Positions 1-24,000 of a DNA stretch of 24,000 nt are shown here, in pieces (positions within the stretch are counted from its first letter, which is position 1; every line of letters begins with the position of its first letter). The translations under genes and the position numbers were made by a program. Source of the DNA: Terrimicrobiaceae bacterium. GTDB lineage: Bacteria > Verrucomicrobiota > Verrucomicrobiia > Chthoniobacterales > Terrimicrobiaceae. Location: positions 1 to 24,000 of the forward strand of contig JBGSVZ010000127.1 in the NCBI GenBank assembly GCA_041752695.1. The letters run 5' to 3'. The notes below the pieces were generated by a model that saw only the letters and a program-made list of their open reading frames with translations, had not been told where the DNA came from and did not search any database.

Positions 1-89
1 CTTGTTCGCTCACTTTCAGGACATTGGACATTGACCCCATCCAACCGCCCCGGGAGCGATCAGTCAGAGCCCGTTTTCCCGTCCAAAAA

Positions 90-135
90 GTGGTGCACTT
101 TCAAGTGACCGAAGGTGGTGCACTTTGGGTGACCG
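90..135. repeat. Tandem direct repeat, two copies of GTGGTGCACTTT-N2/3-GTGACCG, period 25 bp
   Basis: Read directly: 90-111 is GTGGTGCACTTTCAAGTGACCG and 115-135 is GTGGTGCACTTTGGGTGACCG. Both share 12/12 and 7/7 identical blocks. Copy 1 also contains the small dyad CACTT-TC-AAGTG. The repeat lies about 200 bp beyond the integrase 3' end, inside the presumed element. Confidence 0.6.
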
Positions 136-336
136 CCGACACAGACGGTCACTTGGGCGATTGCGATGCTTCCCCGAGCACGGTCAGGAAATGGACCGTT
201 GCGCGCCAAAAGTATTTTCTCCAACCTTCCACCCGAGTTTCAGCCAATTCACCGATTGATGAGCGCCGGAATCGAACTGGCGTGGCTCCGTGCACGCTTC
301 AGTCGCAAGACGATAGCGAAGCGATGACTGGACTCA

Positions 337-1605
337 TCAATCCGGCATGATTGAGAACCATCTTTTCGCTTCCGGCTCTGTCACCAACTCCAGATAGTTT
401 TCCTGGATGACACCCGGACTGTTCCCGGATTCCAGAGCGACTTGAGCAATGTCTTTGACGATTGCCAAGCGATACGAAACGTAGGAATTCCGCATGGCGT
501 TTTTTTTATATGCAACGCCTACCTCGTCAGCCCGGCGGGTCCAGCTTCTCGATAGTGTTTGAGCGGAATTCCATCGTTCCGCAATTGTCCCCGTGGATTG
601 CGCGTAAGGGAGCAGCCACTGCTTTAGATTCGGCAGGAGCGGGGGAAGTCGGCGCTTCTTCGTTTTGGTAATATCCTTGGTCAGGAAAATGACATCCTGG
701 TCGAATTTGATGTCCTCCCATCGGATCAGCAACATTTCCTCAGTTCGAAGACCCGAGAAGAGCTTCAAGGCAAGGGAAGGAATCAGACGCTCTGGGGCGC
801 CCCGCAAAAGCTTCTCCGCCTCTTCAACCGAAAACACCTCATTGTCGGCTCCGGCGTCGTTGACCCGCTTCGCATCCCTCACCGCATGCGGCAGCTCTTT
901 CGGTAGGTAACCCTCGGTTTGCGCGAATCCGAAAAAATTATGCACGGCGTCGCGGTAATTGTCGCGAGTGCGTCCGGCCACATCCAAGCCGCGCAGCCAG
1001 TCATTGATCGCGGCATTGGAGATCTCGGTGATCGGACAGGTGAAATGGCCAATAAATCTGCCCACCATACGCTTGACGTCTCTTCGATGATATTCGCCCC
1101 GTTTGTCCGCTTCCAAGGCTGCAAGCATGGCATCCAAAATCTCCTGAAGCGTCCCCTCCTTGACGACAGTCCTCCCGTGGCGGTCAAAGAACTTTGCAGC
1201 CTCCATGACGGAAACGGACCCCAGAAGCTTCCGGGCTTGGACGTATTCCTTCACAGCGAGGTCCAGGGAGACGTCCGCCACATCGCGCAATGCCTCGATA
1301 GCGCCGACGTAAATCCGCCGGTCGTCACCCGTGAGTTCCAAGGCAGAGCTTTCCCCATTACCCAACTTTGTGGCGATCACCTCCGCCTCGGCGAATGCCT
1401 TGGCGTAGTCCTTAAACCTTTCGCGTTTCCTCTGGCCTCCGAGGTAGTAGACGATCGTGAAGGAATCATACGATTTCCCTCCGACTGTCGTGGGAGTGCG
1501 GTGAATCGTAACCCTTCCCTTGAGACCGGTCGGCCCTCGCTCCACGACCTGAGGGAAGGTGATTTTTGCCAGAGAAACGGGGCGTCCCATGGACGCAACT
1601 GTCAC
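337..1605 (-). CDS. Tyrosine-type site-specific recombinase/integrase (phage-integrase family)
   Basis: 422-aa ORF. The C-terminal catalytic region has box-I-like LFSGLRTEEMLLIRWEDI and a terminal RNSYVSYRL...GNSPGVIQENYL segment carrying the nucleophile Tyr. The N-terminal half is SAM/arm-binding-like. It is adjacent to the tRNA-Gly 3' end. Confidence 0.85.
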   Translation of the reverse strand: MTVASMGRPVSLAKITFPQVVERGPTGLKGRVTIHRTPTTVGGKSYDSFTIVYYLGGQRKRERFKDYAKAFAEAEVIATKLGNGESSALELTGDDRRIYVGAIEALRDVADVSLDLAVKEYVQARKLLGSVSVMEAAKFFDRHGRTVVKEGTLQEILDAMLAALEADKRGEYHRRDVKRMVGRFIGHFTCPITEISNAAINDWLRGLDVAGRTRDNYRDAVHNFFGFAQTEGYLPKELPHAVRDAKRVNDAGADNEVFSVEEAEKLLRGAPERLIPSLALKLFSGLRTEEMLLIRWEDIKFDQDVIFLTKDITKTKKRRLPPLLPNLKQWLLPYAQSTGTIAERWNSAQTLSRSWTRRADEVGVAYKKNAMRNSYVSYRLAIVKDIAQVALESGNSPGVIQENYLELVTEPEAKRWFSIMPD

Positions 1606-1656
1606 AAATCTGACACAAAAATCAAGTATTCAGTCGTAAGTCGTTGATTATCAGGG

Positions 1657-1727
1657 AGCGGGTGAAGGGAATCGAACCCTCGTGTCCAGCTTGGGAAGCT
1701 GGCGTTCTGCCATTGAACTACACCCGC
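1657..1727 (-). tRNA. tRNA-Gly (anticodon CCC)
   Basis: The reverse complement folds as a 71-nt cloverleaf:
- acceptor GCGGGTG/CACCCGC
- D-arm GTTC-AATGGCA-GAAC
- anticodon arm CCAGC-TTCCCAA-GCTGG, with anticodon CCC at + strand 1693-1695
- T-arm GAGGG-TTCGATT-CCCTT
- discriminator T
CCA is not encoded. Confidence 0.9.
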
Positions 1728-1734
1728 GGGAAAA

Positions 1735-2265
1735 CTATTCCCAGGAAGTTACGTAGCGACGCTTTTTCTGGCCATCATTCGCGCCGGCATGGGTACCGGG
1801 AACATTCCAAACGGCGACTTTTTTCATCGGAGACTGGCTGTTCGTGCCGGCGGCTCCATTGATACGATTGTCGTAGTCATCGTCGAATACAATTTGATAG
1901 GCAGACCCCCAGGGATCAACAAAAGCACTTCCACTCAGTCCGCTTTTCCCCTTCTTGGCGGTTTGCACTTCCATGAAGACAATCTGACGAGGATTGGGAA
2001 CGGTGGTCGAATTAGAACCCATGAGGGCTTGAATCAATGCGCCATCCACCGGTATCGCCGAAGCGTTTGTCATAGGCAACCGACCGTATTCGGTTTCGTA
2101 GGCGGTCACTGCCGTGGCAATTTGCACGACGTCGTTCTTGGCTTGGGCACGGCGGGCGGAGTCGATGGCGGAATTCACGGCCGGGAAGAGCAGCGCCATG
2201 AGGATCCCGATGATGGCGATTACGATGAGAAGTTCGATCAGGGTAAAGGCGCGGGAGGATTTCAT
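1735..2265 (-). CDS. Prepilin-type N-terminal cleavage/methylation domain protein (GspG-like type II secretion pseudopilin)
   Basis: The [31 protein letters not shown]-terminus is a class III signal with a hydrophobic helix. [14 protein letters not shown] resembles the GspG DPWG motif. The start was chosen at the internal ATG 2265, which has GGAG 10 nt upstream, rather than the ORF-track start 2316. The stop lies 7 nt upstream of tRNA-Gly. Confidence 0.8.
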
Positions 2266-2354
2266 GACGAAAATTTCTCCAGAAAGGTGGTTCGGGTCCG
2301 GCATCCGGGCAAGCATTTTCTTGCCAGCGGGGCCGCCTTTCGCGAGAAAGCTGT

Positions 2355-4586
2355 GTGCGACGTAAAAAGCAACCGCCGGGCAGAGACCGCGGCAACGGGG
2401 ATCTCCGGGCTCAAATTTTGAAATTGGTCGCGGAGCGTCCTCTCGACAAAGTGGAGCTTTCGAAGAGCCTGAACCTGCCTCCCGACGATCGAGGCGCTCT
2501 CCGCAATTTGCTCGCCAATATGGAACGCGATGGTGAAGTCGCCCGCATCCGCAAGGACCGCTATATCATCCCCGAGGAAGCGGATTTGTTCACGGGGGTG
2601 ATTCAATTTCACGCCAGCGGCACCGCTCATGTGCTGGCCGAGAAGGCCGGGGACGTCGATCTTTTTATCTCCCCGGAGAACACCTGGACCGCGATGCACG
2701 GGGACCGCGTGGTCGCCCGGTTGGTCCGGGAAAAACCGTCCTTCGAACAACCCGGACGCCAGCAGCGTGCGGCGCGGCAGGAGGGCCGGGTCATTCGTGT
2801 GCTCGAGCGGGCCAACGAGACCATCGTCGGGACGCTGCAAAAGACGCGGAATTTTTTCTTCGTCGTGGCGGACGATCCCAGGTTTGTTCACAACCTATAT
2901 GTCCCCGAGCCCAAGCCGCCGCTAAAAGTCCGCCTGGGCGACAAGGTGGTGGCGAAACTGGATTCCTGGGCGACTCGCCATGTGAATCCCGAGGGTCACG
3001 TGGTCGAGGTGCTGGGCGCGCCGGACGCCCCCGGCGTGGACATGTTGTCCATCATCCGGAAACACCGTCTGCCGGGTCCGTTTCCCGTGGAGGTGGAACG
3101 GGAGGCCCGGGCTTTGGTCACGGAGATTCCGAGTGAGGAACTGGCCCGCCGCGAGGATTTGCGGGGCAATTTTATTTTCACGATCGATCCGGATGACGCA
3201 AAGGACTTCGACGATGCGATCAATGTGGAGCGGACCGGTCAGGGCTGGCGGGTGGGGATCCATATCGCCGACGTGTCGCATTACATCCGCCCGAAAAGCC
3301 CGCTGGATCGCGAGGCGCAGGAGCGGGGCAACAGTGTCTATCTGGCGGACCGCGTGATCCCCATGCTTCCCGAGGCGCTAAGCAACGGGATTTGCAGCCT
3401 GCGGCCGGACGAGGACCATTTGACGTTTTCGGTGTTTGCCGAAGTGAATCGGAAGGGGAAGGTGACGGCGGCGAGGTTCGCCAAGACCGTCATTCGCAGC
3501 AAAGCCCGGCTGACCTACAAACAAGCCTTCGCGCATCTGCAGCAACCCCCGCACGACGATCTCACCCGTAAGCTGCACACAGCCTGGGAATTATCGTCTG
3601 TCCTGCGGAAGGCGCGATTTGCCAACGGTTCACTCGACCTGGACTTTCCGGAAGTGAAAGTCTGGTTGGACGAGAATGGCCGACCGGTGCGGCTGGAGAA
3701 AGTGGAGAACGACATTTCCCACCAACTCATCGAAGAGCTGATGTTGCTGGCGAATGAACTGGTCGCACGCGAACTGATGAGAGCAAAGCAACCGTCCGTT
3801 TATCGGATTCACGAAAAGCCGGACGCCGAGAAGTTGGTCGAGTTCCGCGAGACAGCCATTGCTCAGGGCATTCGCTGCGGCGATCTGACCAACCGACCCG
3901 AGTTGCAGCGCCTGCTGGCGCTTTCCAAAGGTAAACCTCAGGAATACGCCATTAAATTGGGGCTGCTCAAAAGCCTCAAACGCGCCCGCTACGCGCCCGA
4001 ACCGCTGGGTCACTACGGGCTGAACAAAAGCGACTACACCCATTTCACCAGTCCCATCCGGCGGTATTCGGACCTGATTGTTCATCGGTCGCTGGAACGT
4101 CAGTTGGGAATCACAAAAAAGGGCCCGGAATCGACCGGTCTCGGCGCGCTGAGTGAGCATATTTCGACGACCGAACGCATCGCCTCCGACGCGGAGCGGG
4201 ACTCCACGAAACTGAAAAAGCTGGAGTATTTTCAAATGCAGGTGGCCGAGCGCACGGGTGAACCGTTCAAGGCGCGGATTATGGAAGTGCGCAACTACGG
4301 GCTCTTTGTCGAGTTGCCGGAATTCCTGATGAGCGGGCTGATTCACGTTTCGGCGATGGACAGCGATTTTTACATGGTGGATGTGGCCAGGGGCCGACTG
4401 GTGGGCAAGAGGTCCAAGAAGACGTATCAGGTCGGCGACGAGATCGATGTGTTGGTCGCGCGGGTGGACATGTTTAAACAGCAGGTGGATTTCCAGGTCG
4501 CGGGGAGCCCGACGGAGGCGAAAGAAAACCGCAGCGCTCGCCCACTGGGCCGAGGGCCACAAGAGCGCAGGCGGGAGCGTCGCTAG
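2355..4586 (+). CDS. rnr: Ribonuclease R (3'-5' exoribonuclease, RNB family)
   Basis: 743 aa with a GTG start. Domains seen:
- N-terminal HTH-like region
- cold-shock/OB region
- RNB catalytic core ([18 protein letters not shown]...[18 protein letters not shown])
- C-terminal S1 domain ([26 protein letters not shown])
- basic tail. Confidence 0.93.
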
Positions 4587-4716
4587 CGCCCGGCTTTCGA
4601 GGGATTTACGCCCCCGAAAGACGGATTGGGGCCGACAGCACCGGCTCCCAAAATTTCAGTTGTGGGACGCTGGGTTCTGCTGTTAAATCTTACGTTCTCC
4701 CAATTGTCTCTATTAG

Positions 4717-4923
4717 ATGGATACCATACTCGAGTCGCGTGAGCTCCAAGTTGAGCGCAAGCACTTCTTCATTGAATTCCGCGAAAATGAACGCGGCCGT
4801 TTCCTCCGCATCACCGAGGAGGCCCATGGCCGCCGCAACACGGTCATCATTCCCAGCACCGGCCTCGAAGAGTTCGAGCGCATGCTGAACGAAGTGCTCG
4901 CCGTCAACAGCGCCCGCGCCTGA
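4717..4923 (+). CDS. PUR-alpha-like (PUR repeat / DUF3276-type) small ssDNA/RNA-binding protein
   Basis: 68 aa. [58 protein letters not shown] matches the eukaryotic and bacterial PUR repeat pattern L.S..L....K.F.....N..GRFL.I.E.........EF...L. A terminator follows. The overlapping minus-strand ORF 4690-4968 has no recognisable features. Confidence 0.75.
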
Positions 4924-4928
4924 TTTCG

Positions 4929-4955
4929 CGGGCGATTCGCCCGAATCTTTTTTTT
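4929..4955 (+). terminator. Rho-independent terminator after the PUR-like gene
   Basis: CGGGCG-ATT-CGCCCG hairpin (4929-4943) followed by AATC and a T8 run (4948-4955), 6 nt after the stop codon. Confidence 0.6.
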
Positions 4956-5026
4956 GCGGTCGCCGCAAAGCCCCGCGGGCTGCCTTTTTCGAAGGTCCTG
5001 CGCCCTCTCAGCCCCACTTTTCCTTT

Positions 5027-7783
5027 ATGTCCAAAAAAACCAAAACCTCTAAAAAGTCCCCGTCGCCTTCCGCCAAAGGCAAGTACGTATACACCTGGGG
5101 CGCAGGCAAAGCCGACGGCGACGGCAAGATGAAACCCCTTCTTGGCGGCAAAGGTGCGAACCTCGCTGAGATGACCCGCATCGGTCTCCCGGTCCCTCCC
5201 GGATTTACCATCACGACCGAGGTCTGCACGTATTTCTACGATCACAAAAAGACCTACCCACCTTCCCTCCAATCGCAGGTTGAAGCCGGCGTGCGCAACA
5301 TGGAGAAAATCATGGGTTACAAGTTCGGCGACGCCAAGGGCTTCCCGCTCCTCGTGGCCGTCCGCTCGGGTGCCCGCGACTCCATGCCCGGCATGATGGA
5401 CACGATCCTCAACCTGGGCCTCAACGACCAGACGGTTCTTTCCCTCGCCGCCGCGACGAAAAACGAACGTTTCGCGTGGGATTGTTACCGCCGCTTCATT
5501 CAGATGTATGGCGATGTCGTTCTCGGCGTGCAGAAGAAGGAGGGCGAAGACCACGAGCCCTTCGAAGTCGTGATCGAAGAGTTCAAACACGAGAAGTACC
5601 ACAAGGATATCGTGGACAGCGAACTCACCGCCGATGACCAGAAGGAAATGGTCGCGCGTTTCAAGAAGCTGGTCAAAGACCGCACGGGCAAAGGTTTCCC
5701 AAATGATCCCTGGGAGCAGCTCAAGGGCGCGGCCGGCGCTGTTTTCGGTTCGTGGATGAACGATCGCGCGATCGTGTACCGCCGCAAATACGGCATTCCC
5801 GCCGAATGGGGCACGGCTGTCAACGTGCAGGCCATGGTCTATGGCAACACGGGCGAAACCTCCGGCAGCGGCGTGGCTTTCACCCGCAATCCGGCCAACG
5901 GGGCCAATGAGTTTTACGGCGAATTCCTCATCAACGCGCAGGGCGAAGATGTCGTGGCCGGCGTCCGCACTCCCGAGCCCGTTTCGGAGCTGAAAAAACA
6001 AATGCCGAAATCCTACGCGGAGCTGATGAAGGTTCGCGCAATTCTGGAGAAACATTTCAAAGACGTGCAGGACGTCGAGTTCACGGTGCAGGAAGGCAAG
6101 CTGTTCATGCTGCAGACCCGCAACGGCAAACGCACCGCGGCCGCCGCGCTGAAGTTCTCCATGGACATGTTCAAGGAGAAGCTCATCGACTGGAAAACCG
6201 CCGTGATGCGCAATCCTGCCGATCAGCTCGACCAGCTCCTCGCCCCGATCTTCGATCTCGCCGAGATCAAGAAGGCCAAGGAACTCGCCAAGGGCCTCCC
6301 GGCCGGTCCAGGTGCCGCCTCAGGCAAGATCTACCTCAACGCCGACCGCGCCGCCGCCGCTGCCGAGAAGGGCGAAAAAGTCCTCCTCGTCCGGAATGAA
6401 ACCTCGCCGGAAGATCTTCGCGGTATGATCGCTGCCGAAGGCATCCTCACCGCCAAGGGTGGTGTCTCCTCCCACGCCGCGCTCGTCGCCCGTCAGATGG
6501 GCAAGGTTTGTATCTGCGGCGCCAGCTCGCTCCAGATCGACTACGACAAGAAGACCGTCACCGTCGCCGGACAGACCTTCAAGGAAGGAGATTTCCTCTC
6601 GATTGACGGCACCTCTGGCACCGTTTACGGCGGCCAGGTGGCCACCGCGCCGAGCGAAATCGTCGCCGGCCTGCTCAACGGCAACAAAGCCGCCCAGAAG
6701 ACCGAGAAGTTCAAAAACTTCCTCCAGCTCATGAAATGGTGCAGCCAGGCTTCCCGCATGGAAGTCCGGACCAACGCCGACACGCCCGAGCAGACGGAAA
6801 ATGCCCTGGCCTTCGGCGCGACCGGCATCGGCCTCACCCGCACGGAACACATGTTCTTCGAAGGCAACCGCATCGACGCCATGCGCGAGATGATTCTCGC
6901 CAACAACCTCGACGACCGCAAAAAAGCGCTCGCGAAACTCCTTCCGTTCCAACGTGAGGATTTCACCGGCATCTTCAAGGCGCTCAAGGGATTCCCGGCC
7001 ACGATCCGTTTCCTCGATCCTCCGCTCCATGAATTCCTTCCTCACACGAAGGAACAGCAGCTCGACCTCGCGAAGAAACTCGGCATCAAAGTCGAATTCA
7101 TCCAGCAGCGCGTCGAACAGCTTCACGAATTCAATCCGATGCTCGGACACCGCGGTTGCCGTCTCGGCGTCGCGTATCCCGAGATCACCGAAATGCAGGC
7201 CCGCGCCGTCTTCGAAGCCGCCGCTGACGTGGCGAAGAAGAAGATCAAGGTGAAGCCCGAAATCATGATCCCGCTCGTCGGATTCAAGAAGGAACTCGAC
7301 CTCCAGGTCGAAATCGTTCACCGCGTCGCCAAGGAAGTGATGGCCGAGAAGAAGGTCAAGTTCGACTACATGGTCGGCACCATGATCGAAGTGCCCCGCG
7401 GGGCCCTCACCGCTGACGAAATCGCGCAGACCGCGGAGTTCTTCAGCTTCGGCACGAACGATCTCACCCAGACGACGCTCGGCATCAGCCGCGACGACAT
7501 GGGCAATTTCCTCATGCCTTACACCGAGAACGAAATCTTCAAGAAGAACCCGTTCGCCACACTGGATCAGACCGGCGTCGGACAGCTCATGGAGATTGCC
7601 GTGGCCAAGGGCCGTGCGACCCGCAAGACCATCAAGCTCGGCATCTGTGGCGAACACGGCGGCGATCCAGACAGCGTGAAATTCTGTCACAAACTCGGCC
7701 TCGCCTACGTCTCGTGCTCGCCTTACCGCGTGCCCGTCGCCCGCCTCGCCGCCGCCCAGGCCGCGCTGGAAGAAGCGAAATAA
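5027..7783 (+). CDS. ppdK: Pyruvate, phosphate dikinase
   Basis: 918 aa. It has [15 protein letters not shown]-grasp N-terminal motifs, the phospho-His swivel domain [19 protein letters not shown], and a PEP-utilising C-terminal TIM barrel ([21 protein letters not shown]). A Lys/Ser-rich 17-aa N-terminal extension precedes the conserved KYVY start region. Confidence 0.95.
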
Positions 7784-7834
7784 TCCTCAACCGGCAGGGA
7801 CGTCCCGCGACCGCGGGACGACCGTCCGACTTTC

Positions 7835-7869
7835 AAAAACCGCCCGTGGAGAAATCCCGGGCGGTTTTT
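7835..7869. terminator. Bidirectional Rho-independent terminator between convergent ppdK and vapC
   Basis: AAAAACCGCCCG (7835-7846), an 11-nt loop, then CGGGCGGTTTTT (7858-7869). The stem is flanked by A5 and T5, so it can terminate in both directions. A second GC hairpin, CGTCCCGCG-AC-CGCGGGACG, sits at 7801-7820. Confidence 0.65.
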
Positions 7870-7875
7870 GAGTTT

Positions 7876-8262
7876 CTACCAAATCCGCTTCACCCCGTAC
7901 CGCTCGAACACCGGATCCCGGCTGATCACCCGCCAGCCGCGCCGCTGCGCTTGGACCACCTGGATGCGGTCGAACGGGTCGCCATGAATGGGTTCCAAAT
8001 CCTTCACCGCAACCGCGTCAGAAATATCAACGCCGAGAACAGTTATGCCGTTTTCGTCCAAAATGCGCGGCAGATCGGTCTCCAGATCATAAGGGAGTTT
8101 GAGTTTACCGAGGCCCACTTTGATCGCCGCCTCCCAGACGCTGGCGATACTGACGAAACAGACGTCCGACTGCGCAATCATGGTTCCTTTTGCCAATTTC
8201 CCAAAATCGGATTTCCCTTCGAAAAAACCGATCCAGGCATTCGTATCGACCAAATAACTCAC
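7876..8262 (-). CDS. vapC: Type II toxin-antitoxin system toxin, PIN domain (VapC family)
   Basis: 128 aa. MSYLVDTNAWI carries the PIN Asp, with further acidic residues in SVWEAAIK and HGDPFDRI. The start overlaps the upstream antitoxin stop by 4 nt. Confidence 0.85.
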   Translation of the reverse strand: MSYLVDTNAWIGFFEGKSDFGKLAKGTMIAQSDVCFVSIASVWEAAIKVGLGKLKLPYDLETDLPRILDENGITVLGVDISDAVAVKDLEPIHGDPFDRIQVVQAQRRGWRVISRDPVFERYGVKRIW

Positions 8263-8486
8263 ATGTACTCCTTGAACTCTTCCAAGGGATCATCAAAGTC
8301 CGGCGCCATGTAGAATCCCGGTCCTTTTGCGCAGCCAAATTTTGCCTTTTTTTTCACCGGCAAAGGCGCGAGCTCGGCGATCCGTTTTCCGTGGCGGGTG
8401 ATGTAAATCCGACCGCCTTTCTCCACTTCGTCCAAAAGCTGGGAGAGATGCGTTTTTGCCTCAAAGGCTCCGACCTCCTTGATCAT
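8259..8486 (-). CDS. Type II antitoxin, Phd/YefM family
   Basis: 75 aa. The FEAKTHLSQLLDEVEKGGRIYITRHGKRIAELAPL N-terminal fold signature is typical of Phd/YefM. It has a 4-nt overlap with vapC. Confidence 0.8.
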   Translation of the reverse strand: MIKEVGAFEAKTHLSQLLDEVEKGGRIYITRHGKRIAELAPLPVKKKAKFGCAKGPGFYMAPDFDDPLEEFKEYM

Positions 8487-8488
8487 AC

Positions 8489-8509
8489 GTTTAAACTAGT
8501 TGAACTAGT
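8489..8509. promoter_or_regulatory. Candidate TA operator: overlapping palindromes GTTTAAAC and ACTAGT-TGA-ACTAGT
   Basis: Read directly in the 31-nt AT-rich gap between the tgt stop (8518) and the antitoxin start (8486). ACTAGT occurs at 8495-8500 and 8504-8509, and GTTTAAAC at 8489-8496. Antitoxins commonly autoregulate through palindromes at their promoter. Confidence 0.35.
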
Positions 8510-8517
8510 CGATCCGG

Positions 8518-10560
8518 TCAAGCCGGCGTCGCTTTCTGCAGGAACTGTTGGTGTCCGAGGACCGCCTTTTCAAAAGCCTCGTGTTCCCCCGCATCCAACC
8601 ACTCCGGAAGTCGGGCGGCAGAGCGCTGCCATTTTGCCAGCCACTCGGGACCGAGCAGCTCGTGACGGCTGGCCAGAGGGGTTTCCCGCGCGGCCGGGGT
8701 GAAAGCGATGGTCGTCTCCTGTTTCGCTCCGGTGCTGCGTCCGCGCGCGACGAGAAATCCCGCGACAAGCAAGGCCGCCCGCGAGGCCGTGGAAACGGTG
8801 TAGGTGAAAAGCTCGGCCGGACGATGGCCGCAGACCGCGAAGAGACGGCGGAACGCCGCCAGCGTCCACTGGTCGCCGTTCGTTTTGCCGGAGAACATGT
8901 CGTAAAAAATTACCTCCGGCGGCTCGGGGGCGAGGGCCATGGATTCCTGGAAATTTCCCGGCACCAGCGTCCAGCTCAGGCCCGGGTGCAGGCGCGATTC
9001 CCAGCGTCCGGTTTTCAGAATTCCGGACGGTCCACCGTGGCGCAGGTAGGTGAAAAGTTCGTTGTATTCAAAAGCCAGCCGCAGCGAGTCGAGATCGTTT
9101 TCGAAGCTGATGAGATGCATGGGCCGGACCGGGCCGGTGGCGGCCTGTTCCTCGTAGCAGCGGATCGCTCCCATCGCGTTGGCGGCCGCGCCGAGACCGA
9201 CGTCCCAGATGACCAGGGGTTCTGACGAAAGATCCGGCCGCACCCGCTCAGCGAGATGGGATTGCTCGATATACAAGCGCCGCGCCTCCTCCATCGGGGG
9301 CGTGCGTGAGTGCATGATTTCCCCGGAATCCACGTGGAGGATGCTGGCGAAGCCCTCCCGCGCGGTGTGGATGCGATACGCGCCGCGGGTGGGTGGTTTG
9401 ACTTTTTTCGGTCCAGGATCTACCGCCGGATTGTCGAGATCGTCCTCCTGGAGGAAGGCGCGCTTGGCGTGATAAAGGTCCAAAAACCGATCCGCCAGAA
9501 TGCTCTCGCGGATCTCCCGCATGAGCTGATGGTAAAAATGGATGTTGTGTTTGCCGAGCAACTGCCAGCCGAGCGTCTCCTTGGTCTTGGTGAGATGGTG
9601 CAGGTAGGCGCGGGAATACCGCGCACAGGTTGGACACTCGCAGGCGAGGTCGAGAGGCTCCTGGGAAAACTTATACACGCCCCGACGCATCTGCAAAAAA
9701 CCACGGGAGGTGAAAGCCCCGCCGCGCTGGGCGACTTGCGTGGGGATAATGCAGTCAAACATATCGACGCCGCGATGCACGGCTTCGAGAATGTCCAACG
9801 GCGTGCCCACGCCCATGAGGTAGCGCGGTTTGTCCTCCGGCAGAAGCGCCGCCGTAAATTCGCACATGTCCTCGCGTTCGGCTTTGCTCTCGCCCACCGC
9901 GAGGCCGCCGATGGCCATGCCGTCGAAATCCAAGGCACAGAGCCCTTCTGCGCTGGCGCGCCGCAGGTCTTTGTACAGCGCGCCCTGCACGATGCCGAAC
10001 ATCGCCTGCAAGGAATCCCCACGCGCCGCCAGACTGCGCACGGCCCACCGCTGGGTGAGTTCGAGGGCGTCGCGGGTGGTGGCTTCATCGGAGGTCGAAG
10101 CCACGCACTGGTCGAGCGCCATCATGATGTCGCTGCCGATGGCAATTTGCGTTTCGATACTCAACTCGGGGCTGAGCAGAATGGTTTTCCCGTCGAGATA
10201 ACTTTGAAAAACCGCGCCCGCCTCGGTCATGGACCGTGAGTGCGGCAGGGAAAAAATCTGAAACCCGCCGGAGTCCGTCAGCACGGAACGCTTCCAGCTC
10301 ATGAAACCGTGAATTCCCCCCGTGTGACGGAACACCTCCGGACCGGGACGCAGGAGCAGGTGGTAGGTATTGGCTAACAGGATCTGCGAACCCGAGGATT
10401 CCAGCGTGTCCGGCCGCTGGGCCTTCACCGTGGCCTGCGTGCCGACGGGCATGAAGAGCGGGGTGAGGACCTCGTTGTGCAAAGTCTGGAATCGGGCCGC
10501 GCGGGCGCTCGACCCGGAGGCCCGGGCTTCAACGCGGAAATTCAGACGATTCATGGGCAA
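8518..10560 (-). CDS. tgt: tRNA-guanine transglycosylase (queuine tRNA-ribosyltransferase) fused to a C-terminal MnmC-like (DUF752-type) SAM-dependent methyltransferase domain
   Basis: Residues 1-372 carry all Tgt hallmarks:
- FMPVGTQATVK
- LANTYHLLLRPG
- TDSGGFQ
- GMAIGGLAVGE
- PRYLMGVGTP
- GVDMFDCIIPT
- Zn site CECPTCARYSRAYLHHL
Residues about 393-620 resemble the MnmC methyltransferase module:
- GEIMHSRTPPMEEARRLYIEQS
- VIWDVGLGAAANA
- HLISFEND
- VIFYDMFSGKTNGDQWT..FRRLF....AELFTYTVSTASRAALLVAGF. Confidence 0.85.
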   Translation of the reverse strand: MPMNRLNFRVEARASGSSARAARFQTLHNEVLTPLFMPVGTQATVKAQRPDTLESSGSQILLANTYHLLLRPGPEVFRHTGGIHGFMSWKRSVLTDSGGFQIFSLPHSRSMTEAGAVFQSYLDGKTILLSPELSIETQIAIGSDIMMALDQCVASTSDEATTRDALELTQRWAVRSLAARGDSLQAMFGIVQGALYKDLRRASAEGLCALDFDGMAIGGLAVGESKAEREDMCEFTAALLPEDKPRYLMGVGTPLDILEAVHRGVDMFDCIIPTQVAQRGGAFTSRGFLQMRRGVYKFSQEPLDLACECPTCARYSRAYLHHLTKTKETLGWQLLGKHNIHFYHQLMREIRESILADRFLDLYHAKRAFLQEDDLDNPAVDPGPKKVKPPTRGAYRIHTAREGFASILHVDSGEIMHSRTPPMEEARRLYIEQSHLAERVRPDLSSEPLVIWDVGLGAAANAMGAIRCYEEQAATGPVRPMHLISFENDLDSLRLAFEYNELFTYLRHGGPSGILKTGRWESRLHPGLSWTLVPGNFQESMALAPEPPEVIFYDMFSGKTNGDQWTLAAFRRLFAVCGHRPAELFTYTVSTASRAALLVAGFLVARGRSTGAKQETTIAFTPAARETPLASRHELLGPEWLAKWQRSAARLPEWLDAGEHEAFEKAVLGHQQFLQKATPA

Positions 10561-10716
10561 AGGTACGGATTAGTCGGGATTCCCGTCGCGGAAAACGTCC
10601 GTTTTCCGTCCAGGGCCGGACACCTTAGTCGCGCGCCCCCCGCCCCGTCCACCGCCAAACGGTTAGGCGGGTGGCAAATCACCGCCCCCGCCGTTTCGCC
10701 TGAGGCGCTCCTATCG

Positions 10717-11763
10717 TCAACGAACCGGCGCGTGGCAAAACCCTCCGCCATGTTTGGCGGCATATTGCTGATGGTATTCCTCAGCCCGGTAAAAGGGGCC
10801 CGCAAGTTCCACCTGGGTGACAATGGGGTTTCTGAAAGCGCCGTCTTTTTCCAGACGGGCAATTTTGACGCGGGTGGCGGCCTCTTGTTGCGGTGTGGTG
10901 AAAAACACTGCCGAGCGGTAGTTGTCGCCCACGTCAAACCCCTGACGGTTCAAGGTGGTGGGATTATGGATATCGAAGAGCCCGTCCAGCAACTGCGCGT
11001 AAGAGACGACAGCCGGATCGTAATCCACCTTCACCACTTCAGCATGGCCGGTCCTGTGGGAGCAAACCTGGTCGTAGGTCGGATCCTGTGTCGAGCCTCC
11101 CGCATAGCCGACCGCGGTCGCGGTGACGCCCTTCATCTTGCTGAAGGCTTCTTCCACGCCCCAGAAGCAACCTGCCCCGAAGATGGCTGTCTCTGTTTGG
11201 CGCGGAGCCTTATCCTGAAAACTCAGCGAGGCAGAGTTGATGCAGTAACGCAGACCGGTGGGTACGGGACCATCTGAAAAGACATGGCCAAGATGCGTGT
11301 CGCACCGGGCGCAATGGATCTCGTCGCGCGCCATGCCATAACTCACATCCCGGTCTGTCGCGACATTTTCCGCCGCGACCGGCTGGAAAAAGCTGGGCCA
11401 GCCGGTGCCGGATTCAAATTTCGCATCTGATCGGAAGAGCGGCAGCCCGCAGCCCACACAGGAATAGACCCCTTCCTTATGGTTGTCGTGAAACATTCCA
11501 CAGAATGCCCGCTCCGTCCCCTGGGCCCGGGCGACTTTGTATTGCTCCAGCGTGAGGCGGGCTTTCCATTCTTCGTCCGTCTTGATCACGCGGGGAACCA
11601 AAGCGGGTTCGTTGAGAGTGCCGTCCTCCCTGAGGAGGCGAACGGTGACATTTTCCGGTTTTGTTTTCATAGGGTTTGGTTTCGCGCCTGCCTGGACATT
11701 GAGCAGCGAGGCCGCGAAGAGTCCACCGGCAAGGGCGGCGAAGGAGATGACGAGAAATTTCAT
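10717..11763 (-). CDS. msrAB: Secreted bifunctional methionine sulfoxide reductase MsrB-MsrA
   Basis: 348 aa.
- N-terminal signal peptide: [26 protein letters not shown].
- MsrB (SelR) domain with two CxxC Zn motifs (CVGCG, CARCD) and catalytic RYCINS.
- MsrA domain with GCFWG and [12 protein letters not shown].
No thioredoxin domain is present. Confidence 0.9.
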
Positions 11764-11777
11764 AATATGGTATTCCG

Positions 11778-11807
11778 ATAAGTCGGAATCGGGTGGGAAT
11801 CCTTACG
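11778..11807 (-). promoter_or_regulatory. Regulon motif site A (upstream of msrBA): CGTAAGGAT-N11-TCCGAC-TTAT
   Basis: One of seven aligned sites with invariant GTAAGG and CGAC 15 nt apart. It ends 14 nt before ATG 11763. The downstream half lies within the perfect dyad ATTCCGA-CTTA-TCGGAAT (11772-11789). Confidence 0.5.
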
Positions 11808-11840
11808 ACAAACGAAATGTGCGAACGGAGATTCAGGATG

Positions 11841-11870
11841 TGTAAGGAAACCAGGCTTTGAACGACCAAT
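11841..11870 (+). promoter_or_regulatory. Regulon motif site B (upstream of the membrane-protein/Rieske operon): TGTAAGGAA-N11-AACGAC-CAAT
   Basis: Same motif and spacing, divergent from site A. ATG 11869 overlaps the motif. The next in-frame ATG, at 11878, lies 7 nt downstream. Confidence 0.55.
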
Positions 11871-12585
11871 GCGCGGGATGGGAGTAACTTTGGCCATTTC
11901 GTTTTGGACCGTCGCGGGGATCTACCTGGCGATCGGCTTGCTTTTTGCCGTGCCGTTCGTGATCCGGTGGGCCGGACGCCTCGACCCCGCGGCGGAGAAG
12001 GGAACCTGGGGTTTCCGGATGGCGATTCTTCCGGGGGTGGCGGCGCTGTGGCCGTTGCTTCTGCTGAAAATGCTGCGTTCCCGGCGCGATCAGCCGGCTC
12101 CTCCCGACACCGGGCAGGTCGCCACCGCTGCGGGTCTGCGGCGCATGCATGGAGTGGCCATTGTGCTGCTGGCGGTGATCGTTCCGGTGGTTTGCGTGGG
12201 CGCTTTGATGGGACGCCCCCGCGAACGGCACTCGACGGTCACCCAACTCCAGACGCGACCACTCCCGCAGGTGATTTCCCTTCCGACGGCGTGGCCGGAA
12301 GCGCTCCCCATCACGGCCTCGCTGCGGACCGATGGAACGCGCTCCCAGTTGCAAATGGATGTCACCCAGCCTCTGGAGGATCCCGTCGTCGCACTGTACT
12401 GGAGTCCGGGAAAGAACGAGTCGGGGGTGACGAAGGACGCCGTTTTTCTGGGGTCCCTCTGGGGACCTTCCACTCTTTTGTTCGAGCTTCCTGAGAAGGC
12501 CCGGACCCAACCCGGTTATCTGACTCTGCTCGCCCTCGCCGGTGAGCAGCGGGTCATCGGTTCCCTCCCTCTCCCGGCAAAATAG
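11869..12585 (+). CDS. Hypothetical membrane protein (3 predicted TM helices plus a C-terminal soluble domain)
   Basis: 238-aa ORF with hydrophobic helices (LAISFWTVAGIYLAIGLLFAVPF, MAILPGVAALWPLLLL, VAIVLLAVIVPVVCVGAL). The stop lies 2 nt before the next gene's start, which indicates an operon. The alternative start 11878 fits the promoter geometry better. No family was recognised. Confidence 0.55.
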   Translation: MRGMGVTLAISFWTVAGIYLAIGLLFAVPFVIRWAGRLDPAAEKGTWGFRMAILPGVAALWPLLLLKMLRSRRDQPAPPDTGQVATAAGLRRMHGVAIVLLAVIVPVVCVGALMGRPRERHSTVTQLQTRPLPQVISLPTAWPEALPITASLRTDGTRSQLQMDVTQPLEDPVVALYWSPGKNESGVTKDAVFLGSLWGPSTLLFELPEKARTQPGYLTLLALAGEQRVIGSLPLPAK

Positions 12586-12587
12586 CC

Positions 12588-14399
12588 ATGTCCGTCGCCT
12601 ATCATTCCGTCGGATGGAATCGTCAAAAGCGCCTTTACGATGGGGTGATCGGCGGACTCCTCCTCCTCGTCTTGCTGGCGTACGCCGGGACGGTTTTTCT
12701 TTTCCAGCCTCTGACGACCGCGGAGACGTTCATCATTCGATTCACGGCCATCGCCGCGCTCACGCTGCTCCATGTGATCCTGGCCATCGGACCACTAGCC
12801 CGGCTGGACCCCCGCTTTTTGCCGTTGCTGTACAATCGCCGCCATCTGGGGGTGACGATGTTCGTGTTCGCCGCGATCCACGGGGTCTTCTGCATCATCC
12901 AATTTCACGCGGCTGGTGATGTGAATCCGCTGGTCAGCGTGCTGACCGCCTATCGCCGCGAATATCTGGCGGCGATATCCGGCGGGGAAAGTTTCGGGTA
13001 TTTTCCTTTTGAAGCGCTGGGCCTCGCCGCGCTGGGGATCTTCTTTCTCATGGCCGCAACAAGTCATGATTTTTGGCTGAAGAATCTGGGGCCATCGTTT
13101 TGGAAGATCCTGCACATGCTGGTCTATCTCGCCTATGGTCTGGTGCTCGCGCACGTCTTTCTCGGAGCGCTTCAGTCCGAACGGAGTCCATTTTTTCCCG
13201 CGGTGCTGGGCGCGGGCTTCGTGGGACTCGTCGGGATGCATCTGGCCGCGTTTGCGCAAGAGCGCCGGCGCGACCGCCTGCGGCAGGAGGCCGCCCGGAA
13301 TGGGTTTGTTTCCGTGGCCACGCTGGGAGATTTGCAACCGGATCTCGGACATGTGGCATTGCTGAACGGCGAGCGCATCGCCCTTTTCCTGCGCGGAGGC
13401 AAAGTCTTTGCCCTATCCAATGTCTGCCGGCATCAGGGCGGCCCGCTGGGTGAGGGACGGATTGTCAACGGCTGCCTGACCTGCCCCTGGCACGGATACC
13501 AATACAAGGTGGAAGACGGGTGCAGCCCTCCGCCGTTTACGGAGGTCGTCCCCACGTATTCCGTGCAGGTGATCGGTCAGGAAATTCATGTTTCGTCCGA
13601 TCCGCTTCCCCTCGGGACGCGGTCCGAGGGCGTGGCGGCTGGGAAGGCGGAGGATTCCCGATCTTCCGGAGAGTTTTACATTGGCTGGCAATCGAAGATT
13701 CCGGCCGGCCTCGGGAGATCCGTCCGTTCCGTGGTCCTCGGCCTTGGTGTCGCCCTGCCTCTCCTTTTTGTGTTCCTGGCCCATTGGCAGAATCCGGTGG
13801 ATGTGGGGGCGTTCGAGTTCGGGGTCGAGCGGGATTTCTCCGGCGTTCTTTTCGAGTCTCCCCTTCCGCTTCTGCAAGCGGATTGGGGCGATTCGCCTGC
13901 CGGCAAAAATTTTCTTCTCGTGGGAGCGGGCAAGTTCGGGCCGCCCGGGGTGATCAAAGGAAAAAACGGCCAGCGGGTTCGCTTCAAGGGCTCGCTCATC
14001 TACCGGAACGGCGTGACCATGATCGAGATGAACCAGCCCGATTCGTTCGAAGTTCTTGATGAAACCCGCTCGGCCATGCCGCCGCTCACGACGCTGGGAG
14101 AGGGGACGTTTAGCGGGGAACTGGTGGACACCAAGTGTTTCTTCGGAGTCATGCGTCCGGCCACCGGCAAGGTGCATCGCGCCTGCGCCGTCGTCTGTCT
14201 GAGCGGCGGGGTTCCTCCCGGACTTCTCGTGCGGGACGATCACCGCGATGCCGTCGTCCTGCTGCTGGTCGGGGCCGAAGGAAAGCCGTTGGACATCGAC
14301 TTCGAACTGGCGGCCCGGGTGCTGGAGGTTCACGGCAAACTGGAACTCCACAGTGGGACCCCGGTTCTGCGGGTGGACTCATGGAGGGTGAAGGACTGA
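12588..14399 (+). CDS. Multidomain membrane redox protein: ferric-reductase/MsrQ-like 6-TM heme domain, Rieske [2Fe-2S] domain, a seventh TM helix and an unknown C-terminal domain
   Basis: 603 aa.
- The TM region has RRHLGVTMFVFAAIHGVF and WKILHMLVYLAYGLVLAHVF, His-bearing helices like YedZ/MsrQ and PF01794.
- The Rieske motifs are CRHQGGPL (C280/H282) and CPWHGYQY (C299/H302), at nt 13425-13493.
- An extra TM helix spans residues 378-400.
- The C-terminal 200 aa contain three Cys (CFFGV..HRACAVVCLSGG). Confidence 0.8.
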   Translation: MSVAYHSVGWNRQKRLYDGVIGGLLLLVLLAYAGTVFLFQPLTTAETFIIRFTAIAALTLLHVILAIGPLARLDPRFLPLLYNRRHLGVTMFVFAAIHGVFCIIQFHAAGDVNPLVSVLTAYRREYLAAISGGESFGYFPFEALGLAALGIFFLMAATSHDFWLKNLGPSFWKILHMLVYLAYGLVLAHVFLGALQSERSPFFPAVLGAGFVGLVGMHLAAFAQERRRDRLRQEAARNGFVSVATLGDLQPDLGHVALLNGERIALFLRGGKVFALSNVCRHQGGPLGEGRIVNGCLTCPWHGYQYKVEDGCSPPPFTEVVPTYSVQVIGQEIHVSSDPLPLGTRSEGVAAGKAEDSRSSGEFYIGWQSKIPAGLGRSVRSVVLGLGVALPLLFVFLAHWQNPVDVGAFEFGVERDFSGVLFESPLPLLQADWGDSPAGKNFLLVGAGKFGPPGVIKGKNGQRVRFKGSLIYRNGVTMIEMNQPDSFEVLDETRSAMPPLTTLGEGTFSGELVDTKCFFGVMRPATGKVHRACAVVCLSGGVPPGLLVRDDHRDAVVLLLVGAEGKPLDIDFELAARVLEVHGKLELHSGTPVLRVDSWRVKD

Positions 14400-14429
14400 A
14401 AGAAGCGTCCTTTCCAGGAAAAGGAAAAA

Positions 14430-14464
14430 CCGCCGCCCTCTTTCAGAGGCGGCGGCTCTTTTTT
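14430..14464. terminator. Bidirectional Rho-independent terminator between convergent genes
   Basis: CCGCCGCCCTCT-TTC-AGAGGCGGCGG hairpin with one bulged C, followed by CTCTTTTTT. It is preceded by GAAAAGGAAAAA, which gives a T-rich tract on the other strand. Confidence 0.7.
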
Positions 14465-14479
14465 GAGAACCCTACGACC

Positions 14480-14695
14480 TTACCGGGTCTTGGAATTGCC
14501 CGAACCCACGAGCTTCTCGAACTTCATCTGGATCGAGTTGTCTTTCATGACCTTCGTCTTGACCTGATACTGCGCGCCGCAGGAGGTGCAACGGAAGGCA
14601 GGGGCAACGACGACGGTTTCTTCCGCCATGGCGGAGGTTCCGAGGAATCCCAGCGCCAAGGTGGCGAGGGCCAGTGTTTTTGTTAGTGTTTTCAT
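14480..14695 (-). CDS. Small secreted protein with a CxxC motif (71 aa)
   Basis: Internal ATG at 14695 of ORF 14480-14845; the longer form would overlap the NRDE gene. It has a signal peptide MKTLTKTLALATLALGFLGTSAMA followed by EETVVVAPAFRCTSCGAQYQVKTKVMKDN... It has its own motif site C and a downstream terminator. Confidence 0.6.
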   Translation of the reverse strand: MKTLTKTLALATLALGFLGTSAMAEETVVVAPAFRCTSCGAQYQVKTKVMKDNSIQMKFEKLVGSGNSKTR

Positions 14696-14737
14696 AGTTA
14701 TTAATTTTTGTTTCAACGCATGATTGTGCGCTTGCAG

Positions 14738-14767
14738 ATGAGTCGGGGTCGGGCTTGAAACCTTACA
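14738..14767 (-). promoter_or_regulatory. Regulon motif site C (upstream of the small CxxC protein): TGTAAGGTT-N11-CCCGAC-TCAT
   Basis: Same invariant GTAAGG-N15-CGAC. The TAA within TGTAAGG is the stop codon of the NRDE gene (14763-14765). The leader to ATG 14695 is 42 nt, the only long leader in the set. Confidence 0.45.
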
Positions 14768-15503
14768 GTGCGCTGGAAGAGAACCCGGCGGACAGACGGA
14801 GGGACATGGTGAATGGGGGCCCGCTGCAACAAGGTGGTCCGGCATGATAGGCCATCACCGCCCCGGTGGAGTTCAGGGAGATCTCCGTGCAACTGACGGT
14901 GCAGGCATCGGCGCGGTGCATGCAGAGGGAAAACGCACCGTTGGTGGGAACATGCGAACGATGCAGCCGGCGCAGCCAGGGAAGCGTGTCAGCGTCGGCT
15001 TCTCCGGCGGCATCGCCGCAGGTCAGGCGGCGCACGTGATTGGCTTGCTCCTCATCGAAACCGGAGGAAAACCAGTGGCATTTTTCCCAGGGCAGAGCGG
15101 AGCCTTCCAACAGGCTTCCACTCGATCTCCATTCCTGGAGACGTTTTTCGCTTGGCGAAACGATGATCAGCCGAAAGGGGTTCATGCGCGAAAGTGGCAG
15201 TGCCTTGAGCCGGACTTCCGCCTCCCCGGCGGTTTCTTCGGCGAGCAGAGCGGGAATGACCTCGCCGCGACTGAGTGTGCCGGCGAGTTGGGGCTGGGAA
15301 TACCAGTTGATGAGGGCCAGAGTGAGGCCCGACTCATTAATGCCAGCCCATGTGCCGCCATGGAGTTCGTGGGGATAGAGTGCGGCCAATCCGCCGCACC
15401 GATGAATCGAAGGCGGCAAGGCCGCCGGGCGCGAAAGGAGCTCGTCGCGATTCATTAGCAGATCAAATCCGCCGGAATGAGGGAGGAAGGAAACCGAGCA
15501 CAT
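14763..15503 (-). CDS. NRDE family protein (DUF833 / TANGO2-like, N-terminal Cys)
   Basis: 246 aa. It begins MCSVSF and contains the family-defining LMNRDE motif at residues 16-21. The start lies 3 nt after the upstream gene's stop. Confidence 0.75.
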   Translation of the reverse strand: MCSVSFLPHSGGFDLLMNRDELLSRPAALPPSIHRCGGLAALYPHELHGGTWAGINESGLTLALINWYSQPQLAGTLSRGEVIPALLAEETAGEAEVRLKALPLSRMNPFRLIIVSPSEKRLQEWRSSGSLLEGSALPWEKCHWFSSGFDEEQANHVRRLTCGDAAGEADADTLPWLRRLHRSHVPTNGAFSLCMHRADACTVSCTEISLNSTGAVMAYHAGPPCCSGPPFTMSLRLSAGFSSSAL

Positions 15504-15506
15504 GAA

Positions 15507-17105
15507 TCAGTCGGCCAGGGGATGACAAAGGCTGCGCGATTGATATCGCCTCCATTCGGAAAAGATCGTCCTCAAGGTATCCGCCCGATGACCAAGGCGG
15601 CGGTTCTCACTGGCAATGGCAAAGACAAGTTCCCATTGCTCGAAGAGGAGGCGATAGGCTTCCCTCAGCGATTTCGAGGCATCATAGGCGCTGGTGGCTT
15701 CCGAGGCTGCGCCATTGAGTTCGAGGATGGTGAAGCCCCGGCCGCACTGAAATTCCTCCAGCGATGCAAACCTCACGTCATAACGACCAATGAAAAAGCC
15801 GGGGACTTTCTGCGAAATCTCATCGATACGGGCCTCGAGTTGTTCGCTCCAAAGATGCATGCCGTCGCGAAAAATACAGCCTTGGGCGTGGTTGCCGGCC
15901 TCGACCAGCCGGAGGCTTTGGCCGAAGGGAAGAACCACATCGCACCGGTCCCGGAACCGGCGCAGATAGACGTCCGCCATCATGGCCGCCCGGGCATCAG
16001 CGCGGATGAGTTCCTCCACGCTCCGATGACCGTCGCCAAAGACCACCGGAAAAATTTTCTCGGTGATGGCAAAAATGCGGCCGCAGGGCTCGTGCGGAAA
16101 CCGGTAGTAGAACACTCCCGTTTCGTGCGGGCCGGGAACGTATTTTTGGGCAACGATCGGGACATTCACCGCCGCGAGATAGTTGCAGACATCACTCTCC
16201 GTTCGGGCAACCTTGAACCCGCTACCCCGCTGGGCCACATCAGGCTTGAGCACAAAGGGGAATTCCAGTTCCCCACGTTGCAGAAGATCCTCGATCGGTG
16301 CCATGCAGCCTCCCTCGATCAGGAAACTCGGCGCGACCCAATCCGGGCTGGATCGCTGAAGGTCTTGCAGCGTGGCGTATTTCGATTCGCCGATGAGCCC
16401 GCCGGTGAACATGCCGGGATTGGCGCAGGTGGGGAGATTAAATCCGCGATACTTGACCGACAGCCGCAGGTACTGGAACGCAACGGGAAGGTAGAACAAC
16501 CACGCTGGCCAGAACTCCCATTGCAGCCAGCGCTGCACCCACGGAGCACGATGAAGGGCCCCGGTGATTTTTCCGCGGAAGGGGATCAGGACGGACAGAA
16601 CAAGAATGAGCAGACCAACCCACGCCCCGTGGCGGTGGAGGGCATGAAAAAGTTCCGGTGCGGCTTTTCCCAGTTGGCCGACGAGCCAGAAGCCTCCCGC
16701 CACCCAGAGTGCGGCCAGGAGACCGGTGATACCGGCAAAAAACAGCACCGGCATCCGCAGCAGCCCCGCGGTGAGGTAGGTCGGCAGACGGGTGCCGGGA
16801 ATGACCCGGCAAATTACCAGGGAAAGGAGTCCATGGCGGCTAAACCAGGCTTCGCTTTGCGCAAGCTTTTCCATGGTGCGGTCGTTCTTCCCCCAAAGCC
16901 GGTTGACCAACGGCCGGCCAAATTGCCGGGCAATGAAATAGAGCCCGACATCCCCCGCCCAGATACCAAGGAAACAGGCGACGAAGGCGGGCCTCGCGGC
17001 CATCATGTTCATCGAAGCGAGAAACCCGCCGCTCAAAACCGCCGCGTCCTCGGAGAGAAACGTGAAAAAGAAGAGTCCGGCAAAATACCAGGCGTCCGGT
17101 TCCAT
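15507..17105 (-). CDS. Membrane fusion protein: DedA/VTT (SNARE-associated) domain plus C-terminal ATP-grasp ligase domain
   Basis: 532 aa.
- The N-terminus has FLSEDAAVLSGG and GIWAGDVGLYFIARQFGRPLV...CRVIPGTRLPTYLTAG, the DedA/PF09335 pattern, plus further TM helices.
- The C-terminal 300 aa or so have ATP-grasp features: FPFVLKPDVAQRGSGFKV, IVAQKYVPG, FPVVFGDGHRSVEELI, and FTILELNGAASEATSAYD. Confidence 0.7.
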   Translation of the reverse strand: MEPDAWYFAGLFFFTFLSEDAAVLSGGFLASMNMMAARPAFVACFLGIWAGDVGLYFIARQFGRPLVNRLWGKNDRTMEKLAQSEAWFSRHGLLSLVICRVIPGTRLPTYLTAGLLRMPVLFFAGITGLLAALWVAGGFWLVGQLGKAAPELFHALHRHGAWVGLLILVLSVLIPFRGKITGALHRAPWVQRWLQWEFWPAWLFYLPVAFQYLRLSVKYRGFNLPTCANPGMFTGGLIGESKYATLQDLQRSSPDWVAPSFLIEGGCMAPIEDLLQRGELEFPFVLKPDVAQRGSGFKVARTESDVCNYLAAVNVPIVAQKYVPGPHETGVFYYRFPHEPCGRIFAITEKIFPVVFGDGHRSVEELIRADARAAMMADVYLRRFRDRCDVVLPFGQSLRLVEAGNHAQGCIFRDGMHLWSEQLEARIDEISQKVPGFFIGRYDVRFASLEEFQCGRGFTILELNGAASEATSAYDASKSLREAYRLLFEQWELVFAIASENRRLGHRADTLRTIFSEWRRYQSRSLCHPLAD

Positions 17106-17111
17106 GACGCC

Positions 17112-17642
17112 TCAGGCCGCCAGGCGGGCCGTTTTTTGAAGGTGTTGGATCGTCGAAGGCGCGACCCCGAATCCCTCCGGCAGCGCCACCTCCAACAAGC
17201 CGCCCATCACGCCGATGAGAGCGTAGTGATGGATGGCATGGACGGTGCAAAACATCAGCTCGCGGCCCACGGTCGAGGCCGCCATGGGAGAGTCAACCGC
17301 AGAATAGGAAACCTGGCTCCGGGCCCACACAAAACGATCCAGCCCGGCTTCCGGCATCTCGCCGGCTTTGCGGCGAAGTTCCCGGGTTTTGGCCAGCGCC
17401 ACCTCCCGTTCGGTCTCGATGCGCGGATCGCGCTTGCGGGCATCGTAATCGGCCACCTCGTCCTCAAGGCCATCGAAAACACAGCAAAAATGATCCAGAC
17501 AGTGCCGGTAGTGACCCCCAATGGAGGCATGGAACGCGGCCGGGACCTTGATCATGTAGGCCGCATCATCGAGAGCCACCAAAAGCGTTTCGCCCTGTCC
17601 GAGGATCTCCCGCACTGCGTTGAGAATGATGGACGAATTCAT
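17112..17642 (-). CDS. DinB-family (DinB_2-like) four-helix-bundle metalloprotein
   Basis: The start was taken at ATG 17642, which forms an ATGA overlap with the DoxX stop (MNSSIILNAV...). The His triad signature is IGGHYRHCLDHF and VHAIHHYALI. The gene ends 6 nt before the next start. Confidence 0.65.
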   Translation of the reverse strand: MNSSIILNAVREILGQGETLLVALDDAAYMIKVPAAFHASIGGHYRHCLDHFCCVFDGLEDEVADYDARKRDPRIETEREVALAKTRELRRKAGEMPEAGLDRFVWARSQVSYSAVDSPMAASTVGRELMFCTVHAIHHYALIGVMGGLLEVALPEGFGVAPSTIQHLQKTARLAA

Positions 17643-18046
17643 TTCGCGATCAGATTCCCGACTAGGGGAATCGTGCGGCGGTAGATCAAAAGAAGAACGG
17701 CGCAGCACACGGCAACCACCAACGCCAGTCCGAAGAGCAAACCGTGATCGCCCTGCACCTCGATGCCAAGCACGGTCAGGTGACTCATGATGGCGCCTCC
17801 GATCACGCCCAGCGCGAGGCCCGCCCCGAGCCAGGTCAGACCCGGCCAGAACAGCAGAATGGCGGCAATCAATTCAACCACCCCTGATCCGATGCGACCC
17901 CAGGGTTCGAGACCGACTTTGGTGAAGATATACACGGACTCCGGAGCGGAGGTGAATTTGAAGAACAAGGTCTGCAGCAGGATGACGGCCGCGACGATCC
18001 GGCAGATCCAGGCCAGGACCACTTCGGTTTTGTTGAGTTCATGCAT
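17639..18046 (-). CDS. DoxX family membrane protein
   Basis: 135 aa with four TM helices. RIVAAVILLQTLFFKF, GSGVVELIAAILLF and GGAIMSHL fit the DoxX pattern. Confidence 0.75.
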   Translation of the reverse strand: MHELNKTEVVLAWICRIVAAVILLQTLFFKFTSAPESVYIFTKVGLEPWGRIGSGVVELIAAILLFWPGLTWLGAGLALGVIGGAIMSHLTVLGIEVQGDHGLLFGLALVVAVCCAVLLLIYRRTIPLVGNLIAK

Positions 18047-18055
18047 AGGTTTCCG

Positions 18056-18085
18056 ATTCGTCGGACGTCCCAGGCATTCCTTACA
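18056..18085 (-). promoter_or_regulatory. Regulon motif site D (upstream of the DoxX operon): TGTAAGGAA-N11-TCCGAC-GAAT
   Basis: Same motif. It ends 9 nt before ATG 18046. The downstream half forms the dyad TCCGA-CGAA-TCGGA (18052-18065). Confidence 0.6.
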
Positions 18086-18103
18086 GGGGAGCCGCAGAAT
18101 CTT

Positions 18104-18844
18104 CTATTTCTCCAGCCAGCCGCCGACAGCCTGTAGGGGAGCCAGGCTTTGTGGGGAGTGCACCCACACGGCCAGGGCGGAAAGGGGAGCGGCTGCTTTC
18201 TCGGGAAGCACAAGTTGCGCGGTGTATTTGCCGGCAGCAGAGGCAACCATTTCCGACTGCACGAAACCCAGCGCCAGGAAATTGTGCTGCAAAATTTTTC
18301 CCGCATTCTCACCACGCCGGACTTCGGTGCCCACGCCCTGCCCCAAGGGGACGAGCGCAACCGTCAGCGGGCCGTTGACTCTTCCAGCCGGGATGAAGGA
18401 GACATCGACCGTCCCGTCATCGCTCACAGTGACGCGGAGCCGCCCGGCTTTTTCCTTCGAGGGGGCTGGCAGTGCACCGCTCCTCCGCCATTCCGCGCCG
18501 TTGAGCACGAATTCCGGCGTGTAGATGGTGGACGCGTTCCATTCCTCACCGTAGGCCCGTTGGCGCTGGGTGAATTCCGCGGAGGCGAACCGGTCGGGCC
18601 AGCCGAGCGAATCCCAGTAGTCCACATGAAACGCAACGGGAACAAACTCCTTCCACAGGCCAGATTGGTCCTTGAGACCGCCCAGCCACGCTTCCGCTGG
18701 CGGGCAACTGCTGCACCCCTCCGAAGTGAAGAGCTCCAGAAGGGCAACCCGCTCCTCCGGACTCTCCAGAACGGCCGCGCTGCGGGCCTTTCCGACGCAC
18801 ACGGTCAGGACGGCGAGGGCGAGGAGGGAAAATGCAGGGTGCAT
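18104..18844 (-). CDS. DUF1223 domain protein (secreted, thioredoxin-like CxxC)
   Basis: 246 aa with a signal peptide. LELFTSEGCSSCPPAEAWL, FHVDYWDSLGWPDRF, FTQRQRAY and IYTPEFVLNG match the DUF1223 family signature. Confidence 0.85.
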   Translation of the reverse strand: MHPAFSLLALAVLTVCVGKARSAAVLESPEERVALLELFTSEGCSSCPPAEAWLGGLKDQSGLWKEFVPVAFHVDYWDSLGWPDRFASAEFTQRQRAYGEEWNASTIYTPEFVLNGAEWRRSGALPAPSKEKAGRLRVTVSDDGTVDVSFIPAGRVNGPLTVALVPLGQGVGTEVRRGENAGKILQHNFLALGFVQSEMVASAAGKYTAQLVLPEKAAAPLSALAVWVHSPQSLAPLQAVGGWLEK

Positions 18845-18853
18845 TTTTTTTCG

Positions 18854-19300
18854 TTATTTCCCCTTTTTCTCCACGAGGGAGGGCCAGTTCGTGTCAGCCT
18901 TCTTGAGGTTTCCGGCACTATCCTTGCTGAAGTCTTTCCTTACTCCGAGGCTGTATTGCAAAAGCAGGCGGCCATCAACGATCTGGAACGCGTTCGGGTC
19001 AATCGAAGCGGAGTAGCCCTGGGACACGGCCCAGGCGCAGAAGCCACCGAATTGGGGTTCGTATTTCGCGGGATTCGCATCGAAGGCGGCCTTGTGCTCG
19101 GCCGTCGCGAAATAATAGATCACCCCGTTGGCGCTGCTCTGAAATTTGGGGTCGCCTTTCACGGCCTTGTTGTCGGTGAAATACGCGACCGGGTCGTAAC
19201 CCTTGATTCCCACTCCGCTTCGGTCGGTATTGACGAGGTCCTTGCCCAGGGCAAAGGGAGCAAGAGCGATGAGCACTGCAATGATGAGATAATTTTTCAT
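18854..19300 (-). CDS. YHS domain-containing secreted protein
   Basis: 148 aa with a signal peptide. GYDPVAYF, YYFATAEHKAAFDANPAKYEPQFGGFCAWAV and DGRLLLQYS match YHS-type proteins. It lies 9 nt upstream of the DUF1223 gene. Confidence 0.85.
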   Translation of the reverse strand: MKNYLIIAVLIALAPFALGKDLVNTDRSGVGIKGYDPVAYFTDNKAVKGDPKFQSSANGVIYYFATAEHKAAFDANPAKYEPQFGGFCAWAVSQGYSASIDPNAFQIVDGRLLLQYSLGVRKDFSKDSAGNLKKADTNWPSLVEKKGK

Positions 19301-19305
19301 TTCCC

Positions 19306-19335
19306 ATTGGTCGGACAGCCAACGGTTTCCTTACA
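19306..19335 (-). promoter_or_regulatory. Regulon motif site E (upstream of YHS-DUF1223): TGTAAGGAA-N11-TCCGAC-CAAT
   Basis: Same motif. It ends 5 nt before ATG 19300. Confidence 0.6.
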
Positions 19336-19347
19336 AACCGCTGCAAT

Positions 19348-19668
19348 TCAGTGGCCCTCGTTCCGTAAGGCCTGCTTGAGCCGCTCTTGCGCGGCGGGTG
19401 AAAGGCCCCCGCCTTGCTCCAGGTGTTTTGGTAATTGGCTGATGGCCTTACCCAGAAAATCGATCTGCCGAAGGTAGCGGGCGCAGAACTTGCAAAACAT
19501 CCGGTGGAGGTGAAGCCGGAATCGCAATACGGGAGGAAGCTTTCGGTCGCGTCCCTCAGAAGTCAGCCTCACCACCTCATGGCAATCGGGCGTGATCAAC
19601 CAGATCAGATCGGCCAAGGCGCTTCTGATTCCACGGGGTTCATGATGCGTGTCGGGAGGATGAGGCAT
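19348..19668 (-). CDS. Zinc-binding anti-sigma factor (ZAS, zf-HC2 type), soluble and RsrA-like in size
   Basis: 106 aa. The spacing C29-x25-H55-x3-C59-x2-C62 (PDCHEV ... HRMFCKFC) is the ZAS signature. There is no TM segment. It lies directly downstream of the ECF sigma gene. Confidence 0.75.
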   Translation of the reverse strand: MPHPPDTHHEPRGIRSALADLIWLITPDCHEVVRLTSEGRDRKLPPVLRFRLHLHRMFCKFCARYLRQIDFLGKAISQLPKHLEQGGGLSPAAQERLKQALRNEGH

Positions 19669-19675
19669 CGCACTA

Positions 19676-19705
19676 TTTCGTCGCGTTCAGGCGCAATTCC
19701 TTACA
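19676..19705 (-). promoter_or_regulatory. Regulon motif site F (upstream of the anti-sigma gene): TGTAAGGAA-N11-CGCGAC-GAAA
   Basis: Same motif. It ends 7 nt before ATG 19668, in the 122-nt gap between the sigma and anti-sigma genes. Confidence 0.55.
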
Positions 19706-19790
19706 TCCCGATCCTGCGGAGCATGACATTTCGGGGTGTCAACCGTGATGAACGTCACCAGCTTCTCCTTCCACCAATGATCCGGCTCAA

Positions 19791-20412
19791 TCACAGCTGG
19801 CGTCCGCCCTCTCCCCCAAAGTAGCCCAACTCCAGGCAAAGCCGCAACGCCAGGCGGGCCCGGTGCAGCATGACCCAGAGGTTCGATTCGCTGACGTTGA
19901 GAGTGGCGCAGATCTCCTTGCTCGGAACATCATCCATCTCACGCATCATAAAAACCTGCGCGGTTGGCCCGGGGATCTTCTGCAGGCACAGTTGCAGAGC
20001 CTGCCAGAATTCGTTCCGTTTGAGCGCCTCCTCACCTTCGGGGCTTCCAATCGGTGGGTCCGCGCTCGTGGATCCAATAATCCTCGCCGTCGAAACGGTC
20101 GGAGTGTTCGTCCTTGAAAAATTCCAGATCGGTGAAACTCGTTTCGCGTCCGAGTTTGCGGAAGTGGTCACAGATCTTGTTTTTGAGGATTCCCACCAGC
20201 CAGCTCCGCACACCCGACCGGCCCGCAAAACGTTCCTGCGAGCGCACCGCTGCCAGGAGAGTGTCTTGCACAAGATCTTCCGCCAGAGTCCCGTTACGCA
20301 CCCGAATGAGGGCATAGCGGTAAAGGCAGTCACCGTGTTCGTCCACCCATTTTTCGGGATCCGCATCTGCCGGACTCGAGCCGGGCTGCTTGAGATGATT
20401 GGAAATTTCCAC
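19791..20412 (-). pseudogene. ECF-type RNA polymerase sigma-70 family factor, interrupted by a single-nucleotide frameshift (or a sequencing error)
   Basis: Region 2 (DLVQDTLLAAVRSQERFAGRSGVRSWLVGILKNKICDHFRK) is in ORF 20032-20412, which has a GTG start. Region 4 (FWQALQLCLQKIPGPTAQVFMMREMDDVPSKEICATLNVSESNLWVMLHRARLALRLCLE) is in the +1-shifted frame of ORF 19791-20525. The frames meet at the coding-strand sequence AAG CCC CGA AGG TGA, where the + strand reads GGGG at 20041-20044. Deleting one C gives a continuous ...DWKPEGEEALKRNEFW... protein of about 206 aa. Confidence 0.75.
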
Positions 20413-20468
20413 GGTGACAGACAGACCGTTTTCTTATCGGGGCTCCAGAGGCGTGAAAAGAAGATTTC

Positions 20469-20498
20469 TGTAAGGAATCGCCTGACCTCCCGACCAAA
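20469..20498 (+). promoter_or_regulatory. Regulon motif site G (upstream of the olsB-like gene): TGTAAGGAA-N11-CCCGAC-CAAA
   Basis: Same motif on the + strand. It ends 6 nt before ATG 20505, in the divergent region shared with the sigma gene. Confidence 0.6.
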
Positions 20499-20504
20499 CG
20501 GGCA

Positions 20505-21275
20505 ATGATCGCGCTCCGCCCGCACCTTCTCTCCGGACTATTTTCCCGGCGGCACTACCAGGTGCGCTTCGCCAAAACGCGCGATGAGGTTGAGGCGGCG
20601 TTGCGGTTGCGATTTGCCGTCTTCAATCTCGAACTTCACGAAGGATTGGTTTCCTCCTACGCCAGCGGGCTCGACGAAGACGAATTCGACGCCGTCTGCG
20701 ATCACCTCGTCGTTTGTGAAGAACCCAGCGGCGAGGTGGTTGGCACCTACCGCCTGCAAACCGGGGCCATGGCGGCACAGAATCTCGGCTACTATAGCGC
20801 CCGTGAATTTGATTTCTCGCCCTTCGAACCGGTGCGGCATTCTCTCGCGGAACTCGGCCGGGCCTGTGTCCACAAAGACCACCGAAACCTGACCGTCATC
20901 AGTCTGCTCTGGAGGGAGATCGTCCGCTACGCTGTCGCCCGAAAAGCGCGCTACCTGATTGGGTGCAGCTCGCTGACCTCGCAAGATCCAGCGTTTGGTC
21001 TAGCGATGTACCGGCGACTGGCGGAAAAACATCTGGCGGACCTCACTTTTCAGACCAGACCGCTCCCGGAGTTCGCCATGACCGGCAGCCCGGCGCTCGG
21101 GGATTGTCCGCCTCCGCCCAAATTGCTCCGGGCTTACCTCAATGTAGGCGCGAAAATCTGCGGCCCACCCGCGCTGGACCGGGAATTCCAGACGATAGAT
21201 TTTCTCACCCTGCTCGACTGTGACAACGGGTCGCCCGTTGCGATCAAACATTTCCTCACCCTTCACAACTCGTGA
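20505..21275 (+). CDS. olsB: GNAT-family N-acyltransferase, OlsB-like (acyl-ACP:amino acid N-acyltransferase of aminolipid synthesis)
   Basis: 256 aa. ALRLRFAVFNLEL, DEDEFDAVCDHLVV, VVGTYRLQ, YYSAREFDF, ELGRACVHKDHRN and YLIGCSSL follow the OlsB / hemolysin-like Acetyltransf_5 pattern. It has a GTGA overlap with the downstream acyltransferase. Confidence 0.75.
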   Translation: MIALRPHLLSGLFSRRHYQVRFAKTRDEVEAALRLRFAVFNLELHEGLVSSYASGLDEDEFDAVCDHLVVCEEPSGEVVGTYRLQTGAMAAQNLGYYSAREFDFSPFEPVRHSLAELGRACVHKDHRNLTVISLLWREIVRYAVARKARYLIGCSSLTSQDPAFGLAMYRRLAEKHLADLTFQTRPLPEFAMTGSPALGDCPPPPKLLRAYLNVGAKICGPPALDREFQTIDFLTLLDCDNGSPVAIKHFLTLHNS

Positions 21276-22024
21276 GTGCCGGGCAATTTCTGTGTGCGCT
21301 CTTGCGCGTCGGCGGTCTCGGAGCCGTGATCGTGGCTGGCATTTTTCGCTACCAAAAAGCAAGGCGCACGTCGGACGACCTGCCAGGGAAACTGGCCTGG
21401 ATGCAGGGGATGAGCCGGGGTTTTCTGCGCGTCCTGGACTGCGACGTTCATCGCACGGGGAACATTCCCCGGCAGGGCCTCATTGTCAGCAACCATCTCA
21501 GCTATGTGGACATCCTCGTGATCGGATCCGTCTGCCCCGCGGTCTTTGTGGCCAAGAGCGAGGTGCGCCGTTGGCCAGTCTTTGGCTGGTTGAGCGAAAT
21601 GGCCGGGGCCATTTTTGTCGAACGCCACCGGAGTCGCAATGTGCGCGTTCAACTGGCGGAAATCATCCGTCCGCTCGAGGCGGGATTGCCCGTGGTTCTT
21701 TTTCCTGAAGGCACGAGTTCGGACGGTTCCCGGGTTTTGCCCTTCCACAGTTCCCTGCTCGAAGCGGCACGTGAGGCGCAACAGACAGTGACCCCCTGCG
21801 CCATCTCGTATGGGTGGCTGGACGGTGGGAGCGAGTGCCACGACGTGTGTTATTGGGGCGACATGGTTTTCGCCGTGCATCTCTTCAAACTGCTCTCCAA
21901 AAAAAAATCCCTACGGGCGGGAGTGTCTTTCGGACAGCCCCGCGCGCTCGTCACCGACCGGAAGCGCGAGGCTGTTCGTTTTCAGAAGGAAGTCGCCGGA
22001 CTGCTTAATAACTGTGCACCGTGA
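21272..22024 (+). CDS. olsA: Lysophospholipid/lyso-aminolipid O-acyltransferase, PlsC family (OlsA-like)
   Basis: 250 aa with a GTG start. It has an N-terminal TM helix, the HX4D motif in VSNHLSYVDILV, and the FPEGTSSDG motif. It is paired with the olsB-like gene. Confidence 0.75.
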   Translation: MSAGQFLCALLRVGGLGAVIVAGIFRYQKARRTSDDLPGKLAWMQGMSRGFLRVLDCDVHRTGNIPRQGLIVSNHLSYVDILVIGSVCPAVFVAKSEVRRWPVFGWLSEMAGAIFVERHRSRNVRVQLAEIIRPLEAGLPVVLFPEGTSSDGSRVLPFHSSLLEAAREAQQTVTPCAISYGWLDGGSECHDVCYWGDMVFAVHLFKLLSKKKSLRAGVSFGQPRALVTDRKREAVRFQKEVAGLLNNCAP

Positions 22025-23024
22025 CGCGCGTCTTACCGCGGAAGATCCAGTAGATGCAAGCCGTATAAGCGAGAACGAGTGGAACGCCGATGGCCGCGAT
22101 GATCAGCATGTTGCCGAGGGTTTTCTGGCTGGAGGCGGCATTGTAAATCGTGAGGCTGTTTTCGGGATTCGGGTTTGAGAACACCATGTAGGGGAAATAG
22201 CTAAGACCAAAGGTGGCCATGAGAAGGGCCATGCCGGCACAGGAGGACAGGAAGGCGTTAAAGACGCGGCCTTTGTGGATCTCGCGGGGAATGTTCATCA
22301 CGATCAGCACGTCGAGGAGCATGACGCCAAGAATCCACGGGCGGTCGCGGGCAACCTGCAGGACACGATCCACATAAACGAGCGTGATCATGTTAAAAAG
22401 CACGTAGCAGGTGATGAAAAGGCCGATCAGTCCCGGCACCCAGCCGCGGACAATTTCGAGGATTTCGCCGTCGTTTTTCATCACGAGGTAGATGCAGCCG
22501 TGCATGGCAAAGAGGACGACGGTGGTGACGCCGAGGAAAAGCGCATAGGGATTGAGCAGACCGAGGAAGGTGCCGTCAAACTCATGGTCGGCATCGAGTG
22601 GGACGCCCCAGACGAGGTTACCCATGGCCACGCCAATCAGGAACGAGGAAAGGACGCTCCCCACACAAAAGGCGATGTCCCACATCGTTCGCCACCAGCC
22701 CCAGGGTTCCTTGCTGCGAAATTCGATCGCGACCGCCCGGAAAATCAGCGAACAGAGCAGCAGCATGAAGGCCAGGTAAAATCCGGAGAAGACGGTGGCG
22801 TAGGCCTCGGGAAAGGCCGCGAAGAGTGCCCCGCCGCCCGTGACCAGCCAGACTTCGTTGCCGTCCCAGACGGGTCCGATGGAATTGAGAAAGAGGCGGC
22901 GGTGTTCGTCTTTTTTGACAAAAAGGTGAAGCGCACCCACCCCGAGATCGAAGCCGTCCAGGATGGCGTAGCCGGTGAGGAGCACGCCGACGAGGACGAA
23001 CCAGATGATGTTGAGATCGATCAT
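22005..23024 (-). CDS. cydB: Cytochrome bd ubiquinol oxidase subunit II
   Basis: The start was taken at ATG 23024, which forms an ATGA overlap with the cydA stop. MIDLNIIWFVLVGVLLTGYAILDGFDLGVG is a typical CydB N-terminus, and the protein is polytopic. Its 3' end overlaps the convergent olsA-like gene by 20 nt. Confidence 0.9.
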   Translation of the reverse strand: MIDLNIIWFVLVGVLLTGYAILDGFDLGVGALHLFVKKDEHRRLFLNSIGPVWDGNEVWLVTGGGALFAAFPEAYATVFSGFYLAFMLLLCSLIFRAVAIEFRSKEPWGWWRTMWDIAFCVGSVLSSFLIGVAMGNLVWGVPLDADHEFDGTFLGLLNPYALFLGVTTVVLFAMHGCIYLVMKNDGEILEIVRGWVPGLIGLFITCYVLFNMITLVYVDRVLQVARDRPWILGVMLLDVLIVMNIPREIHKGRVFNAFLSSCAGMALLMATFGLSYFPYMVFSNPNPENSLTIYNAASSQKTLGNMLIIAAIGVPLVLAYTACIYWIFRGKTRVTVHSY

Positions 23025-24000
23025 GCCCGGGCCTCCCTCGCGCGGCGAACCACGTTTTTCCAACTCTCCGGCATTTCCTCACTTTCGTCCGCGCAATCGG
23101 GACCATGCTGAATCTTCCGGGTGAGCAGGAAGAGGAACGCCGCGAAGAGGAGAACATAGACAAAACCAAACATGACCAGCGAGGCGACAATCTGGTTGGC
23201 GGTGACGACCTTGGAGATGGCCTCGGAGGTTTTCAGCATCTCATAAACGATCCACGGTTGGCGGCCCATCTCCGCAGCGAACCATCCGGCCTGATTGGCA
23301 ATCTGCGGACCCAACACGCTGAAAACCAGCACCCAGAGAAAGGCGCGGGTGAGAGGGAGATCGGCCCGAAAAAGCGTGCCGCGAATCCAGAGCAGGCCGG
23401 CCACGATGACGATGGCCAGCATGATGCCCCCGAGGATGATCATGAGGTGAAAAAACTGGAACACCGCAGGGACGTTGGGCCAGTAGCTCTTCCGGATTTC
23501 GGCGAGTTCCGGGGCGGGAGCCTCCGGGTAGCGTTTTTGGAGGAACGCGTCGGTTGGAAGTTGATCGAGACCCTGGACGGGTTTAGCGGGATCGGCCCAG
23601 GCCAGAAAGCTGAGCAGGCCCGGGATCTTGATTCCGAAAGTCCGCCGGGTTTTCGGGTCCACCCAGCCGACGGCGGTGAGCGGGGCAAAGGCGGTGGTCT
23701 CGTAGAGTCCCTCCATGGCGGCGAGTTTGACCGGTTGGTTTTTCACCACGCCCTTGGCCGAGATATCGCCGCTGATCATCTGCAGGACAGTCGCCACCAT
23801 CCCGAAGGCCAGGCCGACTTTCAGAGACGCCTTGGCAAAGTCATAGTGACGGCCGCGCAGCAGGTAAAAGGCACTGATGCTGACGACGAGGAAGGCCCCC
23901 GCCATCCAGGCCCCGAGCACGACATGCGTGAGGCGCTCGATGCTCGAGGGGTTCAGCACCATGGCCCAGAAATCATCCACCACCGCGCGCACGCTGCCAA
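23021..24000 (-). CDS. cydA: Cytochrome bd ubiquinol oxidase subunit I (partial; N-terminus beyond the window)
   Basis: The reading frame is open to the window edge. It contains a Q-loop-like periplasmic region and the conserved GWFAAEMGRQPWIVY motif. Confidence 0.9.
   Translation of the reverse strand, partial: GSVRAVVDDFWAMVLNPSSIERLTHVVLGAWMAGAFLVVSISAFYLLRGRHYDFAKASLKVGLAFGMVATVLQMISGDISAKGVVKNQPVKLAAMEGLYETTAFAPLTAVGWVDPKTRRTFGIKIPGLLSFLAWADPAKPVQGLDQLPTDAFLQKRYPEAPAPELAEIRKSYWPNVPAVFQFFHLMIILGGIMLAIVIVAGLLWIRGTLFRADLPLTRAFLWVLVFSVLGPQIANQAGWFAAEMGRQPWIVYEMLKTSEAISKVVTANQIVASLVMFGFVYVLLFAAFLFLLTRKIQHGPDCADESEEMPESWKNVVRRAREARA

What the first reader, a model, noticed from the sequence alone, without database searches (positions are those of the whole stretch)
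8518..10560. Tgt fused to an MnmC-like methyltransferase domain: two wobble-base (position 34) tRNA modification activities in one polypeptide
Residues 1-372 are a complete bacterial tRNA-guanine transglycosylase, with the catalytic DSGGFQ and the Zn site CxCxxC..H. Residues about 393-620 resemble the SAM-dependent methyltransferase module of MnmC (DUF752):
- GEIMHSRTPPMEEARRLYIEQS
- WDVGLGAAANA, the SAM-binding glycine-rich loop
- FYDMFSGKTNGDQWT, compared with E. coli MnmC FLDGFAPAKNPDMWT
- ELFTYTVSTASRAALLVAGF, compared with [20 protein letters not shown]

MnmC(m) methylates the primary aminomethyl group of nm5(s2)U34. The preQ1 base inserted by Tgt also carries a primary aminomethyl group at position 34.

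One inference is that the fused domain N-methylates preQ1-tRNA, or another intermediate, to give a non-canonical 7-deazaguanosine derivative. Alternatively, the fusion may simply co-localise the Q34 and mnm5U34 pathways. A roughly 60-aa C-terminal tail of unknown function follows.
Basis: partly seen in the sequence, partly recalled or inferred. Interest (0 to 1): 0.65.

Follow-up and report, generated by a model that had tools for sequence, protein, structure and literature searches.

The report
Second Tgt fused to MnmC2-like methyltransferase
One real gene joins an extra copy of the enzyme that inserts the queuosine precursor into tRNA to a divergent relative of a wobble-uridine methyltransferase; the fusion is common in soil Verrucomicrobia and is listed in one paper, but what it makes, possibly an undescribed methylated deazaguanine, has never been tested.

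Summary
Window 8518-10554(-) is one uninterrupted gene of 678 aa, counted from the likely ATG start.

It is not an assembly artefact. More than 1,800 homologous proteins share the architecture, and 79 of 80 named genome loci do, including cultured Chthoniobacter flavus Ellin428.

- The fused Tgt is a separate old paralog (Tgt2). It always sits beside a stand-alone Tgt1 and almost never occurs unfused.
- Tgt2 keeps every catalytic, preQ1-pocket and Zn residue, but has lost the invariant Arg286 and Arg289.
- The methyltransferase belongs to a divergent clade ("type A"). It scores 58 bits against the 136-bit MnmC2 equivalog cutoff and has lost the conserved Pro182 and Asn.
- Its sister paralog "type B" co-occurs with it in 12 genomes.

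Function is untested. My leading reading (about 0.4) is insertion of preQ1 followed by N-methylation. The plain-MnmC2 reading (about 0.35) is not excluded: MnmG is present in 58 of 58 genomes, and the module also survives without Tgt2.

The fusion type is listed in one sentence of bioRxiv 10.1101/2023.12.21.572861. This scan has met it at least 7 times on other DNA.

The parts
8518..10554 (-). Whole gene tgt2-mtA: 678 codons from ATG 10554 plus the stop codon at 8518-8520. The longest ORF starts at TTG 10560.
   Evidence: ORF list and translation. Homologs start at MNRLNF.
9466..10509 (-). Tgt2 domain, residues 18-365 in 680-aa numbering. It carries the catalytic Asp96 and Asp269 (Z. mobilis D102, D280), the preQ1 pocket (D150, C152, Q192, GGLAVGE at 218-224, M249) and the Zn site (C307, C309, C312, H338).
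   Evidence: Pfam TGT 462 bits and TIGR00430 443.5 bits. Alignment to Z. mobilis and T. maritima Tgt. Conservation table. Positions.
9721..9744 (-). PTQVAQRG, residues 273-280. This is the Tgt2-specific replacement of the canonical PTRxARNG, with Z. mobilis Arg286 changed to Gln275 and Arg289 changed to Gln278.
   Evidence: R286 and R289 are invariant in 10 of 10 Tgt1 and outgroup sequences. They are replaced in 15 of 15 Tgt2 sequences. The same genome's Tgt1 keeps PTRLARNG.
9385..9465 (-). Inter-domain stretch, about residues 366-392: the end of the last Tgt helix plus a Pro/Lys-rich linker (DNPAVDPGPKKVKPPTRG).
   Evidence: It lies between the Pfam and NCBIfam domain envelopes. It is variable among homologs.
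8701..9384 (-). MnmC2-like 'type A' SAM methyltransferase core, residues 393-620. It contains GEIMHS (413-418), the SAM loop WDVGLGAAANA (452-462), SFE (485-487), motif IV FYDMFS (552-557) and GAKQE (611-615, the counterpart of MnmC Lys236).
   Evidence: NF033855 over residues 412-620 at 57.9 bits and PF05430 at 38.2 bits. Alignment to 3VYW and 3PVC. Key MnmC residues from PMC3648344. Invariant core across all clades.
8866..8907 (-). FYDMFSGKTNGDQW, residues 552-565. The catalytic Asp554 is kept, but the conserved Pro (E. coli MnmC Pro182) is Gly558 here, and the Asn561 position of the 'NP..W' motif is no longer conserved across type A.
   Evidence: Clade comparison. Sequences of type B, short stand-alone MnmC2 and MnmL-MnmC2 keep D.(F/Y)SP..NP..W. 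Aquifex MnmC2 has FHDAFSPYKNPELW and Yersinia MnmC has FLDGFAPAKNPDMW.
8521..8700 (-). C-terminal helical extension of the methyltransferase module, residues 621-680, with WLAKWQRSAARLP at 640-652 and HQQF at 670-673.
   Evidence: Conserved in stand-alone relatives. pLDDT 91-95. The alignment to Aquifex MnmC2 spans 292 columns for a 295-residue query.

Best explanation
The gene encodes a bifunctional RNA-modifying enzyme whose two halves act one after the other on the same nucleotide.

Proposed steps:
1. The N-terminal domain (Tgt2) is an extra, catalytically intact paralog of tRNA-guanine transglycosylase. It exchanges a guanine in RNA for the 7-aminomethyl-7-deazaguanine base preQ1. The most likely target is the wobble G34 of a tRNA.
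2. The tethered C-terminal domain is a divergent MnmC2-fold, SAM-dependent N-methyltransferase. It methylates the primary aminomethyl group of the inserted base. The product would be 7-(methylaminomethyl)-7-deazaguanosine, diverting that tRNA from the ordinary Tgt1, QueA, QueH route to queuosine.

Shown here:
- Both domains are intact and under purifying selection.
- Tgt2 is a distinct paralog that always accompanies Tgt1.
- The methyltransferase is a divergent MnmC2 relative with a changed residue environment next to the catalytic Asp.

Inferred, not shown:
- The identity of the methyl acceptor.
- The order of the two steps.
- The RNA target.
For: 1. Tgt2 is not the housekeeping enzyme. G000 has a stand-alone Tgt1 on contig C79. 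In the phylum sample, 11 of 11 fusion genomes have a stand-alone and a fused copy, and 8 of 8 non-fusion relatives have one Tgt. In the order sample, by my cross-tabulation, 47 of about 48 fusion genomes have at least 2 Tgt matches. Genomes whose close module is unfused (G430, G312, G358, G441, G351) have one.

2. Tgt2 is an old, monophyletic clade (100/100). It is 43-47% identical to Tgt1 of the same genome, and it sits apart from Tgt1, T. maritima and Z. mobilis.

3. In 15 of 15 divergent Tgt2 sequences, all catalytic, preQ1-pocket and Zn residues are kept: D102, S103, Q107, D156, C158, Q203, G229-V233, E235, M260, D280, C318, C320, C323 and H349. So base exchange with a preQ1-type base is retained. 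R286 and R289 are invariant in canonical Tgt but replaced in Tgt2, and M240R and V122A are fixed.

4. The methyltransferase keeps the invariant core: the SAM loop, the catalytic Asp, and the Lys counterpart of RNA-binding K236. Alone among the MnmC2 relatives compared, it has lost Pro182 and the Asn of NP..W, beside the methyl-acceptor site.

5. Its sister paralog type B keeps those residues and co-occurs with the fusion in 12 genomes, so the two cannot both simply be 'the' MnmC2.

6. From established knowledge: canonical Tgt acts on G34 of GUN tRNAs and canonical MnmC2 acts on U34 of other tRNAs. A fusion of two unchanged activities therefore gains no substrate channelling. nm5U and preQ1 both carry a -CH2-NH2 group on the wobble base.

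7. N-methyl-preQ1 exists in nature in phage DNA, made by the unrelated DpdM.

8. QueF is present in 11 of 11 other fusion genomes tested.
Against: - No experiment exists. No N-methyl-preQ1 nucleoside in tRNA appears in the held literature.
- The type A module also exists as an intact stand-alone gene, not next to any tgt, in genomes with only Tgt1. This includes a same-genus relative at 78% identity. So its function does not depend on Tgt2.
- MnmG is present in 58 of 58 genomes with the fusion or type A module, and MnmE and MnmG are in G000. So MnmC2's usual pathway is available, and G000 has no other MnmC2 or MnmM candidate.
- QueA is present in 57 of 58, so a methylated product would compete with normal Q synthesis, with no obvious rationale.
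- G000 itself lacks QueC and QueF and would depend on salvaged preQ1.
- Gene neighbourhood gives no support.
Confidence: 0.4

Rival explanations
1. Two ordinary activities in one chain. The C-terminal module is the lineage's functional MnmC2: it methylates nm5(s2)U34, made by MnmEG through the ammonium route, to mnm5(s2)U34. Tgt2 is a second tRNA-guanine(34) transglycosylase, perhaps specialised for a condition or a subset of GUN tRNAs. Under this reading the fusion only co-regulates or co-localises two anticodon-loop enzymes.
For: - The fold and sequence are MnmC2. Aquifex MnmC2 (3VYW) is the best structural match over 292 columns, and the E. coli and Yersinia MnmC methyltransferase domains come next.
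- The core residues invariant across all clades, and the Lys counterpart of MnmC Lys236, are kept.
- G000 has MnmE and MnmG and no other Methyltransf_30 or MnmM gene.
- MnmG is present in 58 of 58 genomes with the module.
- The module persists as a stand-alone gene after loss of Tgt2, away from any tgt.
- Aquifex shows that a stand-alone MnmC2 with no MnmC1 is a working arrangement.
Against: - The module scores 57.9 bits against the 136-bit equivalog cutoff. In-phylum MnmC2 sequences score 100-124.
- It has lost Pro182, which is more than 98% conserved in MnmC, and the Asn of NP..W.
- Sister paralog type B retains these residues and co-occurs with the fusion in 12 genomes.
- About half of the order's genomes have neither type, and the 58 genomes tested in this class lack MnmL. 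G000 has no MnmC1 above cutoff.
- This reading does not explain why the extra Tgt is never the only Tgt, is almost never unfused, and has changed its invariant arginines.
Confidence: 0.35
2. The target or the base has shifted. Tgt2 no longer recognises the canonical U33-G34-U35 loop. It might act on G34 of non-GUN tRNAs, on another tRNA position, on another RNA, or on DNA. Alternatively it inserts a base other than preQ1, or the methyltransferase acts on the free base before insertion. The product would be a modified nucleoside at a new site.
For: - Two arginines invariant in canonical Tgt (R286, R289) are replaced throughout the clade, and M240R and V122A are fixed.
- Arg286 lies in helix alpha-B, lining a cavity that connects the ribose-34/phosphate-35 pockets (PMC5395182).
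- G000 has 10 further G34 tRNAs outside the GUN set.
- Tgt-superfamily enzymes have shifted to DNA before, as with DpdA.
Against: - The base pocket is strictly the canonical preQ1 type in 15 of 15 sequences.
- The domain scores well above the Tgt equivalog cutoff.
- No PADLOC DpdA-type model matches, and there are no dpd-like neighbours.
- No dedicated extra tRNA is visible.
- I could not document the precise role of R286 and R289 in RNA recognition from the held papers.
Confidence: 0.15
3. Assembly or annotation artefact: two adjacent genes joined by a frameshift or a lost stop codon.
For: None found. A few long-read MAG loci show the gene broken into pieces, which is the opposite kind of error (L042, L051, L059).
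Against: - There is no internal stop, and the frame is continuous.
- All 120 listed homologs have the same architecture, and 79 of 80 independent genome loci do, including a cultured isolate and closed chromosomes.
Confidence: 0.01

Closest known systems
TGT/MnmC2 fusion proteins listed in 'Alternate routes to mnm5s2U synthesis in Gram-positive bacteria' (bioRxiv 10.1101/2023.12.21.572861)
   Same: The same domain architecture (COG0343/PF01702 plus an MnmC2 domain of COG4121). That paper names it as one of four MnmC2 fusion types besides MnmC1/MnmC2.
   Different: The paper only lists the fusion. It gives no function and no analysis. It does not note that the Tgt is a second paralog, or that the methyltransferase is a divergent clade.
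Bacterial tRNA-guanine(34) transglycosylase Tgt (Z. mobilis, T. maritima 2ASH; TIGR00430)
   Same: A full-length match at about 360 bits to solved structures. All catalytic, preQ1-pocket and Zn residues are present.
   Different: It is a separate paralog clade beside the genome's own Tgt1. Arg286 and Arg289 are replaced. It carries a 300-aa C-terminal methyltransferase module.
Stand-alone MnmC2 of Aquifex aeolicus (PDB 3VYW) and the MnmC2 domain of E. coli and Yersinia MnmC (2QY6, 3PS9, 3PVC)
   Same: The same fold, including the C-terminal helical extension of the Aquifex enzyme. It has the SAM loop, the catalytic Asp and the RNA-binding Lys counterpart.
   Different: About 21% identity and TM about 0.63. 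It scores 57.9 bits against the 136-bit cutoff. The conserved Pro182 and the Asn of D.FSP..NP..W are lost.
DpdM, the dPreQ1 N-methyltransferase of phages, which makes mdPreQ1 in DNA (PMC10516641)
   Same: It would catalyse the same chemical step as proposed here: N-methylation of the aminomethyl group of preQ1 after a Tgt-family transglycosylase has inserted the base.
   Different: DpdM is a DUF3109 metal-binding protein with an unrelated fold. It acts on DNA and is a separate polypeptide from DpdA. The window protein has only the TGT and Methyltransf_30 domains.
MnmL(YtqA)-MnmC2 fusions in other classes of the same phylum
   Same: An MnmC2-type methyltransferase sits at the C-terminus of a fusion with another wobble-base enzyme.
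   Different: There the partner makes MnmC2's own substrate (TIGR01212, 256 bits), and the MnmC2 domain scores 124 bits and keeps the SP..NP..W motif. MnmL was found in 0 of 58 genomes tested in the window's class.

Membership tests
Bacterial Tgt (TIGR00430 / PF01702) | Profile score above the curated equivalog cutoff | tested here: met
   TIGR00430 443.5 bits against a cutoff of 306.75. PF01702 462 bits.
Bacterial Tgt (TIGR00430 / PF01702) | Catalytic Asp102 and Asp280, the preQ1 pocket (D156, C158, Q203, G229-V233, E235, M260) and the Zn site (C318, C320, C323, H349) | tested here: met
   All are present in the window (D96, D269, D150, C152, Q192, GGLAVGE, M249, C307, C309, C312, H338). All are kept in 15 of 15 Tgt2 sequences.
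Bacterial Tgt (TIGR00430 / PF01702) | Conserved PTRxARNG arginines (Z. mobilis R286, R289) | tested here: not met
   The window has PTQVAQRG. R286 is Q, A, K or M, and R289 is Q in 14 of 15 Tgt2 sequences. Both are R in 10 of 10 Tgt1 and outgroup sequences.
Bacterial Tgt (TIGR00430 / PF01702) | Being the orthologous, housekeeping Tgt of the genome | tested here: not met
   A stand-alone Tgt1 is present in G000 and in essentially all fusion genomes. Tgt2 is a separate clade at 100/100 support.
Bacterial Tgt (TIGR00430 / PF01702) | Exchange of G34 for preQ1 in tRNA Asn, Asp, His and Tyr | not testable with these tools
   This needs an enzyme assay.
MnmC2 / Methyltransf_30 (PF05430, NF033855) | Pfam gathering score | tested here: met
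   38.2 bits against 22.
MnmC2 / Methyltransf_30 (PF05430, NF033855) | NCBIfam equivalog-domain cutoff for MnmC2 | tested here: not met
   57.9 bits against 136. For calibration, in-phylum MnmL-MnmC2 scores 124, short stand-alone MnmC2 100-110 and type B 53-74.
MnmC2 / Methyltransf_30 (PF05430, NF033855) | MnmC2 fold, including the stand-alone-type C-terminal extension | tested here: met
   AF2 model with pLDDT 91.4 and pTM 0.90. The best PDB match is 3VYW, E 5e-14, over 292 columns.
MnmC2 / Methyltransf_30 (PF05430, NF033855) | SAM loop G-x-G-x-x-x-N, Glu101, catalytic Asp178 and RNA-binding Lys236 | tested here: met
   DVGLGAAAN, SFE, FYD and GAKQE are present. D453, G455, G457, N461, S485 and D554 are invariant across all clades.
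MnmC2 / Methyltransf_30 (PF05430, NF033855) | Pro182 (more than 98% conserved in MnmC) and the NP..W signature after motif IV | tested here: not met
   The window has Gly558. Across the 26 type A sequences this position varies and only one has Pro. Asn561 is not conserved in type A. Type B, short MnmC2, MnmL-MnmC2 and Aquifex keep both.
MnmC2 / Methyltransf_30 (PF05430, NF033855) | Methylation of nm5(s2)U34 to mnm5(s2)U34 | not testable with these tools
   The substrate pathway (MnmE, MnmG) is present. The activity itself is untested.
DpdA-type DNA 7-deazaguanine transglycosylase systems | Match to DpdA or defence-system models, and a dpd gene cluster | tested here: not met
   No PADLOC match. 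No conserved neighbours in 81 loci.
DpdM (DUF3109) preQ1 N-methyltransferase | DUF3109 domain with CxxxCxxCC metal sites | tested here: not met
   Pfam finds only TGT and Methyltransf_30, plus a sub-threshold DUF7893 match.

The most novel reading that the evidence does not exclude
The fusion makes a tRNA (or other RNA) nucleoside not yet described in any cell: 7-(methylaminomethyl)-7-deazaguanosine, that is N-methyl-preQ1. A dedicated second transglycosylase inserts preQ1 and its tethered MnmC2-derived domain methylates it. Because Arg286 and Arg289 are lost, the targets may lie outside the four GUN tRNAs. This would be a second, queuosine-independent fate for preQ1 in bacteria.
Probability: 0.35. 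Interest if true: 0.8.

Novelty: new variant of a known kind. Interest (0 to 1): 0.55.

Why it matters
Queuosine biosynthesis is regarded as a solved linear pathway with one Tgt per bacterium. Here a large group of soil Verrucomicrobia keeps a second, catalytically intact Tgt. It is always welded to a methyltransferase whose relatives methylate a primary aminomethyl group on the wobble base.

If the two halves act in sequence, this is a new branch of 7-deazaguanine chemistry in cellular RNA and a new natural nucleoside. The product would be the RNA counterpart of a base so far known only from phage DNA.

If the halves do not act in sequence, the result still matters. It would define a divergent MnmC2 subfamily (types A and B) that fills the 'missing MnmC' gap in a class lacking MnmC1, MnmL and MnmM.

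Databases currently name the protein simply 'Tgt', and they name the stand-alone methyltransferase 'queuine tRNA-ribosyltransferase'. Both labels mislead.

A cultured host, Chthoniobacter flavus Ellin428, makes the question directly testable.

Tried and rejected
- **Assembly artefact:** rejected.
- **Gene-neighbourhood clues:** apart from the fusion itself and ORFs overlapping it, no neighbour family occurs in more than 12 of 81 loci. The window's own neighbours are a VapC/Phd toxin-antitoxin pair, MsrB-MsrA, PPDK and a Rieske protein.
- **Link between the fusion and loss of de novo preQ1 synthesis:** G000 lacks QueC and QueF. This was rejected because QueF is present in 11 of 11 other fusion genomes.
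- **Earlier scan note that the fusion survives where MnmC2's substrate cannot be made:** not reproduced in this lineage. MnmG is present in 58 of 58.
- **Fusion genomes without QueA** (which would make a preQ1 derivative the end product): not found. QueA is present in 57 of 58.
- **MnmL as a phyletic marker for which paralog is the true MnmC2:** uninformative, because MnmL is in 0 of 58.
- **A dedicated extra tRNA for Tgt2:** none seen among the 44 tRNAs found.
- **DpdA or defence-system relationship:** no PADLOC match.
- **DpdM homology:** it has an unrelated fold.
- **Residue-level role of Arg286 and Arg289 in tRNA binding:** I could not document it from the held papers. Only its position near the ribose-34/phosphate-35 pockets is cited.
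- **Full-length structure prediction:** not run, because the tool returns no coordinates from which to measure distances between the active sites.
Full report
**1.

The window carries one uninterrupted ORF at 8518-10560(-), 680 codons from TTG. Homologs start at MNRLNF, so the real start is probably the ATG at 10554, giving 678 aa.

Pfam finds TGT over residues 18-365 (462 bits) and Methyltransf_30 over residues 531-620 (38.2 bits against a gathering score of 22). NCBIfam finds the Tgt equivalog TIGR00430 at 443.5 bits against a cutoff of 306.75. It finds the MnmC2 domain model NF033855 over residues 412-620 at only 57.9 bits against a cutoff of 136.

**2. It is not an artefact**

A search with the C-terminal 296 residues returned 1,851 proteins. 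All 120 listed carry PF05430 and PF01702 and are mostly 670-700 aa long. Where they are named, the source is Verrucomicrobiota, chiefly Chthoniobacterales.

In 79 of 80 named genome loci the Tgt domain is directly contiguous with the module. These include cultured Chthoniobacter flavus Ellin428 (L034) and closed chromosomes. L031 is a stand-alone module.

**3. The fused Tgt is a second, old paralog**

G000 (5.8 Mb, 97% complete) has a stand-alone Tgt on contig C79 with canonical motifs, including PTRLARNG.

| Sample | Result |
|---|---|
| Phylum, 11 fusion genomes | All have one stand-alone Tgt plus the fused one |
| Phylum, 8 non-fusion relatives | All have one Tgt |
| Order, about 48 fusion genomes of 151 | 47 have at least two Tgt matches (my cross-tabulation). 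The exception, G442, is an 84%-complete MAG |
| Order, genomes with the close module unfused (G430 of the same genus, G312, G358, G441, G351) | Each has one Tgt |

Tgt2 and Tgt1 of the same genome are 43-47% identical. In a maximum-likelihood tree, Tgt2 is monophyletic (100/100). It sits across a long branch from a group holding verrucomicrobial Tgt1, T. maritima Tgt and Z. mobilis Tgt.

**4. Tgt2 looks active but has altered arginines**

All of the following are kept in 15 of 15 divergent Tgt2 sequences (Z. mobilis numbering): D102, S103, Q107, D156, C158, Q203, G229, G230, L231, A232, V233, E235, M260, D280, C318, C320, C323 and H349.

By contrast, R286 and R289 are invariant in the 10 Tgt1 and outgroup sequences but replaced in Tgt2. 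R286 becomes Q, A, K or M, and R289 becomes Q in 14 of 15. M240R and V122A are fixed.

A held paper places Arg286 in helix alpha-B, lining a cavity that connects the ribose-34/phosphate-35 pockets. I could not document its exact RNA contacts.

**5. The methyltransferase module**

It is a complete MnmC2-type unit. Foldseek ranks Aquifex stand-alone MnmC2 (3VYW) first, with E 5e-14 and 292 aligned columns. The E. coli and Yersinia MnmC methyltransferase domains come next.

The residues that PMC3648344 names as key in MnmC2 are the Gly66-Gly70 loop, Glu101, Asp178, Gly179, Pro182 and Lys236. The window keeps the loop, SFE, the Asp of FYD and GAKQE. It has Gly558 where Pro182 should be.

**6. The module belongs to a divergent clade with internal paralogy**

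A deep search found 1,254 relatives, many of them stand-alone proteins of 270-300 aa that cover the whole module. These also score below the MnmC2 cutoff, at 63-94 bits.

Scores against NF033855 (cutoff 136):

| Group | Score (bits) |
|---|---|
| MnmL(YtqA)-MnmC2 fusion (L112) from another class of the phylum | 124, with TIGR01212 at 256 |
| Short stand-alone MnmC2 | 100-110 |
| "Type B" | 53-74 |
| "Type A" stand-alone representatives; the window | 63-68; 58 |

The tree gives the following picture:
- The conventional MnmC2 sequences lie across a long branch (100/100) from a clade that holds early stand-alone sequences, type B and type A.
- Type B is supported at 100/100 and type A at 99/92.
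- Inside type A, stand-alone forms are nested among fused ones. The same-genus L128 is sister to the window at 100/99, so the Tgt2 half has been lost secondarily several times.

Stand-alone type A genes sit on long contigs and are not next to any tgt.

Type B co-occurs with the fusion in 12 genomes of the order sample: G303, G313, G325, G326, G328, G337, G338, G360, G372, G381, G389 and G413.

The only positions conserved in type B and conventional MnmC2 but lost in type A are Pro558 (the Pro182 position) and Asn561 of the D.(F/Y)SP..NP..W signature. The core residues H417, E425, D453, G455, G457, N461, S485, D554, S557, W565, Y587 and R594 are invariant in all groups.

**7. Pathway context**

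In G000:

| Status | Genes |
|---|---|
| Present | MnmE, MnmG, QueA, QueH |
| No match, or none above cutoff | QueF, QueC, QueG, MnmM, MnmC1 |
| Only Methyltransf_30 gene | the fusion |

Across other genomes:
- QueF is present in 11 of 11 other fusion genomes tested.
- MnmG is present in 58 of 58 and QueA in 57 of 58 genomes with the fusion or type A module.
- MnmL is present in 0 of 58 genomes tested in this class.

So both candidate substrates are generally available: preQ1-tRNA, and nm5U made by the ammonium route of MnmEG. Phyletic patterns do not separate the hypotheses.

The gene has no conserved neighbours. The tRNA set is ordinary. No defence-system (DpdA-type) model matches.

**8. Interpretation**

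I rank three readings.

(a) *Sequential action on one nucleotide, 0.40.* Tgt2 inserts preQ1 and the tethered module N-methylates its aminomethyl group. Four things favour this:
- Tgt2 is always an extra copy and is essentially always fused.
- Its base pocket is strictly conserved.
- The type A active-site neighbourhood has changed while a more conventional sister paralog co-exists.
- From established knowledge, unchanged Tgt and MnmC2 act on different tRNAs, so fusing them would gain nothing.

N-methyl-preQ1 is a real natural base in phage DNA, made there by the unrelated DpdM.

(b) *Ordinary MnmC2 plus a second Tgt, 0.35.* Three things favour this: the module is retained after Tgt2 loss, MnmEG is universal, and G000 has no other MnmC2 candidate.

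(c) *A shifted RNA or DNA target, or a different base, 0.15.* The arginine replacements prompt this reading.

None of the three can be settled without experiments.

**9. Literature and earlier scan notes**

The architecture is listed in one sentence of bioRxiv 10.1101/2023.12.21.572861, with no functional work. No paper in the held library reports methyl-preQ1 in tRNA or characterises the fusion.

This scan has met the same fusion at least seven times in other genomes. That claim is not reproduced in this lineage.

Noticed in passing
G000 whole genome: This genome has Tgt1, Tgt2, QueA and QueH, but no match for QueC, QueF or QueG at 97% completeness. 11 of 11 other fusion-bearing relatives have QueF. 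It looks like a salvager of preQ1 or another Q precursor. No transporter was searched for.
   Followed up: partly
window 7876-8486 (-): A VapC (PIN) toxin at 7876-8262 and a Phd/YefM antitoxin at 8259-8486 overlap by 4 nt. The cassette begins 31 nt downstream of the fusion gene's stop codon. It is not conserved next to the fusion in other genomes.
   Followed up: partly
window 10717-11763 (-): A 348-aa MsrB(SelR)-MsrA(PMSR) fusion with a hydrophobic N-terminal leader lies directly upstream on the same strand.
   Followed up: no
L110-L114 (G088, G166, G006, G028; other classes of the phylum): ORFs of 565-650 aa hit Methyltransf_30 strongly. One of them, L112, was scanned and is a MnmL(YtqA radical SAM)-MnmC2 fusion, with the methyltransferase in the C-terminal half. 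It is not an E. coli-type MnmC2-MnmC1.
   Followed up: partly
L134 (G318:C156:6500-17800): One contig carries a Tgt2 fused to only the first 170 or so residues of the module (a 615-aa open frame). A separate full-length stand-alone type A gene (296 aa) lies about 8 kb away. This may be an intermediate in the splitting of the fusion.
   Followed up: no
G372: This genome has two fusion-like genes. One is a 741-aa frame at 59% identity, and the second is a 672-aa frame at 44% identity. It also has a type B gene and three Tgt matches, so the fusion itself has paralogs.
   Followed up: no
G351:C1:1488500-1493500 (L130) and G441:C32 (L131): Close type A modules (56-63% identity) lie in genomes with a single Tgt. 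In G441 the open frame extends about 270 residues upstream of the module with no Tgt similarity. This could be a different N-terminal partner or just an open frame.
   Followed up: no
G000 contig C96: queH (35345-35869, minus strand) lies about 1 kb from the single tRNA-His(GUG) gene (36938-37012), which is one of the four queuosine tRNAs.
   Followed up: no
window 12588-14399 (+): A 603-aa protein combines a ferric-reductase-like transmembrane domain with a Rieske [2Fe-2S] domain and a long C-terminal region that has no Pfam match.
   Followed up: no
Database annotation: JGI names stand-alone type A and type B methyltransferases with no Tgt domain 'queuine tRNA-ribosyltransferase'. This label was probably transferred from the fusion proteins.
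   Followed up: no

Follow-up and report, generated by a model that had tools for sequence, protein, structure and literature searches.

Characterised members of the ferric-reductase domain (FRD) superfamily all export electrons (PMC3591440; PMC12525009). FRE and STEAP proteins are ferric and cupric reductases (PMC3591440), and the heme of MsrQ directly reduces a separate periplasmic enzyme; the R77/R78 pair of E. coli MsrQ is required for FMN binding (PMC12525009). A bacterial architecture joining an FRD to a Rieske domain was catalogued as model M4 by Zhang et al. 2013 (PMC3591440). For the secreted MsrAB of Haemophilus influenzae, which has no thioredoxin domain, a separate Trx together with CcdA is listed as the redox partner (PMC13488963). 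Here we describe a locus within a 24,000-nt stretch of Terrimicrobiaceae DNA (contig JBGSVZ010000127.1; hereafter the window), in which msrBA lies divergent from the operon ORF238-ORF603. The MsrQ/STEAP plan underlies ORF603, which differs from it by domains fused at both ends (Table 1).

Table 1. Annotated features of the window, with coordinates in nt; fractions refer to 80 species loci with the fusion gene.
Feature	Position	Strand	Remarks
msrBA	10717-11763	-	348 aa; predicted secreted bifunctional MsrB-MsrA without thioredoxin domain
Promoter-like motif GTAAGGAT-N13-CGAC (site A)	11782-11806	-	faces msrBA
Promoter-like motif GTAAGGAA-N13-CGAC (site B)	11842-11866	+	faces ORF238-ORF603
ORF238	11869-12585	+	lineage-specific fusion of two conserved partner genes
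ORF603	12588-14399	+	603 aa; four-part fusion
MsrQ-like FRD, six helices	12588-13256	+	ORF603 residues 1-223
Rieske-type [2Fe-2S] ferredoxin domain, predicted cytoplasmic	13302-13595	+	ORF603 residues 239-336
Seventh transmembrane helix	13704-13787	+	ORF603 residues 373-400
C-terminal domain, predicted periplasmic, ~200 aa	13788-14396	+	ORF603 residues 401-603
Motif C517-x4-M522-x7-H530-x2-C533-x3-C537	14136-14198	+	invariant in aligned loci
TANGO2/NRDE-like gene	14763-15503	-	Pfam TANGO2; 15-17/80 loci
DedA/VTT domain fused to ATP-grasp-like domain	15507-17105	-	Pfam VTT_dom; weak ATP-grasp NCBIfam matches
DinB_2-like gene	17112-17708	-	sub-threshold Pfam DinB_2; 20/80 loci
DoxX-like membrane protein	17639-18046	-	sub-threshold Pfam DoxX_2, 21.4 bits (cut-off 26.3); 15/80 loci
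Promoter-like motif	18060-18084	-	upstream of DoxX-DinB-ATP-grasp-TANGO2 genes
DUF1223 protein with CSSC, predicted secreted	18104-18844	-	Pfam DUF1223, E = 1.7e-45
YHS-domain protein of (seleno)protein family, predicted secreted	18854-19300	-	NCBIfam NF041384, 144.6 bits (cut-off 70)
Promoter-like motif	19310-19334	-	upstream of YHS gene, then DUF1223
Small soluble anti-sigma factor, HxxxCxxC (HRMFCKFC)	19348-19668	-	NCBIfam antisigmaE, 47.8 bits (cut-off 50, just under)
Promoter-like motif	19680-19704	-	upstream of anti-sigma gene
ECF sigma factor gene, two frames in assembly	19791-20412	-	Sigma70_r2 and Sigma70_r4_2
Promoter-like motif	20470-20494	+	upstream of GNAT-acyltransferase (OlsB/OlsA-like) pair
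OlsB-like N-acyltransferase	20505-21275	+	Pfam Acetyltransf_5; GNAT gene in 14-21/80 loci
OlsA-like O-acyltransferase	21272-22024	+	Pfam Acyltransferase; 11/80 loci

The domain order given for ORF603 in a preliminary description of the locus (FRD, Rieske domain, seventh helix, C-terminal domain) was confirmed by the Pfam domains and by the positions of the helices. Residues 54-185 match Ferric_reduct (PF01794; 44.5 bits, cut-off 28) and residues 243-324 match Rieske (50.9 bits, cut-off 20.3). Alignment of the FRD with E. coli MsrQ showed 30% identity over 134 aa, with H98 (AAIH98GV), H176 (ILH176MLVY) and H189 (LAH189VF) corresponding to H91, H151 and H164, and R84 and R85 corresponding to R77 and R78. 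All five ORF603 residues are invariant among the aligned relatives; the conservation of the three heme-related histidines and of the FMN-binding RR pair upholds the earlier MsrQ-like assignment. The Rieske ligands C280, H282, C299 and H302, which map exactly to nt 13425-13493 as first described, are invariant across 15 relatives of 49-69% identity. Foldseek comparison of the Rieske domain with Rieske ferredoxins (CarAc, BphA3, NDO ferredoxin and others) gave TM-scores of 0.78-0.89, and a sequence search of the PDB also gave matches. In contrast to bc1-type Rieske proteins, the sequence of this domain does not contain their extra Cys pair; it resembles oxygenase-type ferredoxins. Hydropathy analysis revealed seven hydrophobic helices, the last of which spans residues 373-400 in the AF2 model of the full-length protein (pLDDT 77.5) and has its hydropathy peak at 379-397. 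In the loops near the membrane we counted 15 K+R on the side assigned to the cytoplasm versus 1 on the side assigned to the periplasm; by the positive-inside rule the Rieske domain is predicted on the cytoplasmic and the C-terminal domain on the periplasmic side, in agreement with the topology originally proposed.

The C-terminal domain was modelled as two OB-like beta-barrels (AF2, pLDDT 91.8) with a helix-loop-helix insert that bears C517, M522, H530, C533 and C537. These five residues are invariant in 83 of 83 aligned loci spanning the motif, P524 beside the Cys/His set is likewise invariant, and the loci alignment contained no variant with an in-frame stop (Sec) in the motif. The Cys3-His-Met cluster is presumed to be a redox or metal centre. 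No Pfam family scored above threshold for the domain. A Foldseek search of the PDB identified no solved relative, the top match being a tandem-OB SSB (E = 1.3e-3). Among the 150 matches listed of 1644 representative clusters, the domain is in most cases a standalone protein of ~250 aa. It also exists as a separate anchored protein whose gene adjoins an FRD-Rieske gene, and in P0257 it is joined to an FRD while a Rieske domain was not detected. This coupling to the FRD in fused and split forms points to the periplasmic domain as the main partner of the transmembrane part.

The preliminary description was aware of no reported fusion of Rieske and MsrQ-like domains. The architecture is not new, since beside model M4 (PMC3591440) the exact ORF603 architecture is found in thousands of database proteins. 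Uncharacterised full-length relatives are spread over hundreds of species and at least 8 phyla, and the fusion is a member of a widespread, unstudied gene module. Its neighbourhood was analysed in 80 species loci with the fusion gene, and a separate set of 80 loci was retrieved with MsrBA as query. ORF238, whose stop lies 2 nt before the ORF603 start, revealed no matches in Pfam or NCBIfam; however, its residues ~1-85 match a small protein with two transmembrane helices (2-TM protein) and residues ~86-238 match an anchored partner of ~140 aa, and ORF238 contains conserved residues. In 62-66 of the 80 loci a homologue of the N-terminal part is encoded immediately upstream of the fusion gene; the anchored partner, mostly as a separate gene, is present in 76. 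The conserved partners of the fusion are these two proteins, not Msr. One or more of the window's accessory genes were present in 33/80 loci and at least three in 21/80, with such loci spanning Verrucomicrobiota, Acidobacteriota, Gemmatimonadota, Bacteroidota and Alphaproteobacteria. The flanking-gene census identified an SDR gene as the commonest immediate neighbour of the fusion gene.

MsrBA comprises a SelR domain (residues 70-183) and a PMSR domain (residues 192-344) and matches the NCBIfam model PRK05550 for bifunctional MsrB/A with 349.6 bits (cut-off 330). Pfam and NCBIfam searches detected no thioredoxin domain, and the N-terminus resembles a Sec signal peptide as judged by eye, without a predictor, so that the earlier portrayal of a signal-peptide-bearing MsrBA without fused thioredoxin holds. 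The promoter type said to be common to msrBA and the ORF238-603 operon was also recovered: the motif GTAAGGAW-N11-14-CGAC matched six times in the window, including sites A and B, versus 0.00 matches expected from shuffles. Each of the six sites faces a start codon 9-18 nt downstream, and the motif recurs in verrucomicrobial relatives. Its position ahead of the anti-sigma gene suggests autoregulation. The genes behind the six sites resemble an ECF-type regulon for envelope redox stress, and with MsrBA, the DUF1223 protein and a ZAS-type anti-sigma factor among its products it has the appearance of an oxidative or thiol stress response.

With moderate confidence, we propose that ORF603 is an electron exporter serving periplasmic redox clients and that the module forms one arm of this regulon. 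Outward flow is assumed here by analogy with MsrQ, STEAP and NOX. The cytoplasmic Rieske domain, of low-potential type, would accept electrons from some reductase and pass them to an inner cofactor site in the six-helix domain, where the FMN-binding residues of E. coli MsrQ are conserved in sequence. From there they would reach a b heme close to the outer face, with H98 and H189 as predicted ligands, and then the two-barrel periplasmic domain with its Cys3-His-Met cluster, tethered by helix 7. ORF603 would work with the two conserved small membrane partners, fused here as ORF238. The ECF sigma factor with its HxxxCxxC anti-sigma factor would drive a regulon of ORF238-603, MsrBA, the DUF1223, YHS, DoxX, DinB, ATP-grasp and TANGO2 proteins and the OlsB/OlsA-like lipid pair. 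The likeliest task of ORF603 would be the delivery of reducing power to periplasmic redox proteins, with the YHS protein as the best-conserved candidate client.

A narrower role had been suggested in the preliminary description, namely that the fusion is the dedicated electron supply of secreted MsrBA in place of the missing thioredoxin domain, with electrons passing from the Rieske centre to the heme, the periplasmic Cys domain and MsrBA, directly or via the DUF1223 protein. The divergent adjacency and common promoter type of the two units are in line with this, as are the synteny kept in one 69%-identical relative, the position of msrBA directly upstream of the partner gene on the same strand in loci L004 (with a 16-nt overlap) and L006, the MsrQ-like transmembrane domain and the three invariant Cys of the periplasmic domain. 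We nevertheless regard it as quite improbable. Only 3/80 species loci have an Msr gene within 6 kb of the fusion, and neither the fusion nor any accessory gene was found in the 80 MsrBA-query loci (0/80; only 5 of them encode fused MsrBA), including locus L086 with an MsrBA 68% identical to the query; the genomic co-occurrence on which the suggestion had been staked was thus largely missing. In a check of domain architectures, the C-terminal domain was found fused to no Msr, Trx or YHS domain. To be recycled, Msr requires a dithiol that donates two electrons, and a heme-fed domain in that role is conjecture. Separate Trx and CcdA serve other periplasmic MsrAB without a thioredoxin domain (PMC13488963). 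With this precedent and a CSSC-bearing DUF1223 protein in the regulon, the reductant of a secreted MsrAB without a thioredoxin domain, initially called unexplained for MsrBA, does not pose a problem in general. What ties MsrBA to the fusion is common regulation in this lineage rather than a conserved partnership. Co-regulation allows the conduit to act as an upstream electron source for MsrBA in the lineage; MsrBA would benefit from ORF603 at most in a lineage-specific and probably indirect way.

The exported electrons could instead be received by a metal ion, with ORF603 acting as a STEAP/FRE-like reductase of periplasmic Cu(II) or Fe(III), its Cys/His/Met motif as binding and hand-off site and the YHS protein as metal-handling partner. 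The invariant CxxxC, His and Met are typical soft-metal ligands, and Sco proteins have CxxxC with His as their copper motif. Moreover, the C-terminal domain is not Tat-targeted, so that any cofactor must load in the periplasm, which fits a metal ion; a YHS-domain neighbour is present in 17/80 loci, and the characterised FRE and STEAP enzymes reduce both metals (PMC3591440). We consider this unlikely, as copper or iron transport and homeostasis genes (CopA, multicopper oxidase, Sco, siderophore/iron uptake) are absent from the 25 most frequent families of the 121 flanking genes censused, the annotation of the YHS family as (seleno)protein speaks for redox chemistry and not for metal carriage, and MsrBA, DUF1223 and the ZAS-type anti-sigma factor resemble an oxidative or thiol stress response. 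Alternatively, the Cys3-His site could bind zinc in a purely structural role; zinc inserts are known from OB folds. The periplasmic domain would then be redox-inactive and merely hold the actual acceptor in place, be it a small molecule, a partner protein or the ~140-aa subunit, leaving the outer heme as terminal donor, as in MsrQ, where it directly reduces a separate enzyme (PMC12525009). OB domains often carry CCCH or Cys4 zinc inserts, and the weak Foldseek matches of the OB-like fold include the MCM10 internal domain; however, structural zinc leaves the invariance of M522 and P524 unexplained, and together with the tight coupling of the domain to the FRD this renders mere docking improbable. 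We see hardly any prospect for inward flow, in which the periplasmic domain oxidises a substrate and feeds the cytoplasmic Rieske domain, or for ORF603 as a redox sensor. Sequence does not fix the direction of flow, and the flanking-gene census revealed no reductase encoded nearby as electron donor for the Rieske domain; but characterised superfamily members all export electrons (PMC3591440; PMC12525009), no conserved cytoplasmic acceptor enzyme adjoins the fusion gene in the 80 loci, and a Pfam domain search detected no signalling output domain in ORF603.

Electron export by ORF603 to periplasmic redox proteins remains our preferred reading, and two predicted secreted, redox-active proteins of the window are candidate clients. 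The translation of the DUF1223 gene, present in 4/80 loci, shows a signal peptide and the stretch EGCSSCPP, and its Pfam family presumably has a thioredoxin-like fold. The YHS protein has Cys in GGFCA where some family members have Sec, and its family is among the listed selenoprotein families, with GxU as its motif (PMC13188914); in 6 of its 17 loci the gene lies directly downstream of the fusion gene. Many accessory genes (ATP-grasp, TANGO2, DinB, OlsB/OlsA-like) are cytoplasmic or lipid-related, because of which the module might have a task other than protein redox repair. Further points against our reading are the frameshifted state of the sigma gene in the assembly, the presence of the YHS gene in only 17/80 core loci and the absence of a nearby gene for an electron donor of the Rieske domain. 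The ATP-grasp part was found in 19-23/80 loci. The OlsB and OlsA equivalog models of NCBIfam were matched below their cut-offs, and in the split locus L084 a GNAT gene directly follows the C-domain gene. The DinB_2 match (E = 5.6e-4, 20.8 bits) is below the cut-off of 24.8, and the true start of this gene is probably the ATG near 17642. For ORF238, the CGAC of site B ends 2 nt before the first ATG at 11869; translation probably begins at the ATG at 11878, as inferred from its 11-nt spacing, which fits the other motif sites. The anti-sigma factor shares 40% identity with the zf-HC2 anti-sigma factor of locus L081. Sigma70_r2 was found in ORF 20032-20412 and Sigma70_r4_2 in ORF 19791-20525; a tblastn search with the intact sigma factor of locus L081 placed a frame switch near 20041-20057, and the ECF sigma gene reads as frameshifted in the assembly.

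Pfam analysis of ORF603, the second gene of the pair divergent from msrBA (Table), revealed a Ferric_reduct match (PF01794) at residues 54-185 (44.5 bits, cut-off 28) and a Rieske match (PF00355) at residues 243-324 (50.9 bits, cut-off 20.3). In the full-length AF2 model (pLDDT 77.5), six helices are followed by the Rieske domain, a further helix (the seventh, residues 373-400) and the C-terminal domain, both domains being beta-rich. Close to the membrane, 15 lysine and arginine residues lie in the loops assigned to the cytoplasm versus one in those assigned to the periplasm, so that the N-terminus is placed in the cytoplasm together with the Rieske domain, and the C-terminal domain in the periplasm. 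The topology predicted in the preliminary description, with a cytoplasmic Rieske domain and a periplasmic C-terminal domain, is thereby borne out; the feature is real, and its domains, topology and promoter sites had been described correctly.

Table. Positions in the window of the genes, ORFs and motif core treated in the text
Feature	Position	Strand	Remarks
Phage-integrase-like ORF	337-1605	-	weak; left end of the window
Pseudopilin-like ORF	1735-2316	-	type II secretion; N_methyl motif
RNase R/II gene	2355-4586	+	next after the pseudopilin-like ORF
Tgt/MnmC2-like ORF	8518-10560	-	680 aa
msrBA	10717-11763	-	348 aa; SelR and PMSR domains
ORF238	11869-12585	+	upstream of ORF603
ORF603	12588-14399	+	begins 2 nt past the end of ORF238
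Small ORF	14480-14845	-	start probably at an internal Met near 14695
DedA/ATP-grasp ORF	15507-17105	-	532 aa
Seventh motif core	18936-18943	-	inside the YHS gene
ECF sigma gene	19791-20412	-	region 2 in ORF 20032-20412, region 4 in ORF 19791-20525
OlsB-like and OlsA-like pair	20505-22024	+	overlapping genes
Cytochrome bd oxidase	22005-23992	-	subunit II and C-terminal part of subunit I; right edge

In a pairwise alignment (E = 1e-6), ORF603 and E. coli MsrQ (YedZ) share 30% identity over 134 aa. H98, H176 and H189 align with H91, H151 and H164 of MsrQ and are invariant in 15 relatives; the equally invariant R84 and R85 align with R77 and R78, R84 lying 14 residues ahead of H98. MsrQ contains one b heme and FMN, and R77/R78 are needed for FMN binding (PMC12525009). 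The YedZ/STEAP pattern has three histidines, with Arg instead of the inner TM3 histidine (Zhang et al. 2013, PMC3591440). This pattern is found in ORF603, including Arg at the inner TM3 position; both the histidines and the RR pair are those of the MsrQ/YedZ subfamily. A NOX-type ferric-reductase domain (FRD) with four histidines and two hemes was ruled out, because the spacing between H86 and H98 (12) is wrong for it and because R84, as in YedZ, takes the inner position. Judged by its sequence, ORF603 is MsrQ-like, and its score on the NCBIfam MsrQ equivalog model (39.8 bits, below the cut-off of 130) excludes an MsrQ ortholog. Both proteins share the six-helix FRD, the three histidines, the RR pair and an inside-to-outside design. 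They differ in the donor, a fused Rieske domain in ORF603 and the soluble flavin reductase Fre in MsrQ, in the acceptor, which in ORF603 is a fused OB-like periplasmic domain in a window without MsrP, and in the additional invariant H86, H160 and H218 of ORF603. No gene for a Tat-exported molybdoenzyme of the MsrP type was detected among the 34 scanned ORFs of the window, among the recurrent neighbours of the family or among the 25 most frequent families in a Pfam census of the 121 immediately flanking ORFs.

The ligands of the Rieske domain (CxH...CxxH; C280, H282, C299, H302) are invariant. High-potential Rieske proteins of the bc1/b6f type carry the boxes CTHLGC and CPCHGS, each with a second Cys, and these form a cluster-side disulfide. 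The corresponding boxes of ORF603, CRHQGG and CPWHGY, both lack the second Cys, which sets the domain apart from the bc1/b6f type. A Foldseek comparison with Rieske ferredoxins (oxygenase-type) gave TM-scores of 0.78-0.89. The fold, the ligands and the absence of a bc1-type disulfide are shared with these ferredoxins (CarAc, BphA3/BphF, NDO ferredoxin) and with mouse RFESD; the ferredoxins, however, are soluble stand-alone shuttles to oxygenases, whereas the Rieske domain of ORF603 sits between TM6 and TM7. In Rieske membrane proteins inserted by the dual Sec-Tat pathway, a twin-arginine motif precedes the last helix and the cofactor domain is exported thereafter (Tooke et al. 2017, PMC5449189). 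Such export was ruled out for ORF603 by the charge distribution, which is positive between TM6 and TM7, as on the cytoplasmic side, and by the lack of a conserved RR motif ahead of TM7 in fused or standalone forms. Foldseek searches of the PDB with the full-length model returned nothing beyond Rieske domains, and a sequence match to a superoxide reductase in the PDB (E = 0.53), which lacks support from the His4Cys ligand set, absent here, was treated as chance.

Residues ~340 to 603 gave no Pfam or NCBIfam family match; DUF5818 was hit below threshold only (Pfam), on one or the other barrel depending on the member. We modelled residues 369-603 separately from 36 sequences (pLDDT 91.8). The model consists of the anchor helix and two OB-like barrels, with a helix-loop-helix insert that bears C517, M522, H530, C533 and C537, and its best Foldseek match in the PDB was to tandem-OB SSB proteins (E = 1.3e-3). 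These five residues (C-x4-M-x7-H-x2-C-x3-C) are invariant in 83/83 aligned loci spanning the motif. Selenocysteine at one of the invariant Cys positions in some homologs, which would mark a catalytic Cys, was ruled out, as the motif is free of in-frame stops in all 83 loci. An exhaustive HMMER search detected the periplasmic domain in 1644 representative clusters, of which the best 150 are mostly standalone anchored proteins of ~250 aa. Gene fusions of the domain to Trx, YHS or Msr were not found; the longer matches are truncated FRD-Rieske proteins or FRD plus C-domain. One split locus shows the gene order [...Rieske][anchor + C-domain][GNAT]. The protein match P0257 (515 aa) combines FRD and periplasmic C-domain, Rieske being undetected by Pfam, and, judging by this sequence, the Rieske input appears dispensable in some lineages. 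From split loci and P0257 it follows that the constant pairing is that of FRD and periplasmic domain, with Rieske frequent and not obligatory.

A word-indexed protein search with ORF603 yielded at least 8000 scored candidates, the best 120 of which are full-length at ~600 aa. Among the matches listed, the closest named relatives (67-70% identity) belong to Chthoniobacterales and Terrimicrobiaceae, which marks the window as verrucomicrobial. Scanning one genome per species revealed the fusion in at least 598 confirmed stretches, whose carriers include Verrucomicrobiota, Acidobacteriota, Bacteroidota, Planctomycetota, Gemmatimonadota, Cyanobacteria, Alphaproteobacteria and others, with cultured Flagellimonas and Nibrella among the Bacteroidota. 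A bacterial FRD plus Rieske architecture has been catalogued as model M4 with the extension 'electron transfer agent' (Zhang et al. 2013, PLoS One, PMC3591440), where it is given as an architecture only, with no function, partner genes or periplasmic domain. ORF603 shares the FRD and Rieske combination with M4, which is perhaps another family, because the legend gives it FMN-binding and Rieske domains (PMC3591440). In view of the 598 or more species stretches and of M4, the earlier claim of a new fusion was overstated. No functional study of the FRD-Rieske-periplasmic family was found in the literature; the family is widespread and uncharacterised.

Gene context was counted in 80 species loci of the fusion gene. 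An anchored ORF of ~140 aa lies directly upstream of the fusion in 76/80 loci, and a 2-TM protein of ~75 aa is present in 62-66; these two and the FRD-Rieske-OB protein constitute the core. ORF238 joins the two upstream partner genes in a fusion specific to this lineage, and neither ORF238 nor the ~140-aa partner nor the 2-TM protein matched a family in Pfam or NCBIfam. The recurring accessory genes encode SDR (27/80), ATP-grasp (19-23), OlsB-like GNAT (14-21), DinB_2 (20), YHS (17), TANGO2 (15-17), DoxX (15), an OlsA-like acyltransferase (11) and DUF1223 (4) proteins; an Msr gene occurs in three loci. At least one accessory gene was found in 33/80 loci and three or more in 21/80, in an order and orientation that differ among phyla. 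The window carries the complete accessory set downstream of ORF603, SDR excepted. Its ATP-grasp-like domain is fused to a DedA/VTT membrane domain, and the ATP-grasp part is found near the module across phyla, often beside TANGO2-like and DinB-like genes. In Bacteroidota (Chitinophagaceae and related loci: L013, L016, L026, L036, L068, L073), genes for an aquaporin/MIP channel, a secreted two-domain glyoxalase-like protein and an S8 peptidase lie upstream of the core, a set which differs from the accessory set of Verrucomicrobiota and Acidobacteriota. Between ORF603 and the TANGO2 gene of the window, a gap of 363 nt is filled by a small ORF. It has a signal-peptide-like segment (MKTLTKTLALATLALGFLGTSAMA), a CTSC motif and a weak NCBIfam match to the BLB8/JUQZ-1 family (E = 0.004), and in a relative with 69% identity (locus L081) the gap at this position measures only 29 nt.

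A search for the putative promoter motif GTAAGGAW-N11-14-CGAC revealed six matches in the window versus 0.00 expected, and seven of the GTAAGGAW core alone versus 0.46 expected. Each of the six faces a start codon 9-18 nt downstream of it; sites A and B of the preliminary description are two of them. They would serve msrBA, ORF238-603, the DoxX-DinB-DedA/ATP-grasp-TANGO2 genes, YHS followed by DUF1223, the anti-sigma gene and the GNAT-acyltransferase pair. The short CGAC-ATG distance suggests leaderless or near-leaderless transcripts and a start of ORF238 at ATG 11878. In verrucomicrobial relatives the motif is found at matching positions, and L081 keeps the whole synteny with an intact sigma/anti-sigma pair. 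The anti-sigma factor (106 aa), whose gene is preceded by a motif site, contains HRMFCKFC (HxxxCxxC) and scored 47.8 bits on its NCBIfam model (cut-off 50). The ECF sigma gene adjoins it and is split over two frames in this assembly, regions 2 and 4 both being present. A tblastn search with the intact L081 sigma factor placed the frame switch near 20041-20057 of the window; it reflects either a misassembly or a genuine frameshift, and the latter would inactivate the regulator. The seventh GTAAGGAA core, ~90 nt upstream of the DUF1223 start and without CGAC, may act as a weak promoter within the YHS gene or may have arisen by chance. The pair preceded by the same motif encodes an OlsB-like N-acyltransferase and an OlsA-like O-acyltransferase, which points to synthesis of an aminolipid within the putative stress regulon; as the NCBIfam equivalog scores fall below cut-off, the identity of its amino-acid head group is uncertain.

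MsrBA scored 349.6 bits on the NCBIfam bifunctional MsrB/A model PRK05550 (cut-off 330), and the catalytic Cys motifs GCFWG and RYCINS are visible in its translation. Its N-terminus resembles a Sec signal peptide by eye, and Pfam and NCBIfam detected no fused thioredoxin domain, which separates it from the PilB-type Trx-MsrAB. The enzyme had thus been portrayed accurately as signal-bearing and without a thioredoxin domain, the signal peptide being judged by eye. The proposed genomic co-occurrence with the fusion was for the most part not recovered. Only 3/80 fusion loci contain an Msr gene, with msrBA directly upstream on the same strand in L004 and L006 and an MsrA gene in L079. Conversely, of 80 metagenome loci found by searching with MsrBA, only five carry the fused MsrBA, and none of the 80 contains the FRD-Rieske fusion or any accessory gene. 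The suggestion that ORF603 supplies MsrBA with electrons fits the putative promoter motif shared here and is unsupported as a function of the family by these counts. At best the link is lineage-specific, and nothing in the window requires it. Because the pairing is limited to a few verrucomicrobial lineages, the narrower claim that MsrBA has a new reductant would be of less general importance. The periplasmic MsrAB of H. influenzae, which has no thioredoxin domain, is tabulated with a separate Trx and CcdA as redox partner (PMC13488963).

The best-supported reading is that ORF603 would be an outward electron conduit of MsrQ/STEAP type to which a Rieske entry and a periplasmic end-station have been fused, within a putative envelope redox-stress regulon; its domains, ligands, topology, conservation, neighbourhood and shared motif are supported by sequences or models. 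The cytoplasmic Rieske centre, with its predicted cofactor, would be the fused electron entry. From there, electrons would flow outward over the MsrQ/STEAP-type membrane wire, whose cofactors and direction are likewise predicted, to the fused periplasmic end-station with a putative Cys3-His-Met site and a putative client, the whole conduit being embedded in the putative envelope redox-stress regulon. Rivals to this reading are a metal reductase, a periplasmic domain that is purely structural, and inward electron flow. Among the 25 families that were most frequent in the census of flanking ORFs, neither copper-handling genes nor genes for Trx, CcdA or DsbD were listed.

Reducing power enters the periplasm by two established routes, the thiol-disulfide cascades of DsbD/CcdA and the heme/molybdenum pair MsrQ-MsrP. 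If the outward conduit is true, the family would add a third design, in which an MsrQ-type wire carries its own iron-sulfur entry and its own periplasmic end-station. STEAP and NOX/FRE proteins resemble ORF603 in that a cytoplasmic domain for electron input is fused to their FRD core, and the histidine pattern of STEAP/YedZ is that of ORF603. Their inputs, in contrast, are NADPH/FAD dehydrogenases instead of a Rieske domain, and they have no fused extracytoplasmic acceptor domain of the ORF603 type. DsbD/CcdA/ScsB, the established route for secreted MsrAB (PMC13488963; PMC3322552), likewise bring reducing power from the cytoplasm to repair enzymes in the periplasm. Their mechanism, however, is thiol-disulfide exchange without heme or Fe-S, and they show no sequence or fold kinship with ORF603; no DsbD, CcdA or ScsB gene was detected in the window.

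The YHS and DUF1223 proteins of the window are candidate periplasmic clients. The YHS protein scored 144.6 bits (cut-off 70) on NF041384, 'YHS domain-containing (seleno)protein', and has the Cys of GGFCA at the GxU/GxC position; the family is listed with a GxU motif (PMC13188914). In L004, L005, L006, L032, L041 and L044 the YHS gene immediately follows the fusion gene. The DUF1223 protein has a signal peptide and a CSSC motif. A more far-reaching reading, which we consider rather unlikely, is that the three-gene core represents an unrecognised, DsbD/CcdA-independent export of reducing power, from Rieske over an MsrQ-type flavin/heme wire to a new Cys3-His-Met centre and on to thiol/selenol periplasmic antioxidant proteins. 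Candidate clients of such a system would be DUF1223, the YHS (seleno)protein and, for the lineage studied here, MsrBA as well. The family is carried by hundreds of species in soil and aquatic phyla, with a conserved neighbourhood; it could explain envelope protection against oxidants in organisms that are hard to culture, and the identity of the client would annotate thousands of genes now named just 'Rieske 2Fe-2S domain-containing protein'.

Beyond msrBA, the Tgt/MnmC2-like ORF combines a complete queuine tRNA-ribosyltransferase (Tgt, 443.5 bits, equivalog) with a C-terminal MnmC2-like SAM-methyltransferase (Methyltransf_30), an unusual pairing of two tRNA wobble-modification enzymes. On the other side, the cytochrome bd oxidase genes lie just past the putative regulon.

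Follow-up and report, generated by a model that had tools for sequence, protein, structure and literature searches.

A 9-kb island of the window (the whole 24,000-nt stretch of DNA that was analysed), from an uncultured Verrucomicrobium, carries seven copies of a bipartite motif that are probably the promoters recognised by its own ECF sigma factor (gene at 19791-20412), a reading given a probability of about 0.85 from sequence comparison. A candidate ECF-sigma regulon had been proposed in the earlier note, and this is supported by the co-occurrence of the motif with one sigma family, the conservation footprint of its two boxes, its intergenic location, its match to the promoters of Neisseria sigmaE, and the recurrence of redox and repair genes downstream of it in other genomes. 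The island would represent a clean but ordinary case of a familiar type of stress switch.

Seven Promoter-like Sites and Their Predicted Target Genes

An exact search of the whole window for GTAAGG-N15-CGAC returned seven matches, against 0.01 expected by chance, and these are the same seven sites previously described as having invariant GTAAGG and CGAC boxes at fixed spacing. Shuffled windows contained a mean of 0.01 matches, and none of 100 shuffles reached seven. The sites, with the genes they are predicted to drive and the distance from CGAC to the start codon, are as follows:

Site A, 11779..11806 (core 11782-11806), minus strand: GTAAGGATT-N12-CGACTTA; candidate promoter of a periplasmic msrB-msrA fusion, ATG 18 nt after CGAC
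Site B, 11842..11869 (core 11842-11866), plus strand: candidate promoter of a membrane-protein/Ferric_reduct-Rieske operon, ATG at 11878, 11 nt after CGAC
Site C, 14739..14766 (core 14742-14766), minus strand: candidate promoter of a small secreted CxxC protein, leader of 46 nt from CGAC to the start codon
Site D, 18057..18084 (core 18060-18084), minus strand: candidate promoter of the DoxX_2/DinB_2/VTT-ATP-grasp/TANGO2 string, ATG 13 nt after CGAC
Site E, 19307..19334 (core 19310-19334), minus strand: candidate promoter of YHS-DUF1223, ATG 9 nt after CGAC
Site F, 19677..19704 (core 19680-19704), minus strand: candidate promoter of the remaining ZAS anti-sigma gene, ATG 11 nt after CGAC
Site G, 20470..20497 (core 20470-20494), plus strand: candidate promoter of an olsB/olsA-like acyltransferase pair, ATG 10 nt after CGAC

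The resulting consensus reads T-GTAAGG-W-w-t, 12 nt, CGAC-n-A-A-Y. Each of the seven lies between genes or reaches a gene end (at site C, the -35 box overlaps the TANGO2-like stop codon) and points at the next gene, in agreement with the claim that every copy lies directly upstream of a transcription unit. When the pattern was loosened to two mismatches over its 12 specified bases, eight matches were found against 1.4 expected; the one extra site, at 183-210, was rejected as chance-level, and the relaxed form GTAAG-N16-CGWC-nAW gave no site in the window beyond the seven. The other GTAAGGAA mentioned in the earlier note, at 18936-18943 on the minus strand, is present inside the YHS gene and lacks the CGAC half.

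Domain searches agree with the gene assignments made earlier for all seven units. The predicted target genes are:

10717..11763, minus strand: msrB-msrA fusion (site A), SelR and PMSR domains, N-terminal signal peptide
11878..14399, plus strand: 235-aa membrane protein, then a 603-aa protein (site B)
14480..14695, minus strand: 71-aa secreted CxxC protein (site C)
14763..18046, minus strand: four-gene string (site D), comprising DoxX_2 (17639-18046), DinB_2 (17112-17642), VTT/DedA plus ATP-grasp-like (15507-17105) and TANGO2 (14763-15503)
18104..19300, minus strand: YHS-domain protein (18854-19300) and DUF1223 (18104-18844) (site E)
20505..22024, plus strand: OlsB-like N-acyltransferase (20505-21275) and OlsA/PlsC-like acyltransferase (21272-22024) (site G)

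In the 603-aa protein, an MsrQ-like Ferric_reduct domain and a Rieske domain are joined to a Cys-rich C-terminal domain, and a strong terminator (14425-14460) follows the gene of the CxxC protein.

Conservation of the Motif in Relatives

Of 59 loci encoding a TIGR02943-family sigma (at least about 37% identical to the window sigma), 40 carry the strict motif; they span at least six phyla, including Verrucomicrobiota, Acidobacteriota, Planctomycetota, Nitrospirota and the Gamma- and Betaproteobacteria. The relaxed form has 112 occurrences across the 913 kb of family loci and a single one in the 308 kb of control loci. Positions that formed no part of the search are also conserved: the T at -1 is present in 87% of the sites, and the A, A and Y that follow CGACn in 69%, 91% and 84%, respectively. 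Five relatives have independent gene calls; 29 of their 31 sites fall between genes, although intergenic DNA makes up 7.7% (p = 2e-30).

Conservation upstream of orthologous genes, suggested in the earlier note as a check, was observed in the syntenic relative L081, whose promoters paired with those of the window show an identity of 0.88 in the -35 box and 0.90 in the -10 box versus 0.40 in the spacer. Orthologous sites were found there for A and C. Site G and its orthologue share 20 identical nt through the -35 box, and the orthologue of site D is nearly identical downstream of CGAC. At site B the orthologous start lies 12 nt after CGAC, and ATG 11878 is conserved together with the N-terminus MG(V/E)TLA of the membrane protein. 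Site F has orthologous sites in two other relatives (L082 and L087). Only the two boxes are thus under constraint, and the motif tracks the TIGR02943 sigma and an NF052368-type ZAS anti-sigma across phyla.

The first genes downstream of the motif elsewhere encode zf-HC2 anti-sigmas (11), the sigma itself (6), Pyr_redox_2 (5), AhpC/Redoxin (4) and YHS proteins (4), as well as DoxX, thioredoxin and Msr. A DoxX/MbnB(DUF692)/DUF2063-NGO1945_C operon adjoins the same sigma family in methanotrophs and in Chthoniobacter flavus, where the motif stands 10 nt before the DoxX ATG.

Comparison with Known Systems

The closest known systems are Neisseria sigmaE/MseR and Haemophilus influenzae RpoE2/HrsE, as judged by the GTAAGG-type promoter and the ZAS anti-sigma. 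Neisseria sigmaE (Ecf, NMB2144/NGO1944) recognises a -35 box GTMAGBWTT and a -10 box CGTCTAAH separated by 12-13 nt, with transcription starting 6 nt after the -10 box, and controls a DoxX operon and msrAB (PMC2893595, PMC3240639), the latter with its start mapped at the sigmaE-dependent promoter. The sigmaE promoter is nearly equal to the window consensus, differing by one base in the -10 box (CGTC versus CGAC), and both its msrAB and DoxX target types occur in the island. MseR, like the window protein, is a small soluble ZAS anti-sigma with C-x25-H-x3-C-x2-C spacing, and in C. flavus and methanotrophs, relatives of the window sigma have the Neisseria-type DoxX/DUF692/DUF2063(NGO1945-like) operon beside them. 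However, the island has no DUF692 or DUF2063 genes, its MsrBA lacks a thioredoxin domain, the promoter directly adjoins most start codons, and the phylum is Verrucomicrobiota. In addition, the Neisseria regulon comprises two units and an sRNA and is autoregulated, whereas the window has seven units and its sigma is not. The regulon of N. meningitidis was not induced by the oxidants tested (PMC2893595).

HiRpoE2/HrsE, which controls msrAB and a DoxX cluster, is HOCl-responsive and very weakly autoregulated (PMC7907618); the sigma was assigned to ECF group 13 (PMC7907618), later merged into ECF293 (PMC7826278). As in the window, its targets include msrAB, a neighbouring membrane-protein gene and the DoxX cluster, and a ZAS anti-sigma (67 aa) is encoded after the sigma. 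In contrast, it belongs to a host-adapted gammaproteobacterium, has no published promoter consensus and differs in cargo (DMT transporter, MtsZ).

Streptomyces coelicolor SigR/RsrA (ECF12) likewise has a soluble redox-sensing ZAS anti-sigma, with Cys/His spacing identical to that of the window, and a thiol-oxidative stress regulon including Msr and thioredoxin systems, but its promoter (GGAAT-N18-GTT) and sigma group differ. Matches to RsrA models are weak (TIGR03988, 27 bits, cutoff 62.5).

The SigF-type motif put forward earlier is correct, as the Caulobacter SigF motif is GTAACC-N16-CGAA (PMC3511200), but SigF is not the nearest kin, Neisseria sigmaE/MseR being closer. Together with Bradyrhizobium EcfF (GTAAC(g/a)-N14-15-(t/c)CG(t/a); PMC3420878), this motif raises the alternative that the sites are read by another, paralogous ECF sigma from elsewhere in the genome, the adjacent sigma being a bystander or one of several readers. 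The SigF/NrsF and EcfF/OsrA systems respond to oxidants or metals and include DoxX/DUF692/DUF2063 and Msr targets (PMC3511200, PMC3420878), Caulobacter SigF controlling that same DoxX operon, and the window covers 24 kb of the genome. This alternative is nevertheless quite unlikely: the GTAAGG form, in place of GTAAC(C), tracks the TIGR02943 sigma across phyla and was found beside other ECF groups in none of 21 control loci, and in 17 loci it precedes the TIGR02943 sigma or its anti-sigma. Moreover, the SigF and EcfF anti-sigmas are multi-pass membrane proteins (DUF1109 NrsF, or OsrA), unlike the soluble ZAS protein of the window, where no gene of that kind, DUF1109 included, was detected among the ORFs scanned.

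Sigma and Anti-Sigma Genes

The regulatory genes of the island are:

19791..20412, minus strand: ECF sigma gene, TIGR02943 family
19687..19794, minus strand: first ZAS anti-sigma, reduced to a stump of 35 codons; GTG start overlapping the sigma stop codon
19348..19668, minus strand: small soluble ZAS anti-sigma, second paralogue (C29-x25-H55-x3-C59-x2-C62)

The sigma passes TIGR02943 with 175 bits (cutoff 162). The anti-sigma reaches 47.8 bits on NF052368, just under the cutoff of 50, and has no Pfam zf-HC2 match, while its orthologues and paralogues and the partner anti-sigmas of the family all pass (52-78 bits). An ECF sigma and a ZAS anti-sigma are thus both present, as stated in the earlier note, but the intact anti-sigma is the second paralogue; the first, translationally coupled to the sigma, has been deleted, having lost about 260 nt relative to relatives.

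The deposited contig could suggest that the regulon is a relic, with a truly frameshifted sigma and silent leftover promoters, as an additional C at 20040 (CCCC at 20038-20041, CCC in relatives) splits the sigma gene and the first anti-sigma is a stump in both available assemblies. However, an independent Logan assembly (L083), 100% identical to the window over 12,618 nt except for this C, encodes an intact 206-aa sigma (P0125). The frameshift is therefore a single extra C absent from that assembly, and the sigma needs no repair, contrary to the earlier assumption. With the second anti-sigma, the seven promoters and all target genes intact as well, decay of the regulon is very unlikely.

Architecture of the Sites

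The motif could also be the operator of a conventional repressor or activator, given that sites A and D have small palindromes across the -10 box and the start region. This is highly improbable, as the motif has two asymmetric parts at a sigma-like spacing, accompanies a sigma family and not a transcription factor, and matches the sigmaE-dependent promoters of Neisseria, where the msrAB start is mapped; five of the seven units have their start codon 9-13 nt past CGAC, so that a separate promoter does not fit. As explanations, REP/MITE-like dispersed repeats and structured RNA elements of 5' leaders have a negligible probability, for although a repeat finder grouped some copies, they have only the two short boxes in common (61-78% identity over 36 nt, with freely varying spacers), no common structure was found (folding z-scores -1.9 to +1.35), and an Rfam search of the region gave no match.

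Proposed Mechanism

If the seven sites are promoters of the adjacent sigma, the small cytoplasmic zinc anti-sigma would keep the sigma inactive, by homology with Neisseria sigmaE/MseR, H. influenzae RpoE2/HrsE and S. coelicolor SigR/RsrA. The inducing signal is presumably oxidant or thiol stress: HOCl, H2O2 or disulfide stress may oxidise the C-x25-H-x3-C-x2-C site and free the sigma, whose regions 4 and 2 would bind GTAAGG and CGAC, respectively. All seven units could then be switched on together, supplying MsrBA, MsrQ-like/Rieske electron transfer, the CxxC protein, DoxX/DinB/DedA/TANGO2, YHS-DUF1223, the OlsBA-like enzymes and the anti-sigma. As a member of its own regulon through site F, the anti-sigma may form a negative-feedback arm that shuts off the response. 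No copy of the motif was found upstream of the sigma gene in the window search, which is unusual among ECF sigmas, and the feedback loop is therefore predicted to be negative only. By homology, RNA polymerase would start about 9-10 nt after CGAC, and in the five units with the closest start codons the predicted mRNAs would be leaderless or carry a leader of at most about 4 nt.

Predicted Promoter Motif and Target Genes

When both strands of the window were searched for GTAAGG-N15-CGAC, exactly the seven sites described in the earlier note (A to G) were returned, against a mean of 0.01 in dinucleotide-preserving shuffles. The -35 box is GTAAGG in all seven, and an eighth GTAAGGAA without the CGAC half, also noticed before, lies within the YHS gene (18936-18943). 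With the pattern extended to CGACnAA and two mismatches allowed, eight matches were found where 1.4 were expected; the sole addition (183-210) is at chance level, and it was again the only match in a degenerate-site search of the window that included the region upstream of the sigma gene. A relaxed pattern (GTAAG-N16-CGWC-nAW) gave no further sites in the window. Each of the seven sites is intergenic and faces the adjacent gene, independent gene calls agreeing, which bears out their proposed placement directly upstream of transcription units. The 105 nt that separate the divergent msrBA gene from the membrane protein/Rieske operon contain sites A and B, placed back to back, and sites F, E, D, and C interrupt one long minus-strand gene string, closed by a strong terminator at 14425-14460. 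The gene cargo was identified with Pfam and NCBIfam profiles, and the assignments made from the sequence alone were confirmed.

Predicted targets of the seven sites in the window
Site A: 10717-11763 (-), SelR and PMSR fusion (msrB-msrA) with a signal peptide
Site B: 11878-14399 (+), 235-aa membrane protein, then a 603-aa fusion of Ferric_reduct (MsrQ-like) and Rieske domains
Site C: secreted CxxC protein of 71 aa
Site D: DoxX_2, DinB_2, VTT/DedA with an ATP-grasp-like tail, and TANGO2 proteins
Site E: YHS (NF041384) and DUF1223 proteins
Site F: ZAS anti-sigma gene
Site G: OlsB-like (Acetyltransf_5) and OlsA-like acyltransferases

The 603-aa protein joins an MsrQ-like heme-b membrane domain to a Rieske domain, its C-terminal domain being Cys-rich, and may serve as a dedicated path for electrons into the periplasm. 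The periplasmic MsrBA, co-regulated divergently with it, has no thioredoxin domain; this arrangement is kept in the syntenic relative L081 and not in locus L087. The gene at 15507-17105 (-) encodes a DedA/VTT membrane domain followed by a C-terminal region of about 350 aa with weak ATP-grasp similarity, a fusion kept in L081, L087, and L083 (a Logan assembly) inside the sigma-controlled gene string. The DUF1223 gene (18104-18844, -) is found in the window and in L083 and is absent from the otherwise syntenic L081, so the cargo of the regulon varies even among close relatives.

Two small palindromes, ATTCCGA-CTTA-TCGGAAT at site A (window 11772-11789) and TCCGA-CGAA-TCGGA at site D (window 18052-18065), extend across the -10 box and predicted start of their sites. 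TCGGAA recurs after CGACnAA at site D of L081, with near copies at its sites A and G. These palindromes possibly reflect a preference in the initiation region or the site of a second regulator.

Distribution of the Motif among Relatives

A sigma-alignment scan, with one genome per species, provided 80 loci: 59 family loci, with a sigma factor at least about 37% identical, and 21 controls with more distant ECF sigma factors. Of the 59 family loci, 40 carry the strict motif (74 sites), as against none of the 21 controls; matches to the relaxed motif number 112 across the 913 kb of family loci and one across the 308 kb of control loci. The taxa bearing it are Verrucomicrobiota, Acidobacteriota, Planctomycetota, Nitrospirota, Gamma- and Betaproteobacteria, Latescibacteria, and Rhodothermaceae; the family loci lacking it, including that of an Akkermansia MAG, gave nothing convincing with two mismatches allowed. 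Conservation extends beyond the search pattern to a T before GTAAGG (87%), a W after it, and A-A-Y after CGACn (69%, 91%, and 84%).

Conservation upstream of orthologous genes, a check proposed in the earlier note, was found in L081 (sigma factor 77% identical), which has the sites of all seven units; its copy of site F is kept though its anti-sigma gene there is gone. Comparison of the promoters of the window with those of L081 gives identities of 0.88 and 0.90 for the boxes, against 0.40 for spacer and upstream flank. Among 31 sites in five independently annotated Chthoniobacterales loci, 29 lie between genes, although intergenic DNA makes up only 7.7% of the sequence (p = 2e-30). Elsewhere, the first genes 3' of the motif encode zf-HC2 anti-sigma factors (11), the sigma factor itself (6), pyridine-nucleotide disulfide oxidoreductases (5), peroxiredoxins (4), and YHS proteins (4), as well as DoxX, thioredoxins, SCO1, Msr, and glyoxalases.

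The motif is thus real and oriented towards genes, its distribution is specific to one sigma family, and its conservation is confined to the boxes. Family-specific distribution, gene-facing orientation, and box-only conservation together support the ECF promoter reading of the earlier note, with the seven sites as predicted promoters of the island's own TIGR02943 sigma factor. A different, paralogous ECF sigma factor might read the motif instead, given that just 24 kb of sequence is in view; however, the motif co-distributes with the sigma family encoded in the island, and this explanation is disfavoured.

In Proteobacteria, Latescibacteria, and others, the motif forms part of the sequence coding for region 4.2 of the sigma factor, some 90 nt ahead of the anti-sigma gene (L016, L018, L021, L022, L027, L028, L030, L033, L038, L042, L047, L048, and L053). 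There it encodes I-C-K-E-L..S/P-T-N-L-W, with TGT-AAG-G forming the -35 box. For the Cys, 12 of 12 sigma genes with the motif use TGT, and 24 of 28 without it use TGC. This codon usage suggests selection for a putative sigma-dependent promoter inside the sigma gene, driving the anti-sigma gene only.

Sigma and Anti-Sigma Genes

The intact sigma factor (P0125, 206 aa) has the composition of a group IV ECF sigma factor, regions 2 and 4 only in about 200 aa: Sigma70_r2 (2e-15) and Sigma70_r4_2 (2e-12) alone were detected, on the two halves of the gene. The repaired protein scores 175 bits on TIGR02943, above the curated cutoff of 162.2, and belongs to this family, whose name many of its close homologues carry at JGI. 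Its nearest relatives are from Chthoniobacterales, the best at 86% identity, with 70% to C. flavus Ellin428. The best PDB match to the sigma factor (3e-8) is a generic ECF, and no close relative of it or of the ZAS anti-sigma factor is present in that database.

In the window the sigma gene is split by an extra C at 20040, giving CCCC (20038-20041) versus CCC in L082, the 86% relative. Over 12,618 nt this single C is the sole difference from L083, an independent Logan assembly (run SRR28170468), which encodes an intact sigma factor of 206 aa. The extra C therefore probably stems from misassembly or a minor allele rather than from a fixed pseudogene mutation, and the repaired sigma for which the earlier note saw a need is already encoded by L083. 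A pseudogene was rejected on this comparison. That the island is a relic regulon, its promoters outliving their sigma factor, is likewise disfavoured, since the L083 sigma allele, the promoters, and the cargo are all intact.

The anti-sigma factor of the window (106 aa) has no transmembrane segment and carries C29-x25-H55-x3-C59-x2-C62, the same Cys/His spacing as in RsrA and MseR. It has no Pfam match and scores 47.8 bits on NF052368 against a cutoff of 50; its orthologues in L087 and C. flavus reach 52.8 and 57.6 bits, and the partner anti-sigma factors in other loci all pass (52-78 bits). In relatives, a translationally coupled ZAS paralogue directly follows the sigma gene. Of this first anti-sigma gene the window retains a 35-codon stump (19687-19794, -) with a GTGA overlap with the sigma gene; about 260 nt are deleted relative to L082 and L081, in both the window and L083 assemblies. 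The paralogues have been lost reciprocally: L082 has both, L081 the first only, and the window the second only, which site F would drive.

Upstream of the sigma gene there is no copy of the motif. A scan of 10.5-22.1 kb with a sigma-70-type consensus gave a single weak match, located in olsB, where shuffles gave more, and so offers no lead on the sigma gene's own promoter. At site G, 20 nt running through the -35 box (AAGAAGATTTCTGTAAGGAA, window 20456-20477) are identical in L081, the other flanks being far less conserved. On the opposite strand this block falls in the sigma upstream region (20413-20469), and it may hold the promoter of the sigma gene.

Relation to Known ECF Systems

The promoter of Neisseria sigmaE consists of a -35 GTMAGBWTT, a 12-13 nt spacer, and a -10 CGTCTAAH, and a conserved A six nt further downstream is the mapped gonococcal msrAB start (PMC2893595). 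The consensus here, T-GTAAGG-W-W-T-N12-CGAC-n-A-A-Y, has the same architecture and differs in one -10 base; CGTC variants occur in some family loci. The Neisseria regulon includes msrAB and a DoxX-containing operon (PMC3240639), and RpoE2/HrsE of H. influenzae, which responds to HOCl and hardly autoregulates, controls msrAB and the same DoxX cluster (PMC7907618). Its authors placed RpoE2 in ECF group 13 (PMC7907618), later merged into ECF293 (PMC7826278); no mention of Neisseria or msrAB was found in the text of the ECF re-classification paper.

As in these systems, a small soluble ZAS anti-sigma factor is encoded directly downstream of the sigma gene in the window, and msrBA and DoxX_2 carry the motif, whereas the DUF692 and DUF2063 genes are not there. 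DoxX, MbnB/DUF692, and DUF2063+NGO1945_C genes do stand beside the orthologous sigma gene in methanotrophs (L027, L028, and L046) and in C. flavus (L085), where 10 nt separate the motif from the DoxX ATG. These neighbours, the C. flavus motif, and the NF052368 scores of the partner anti-sigma factors tie the sigma factor of the window to the sigmaE/RpoE2 family. Judged by promoter, anti-sigma factor, and neighbours, the system is most probably of the type known from Neisseria (sigmaE/MseR) and H. influenzae (RpoE2/HrsE).

The likeness to SigF promoters drawn in the earlier note stands as to the SigF motif it gives, GTAACC-N16-CGAA (PMC3511200), but not as to type. SigF/NrsF and EcfF/OsrA have related GTAAC.. 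motifs and membrane anti-sigma factors (PMC3511200, PMC3420878). The SigF/NrsF (ECF16) system combines GTAACC-N16-CGAA with a DUF1109 membrane anti-sigma factor, whereas the window has GTAAGG and a soluble ZAS protein; no DUF1109 (NrsF) gene was present among the scanned window ORFs, so the system does not belong to that type.

The motif might alternatively be an operator bound by a transcription factor, which is disfavoured by its asymmetry and spacing, by the Neisseria precedent, and by the fact that no second promoter would fit. The copies have just two boxes in common, share no fold (folding z-scores -1.9 to +1.35), and have no match in Rfam, on which grounds a dispersed repeat and an RNA element were rejected.

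With the seven sites read as ECF promoters, the island is an enlarged, locally clustered regulon in a Chthoniobacterales-like Verrucomicrobium, and it widens the range of the Neisseria/Haemophilus switch type, which now takes in Verrucomicrobiota along with several further phyla. The sigma switch and promoter code are already known; the functional link for uncharacterised families, the leaderless design, and the feedback architecture add value. One oxidative-stress-type regulator would control DUF1223, the YHS (seleno)protein domain, bacterial TANGO2, DinB_2, the DedA-ATP-grasp and MsrQ-like-Rieske fusions, and the OlsBA-like lipid acyltransferases, providing a functional lead for each poorly understood family. 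As the promoter code is nearly unchanged, a pattern search predicts the regulons of this sigma family reliably. C. flavus Ellin428 is cultured and has an orthologous sigma factor and a motif-bearing DoxX operon, which makes the predictions testable by experiment.

Predicted Leaderless Transcripts and Proposed Mechanism

The distance from CGAC to the start codon is 9 nt at site E, 10 at G, 11 at B and F, and 13 at D. In the YHS and DoxX products, which are secreted or membrane proteins, the predicted ATG coincides with the beginning of the signal peptide or first transmembrane helix, and the N-termini of the B and F products are conserved in relatives. Taken together, the close start codons and this N-terminal evidence indicate that the mRNAs from sites B, D, E, F, and G should have no leader or almost none. 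When all family loci are pooled, a start codon follows CGAC at a distance of 8-13 nt in 38 of 106 cases, 33 times as ATG, compared with 10.9% (any start codon) and 3.1% (ATG) at random positions (p = 1e-11 and 6e-24). To judge from these distances, a large share of the family regulon, especially in Verrucomicrobiota, would be transcribed into leaderless mRNAs.

In the proposed mechanism, the ZAS anti-sigma factor would sequester the sigma factor until oxidant or thiol-reactive stress disrupts its zinc site, and the freed sigma factor would then start transcription about 9-10 nt after CGAC. Site F would make expression of the anti-sigma factor sigma-dependent and thereby create negative feedback.

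A joint reading goes further and is doubtful as a whole, with roughly three chances in ten. Under it, the promoters would be built to start transcription at or a few bases from the start codon, leaving leaderless oxidant-repair mRNAs translatable when normal initiation is impaired. Feedback would be negative only, the sigma-dependent promoter driving the anti-sigma gene and not the sigma gene, and elsewhere being embedded in sigma region-4 DNA. Periplasmic MsrBA would be re-reduced by the divergent MsrQ-like/Rieske membrane protein, not by thioredoxin/DsbD.

Other Features of the Window

At 337-1727 (-), a tRNA-Gly(CCC) gene (1655-1727) directly adjoins an ORF of 422 aa whose similarity to phage integrases is weak and falls short of the Pfam cutoff, and this region may be the edge of an integrated element. 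A 680-aa fusion of queuine tRNA-ribosyltransferase (TGT) with a C-terminal Methyltransf_30 domain is encoded at 8518-10560 (-) and is also found in L081.

Follow-up and report, generated by a model that had tools for sequence, protein, structure and literature searches.

In the window, the 24,000-nucleotide stretch of Terrimicrobiaceae DNA analysed here, the genes of a DinB-like protein, a VTT/DedA and ATP-grasp fusion and an NRDE/TANGO2-family protein form the core of a conserved functional module. A physical link connects this module with synthases of N-acyl-amino-acid lipids of the OlsB/OlsA or OlsF type, and in the window the two also have a promoter motif in common. With a probability of roughly 40%, as judged from sequence, its ligase and amidase would form a stress-induced pair and remodel an N-acyl-amino-acid (ornithine-lipid type) membrane lipid at its head group. 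The DoxX, DinB-like, fusion and NRDE genes are tightly coupled as a single unit, preceded by an ECF-sigma-type promoter motif, site D (Table 1). Every junction of the packing described in an earlier note on this DNA is present in the sequence: the DoxX stop TGA (17641-17639) and the DinB start ATG (17642-17640) overlap in the ATGA at 17639-17642, the DinB stop (17114-17112) is separated by a 6-nt gap (17111-17106) from the fusion ATG at 17105, and the fusion stop (15509-15507) by a 3-nt gap (15506-15504) from the NRDE ATG at 15503. The DinB start was placed at the ATG at 17642, not at the upstream GTG of the open reading frame list, since the 176-aa orthologs begin MN..IL. The small gene that follows is separately promoted, as had been proposed, by its own degenerate motif copy, and its product begins with a signal-peptide-like segment and contains a CTSC motif.

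Table 1. Features of the operon and of its surroundings in the window.
Feature	Position	Strand	Remarks
msrB-msrA	10717-11763	-	motif at 11782-11807
238-aa protein of unknown function	11869-12585	+	motif at 11841-11866
Ferric_reduct + Rieske protein	12588-14399	+	directly after 238-aa protein gene
Intrinsic terminator	14425-14460	-	14-bp stem, T-run; closes transcription unit
Small secreted protein gene	14480-14695	-	71 aa, signal peptide, CTSC; lineage-specific add-on outside conserved module
Degenerate motif copy	14742-14767	-	2 mismatches; overlaps NRDE stop codon, 5' of small gene
NRDE/TANGO2-family gene	14763-15503	-	246 aa, putative Cys N-terminal-nucleophile amidohydrolase; core
VTT/DedA + 2 helices + ATP-grasp fusion gene	15507-17105	-	532 aa; core
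ATP-grasp amide-ligase domain	15510-16460	-	residues 216-532 (C-terminal 317)
Two extra helices	16452-16628	-	residues ~160-218; AF2 helices 160-186 and 201-218
VTT/DedA domain	16701-17036	-	fusion residues 24-135; Pfam PF09335 51.8 bits, cut-off 33.9
DinB/YfiT-fold putative metalloprotein gene	17112-17642	-	176 aa; core
DoxX-like gene	17639-18046	-	135 aa, 4-TM membrane protein; accessory
ECF-type promoter motif, site D	18060-18085	-	TGTAAGGAATGCCTGGGACGTCCGAC; TGTAAGGAAT-N12-CCGAC
DUF1223 periplasmic CxxC protein	18104-18844	-	Pfam E 1.7e-45; upstream of operon, same strand
YHS-domain (seleno)protein-family periplasmic protein	18854-19300	-	NCBIfam NF041384 144.6 bits, cut-off 70
Motif copy of YHS gene	19310-19335		exact pattern
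Small anti-sigma factor	19348-19668	-	106 aa, HxxxCxxC, RsrA-like; NCBIfam anti-sigma E 9e-13
Motif copy of anti-sigma gene	19680-19705		exact pattern
ECF sigma factor gene	19791-20412	-	split by frameshift at C-run 20040-20043
Motif copy of OlsB/OlsA-like pair	20469-20494	+	5' of OlsB-like gene
OlsB-like N-acyltransferase	20505-21275	+	Pfam Acetyltransf_5 1.4e-30
OlsA-like O-acyltransferase	21272-22024	+	Pfam Acyltransferase 3.3e-26

Synteny was analysed in two independent samples of 80 loci each, the best 80 of at least 587 and of at least 471 matches, and the gene set recurs in both, with two gene orders and with split VTT/GRASP versions of the fusion among the sampled loci. At the 53 genome loci with full flanks, the fusion is accompanied by a DinB-like gene in 51, an NRDE gene in 48 and a DoxX gene in 37, and the counts at the more distant metagenome loci are 21/26 and 17/26, in the same order of listing. 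The operon is conserved in at least five bacterial phyla, and the DinB-like, ligase and NRDE module is found in Verrucomicrobiota, Acidobacteriota, Planctomycetota, Hydrogenedentota, Alphaproteobacteria and others. The co-conservation on which the earlier note had staked its reading is thereby borne out; for DoxX, the domain assignment holds through its orthologs, but its membership is only accessory, in about 70% of loci. Moreover, TANGO2, an alpha/beta hydrolase (ABH), VTT and ATP-grasp are joined in one chain in the proteins P0169 and P0178, where the NRDE/TANGO2 part is thus fused to the ligase, and the ABH, VTT and GRASP architecture is displayed by about 30 of the top 150 representatives.

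All four domain assignments stand by HMM, ortholog scans and AlphaFold/Foldseek. In the fusion, the N-terminal VTT/DedA domain scores above the Pfam cut-off and is followed by two extra helices and the ATP-grasp ligase, in line with the architecture proposed earlier. The C-terminal domain is ATP-grasp, with Foldseek matches to cyanophycin synthetase, GshAB, Ddl and CPS at E 2.4e-9 to 4e-7 and a profile match in the PDB to cyanophycin synthase at E 1e-3; K287, Q320, E328, R441, D443, E462 and N464 are invariant over 50 diverse sequences. The family of this domain, which is not covered in Pfam, comprises 977 clusters at E<1e-30, and full-length fusion orthologs, 530-565 aa long, are found in several phyla. 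Within the extra-helix segment, a Trp-rich WEFWPxWxFYxP motif precedes the ligase domain; W196, E197, F198, W199, P200, F204, Y205 and P207 are invariant in the A1 alignment and nearly invariant in the wide one, and the region is kept in 350-390-aa forms without the VTT domain. The DinB fold is upheld for the 176-aa protein by an AF2 model (pLDDT 93.7) whose top Foldseek matches are all DinB/YfiT-like (3gor, 3dka, 1rxq, 8f5v MST and 5wk0 BstA) and by Pfam DinB_2 matches in 28 of 31 orthologs, and its residues H44, R46, H47, R69, R71, R127, E128, H135, H138 and H139 are invariant. The window copy of the DoxX-like protein matches Pfam DoxX_2 below the cut-off (E 2.7e-4), and its orthologs match DoxX_2 in 23/23 cases (best 5e-8), DoxX in 12 and MauE in 11. 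The NRDE protein matches Pfam PF05742 (40.6 bits, cut-off 22.6) and the human TANGO2 crystal chains 8sv7 and 9bwa (E 2.4e-4). Its Met-Cys start, noticed previously, proved invariant across orthologs (Cys2 in 104/104), as did the NRDE motif (106/106). Both the ligase and the putative Cys-Ntn hydrolase have invariant predicted catalytic residues. The closest structural relatives of TANGO2 are the acyl-amide hydrolases NAAA, acid ceramidase, bile-salt hydrolase and IAT (PMC13044924).

Control by a stress promoter, claimed at the outset, is in keeping with a motif common to the operon and msrBA and located beside the small HxxxCxxC anti-sigma gene. The pattern GTAAGGA-N14-CGAC has 6 exact matches in the window against 0 expected, and with up to 2 mismatches 7 sites are obtained against 0.38 expected, every one immediately 5' of a gene. 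Site D may be read as a -35 element GTAAG, N16 and a -10 element CGAC. For 6 of the 7 genes the motif lies only 2-18 nt from the start codon, so that a promoter reading implies leaderless mRNAs. A motif of the site D type is kept 5' of DoxX or DinB in 27/82 genome loci. Furthermore, about 20 loci carry the pair of the 238-aa and Ferric_reduct-Rieske proteins close to the operon, the YHS gene is present in 27 of the 53 full-flank genome loci, and the DUF1223 gene is an occasional neighbour (9/60 loci). Heme-protein genes, for the Ferric_reduct-Rieske protein and cytochrome bd, lie near the operon, and a GT4 glycosyltransferase gene lies upstream of it in locus L002.

In NCBIfam, the OlsB/OlsA-like pair in the window matches OlsB and OlsA best, with scores that fall short of the equivalog cut-offs. 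OlsB/OlsA or OlsF-type genes are located within 5 kb of the fusion in 19/53 genome and 8/26 metagenome loci of the best-match samples, in at least five phyla, where the chance of such a gene within 5 kb would be roughly 0.2% if it occurred once per genome. They lie inside the operon in L027, with the order DoxX-OlsB-OlsA-DinB-FUS-NRDE, and in L013, L030, L068, L070, L143, L160 and L162, and they accompany the fusion alone in L081 and L154. In two thirds of the sampled loci, Ols genes are absent from the 5 kb on either side of the fusion, and the link could therefore reflect a shared stress regulon, not a shared substrate. The functional unit extends past the operon first delimited (14480-18085), to YHS and olsBA. 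Among the products proposed earlier, an amino-acylated lipid gains support from the Ols linkage, and an envelope-bound peptide loses it.

In the remodelling of such a lipid, active in oxidative or envelope stress, the VTT domain and the Trp-rich juxtamembrane helix would hold the ATP-grasp domain at the membrane, presumably on its cytoplasmic side. The ligase would convert a carboxylate to an acyl-phosphate and then couple an amine to it; in the simplest case, this would be the free alpha-carboxylate of the amino acid in the lipid. Presentation of the lipid, or its transfer across the bilayer, would fall to the VTT/DedA domain. The amide so formed, or one next to it, would be cleaved by NRDE, in the manner of its Cys-Ntn relatives, which act on acyl-amide lipids and bile-salt conjugates. 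The making of an amide by the one enzyme and its cleavage by the other would constitute a writer/eraser pair, in which the Cys nucleophile of NRDE could render the eraser sensitive to oxidants, so that the product would build up in stress. The DinB-like metalloprotein may perform an obligatory accessory step, with DoxX and, in the periplasm, the YHS and DUF1223 proteins as possible optional redox partners.

The role of the near-obligatory DinB-like protein finds no explanation in lipid remodelling and would fit better a low-molecular-weight thiol pathway, since characterised DinB-fold enzymes are mostly thiol transferases. In that pathway, an unlikely explanation although the foremost of the alternatives, a GshB-like ATP-grasp ligase would build or rebuild a cysteine-containing amide, the DinB-like protein would be an S-transferase, NRDE an S-conjugate amidase in the role of Mca/Bca or EgtC, the DedA domain an exporter of the product, and DoxX a link from thiol oxidation to quinones. 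The fold shared with BstA, MST and YfiT is consistent with this, as are the rank of glutathione synthetase GshAB among the closest ATP-grasp structures and the thiol-oxidative-stress signature of an RsrA-like anti-sigma gene with msrBA in the regulon. A precedent is the E. coli glutathionylspermidine synthetase/amidase, in which a Cys-nucleophile amidase is paired with an ATP-grasp synthetase. However, the likeness to the bacillithiol and mycothiol S-transferases and to YfiT is at the level of the fold, with 11-17% identity, the sampled neighbourhoods show no recurrent genes for cysteine supply or for a sugar/polyol scaffold, and such a pathway gives no reason for a covalent membrane tether, for a Trp-rich helix kept in VTT-less forms, or for repeated OlsB/OlsA/OlsF insertion in or beside the operon. 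Lower still in probability is a membrane-anchored thiol, for which OlsB/OlsA would make an N-acyl amino acid lipid and the ligase would couple the carboxylate of this lipid to cysteine or to an amine that contains cysteine, giving a lipid-bound redox buffer flipped by VTT and handled by the DinB-like protein, DoxX, periplasmic CxxC and YHS. This alone assigns a role to Ols, ligase, DinB-like, NRDE, DoxX, YHS and DUF1223 and agrees with the shared oxidative-stress motif, but it is purely inferential, many loci do without YHS, DUF1223 and DoxX, and keywords for such a lipid gave no match in a review of aminolipids (PMC11631085).

Lipid-head-group remodelling is also preferred over the addition of an amino acid by a Ddl-like ligase to a polyprenyl-phosphate-linked envelope precursor, such as the peptide stem of lipid II, with a DedA/UptA-like domain handling undecaprenyl phosphate. 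The likeness of the ligase to Ddl and cyanophycin synthetase and the glycosyltransferase of L002 would suit this improbable route, as would the UptA transporters as best NCBIfam matches of the VTT part (E 1e-9), but these score far below their cut-off (38.7 against 250 bits), genes of the mur, fts, pbp or polysaccharide kind are not among the recurrent neighbours of the operon in the sampled loci, and the Ols linkage indicates another lipid class. Heme trafficking by NRDE, of TANGO2/HtpA type, for the nearby heme proteins and with the other genes unrelated, is very improbable: a bacterial TANGO2 homolog was described as a heme-trafficking protein (PMC10470608), but a crystal study of TANGO2 from 2026 reported that heme is bound non-specifically and that the architecture is that of a Cys-Ntn hydrolase (PMC13044924). 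Furthermore, the invariance of Cys2 and of the NRDE motif speaks for catalysis, and heme offers no logic for the ABH, VTT and ATP-grasp fusion or for the tight synteny with the ligase. ATP-grasp enzymes modify ribosomal peptides and a small gene with a weak NCBIfam "ocin" match (19 bits, cut-off 40) lies downstream, but a RiPP-like modification of its CxxC peptide is close to refuted, since the module spans phyla and the small gene is not co-conserved with it, having homologs among the sampled loci only in the closest relatives L001 (two copies, each preceded by an exact motif copy) and L003, and its Sec-type signal peptide would take the peptide out of the cytoplasm.

As the earlier note had supposed, no description of this enzyme set was found in the literature or in curated families, and the predicted combination, in which an ATP-dependent amide ligase anchored in the membrane stands beside a TANGO2-type amidase and a DinB-type metalloprotein, is undescribed so far. 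Through the operon, the roles of TANGO2 and DedA/VTT proteins become accessible to tests in bacteria. In comparison with known ATP-grasp enzymes, the canonical N-terminal substrate domain is replaced in the fusion by the nearly invariant WEFWPxW helix and a short segment, which suggests that the substrate of the ligase is located in the membrane.

The operon consists of four minus-strand open reading frames, spanning 18046 to 14763, that specify a DoxX-like protein, a DinB-like protein, the fusion of a VTT/DedA domain with a predicted ligase domain, and an NRDE/TANGO2 protein of 135, 176, 532 and 246 aa, respectively, in the ORF listing of the window. The tight packing described in the earlier note can be read directly in the sequence, with an ATGA overlap between the DoxX stop and the next start, followed by the two short gaps listed in the table. 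A GTG at 17708, chosen by the ORF caller as the DinB-like start, is ruled out by the N-termini of orthologs; since these are 172-180 aa long and begin with MN..IL, the start was assigned to the ATG at 17642. Inside the four genes no noteworthy terminator-like hairpins were found, and the promoter scan revealed no sigma-70-type promoters in the operon region. The 57-bp gap 5' of DoxX contains TGTAAGGAATGCCTGGGACGTCCGAC, in agreement with the proposal that all four genes sit behind this motif.

Positions of the genes, junctions, motif copies and terminator considered in this analysis
Feature	Position	Strand	Remark
Phage-integrase-like ORF	337-1605	-	weak match; left end of window, unrelated to operon
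Prepilin-type protein	1735-2316	-	N-terminal methylation motif; left end of window, unrelated to operon
MsrB-MsrA fusion	10717-11763	-	about 69 additional N-terminal residues; divergent from 238-aa/603-aa pair
Motif copy	11782-11807		directly upstream of msrB-msrA
Motif copy	11841-11866		directly 5' of 238-aa gene, then Ferric_reduct and Rieske gene
238-aa/603-aa pair	11869-14399	+	translationally adjacent
Terminator	14425-14460	-	14-bp stem; 3' of small fifth gene
Small secreted CxxC protein	14480-14695	-	fifth gene, 71 aa
Motif copy	14742-14767		directly 5' of small secreted gene
NRDE/TANGO2	14763-15503	-	246 aa
Gap, fusion to NRDE	15504-15506		3 nt
VTT and ATP-grasp fusion	15507-17105	-	532 aa
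Gap, DinB-like to fusion	17106-17111		6 nt
DinB-like	17112-17642	-	176 aa
Overlap, DoxX to DinB-like	17639-17642		ATGA
DoxX-like	17639-18046	-	135 aa
Motif copy	18060-18085	-	directly 5' of DoxX
DUF1223 protein	18104-18844	-	CSSC motif; signal peptide
YHS-domain protein	18854-19300	-	signal peptide; Cys in GGFCAW
Motif copy	19310-19335		directly 5' of YHS gene
Motif copy	19680-19705		directly 5' of anti-sigma gene
ECF sigma gene	19791-20412	-	frameshifted
C-run in sigma gene	20040-20043		site of frameshift
Motif copy	20469-20494		directly 5' of olsB/olsA-like pair; exact copy
olsB-like	20505-21275		divergent from operon
olsA-like	21272-22024		divergent from operon
Cytochrome bd subunits II and I	22005-23992	-	convergent with olsA; cydB/olsA ends overlap by about 20 nt

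In the fusion protein, residues 24-135 match the VTT family (PF09335, 51.8 bits against a Pfam gathering score of 33.9), which is present in 120 of 120 listed homologs. The AlphaFold model (33 homologs, pLDDT 84) predicts DedA-type helices, two further helices at 160-186 and 201-218, and then an alpha/beta domain. Foldseek matched this C-terminal domain to cyanophycin synthetase (2.4e-9) and also to GshAB, Ddl, CPS and PurK; at E<=1e-3 the PDB gave 448 matches, of which the best 50 are without exception ATP-grasp enzymes. The ATP-grasp domain claimed in the earlier note is borne out by the AF2 model and Foldseek, which predict a three-subdomain ATP-grasp fold, with no curated model reaching its cut-off; agreement of the PDB profile search was weak. 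The Pfam ATP-grasp models gave no match to the fusion, and the NCBIfam models Ddl_archaea, CPS-like and cyanophycin synthetase scored 15-17 bits against cut-offs of 218-850. The ligase domain is therefore best described as a predicted ATP-grasp family, unannotated and outside the curated sequence models; publicly, fusion-type proteins are labelled solely “VTT domain-containing” or “DedA”. Active ATP-grasp ligases carry the pattern Lys ... Arg-x-Asp ... Glu-x-Asn, and K287, Q320, E328, R441, D443, E462 and N464 stay invariant throughout 50 sequences of 34-54% identity. These residues presumably correspond to the ATP-binding Lys and the Mg-binding residues of Ddl. A Trp-rich stretch just N-terminal to the ligase domain, WEFWPxWxFYxP, is nearly invariant and is kept in forms of 350-390 aa that have no VTT domain. 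As judged from sequence, the predicted ligase has intact catalytic residues in an ATP-grasp domain held at the membrane.

Regarding the partner proteins, the DinB-like copy in the window falls just below the Pfam cut-off (21.2 bits against 24.8 for DinB_2), and its orthologs match DinB_2 in 28 of 31 cases (best 5e-8) and DinB in 20 of 31. Its AF2 model (pLDDT 93.7, pTM 0.88) retrieved exclusively DinB/YfiT-type four-helix bundles among the best 26 PDB matches in Foldseek, with TM on query of 0.36-0.62 (0.49-0.62 for the best 17), so that the model places the 176-aa protein in the DinB four-helix-bundle fold. H44, H47, H135 and H139 are invariant together with several Arg residues; H44/H47 and H135-x3-H139 are putative metal-binding His at the positions expected in the DinB/YfiT family. 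No close relationship was found with the thiol S-transferases BstA and MST, to which the resemblance lies at fold level (14-15% identity, Foldseek E 0.1-0.2). The NRDE/TANGO2 protein exceeds the PF05742 gathering score (40.6 against 22.6 bits) over residues 15-147 only, and human TANGO2 (crystal chains 8sv7 and 9bwa) is matched at E 2.4e-4. Among 109 orthologs, Cys2, directly following the start codon (M or V), is found in 104/104 and the NRDE motif in 106/106 of those covering each position, which agrees well with the Met-Cys start and family proposed previously. It is a putative Cys-Ntn hydrolase with its predicted catalytic residues intact, sometimes fused to the ligase. Structural relatives of TANGO2 include NAAA, acid ceramidase, bile-salt hydrolase and isopenicillin-N acyltransferase (PMC13044924). 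The 135-aa protein scores 21.4 bits against a Pfam cut-off of 26.3 and is assigned as DoxX-like through its orthologs, which match DoxX_2 in 23/23 cases at E<=0.01 (best 5e-8) and DoxX in 12/23.

The distribution of the module was analyzed by searching the ATP-grasp domain alone against 1.84 billion representatives, yielding 977 clusters at E<1e-30. Among the best 150 representatives, 116 combine VTT and ATP-grasp, an N-terminal alpha/beta hydrolase is present in about 30, and two join TANGO2, alpha/beta hydrolase, VTT and ATP-grasp in a single chain. The best 80 loci in the species-representative genome scan, all MAGs, belong to Verrucomicrobiota, Acidobacteriota, Planctomycetota, Hydrogenedentota, Alphaproteobacteria (Rhizomicrobium), Nitrospirota and Eisenbacteria. 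Neighbours were counted with HMMs built from the window proteins in 53 loci whose flanks reach 3 kb or more on each side; the fusion is accompanied by the DinB-like gene in 51, NRDE in 48, DoxX in 37 and YHS in 27, counts that are phylogenetically non-independent and, like those from all related loci, come from MAGs or metagenomes among the best 80 matches per scan. In a second, more distant sample, metagenome contigs retrieved with a ligase domain of the alpha/beta hydrolase type, DinB-like accompanied the ligase in 21 and NRDE in 17 of 26 loci. Because of the neighbour counts in both samples, the core is taken to be DinB-like, ligase and NRDE. Two gene orders occur, DinB-fusion-NRDE and DinB-NRDE-fusion, and in some loci VTT and ATP-grasp are encoded as separate genes. 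The four-gene unit is a conserved, apparently co-transcribed module; DinB-like, fusion and NRDE are co-conserved, with DoxX as an accessory. DoxX and YHS are frequent accessories, and the operon has been extended locally by DUF1223 and the small secreted protein. The family label at NCBI for the YHS-domain protein is “(seleno)protein”. Two loci labelled as “uncultured Bifidobacteriaceae” MAGs (L021, L061) carry a Verrucomicrobia-type operon and the motif, and their contigs were probably mis-binned.

It can be observed that the motif upstream of DoxX is shared by several genes of the window. The pattern GTAAGGA-N14-CGAC occurs 6 times, compared with none in 100 shuffles, and 7 sites are found with up to two mismatches against 0.38 expected. 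Its geometry is of the ECF-promoter type, parsed as -35 GTAAG, N16 and -10 CGAC, and the window carries a gene for an ECF sigma factor adjoining one for a 106-aa HxxxCxxC anti-sigma factor. A -35/-10-like motif common to several genes, together with the adjoining sigma/anti-sigma pair, points to a predicted ECF sigma regulon. The motif recurs 5' of DoxX or DinB in 27 of 82 related genome loci, and in several of these it also stands just 5' of genes after NRDE, including olsB. In 6 of 7 cases its end lies 2-18 nt from the start codon, which would imply leaderless or very-short-leader mRNAs if it is a promoter; mis-called starts or a non-promoter function may also explain the spacing. The sigma gene is frameshifted at the C-run: ortholog residues 11-133 align in frame -2 (20406-20047) and 139-210 in frame -3 (20024-19809), and ...PTDWKPEGEEALKRNEFW... 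is restored when one C of CCCC is deleted. Possible explanations are an error in sequencing the homopolymer, a pseudogene or a genuine frameshift. The motif 5' of the MsrB-MsrA gene suggests a methionine-sulfoxide repair arm of the regulon. The divergent, motif-bearing pair comprises a 238-aa protein without Pfam or NCBIfam match and a 603-aa protein with Ferric_reduct (MsrQ-like) and Rieske domains and a C-terminal part of unknown type; in about 17-20 loci the pair is found close to the operon, and an SDR gene is often there as well. A lineage-specific regulon member, the small secreted CxxC protein is present in close relatives in one or two copies (L001 4866-5395, L003 8792-9016), with an exact motif copy for each gene in L001. 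No motif copy was seen within the window for the cytochrome bd genes.

Furthermore, the module is linked physically and by the promoter motif to aminolipid synthases as well as to the methionine-sulfoxide repair genes. When the ORFs of all loci were clustered, 23 loci contained an N-acyltransferase of a GNAT (Acetyltransf_5/FeeM) family and 13 a PlsC-type acyltransferase, for which OlsB and OlsA are the closest NCBIfam models, and OlsF for fused forms of 557-657 aa. The pair in the window matches the Pfam domains Acetyltransf_5 and Acyltransferase and scores below the NCBIfam equivalog cut-offs (OlsB 127 against 350 bits, OlsA 148 against 300), as does the OlsF-like protein of L116 (371 against 620); owing to these scores the genes are classed as aminolipid-synthase homologs, with no particular amino acid assigned. 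In 19/53 and 8/26 full-flank loci, the ligase has such a gene at a distance of at most 5 kb; by chance, a once-per-genome gene would be expected there in about 0.2%. Their arrangement varies across at least five phyla. They occur within the operon (L027, with the order DoxX-OlsB-OlsA-DinB-fusion-NRDE; L013, L030, L160, L162), directly 3' of it (L068, L070), directly 5' of it (L143, L154), convergent downstream of it in many loci, or with the ligase alone (L081). In the window, they are located 2.4 kb upstream of the operon.

The best reading, to which a rough probability of 0.4 is given, is that the operon encodes a ligase/amidase system acting on the head group of an N-acyl amino acid membrane lipid; everything functional about the operon we infer. 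The ligase would activate a carboxylate at the membrane surface and add an amine, the simplest carboxylate being the free alpha-carboxylate of an N-acyl amino acid lipid made by OlsBA, and the VTT domain would present or flip the lipid. NRDE would take off the added group or cut the N-acyl amide, and by analogy with the E. coli glutathionylspermidine synthetase/amidase, oxidation of its nucleophilic Cys could inactivate this eraser under stress. The DinB-like protein would be a required component, its part left unexplained by the lipid reading. The DinB fold and the RsrA-like regulon are better accounted for by a soluble low-molecular-weight thiol pathway, which nevertheless leaves the membrane tether and the Ols linkage unaccounted for and is unlikely. 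A hybrid of the two, in which a thiol is anchored to a lipid, is decidedly improbable. Polyprenyl-linked envelope precursors make a still poorer candidate for the target; a UptA-type undecaprenyl-phosphate transporter was rejected for the fusion, at 38.7 and 34.1 bits against NCBIfam cut-offs of 250 and 300. Heme trafficking is very improbable, this reading of NRDE being disfavoured by the invariance of Cys2 and the NRDE motif, the fusions with the ligase, and PMC13044924. Peptide modification is scarcely to be expected; a RiPP reading of the small secreted protein was dismissed, with no co-conservation and a weak match to an “ocin” family.

Returning to the lipid reading, it is possible, if somewhat doubtful, that the VTT-tethered ATP-grasp ligase has its amidase partners in the bacterial TANGO2/NRDE proteins, which act jointly with it on N-acyl-amino-acid lipids, where they could build a lipid-anchored redox-active head group. 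The function of TANGO2, whose human form underlies a metabolic-crisis disorder, is not agreed, with a heme carrier, an acyl-CoA binder or an Ntn hydrolase in dispute, and substrates of DedA/VTT proteins are largely unknown. Here, a TANGO2 homolog, a VTT domain, a predicted ATP-dependent amide ligase and aminolipid synthases are brought together by a conserved operon, in some organisms by one polypeptide, and with this coupling the chemistry is narrowed to membrane-located amide bonds. The pairing of TANGO2 with the ligase, if true, would place the TANGO2 family in a biochemical context for the first time and tie it functionally to VTT/DedA, a fold shared by the eukaryotic scramblases VMP1 and TMEM41B. 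Likewise, the lipid link, if borne out, would point to a new stress-induced modification of aminolipid head groups in soil and freshwater phyla. The bacterial systems are tractable for lipidomics and for the enzymology of TANGO2 and DedA/VTT, and an ATP-grasp family of about 1,000 clusters (E<1e-30) has been hidden under the annotation “VTT domain-containing protein”.

In comparison with known systems, the closest functional analogs are MprF with its hydrolase, and Gss. As a functional model for the operon, MprF joins a cytoplasmic head-group enzyme covalently to a membrane lipid-translocating domain, is encoded alongside a reversing hydrolase (AcvB/VirJ-type or PA0919-type), and serves stress-responsive membrane remodelling. 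However, its GNAT-like (DUF2156) synthase makes aminoacyl-phosphatidylglycerol from aminoacyl-tRNA, with neither ATP nor an ATP-grasp domain; its flippase is not DedA/VTT, and in place of TANGO2 there are alpha/beta or other serine hydrolases; a DinB-like partner is lacking. No sequence relationship between MprF and the operon proteins was found in this analysis. Gss of E. coli pairs an ATP-grasp amide synthetase with a cysteine-nucleophile amidase for the same bond in one fused protein, an architecture echoed by the TANGO2, alpha/beta hydrolase, VTT and ATP-grasp fusions. Oxidation of the amidase cysteine in Gss leads to accumulation of product under oxidative stress. Yet Gss is soluble, acts on soluble glutathione and spermidine, has a CHAP-domain amidase rather than an Ntn/TANGO2 fold, and was absent among the matches listed in the profile and fold searches of the ligase domain. 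The solved structures closest to that domain, the cyanophycin synthetase G domain, GshAB and D-Ala-D-Ala ligase, agree with it in fold and in the Lys ... Arg-x-Asp ... Glu-x-Asn pattern at 9-18% identity, whereas the usual N-terminal substrate domain is replaced in the fusion by a membrane helix and the VTT domain.

The ornithine-lipid pathway resembles the operon through genomic linkage to OlsB/OlsA/OlsF homologs. Beside the hydroxylases OlsC, OlsD and OlsE and the methylase OlsG, the operon would be a further modifier of aminolipid head groups, although ATP-grasp, DedA, DinB and TANGO2 proteins are all absent from the modifiers known so far. Chemically, amide-extended aminolipids such as ornithine-taurine lipids have been described, and we know of no gene for them. 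Mycothiol and bacillithiol detoxification likewise combines a DinB-fold protein (MST/BstA) with an amidase (Mca/Bca) in an oxidative-stress regulon, but Mca and Bca are of the metal-dependent deacetylase family and not Ntn hydrolases, and the ligases MshC and BshC are neither ATP-grasp nor membrane-tethered. Eukaryotic TANGO2 and bacterial HtpA share PF05742, the N-terminal Cys and the NRDE motif with the window protein, to which human TANGO2 is distant. In the literature searched, no report of a ligase, DedA or DinB partner of TANGO2 or HtpA was found, and the passages retrieved from the bacterial TANGO2 paper (PMC10470608) make no mention of such neighbours. Full-text literature searches, including OlsB-DedA and a DedA-superfamily survey, returned no description of the fusion, the operon or a TANGO2-DedA-ATP-grasp association, consistent with the view in the earlier note that no system of this architecture had been described. 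The operon belongs to the ATP-grasp, VTT/DedA, TANGO2 and DinB superfamilies only and is a member of none of the analog families; its novelty would lie in a head-group ligase/hydrolase system assembled from an unprecedented set of parts.
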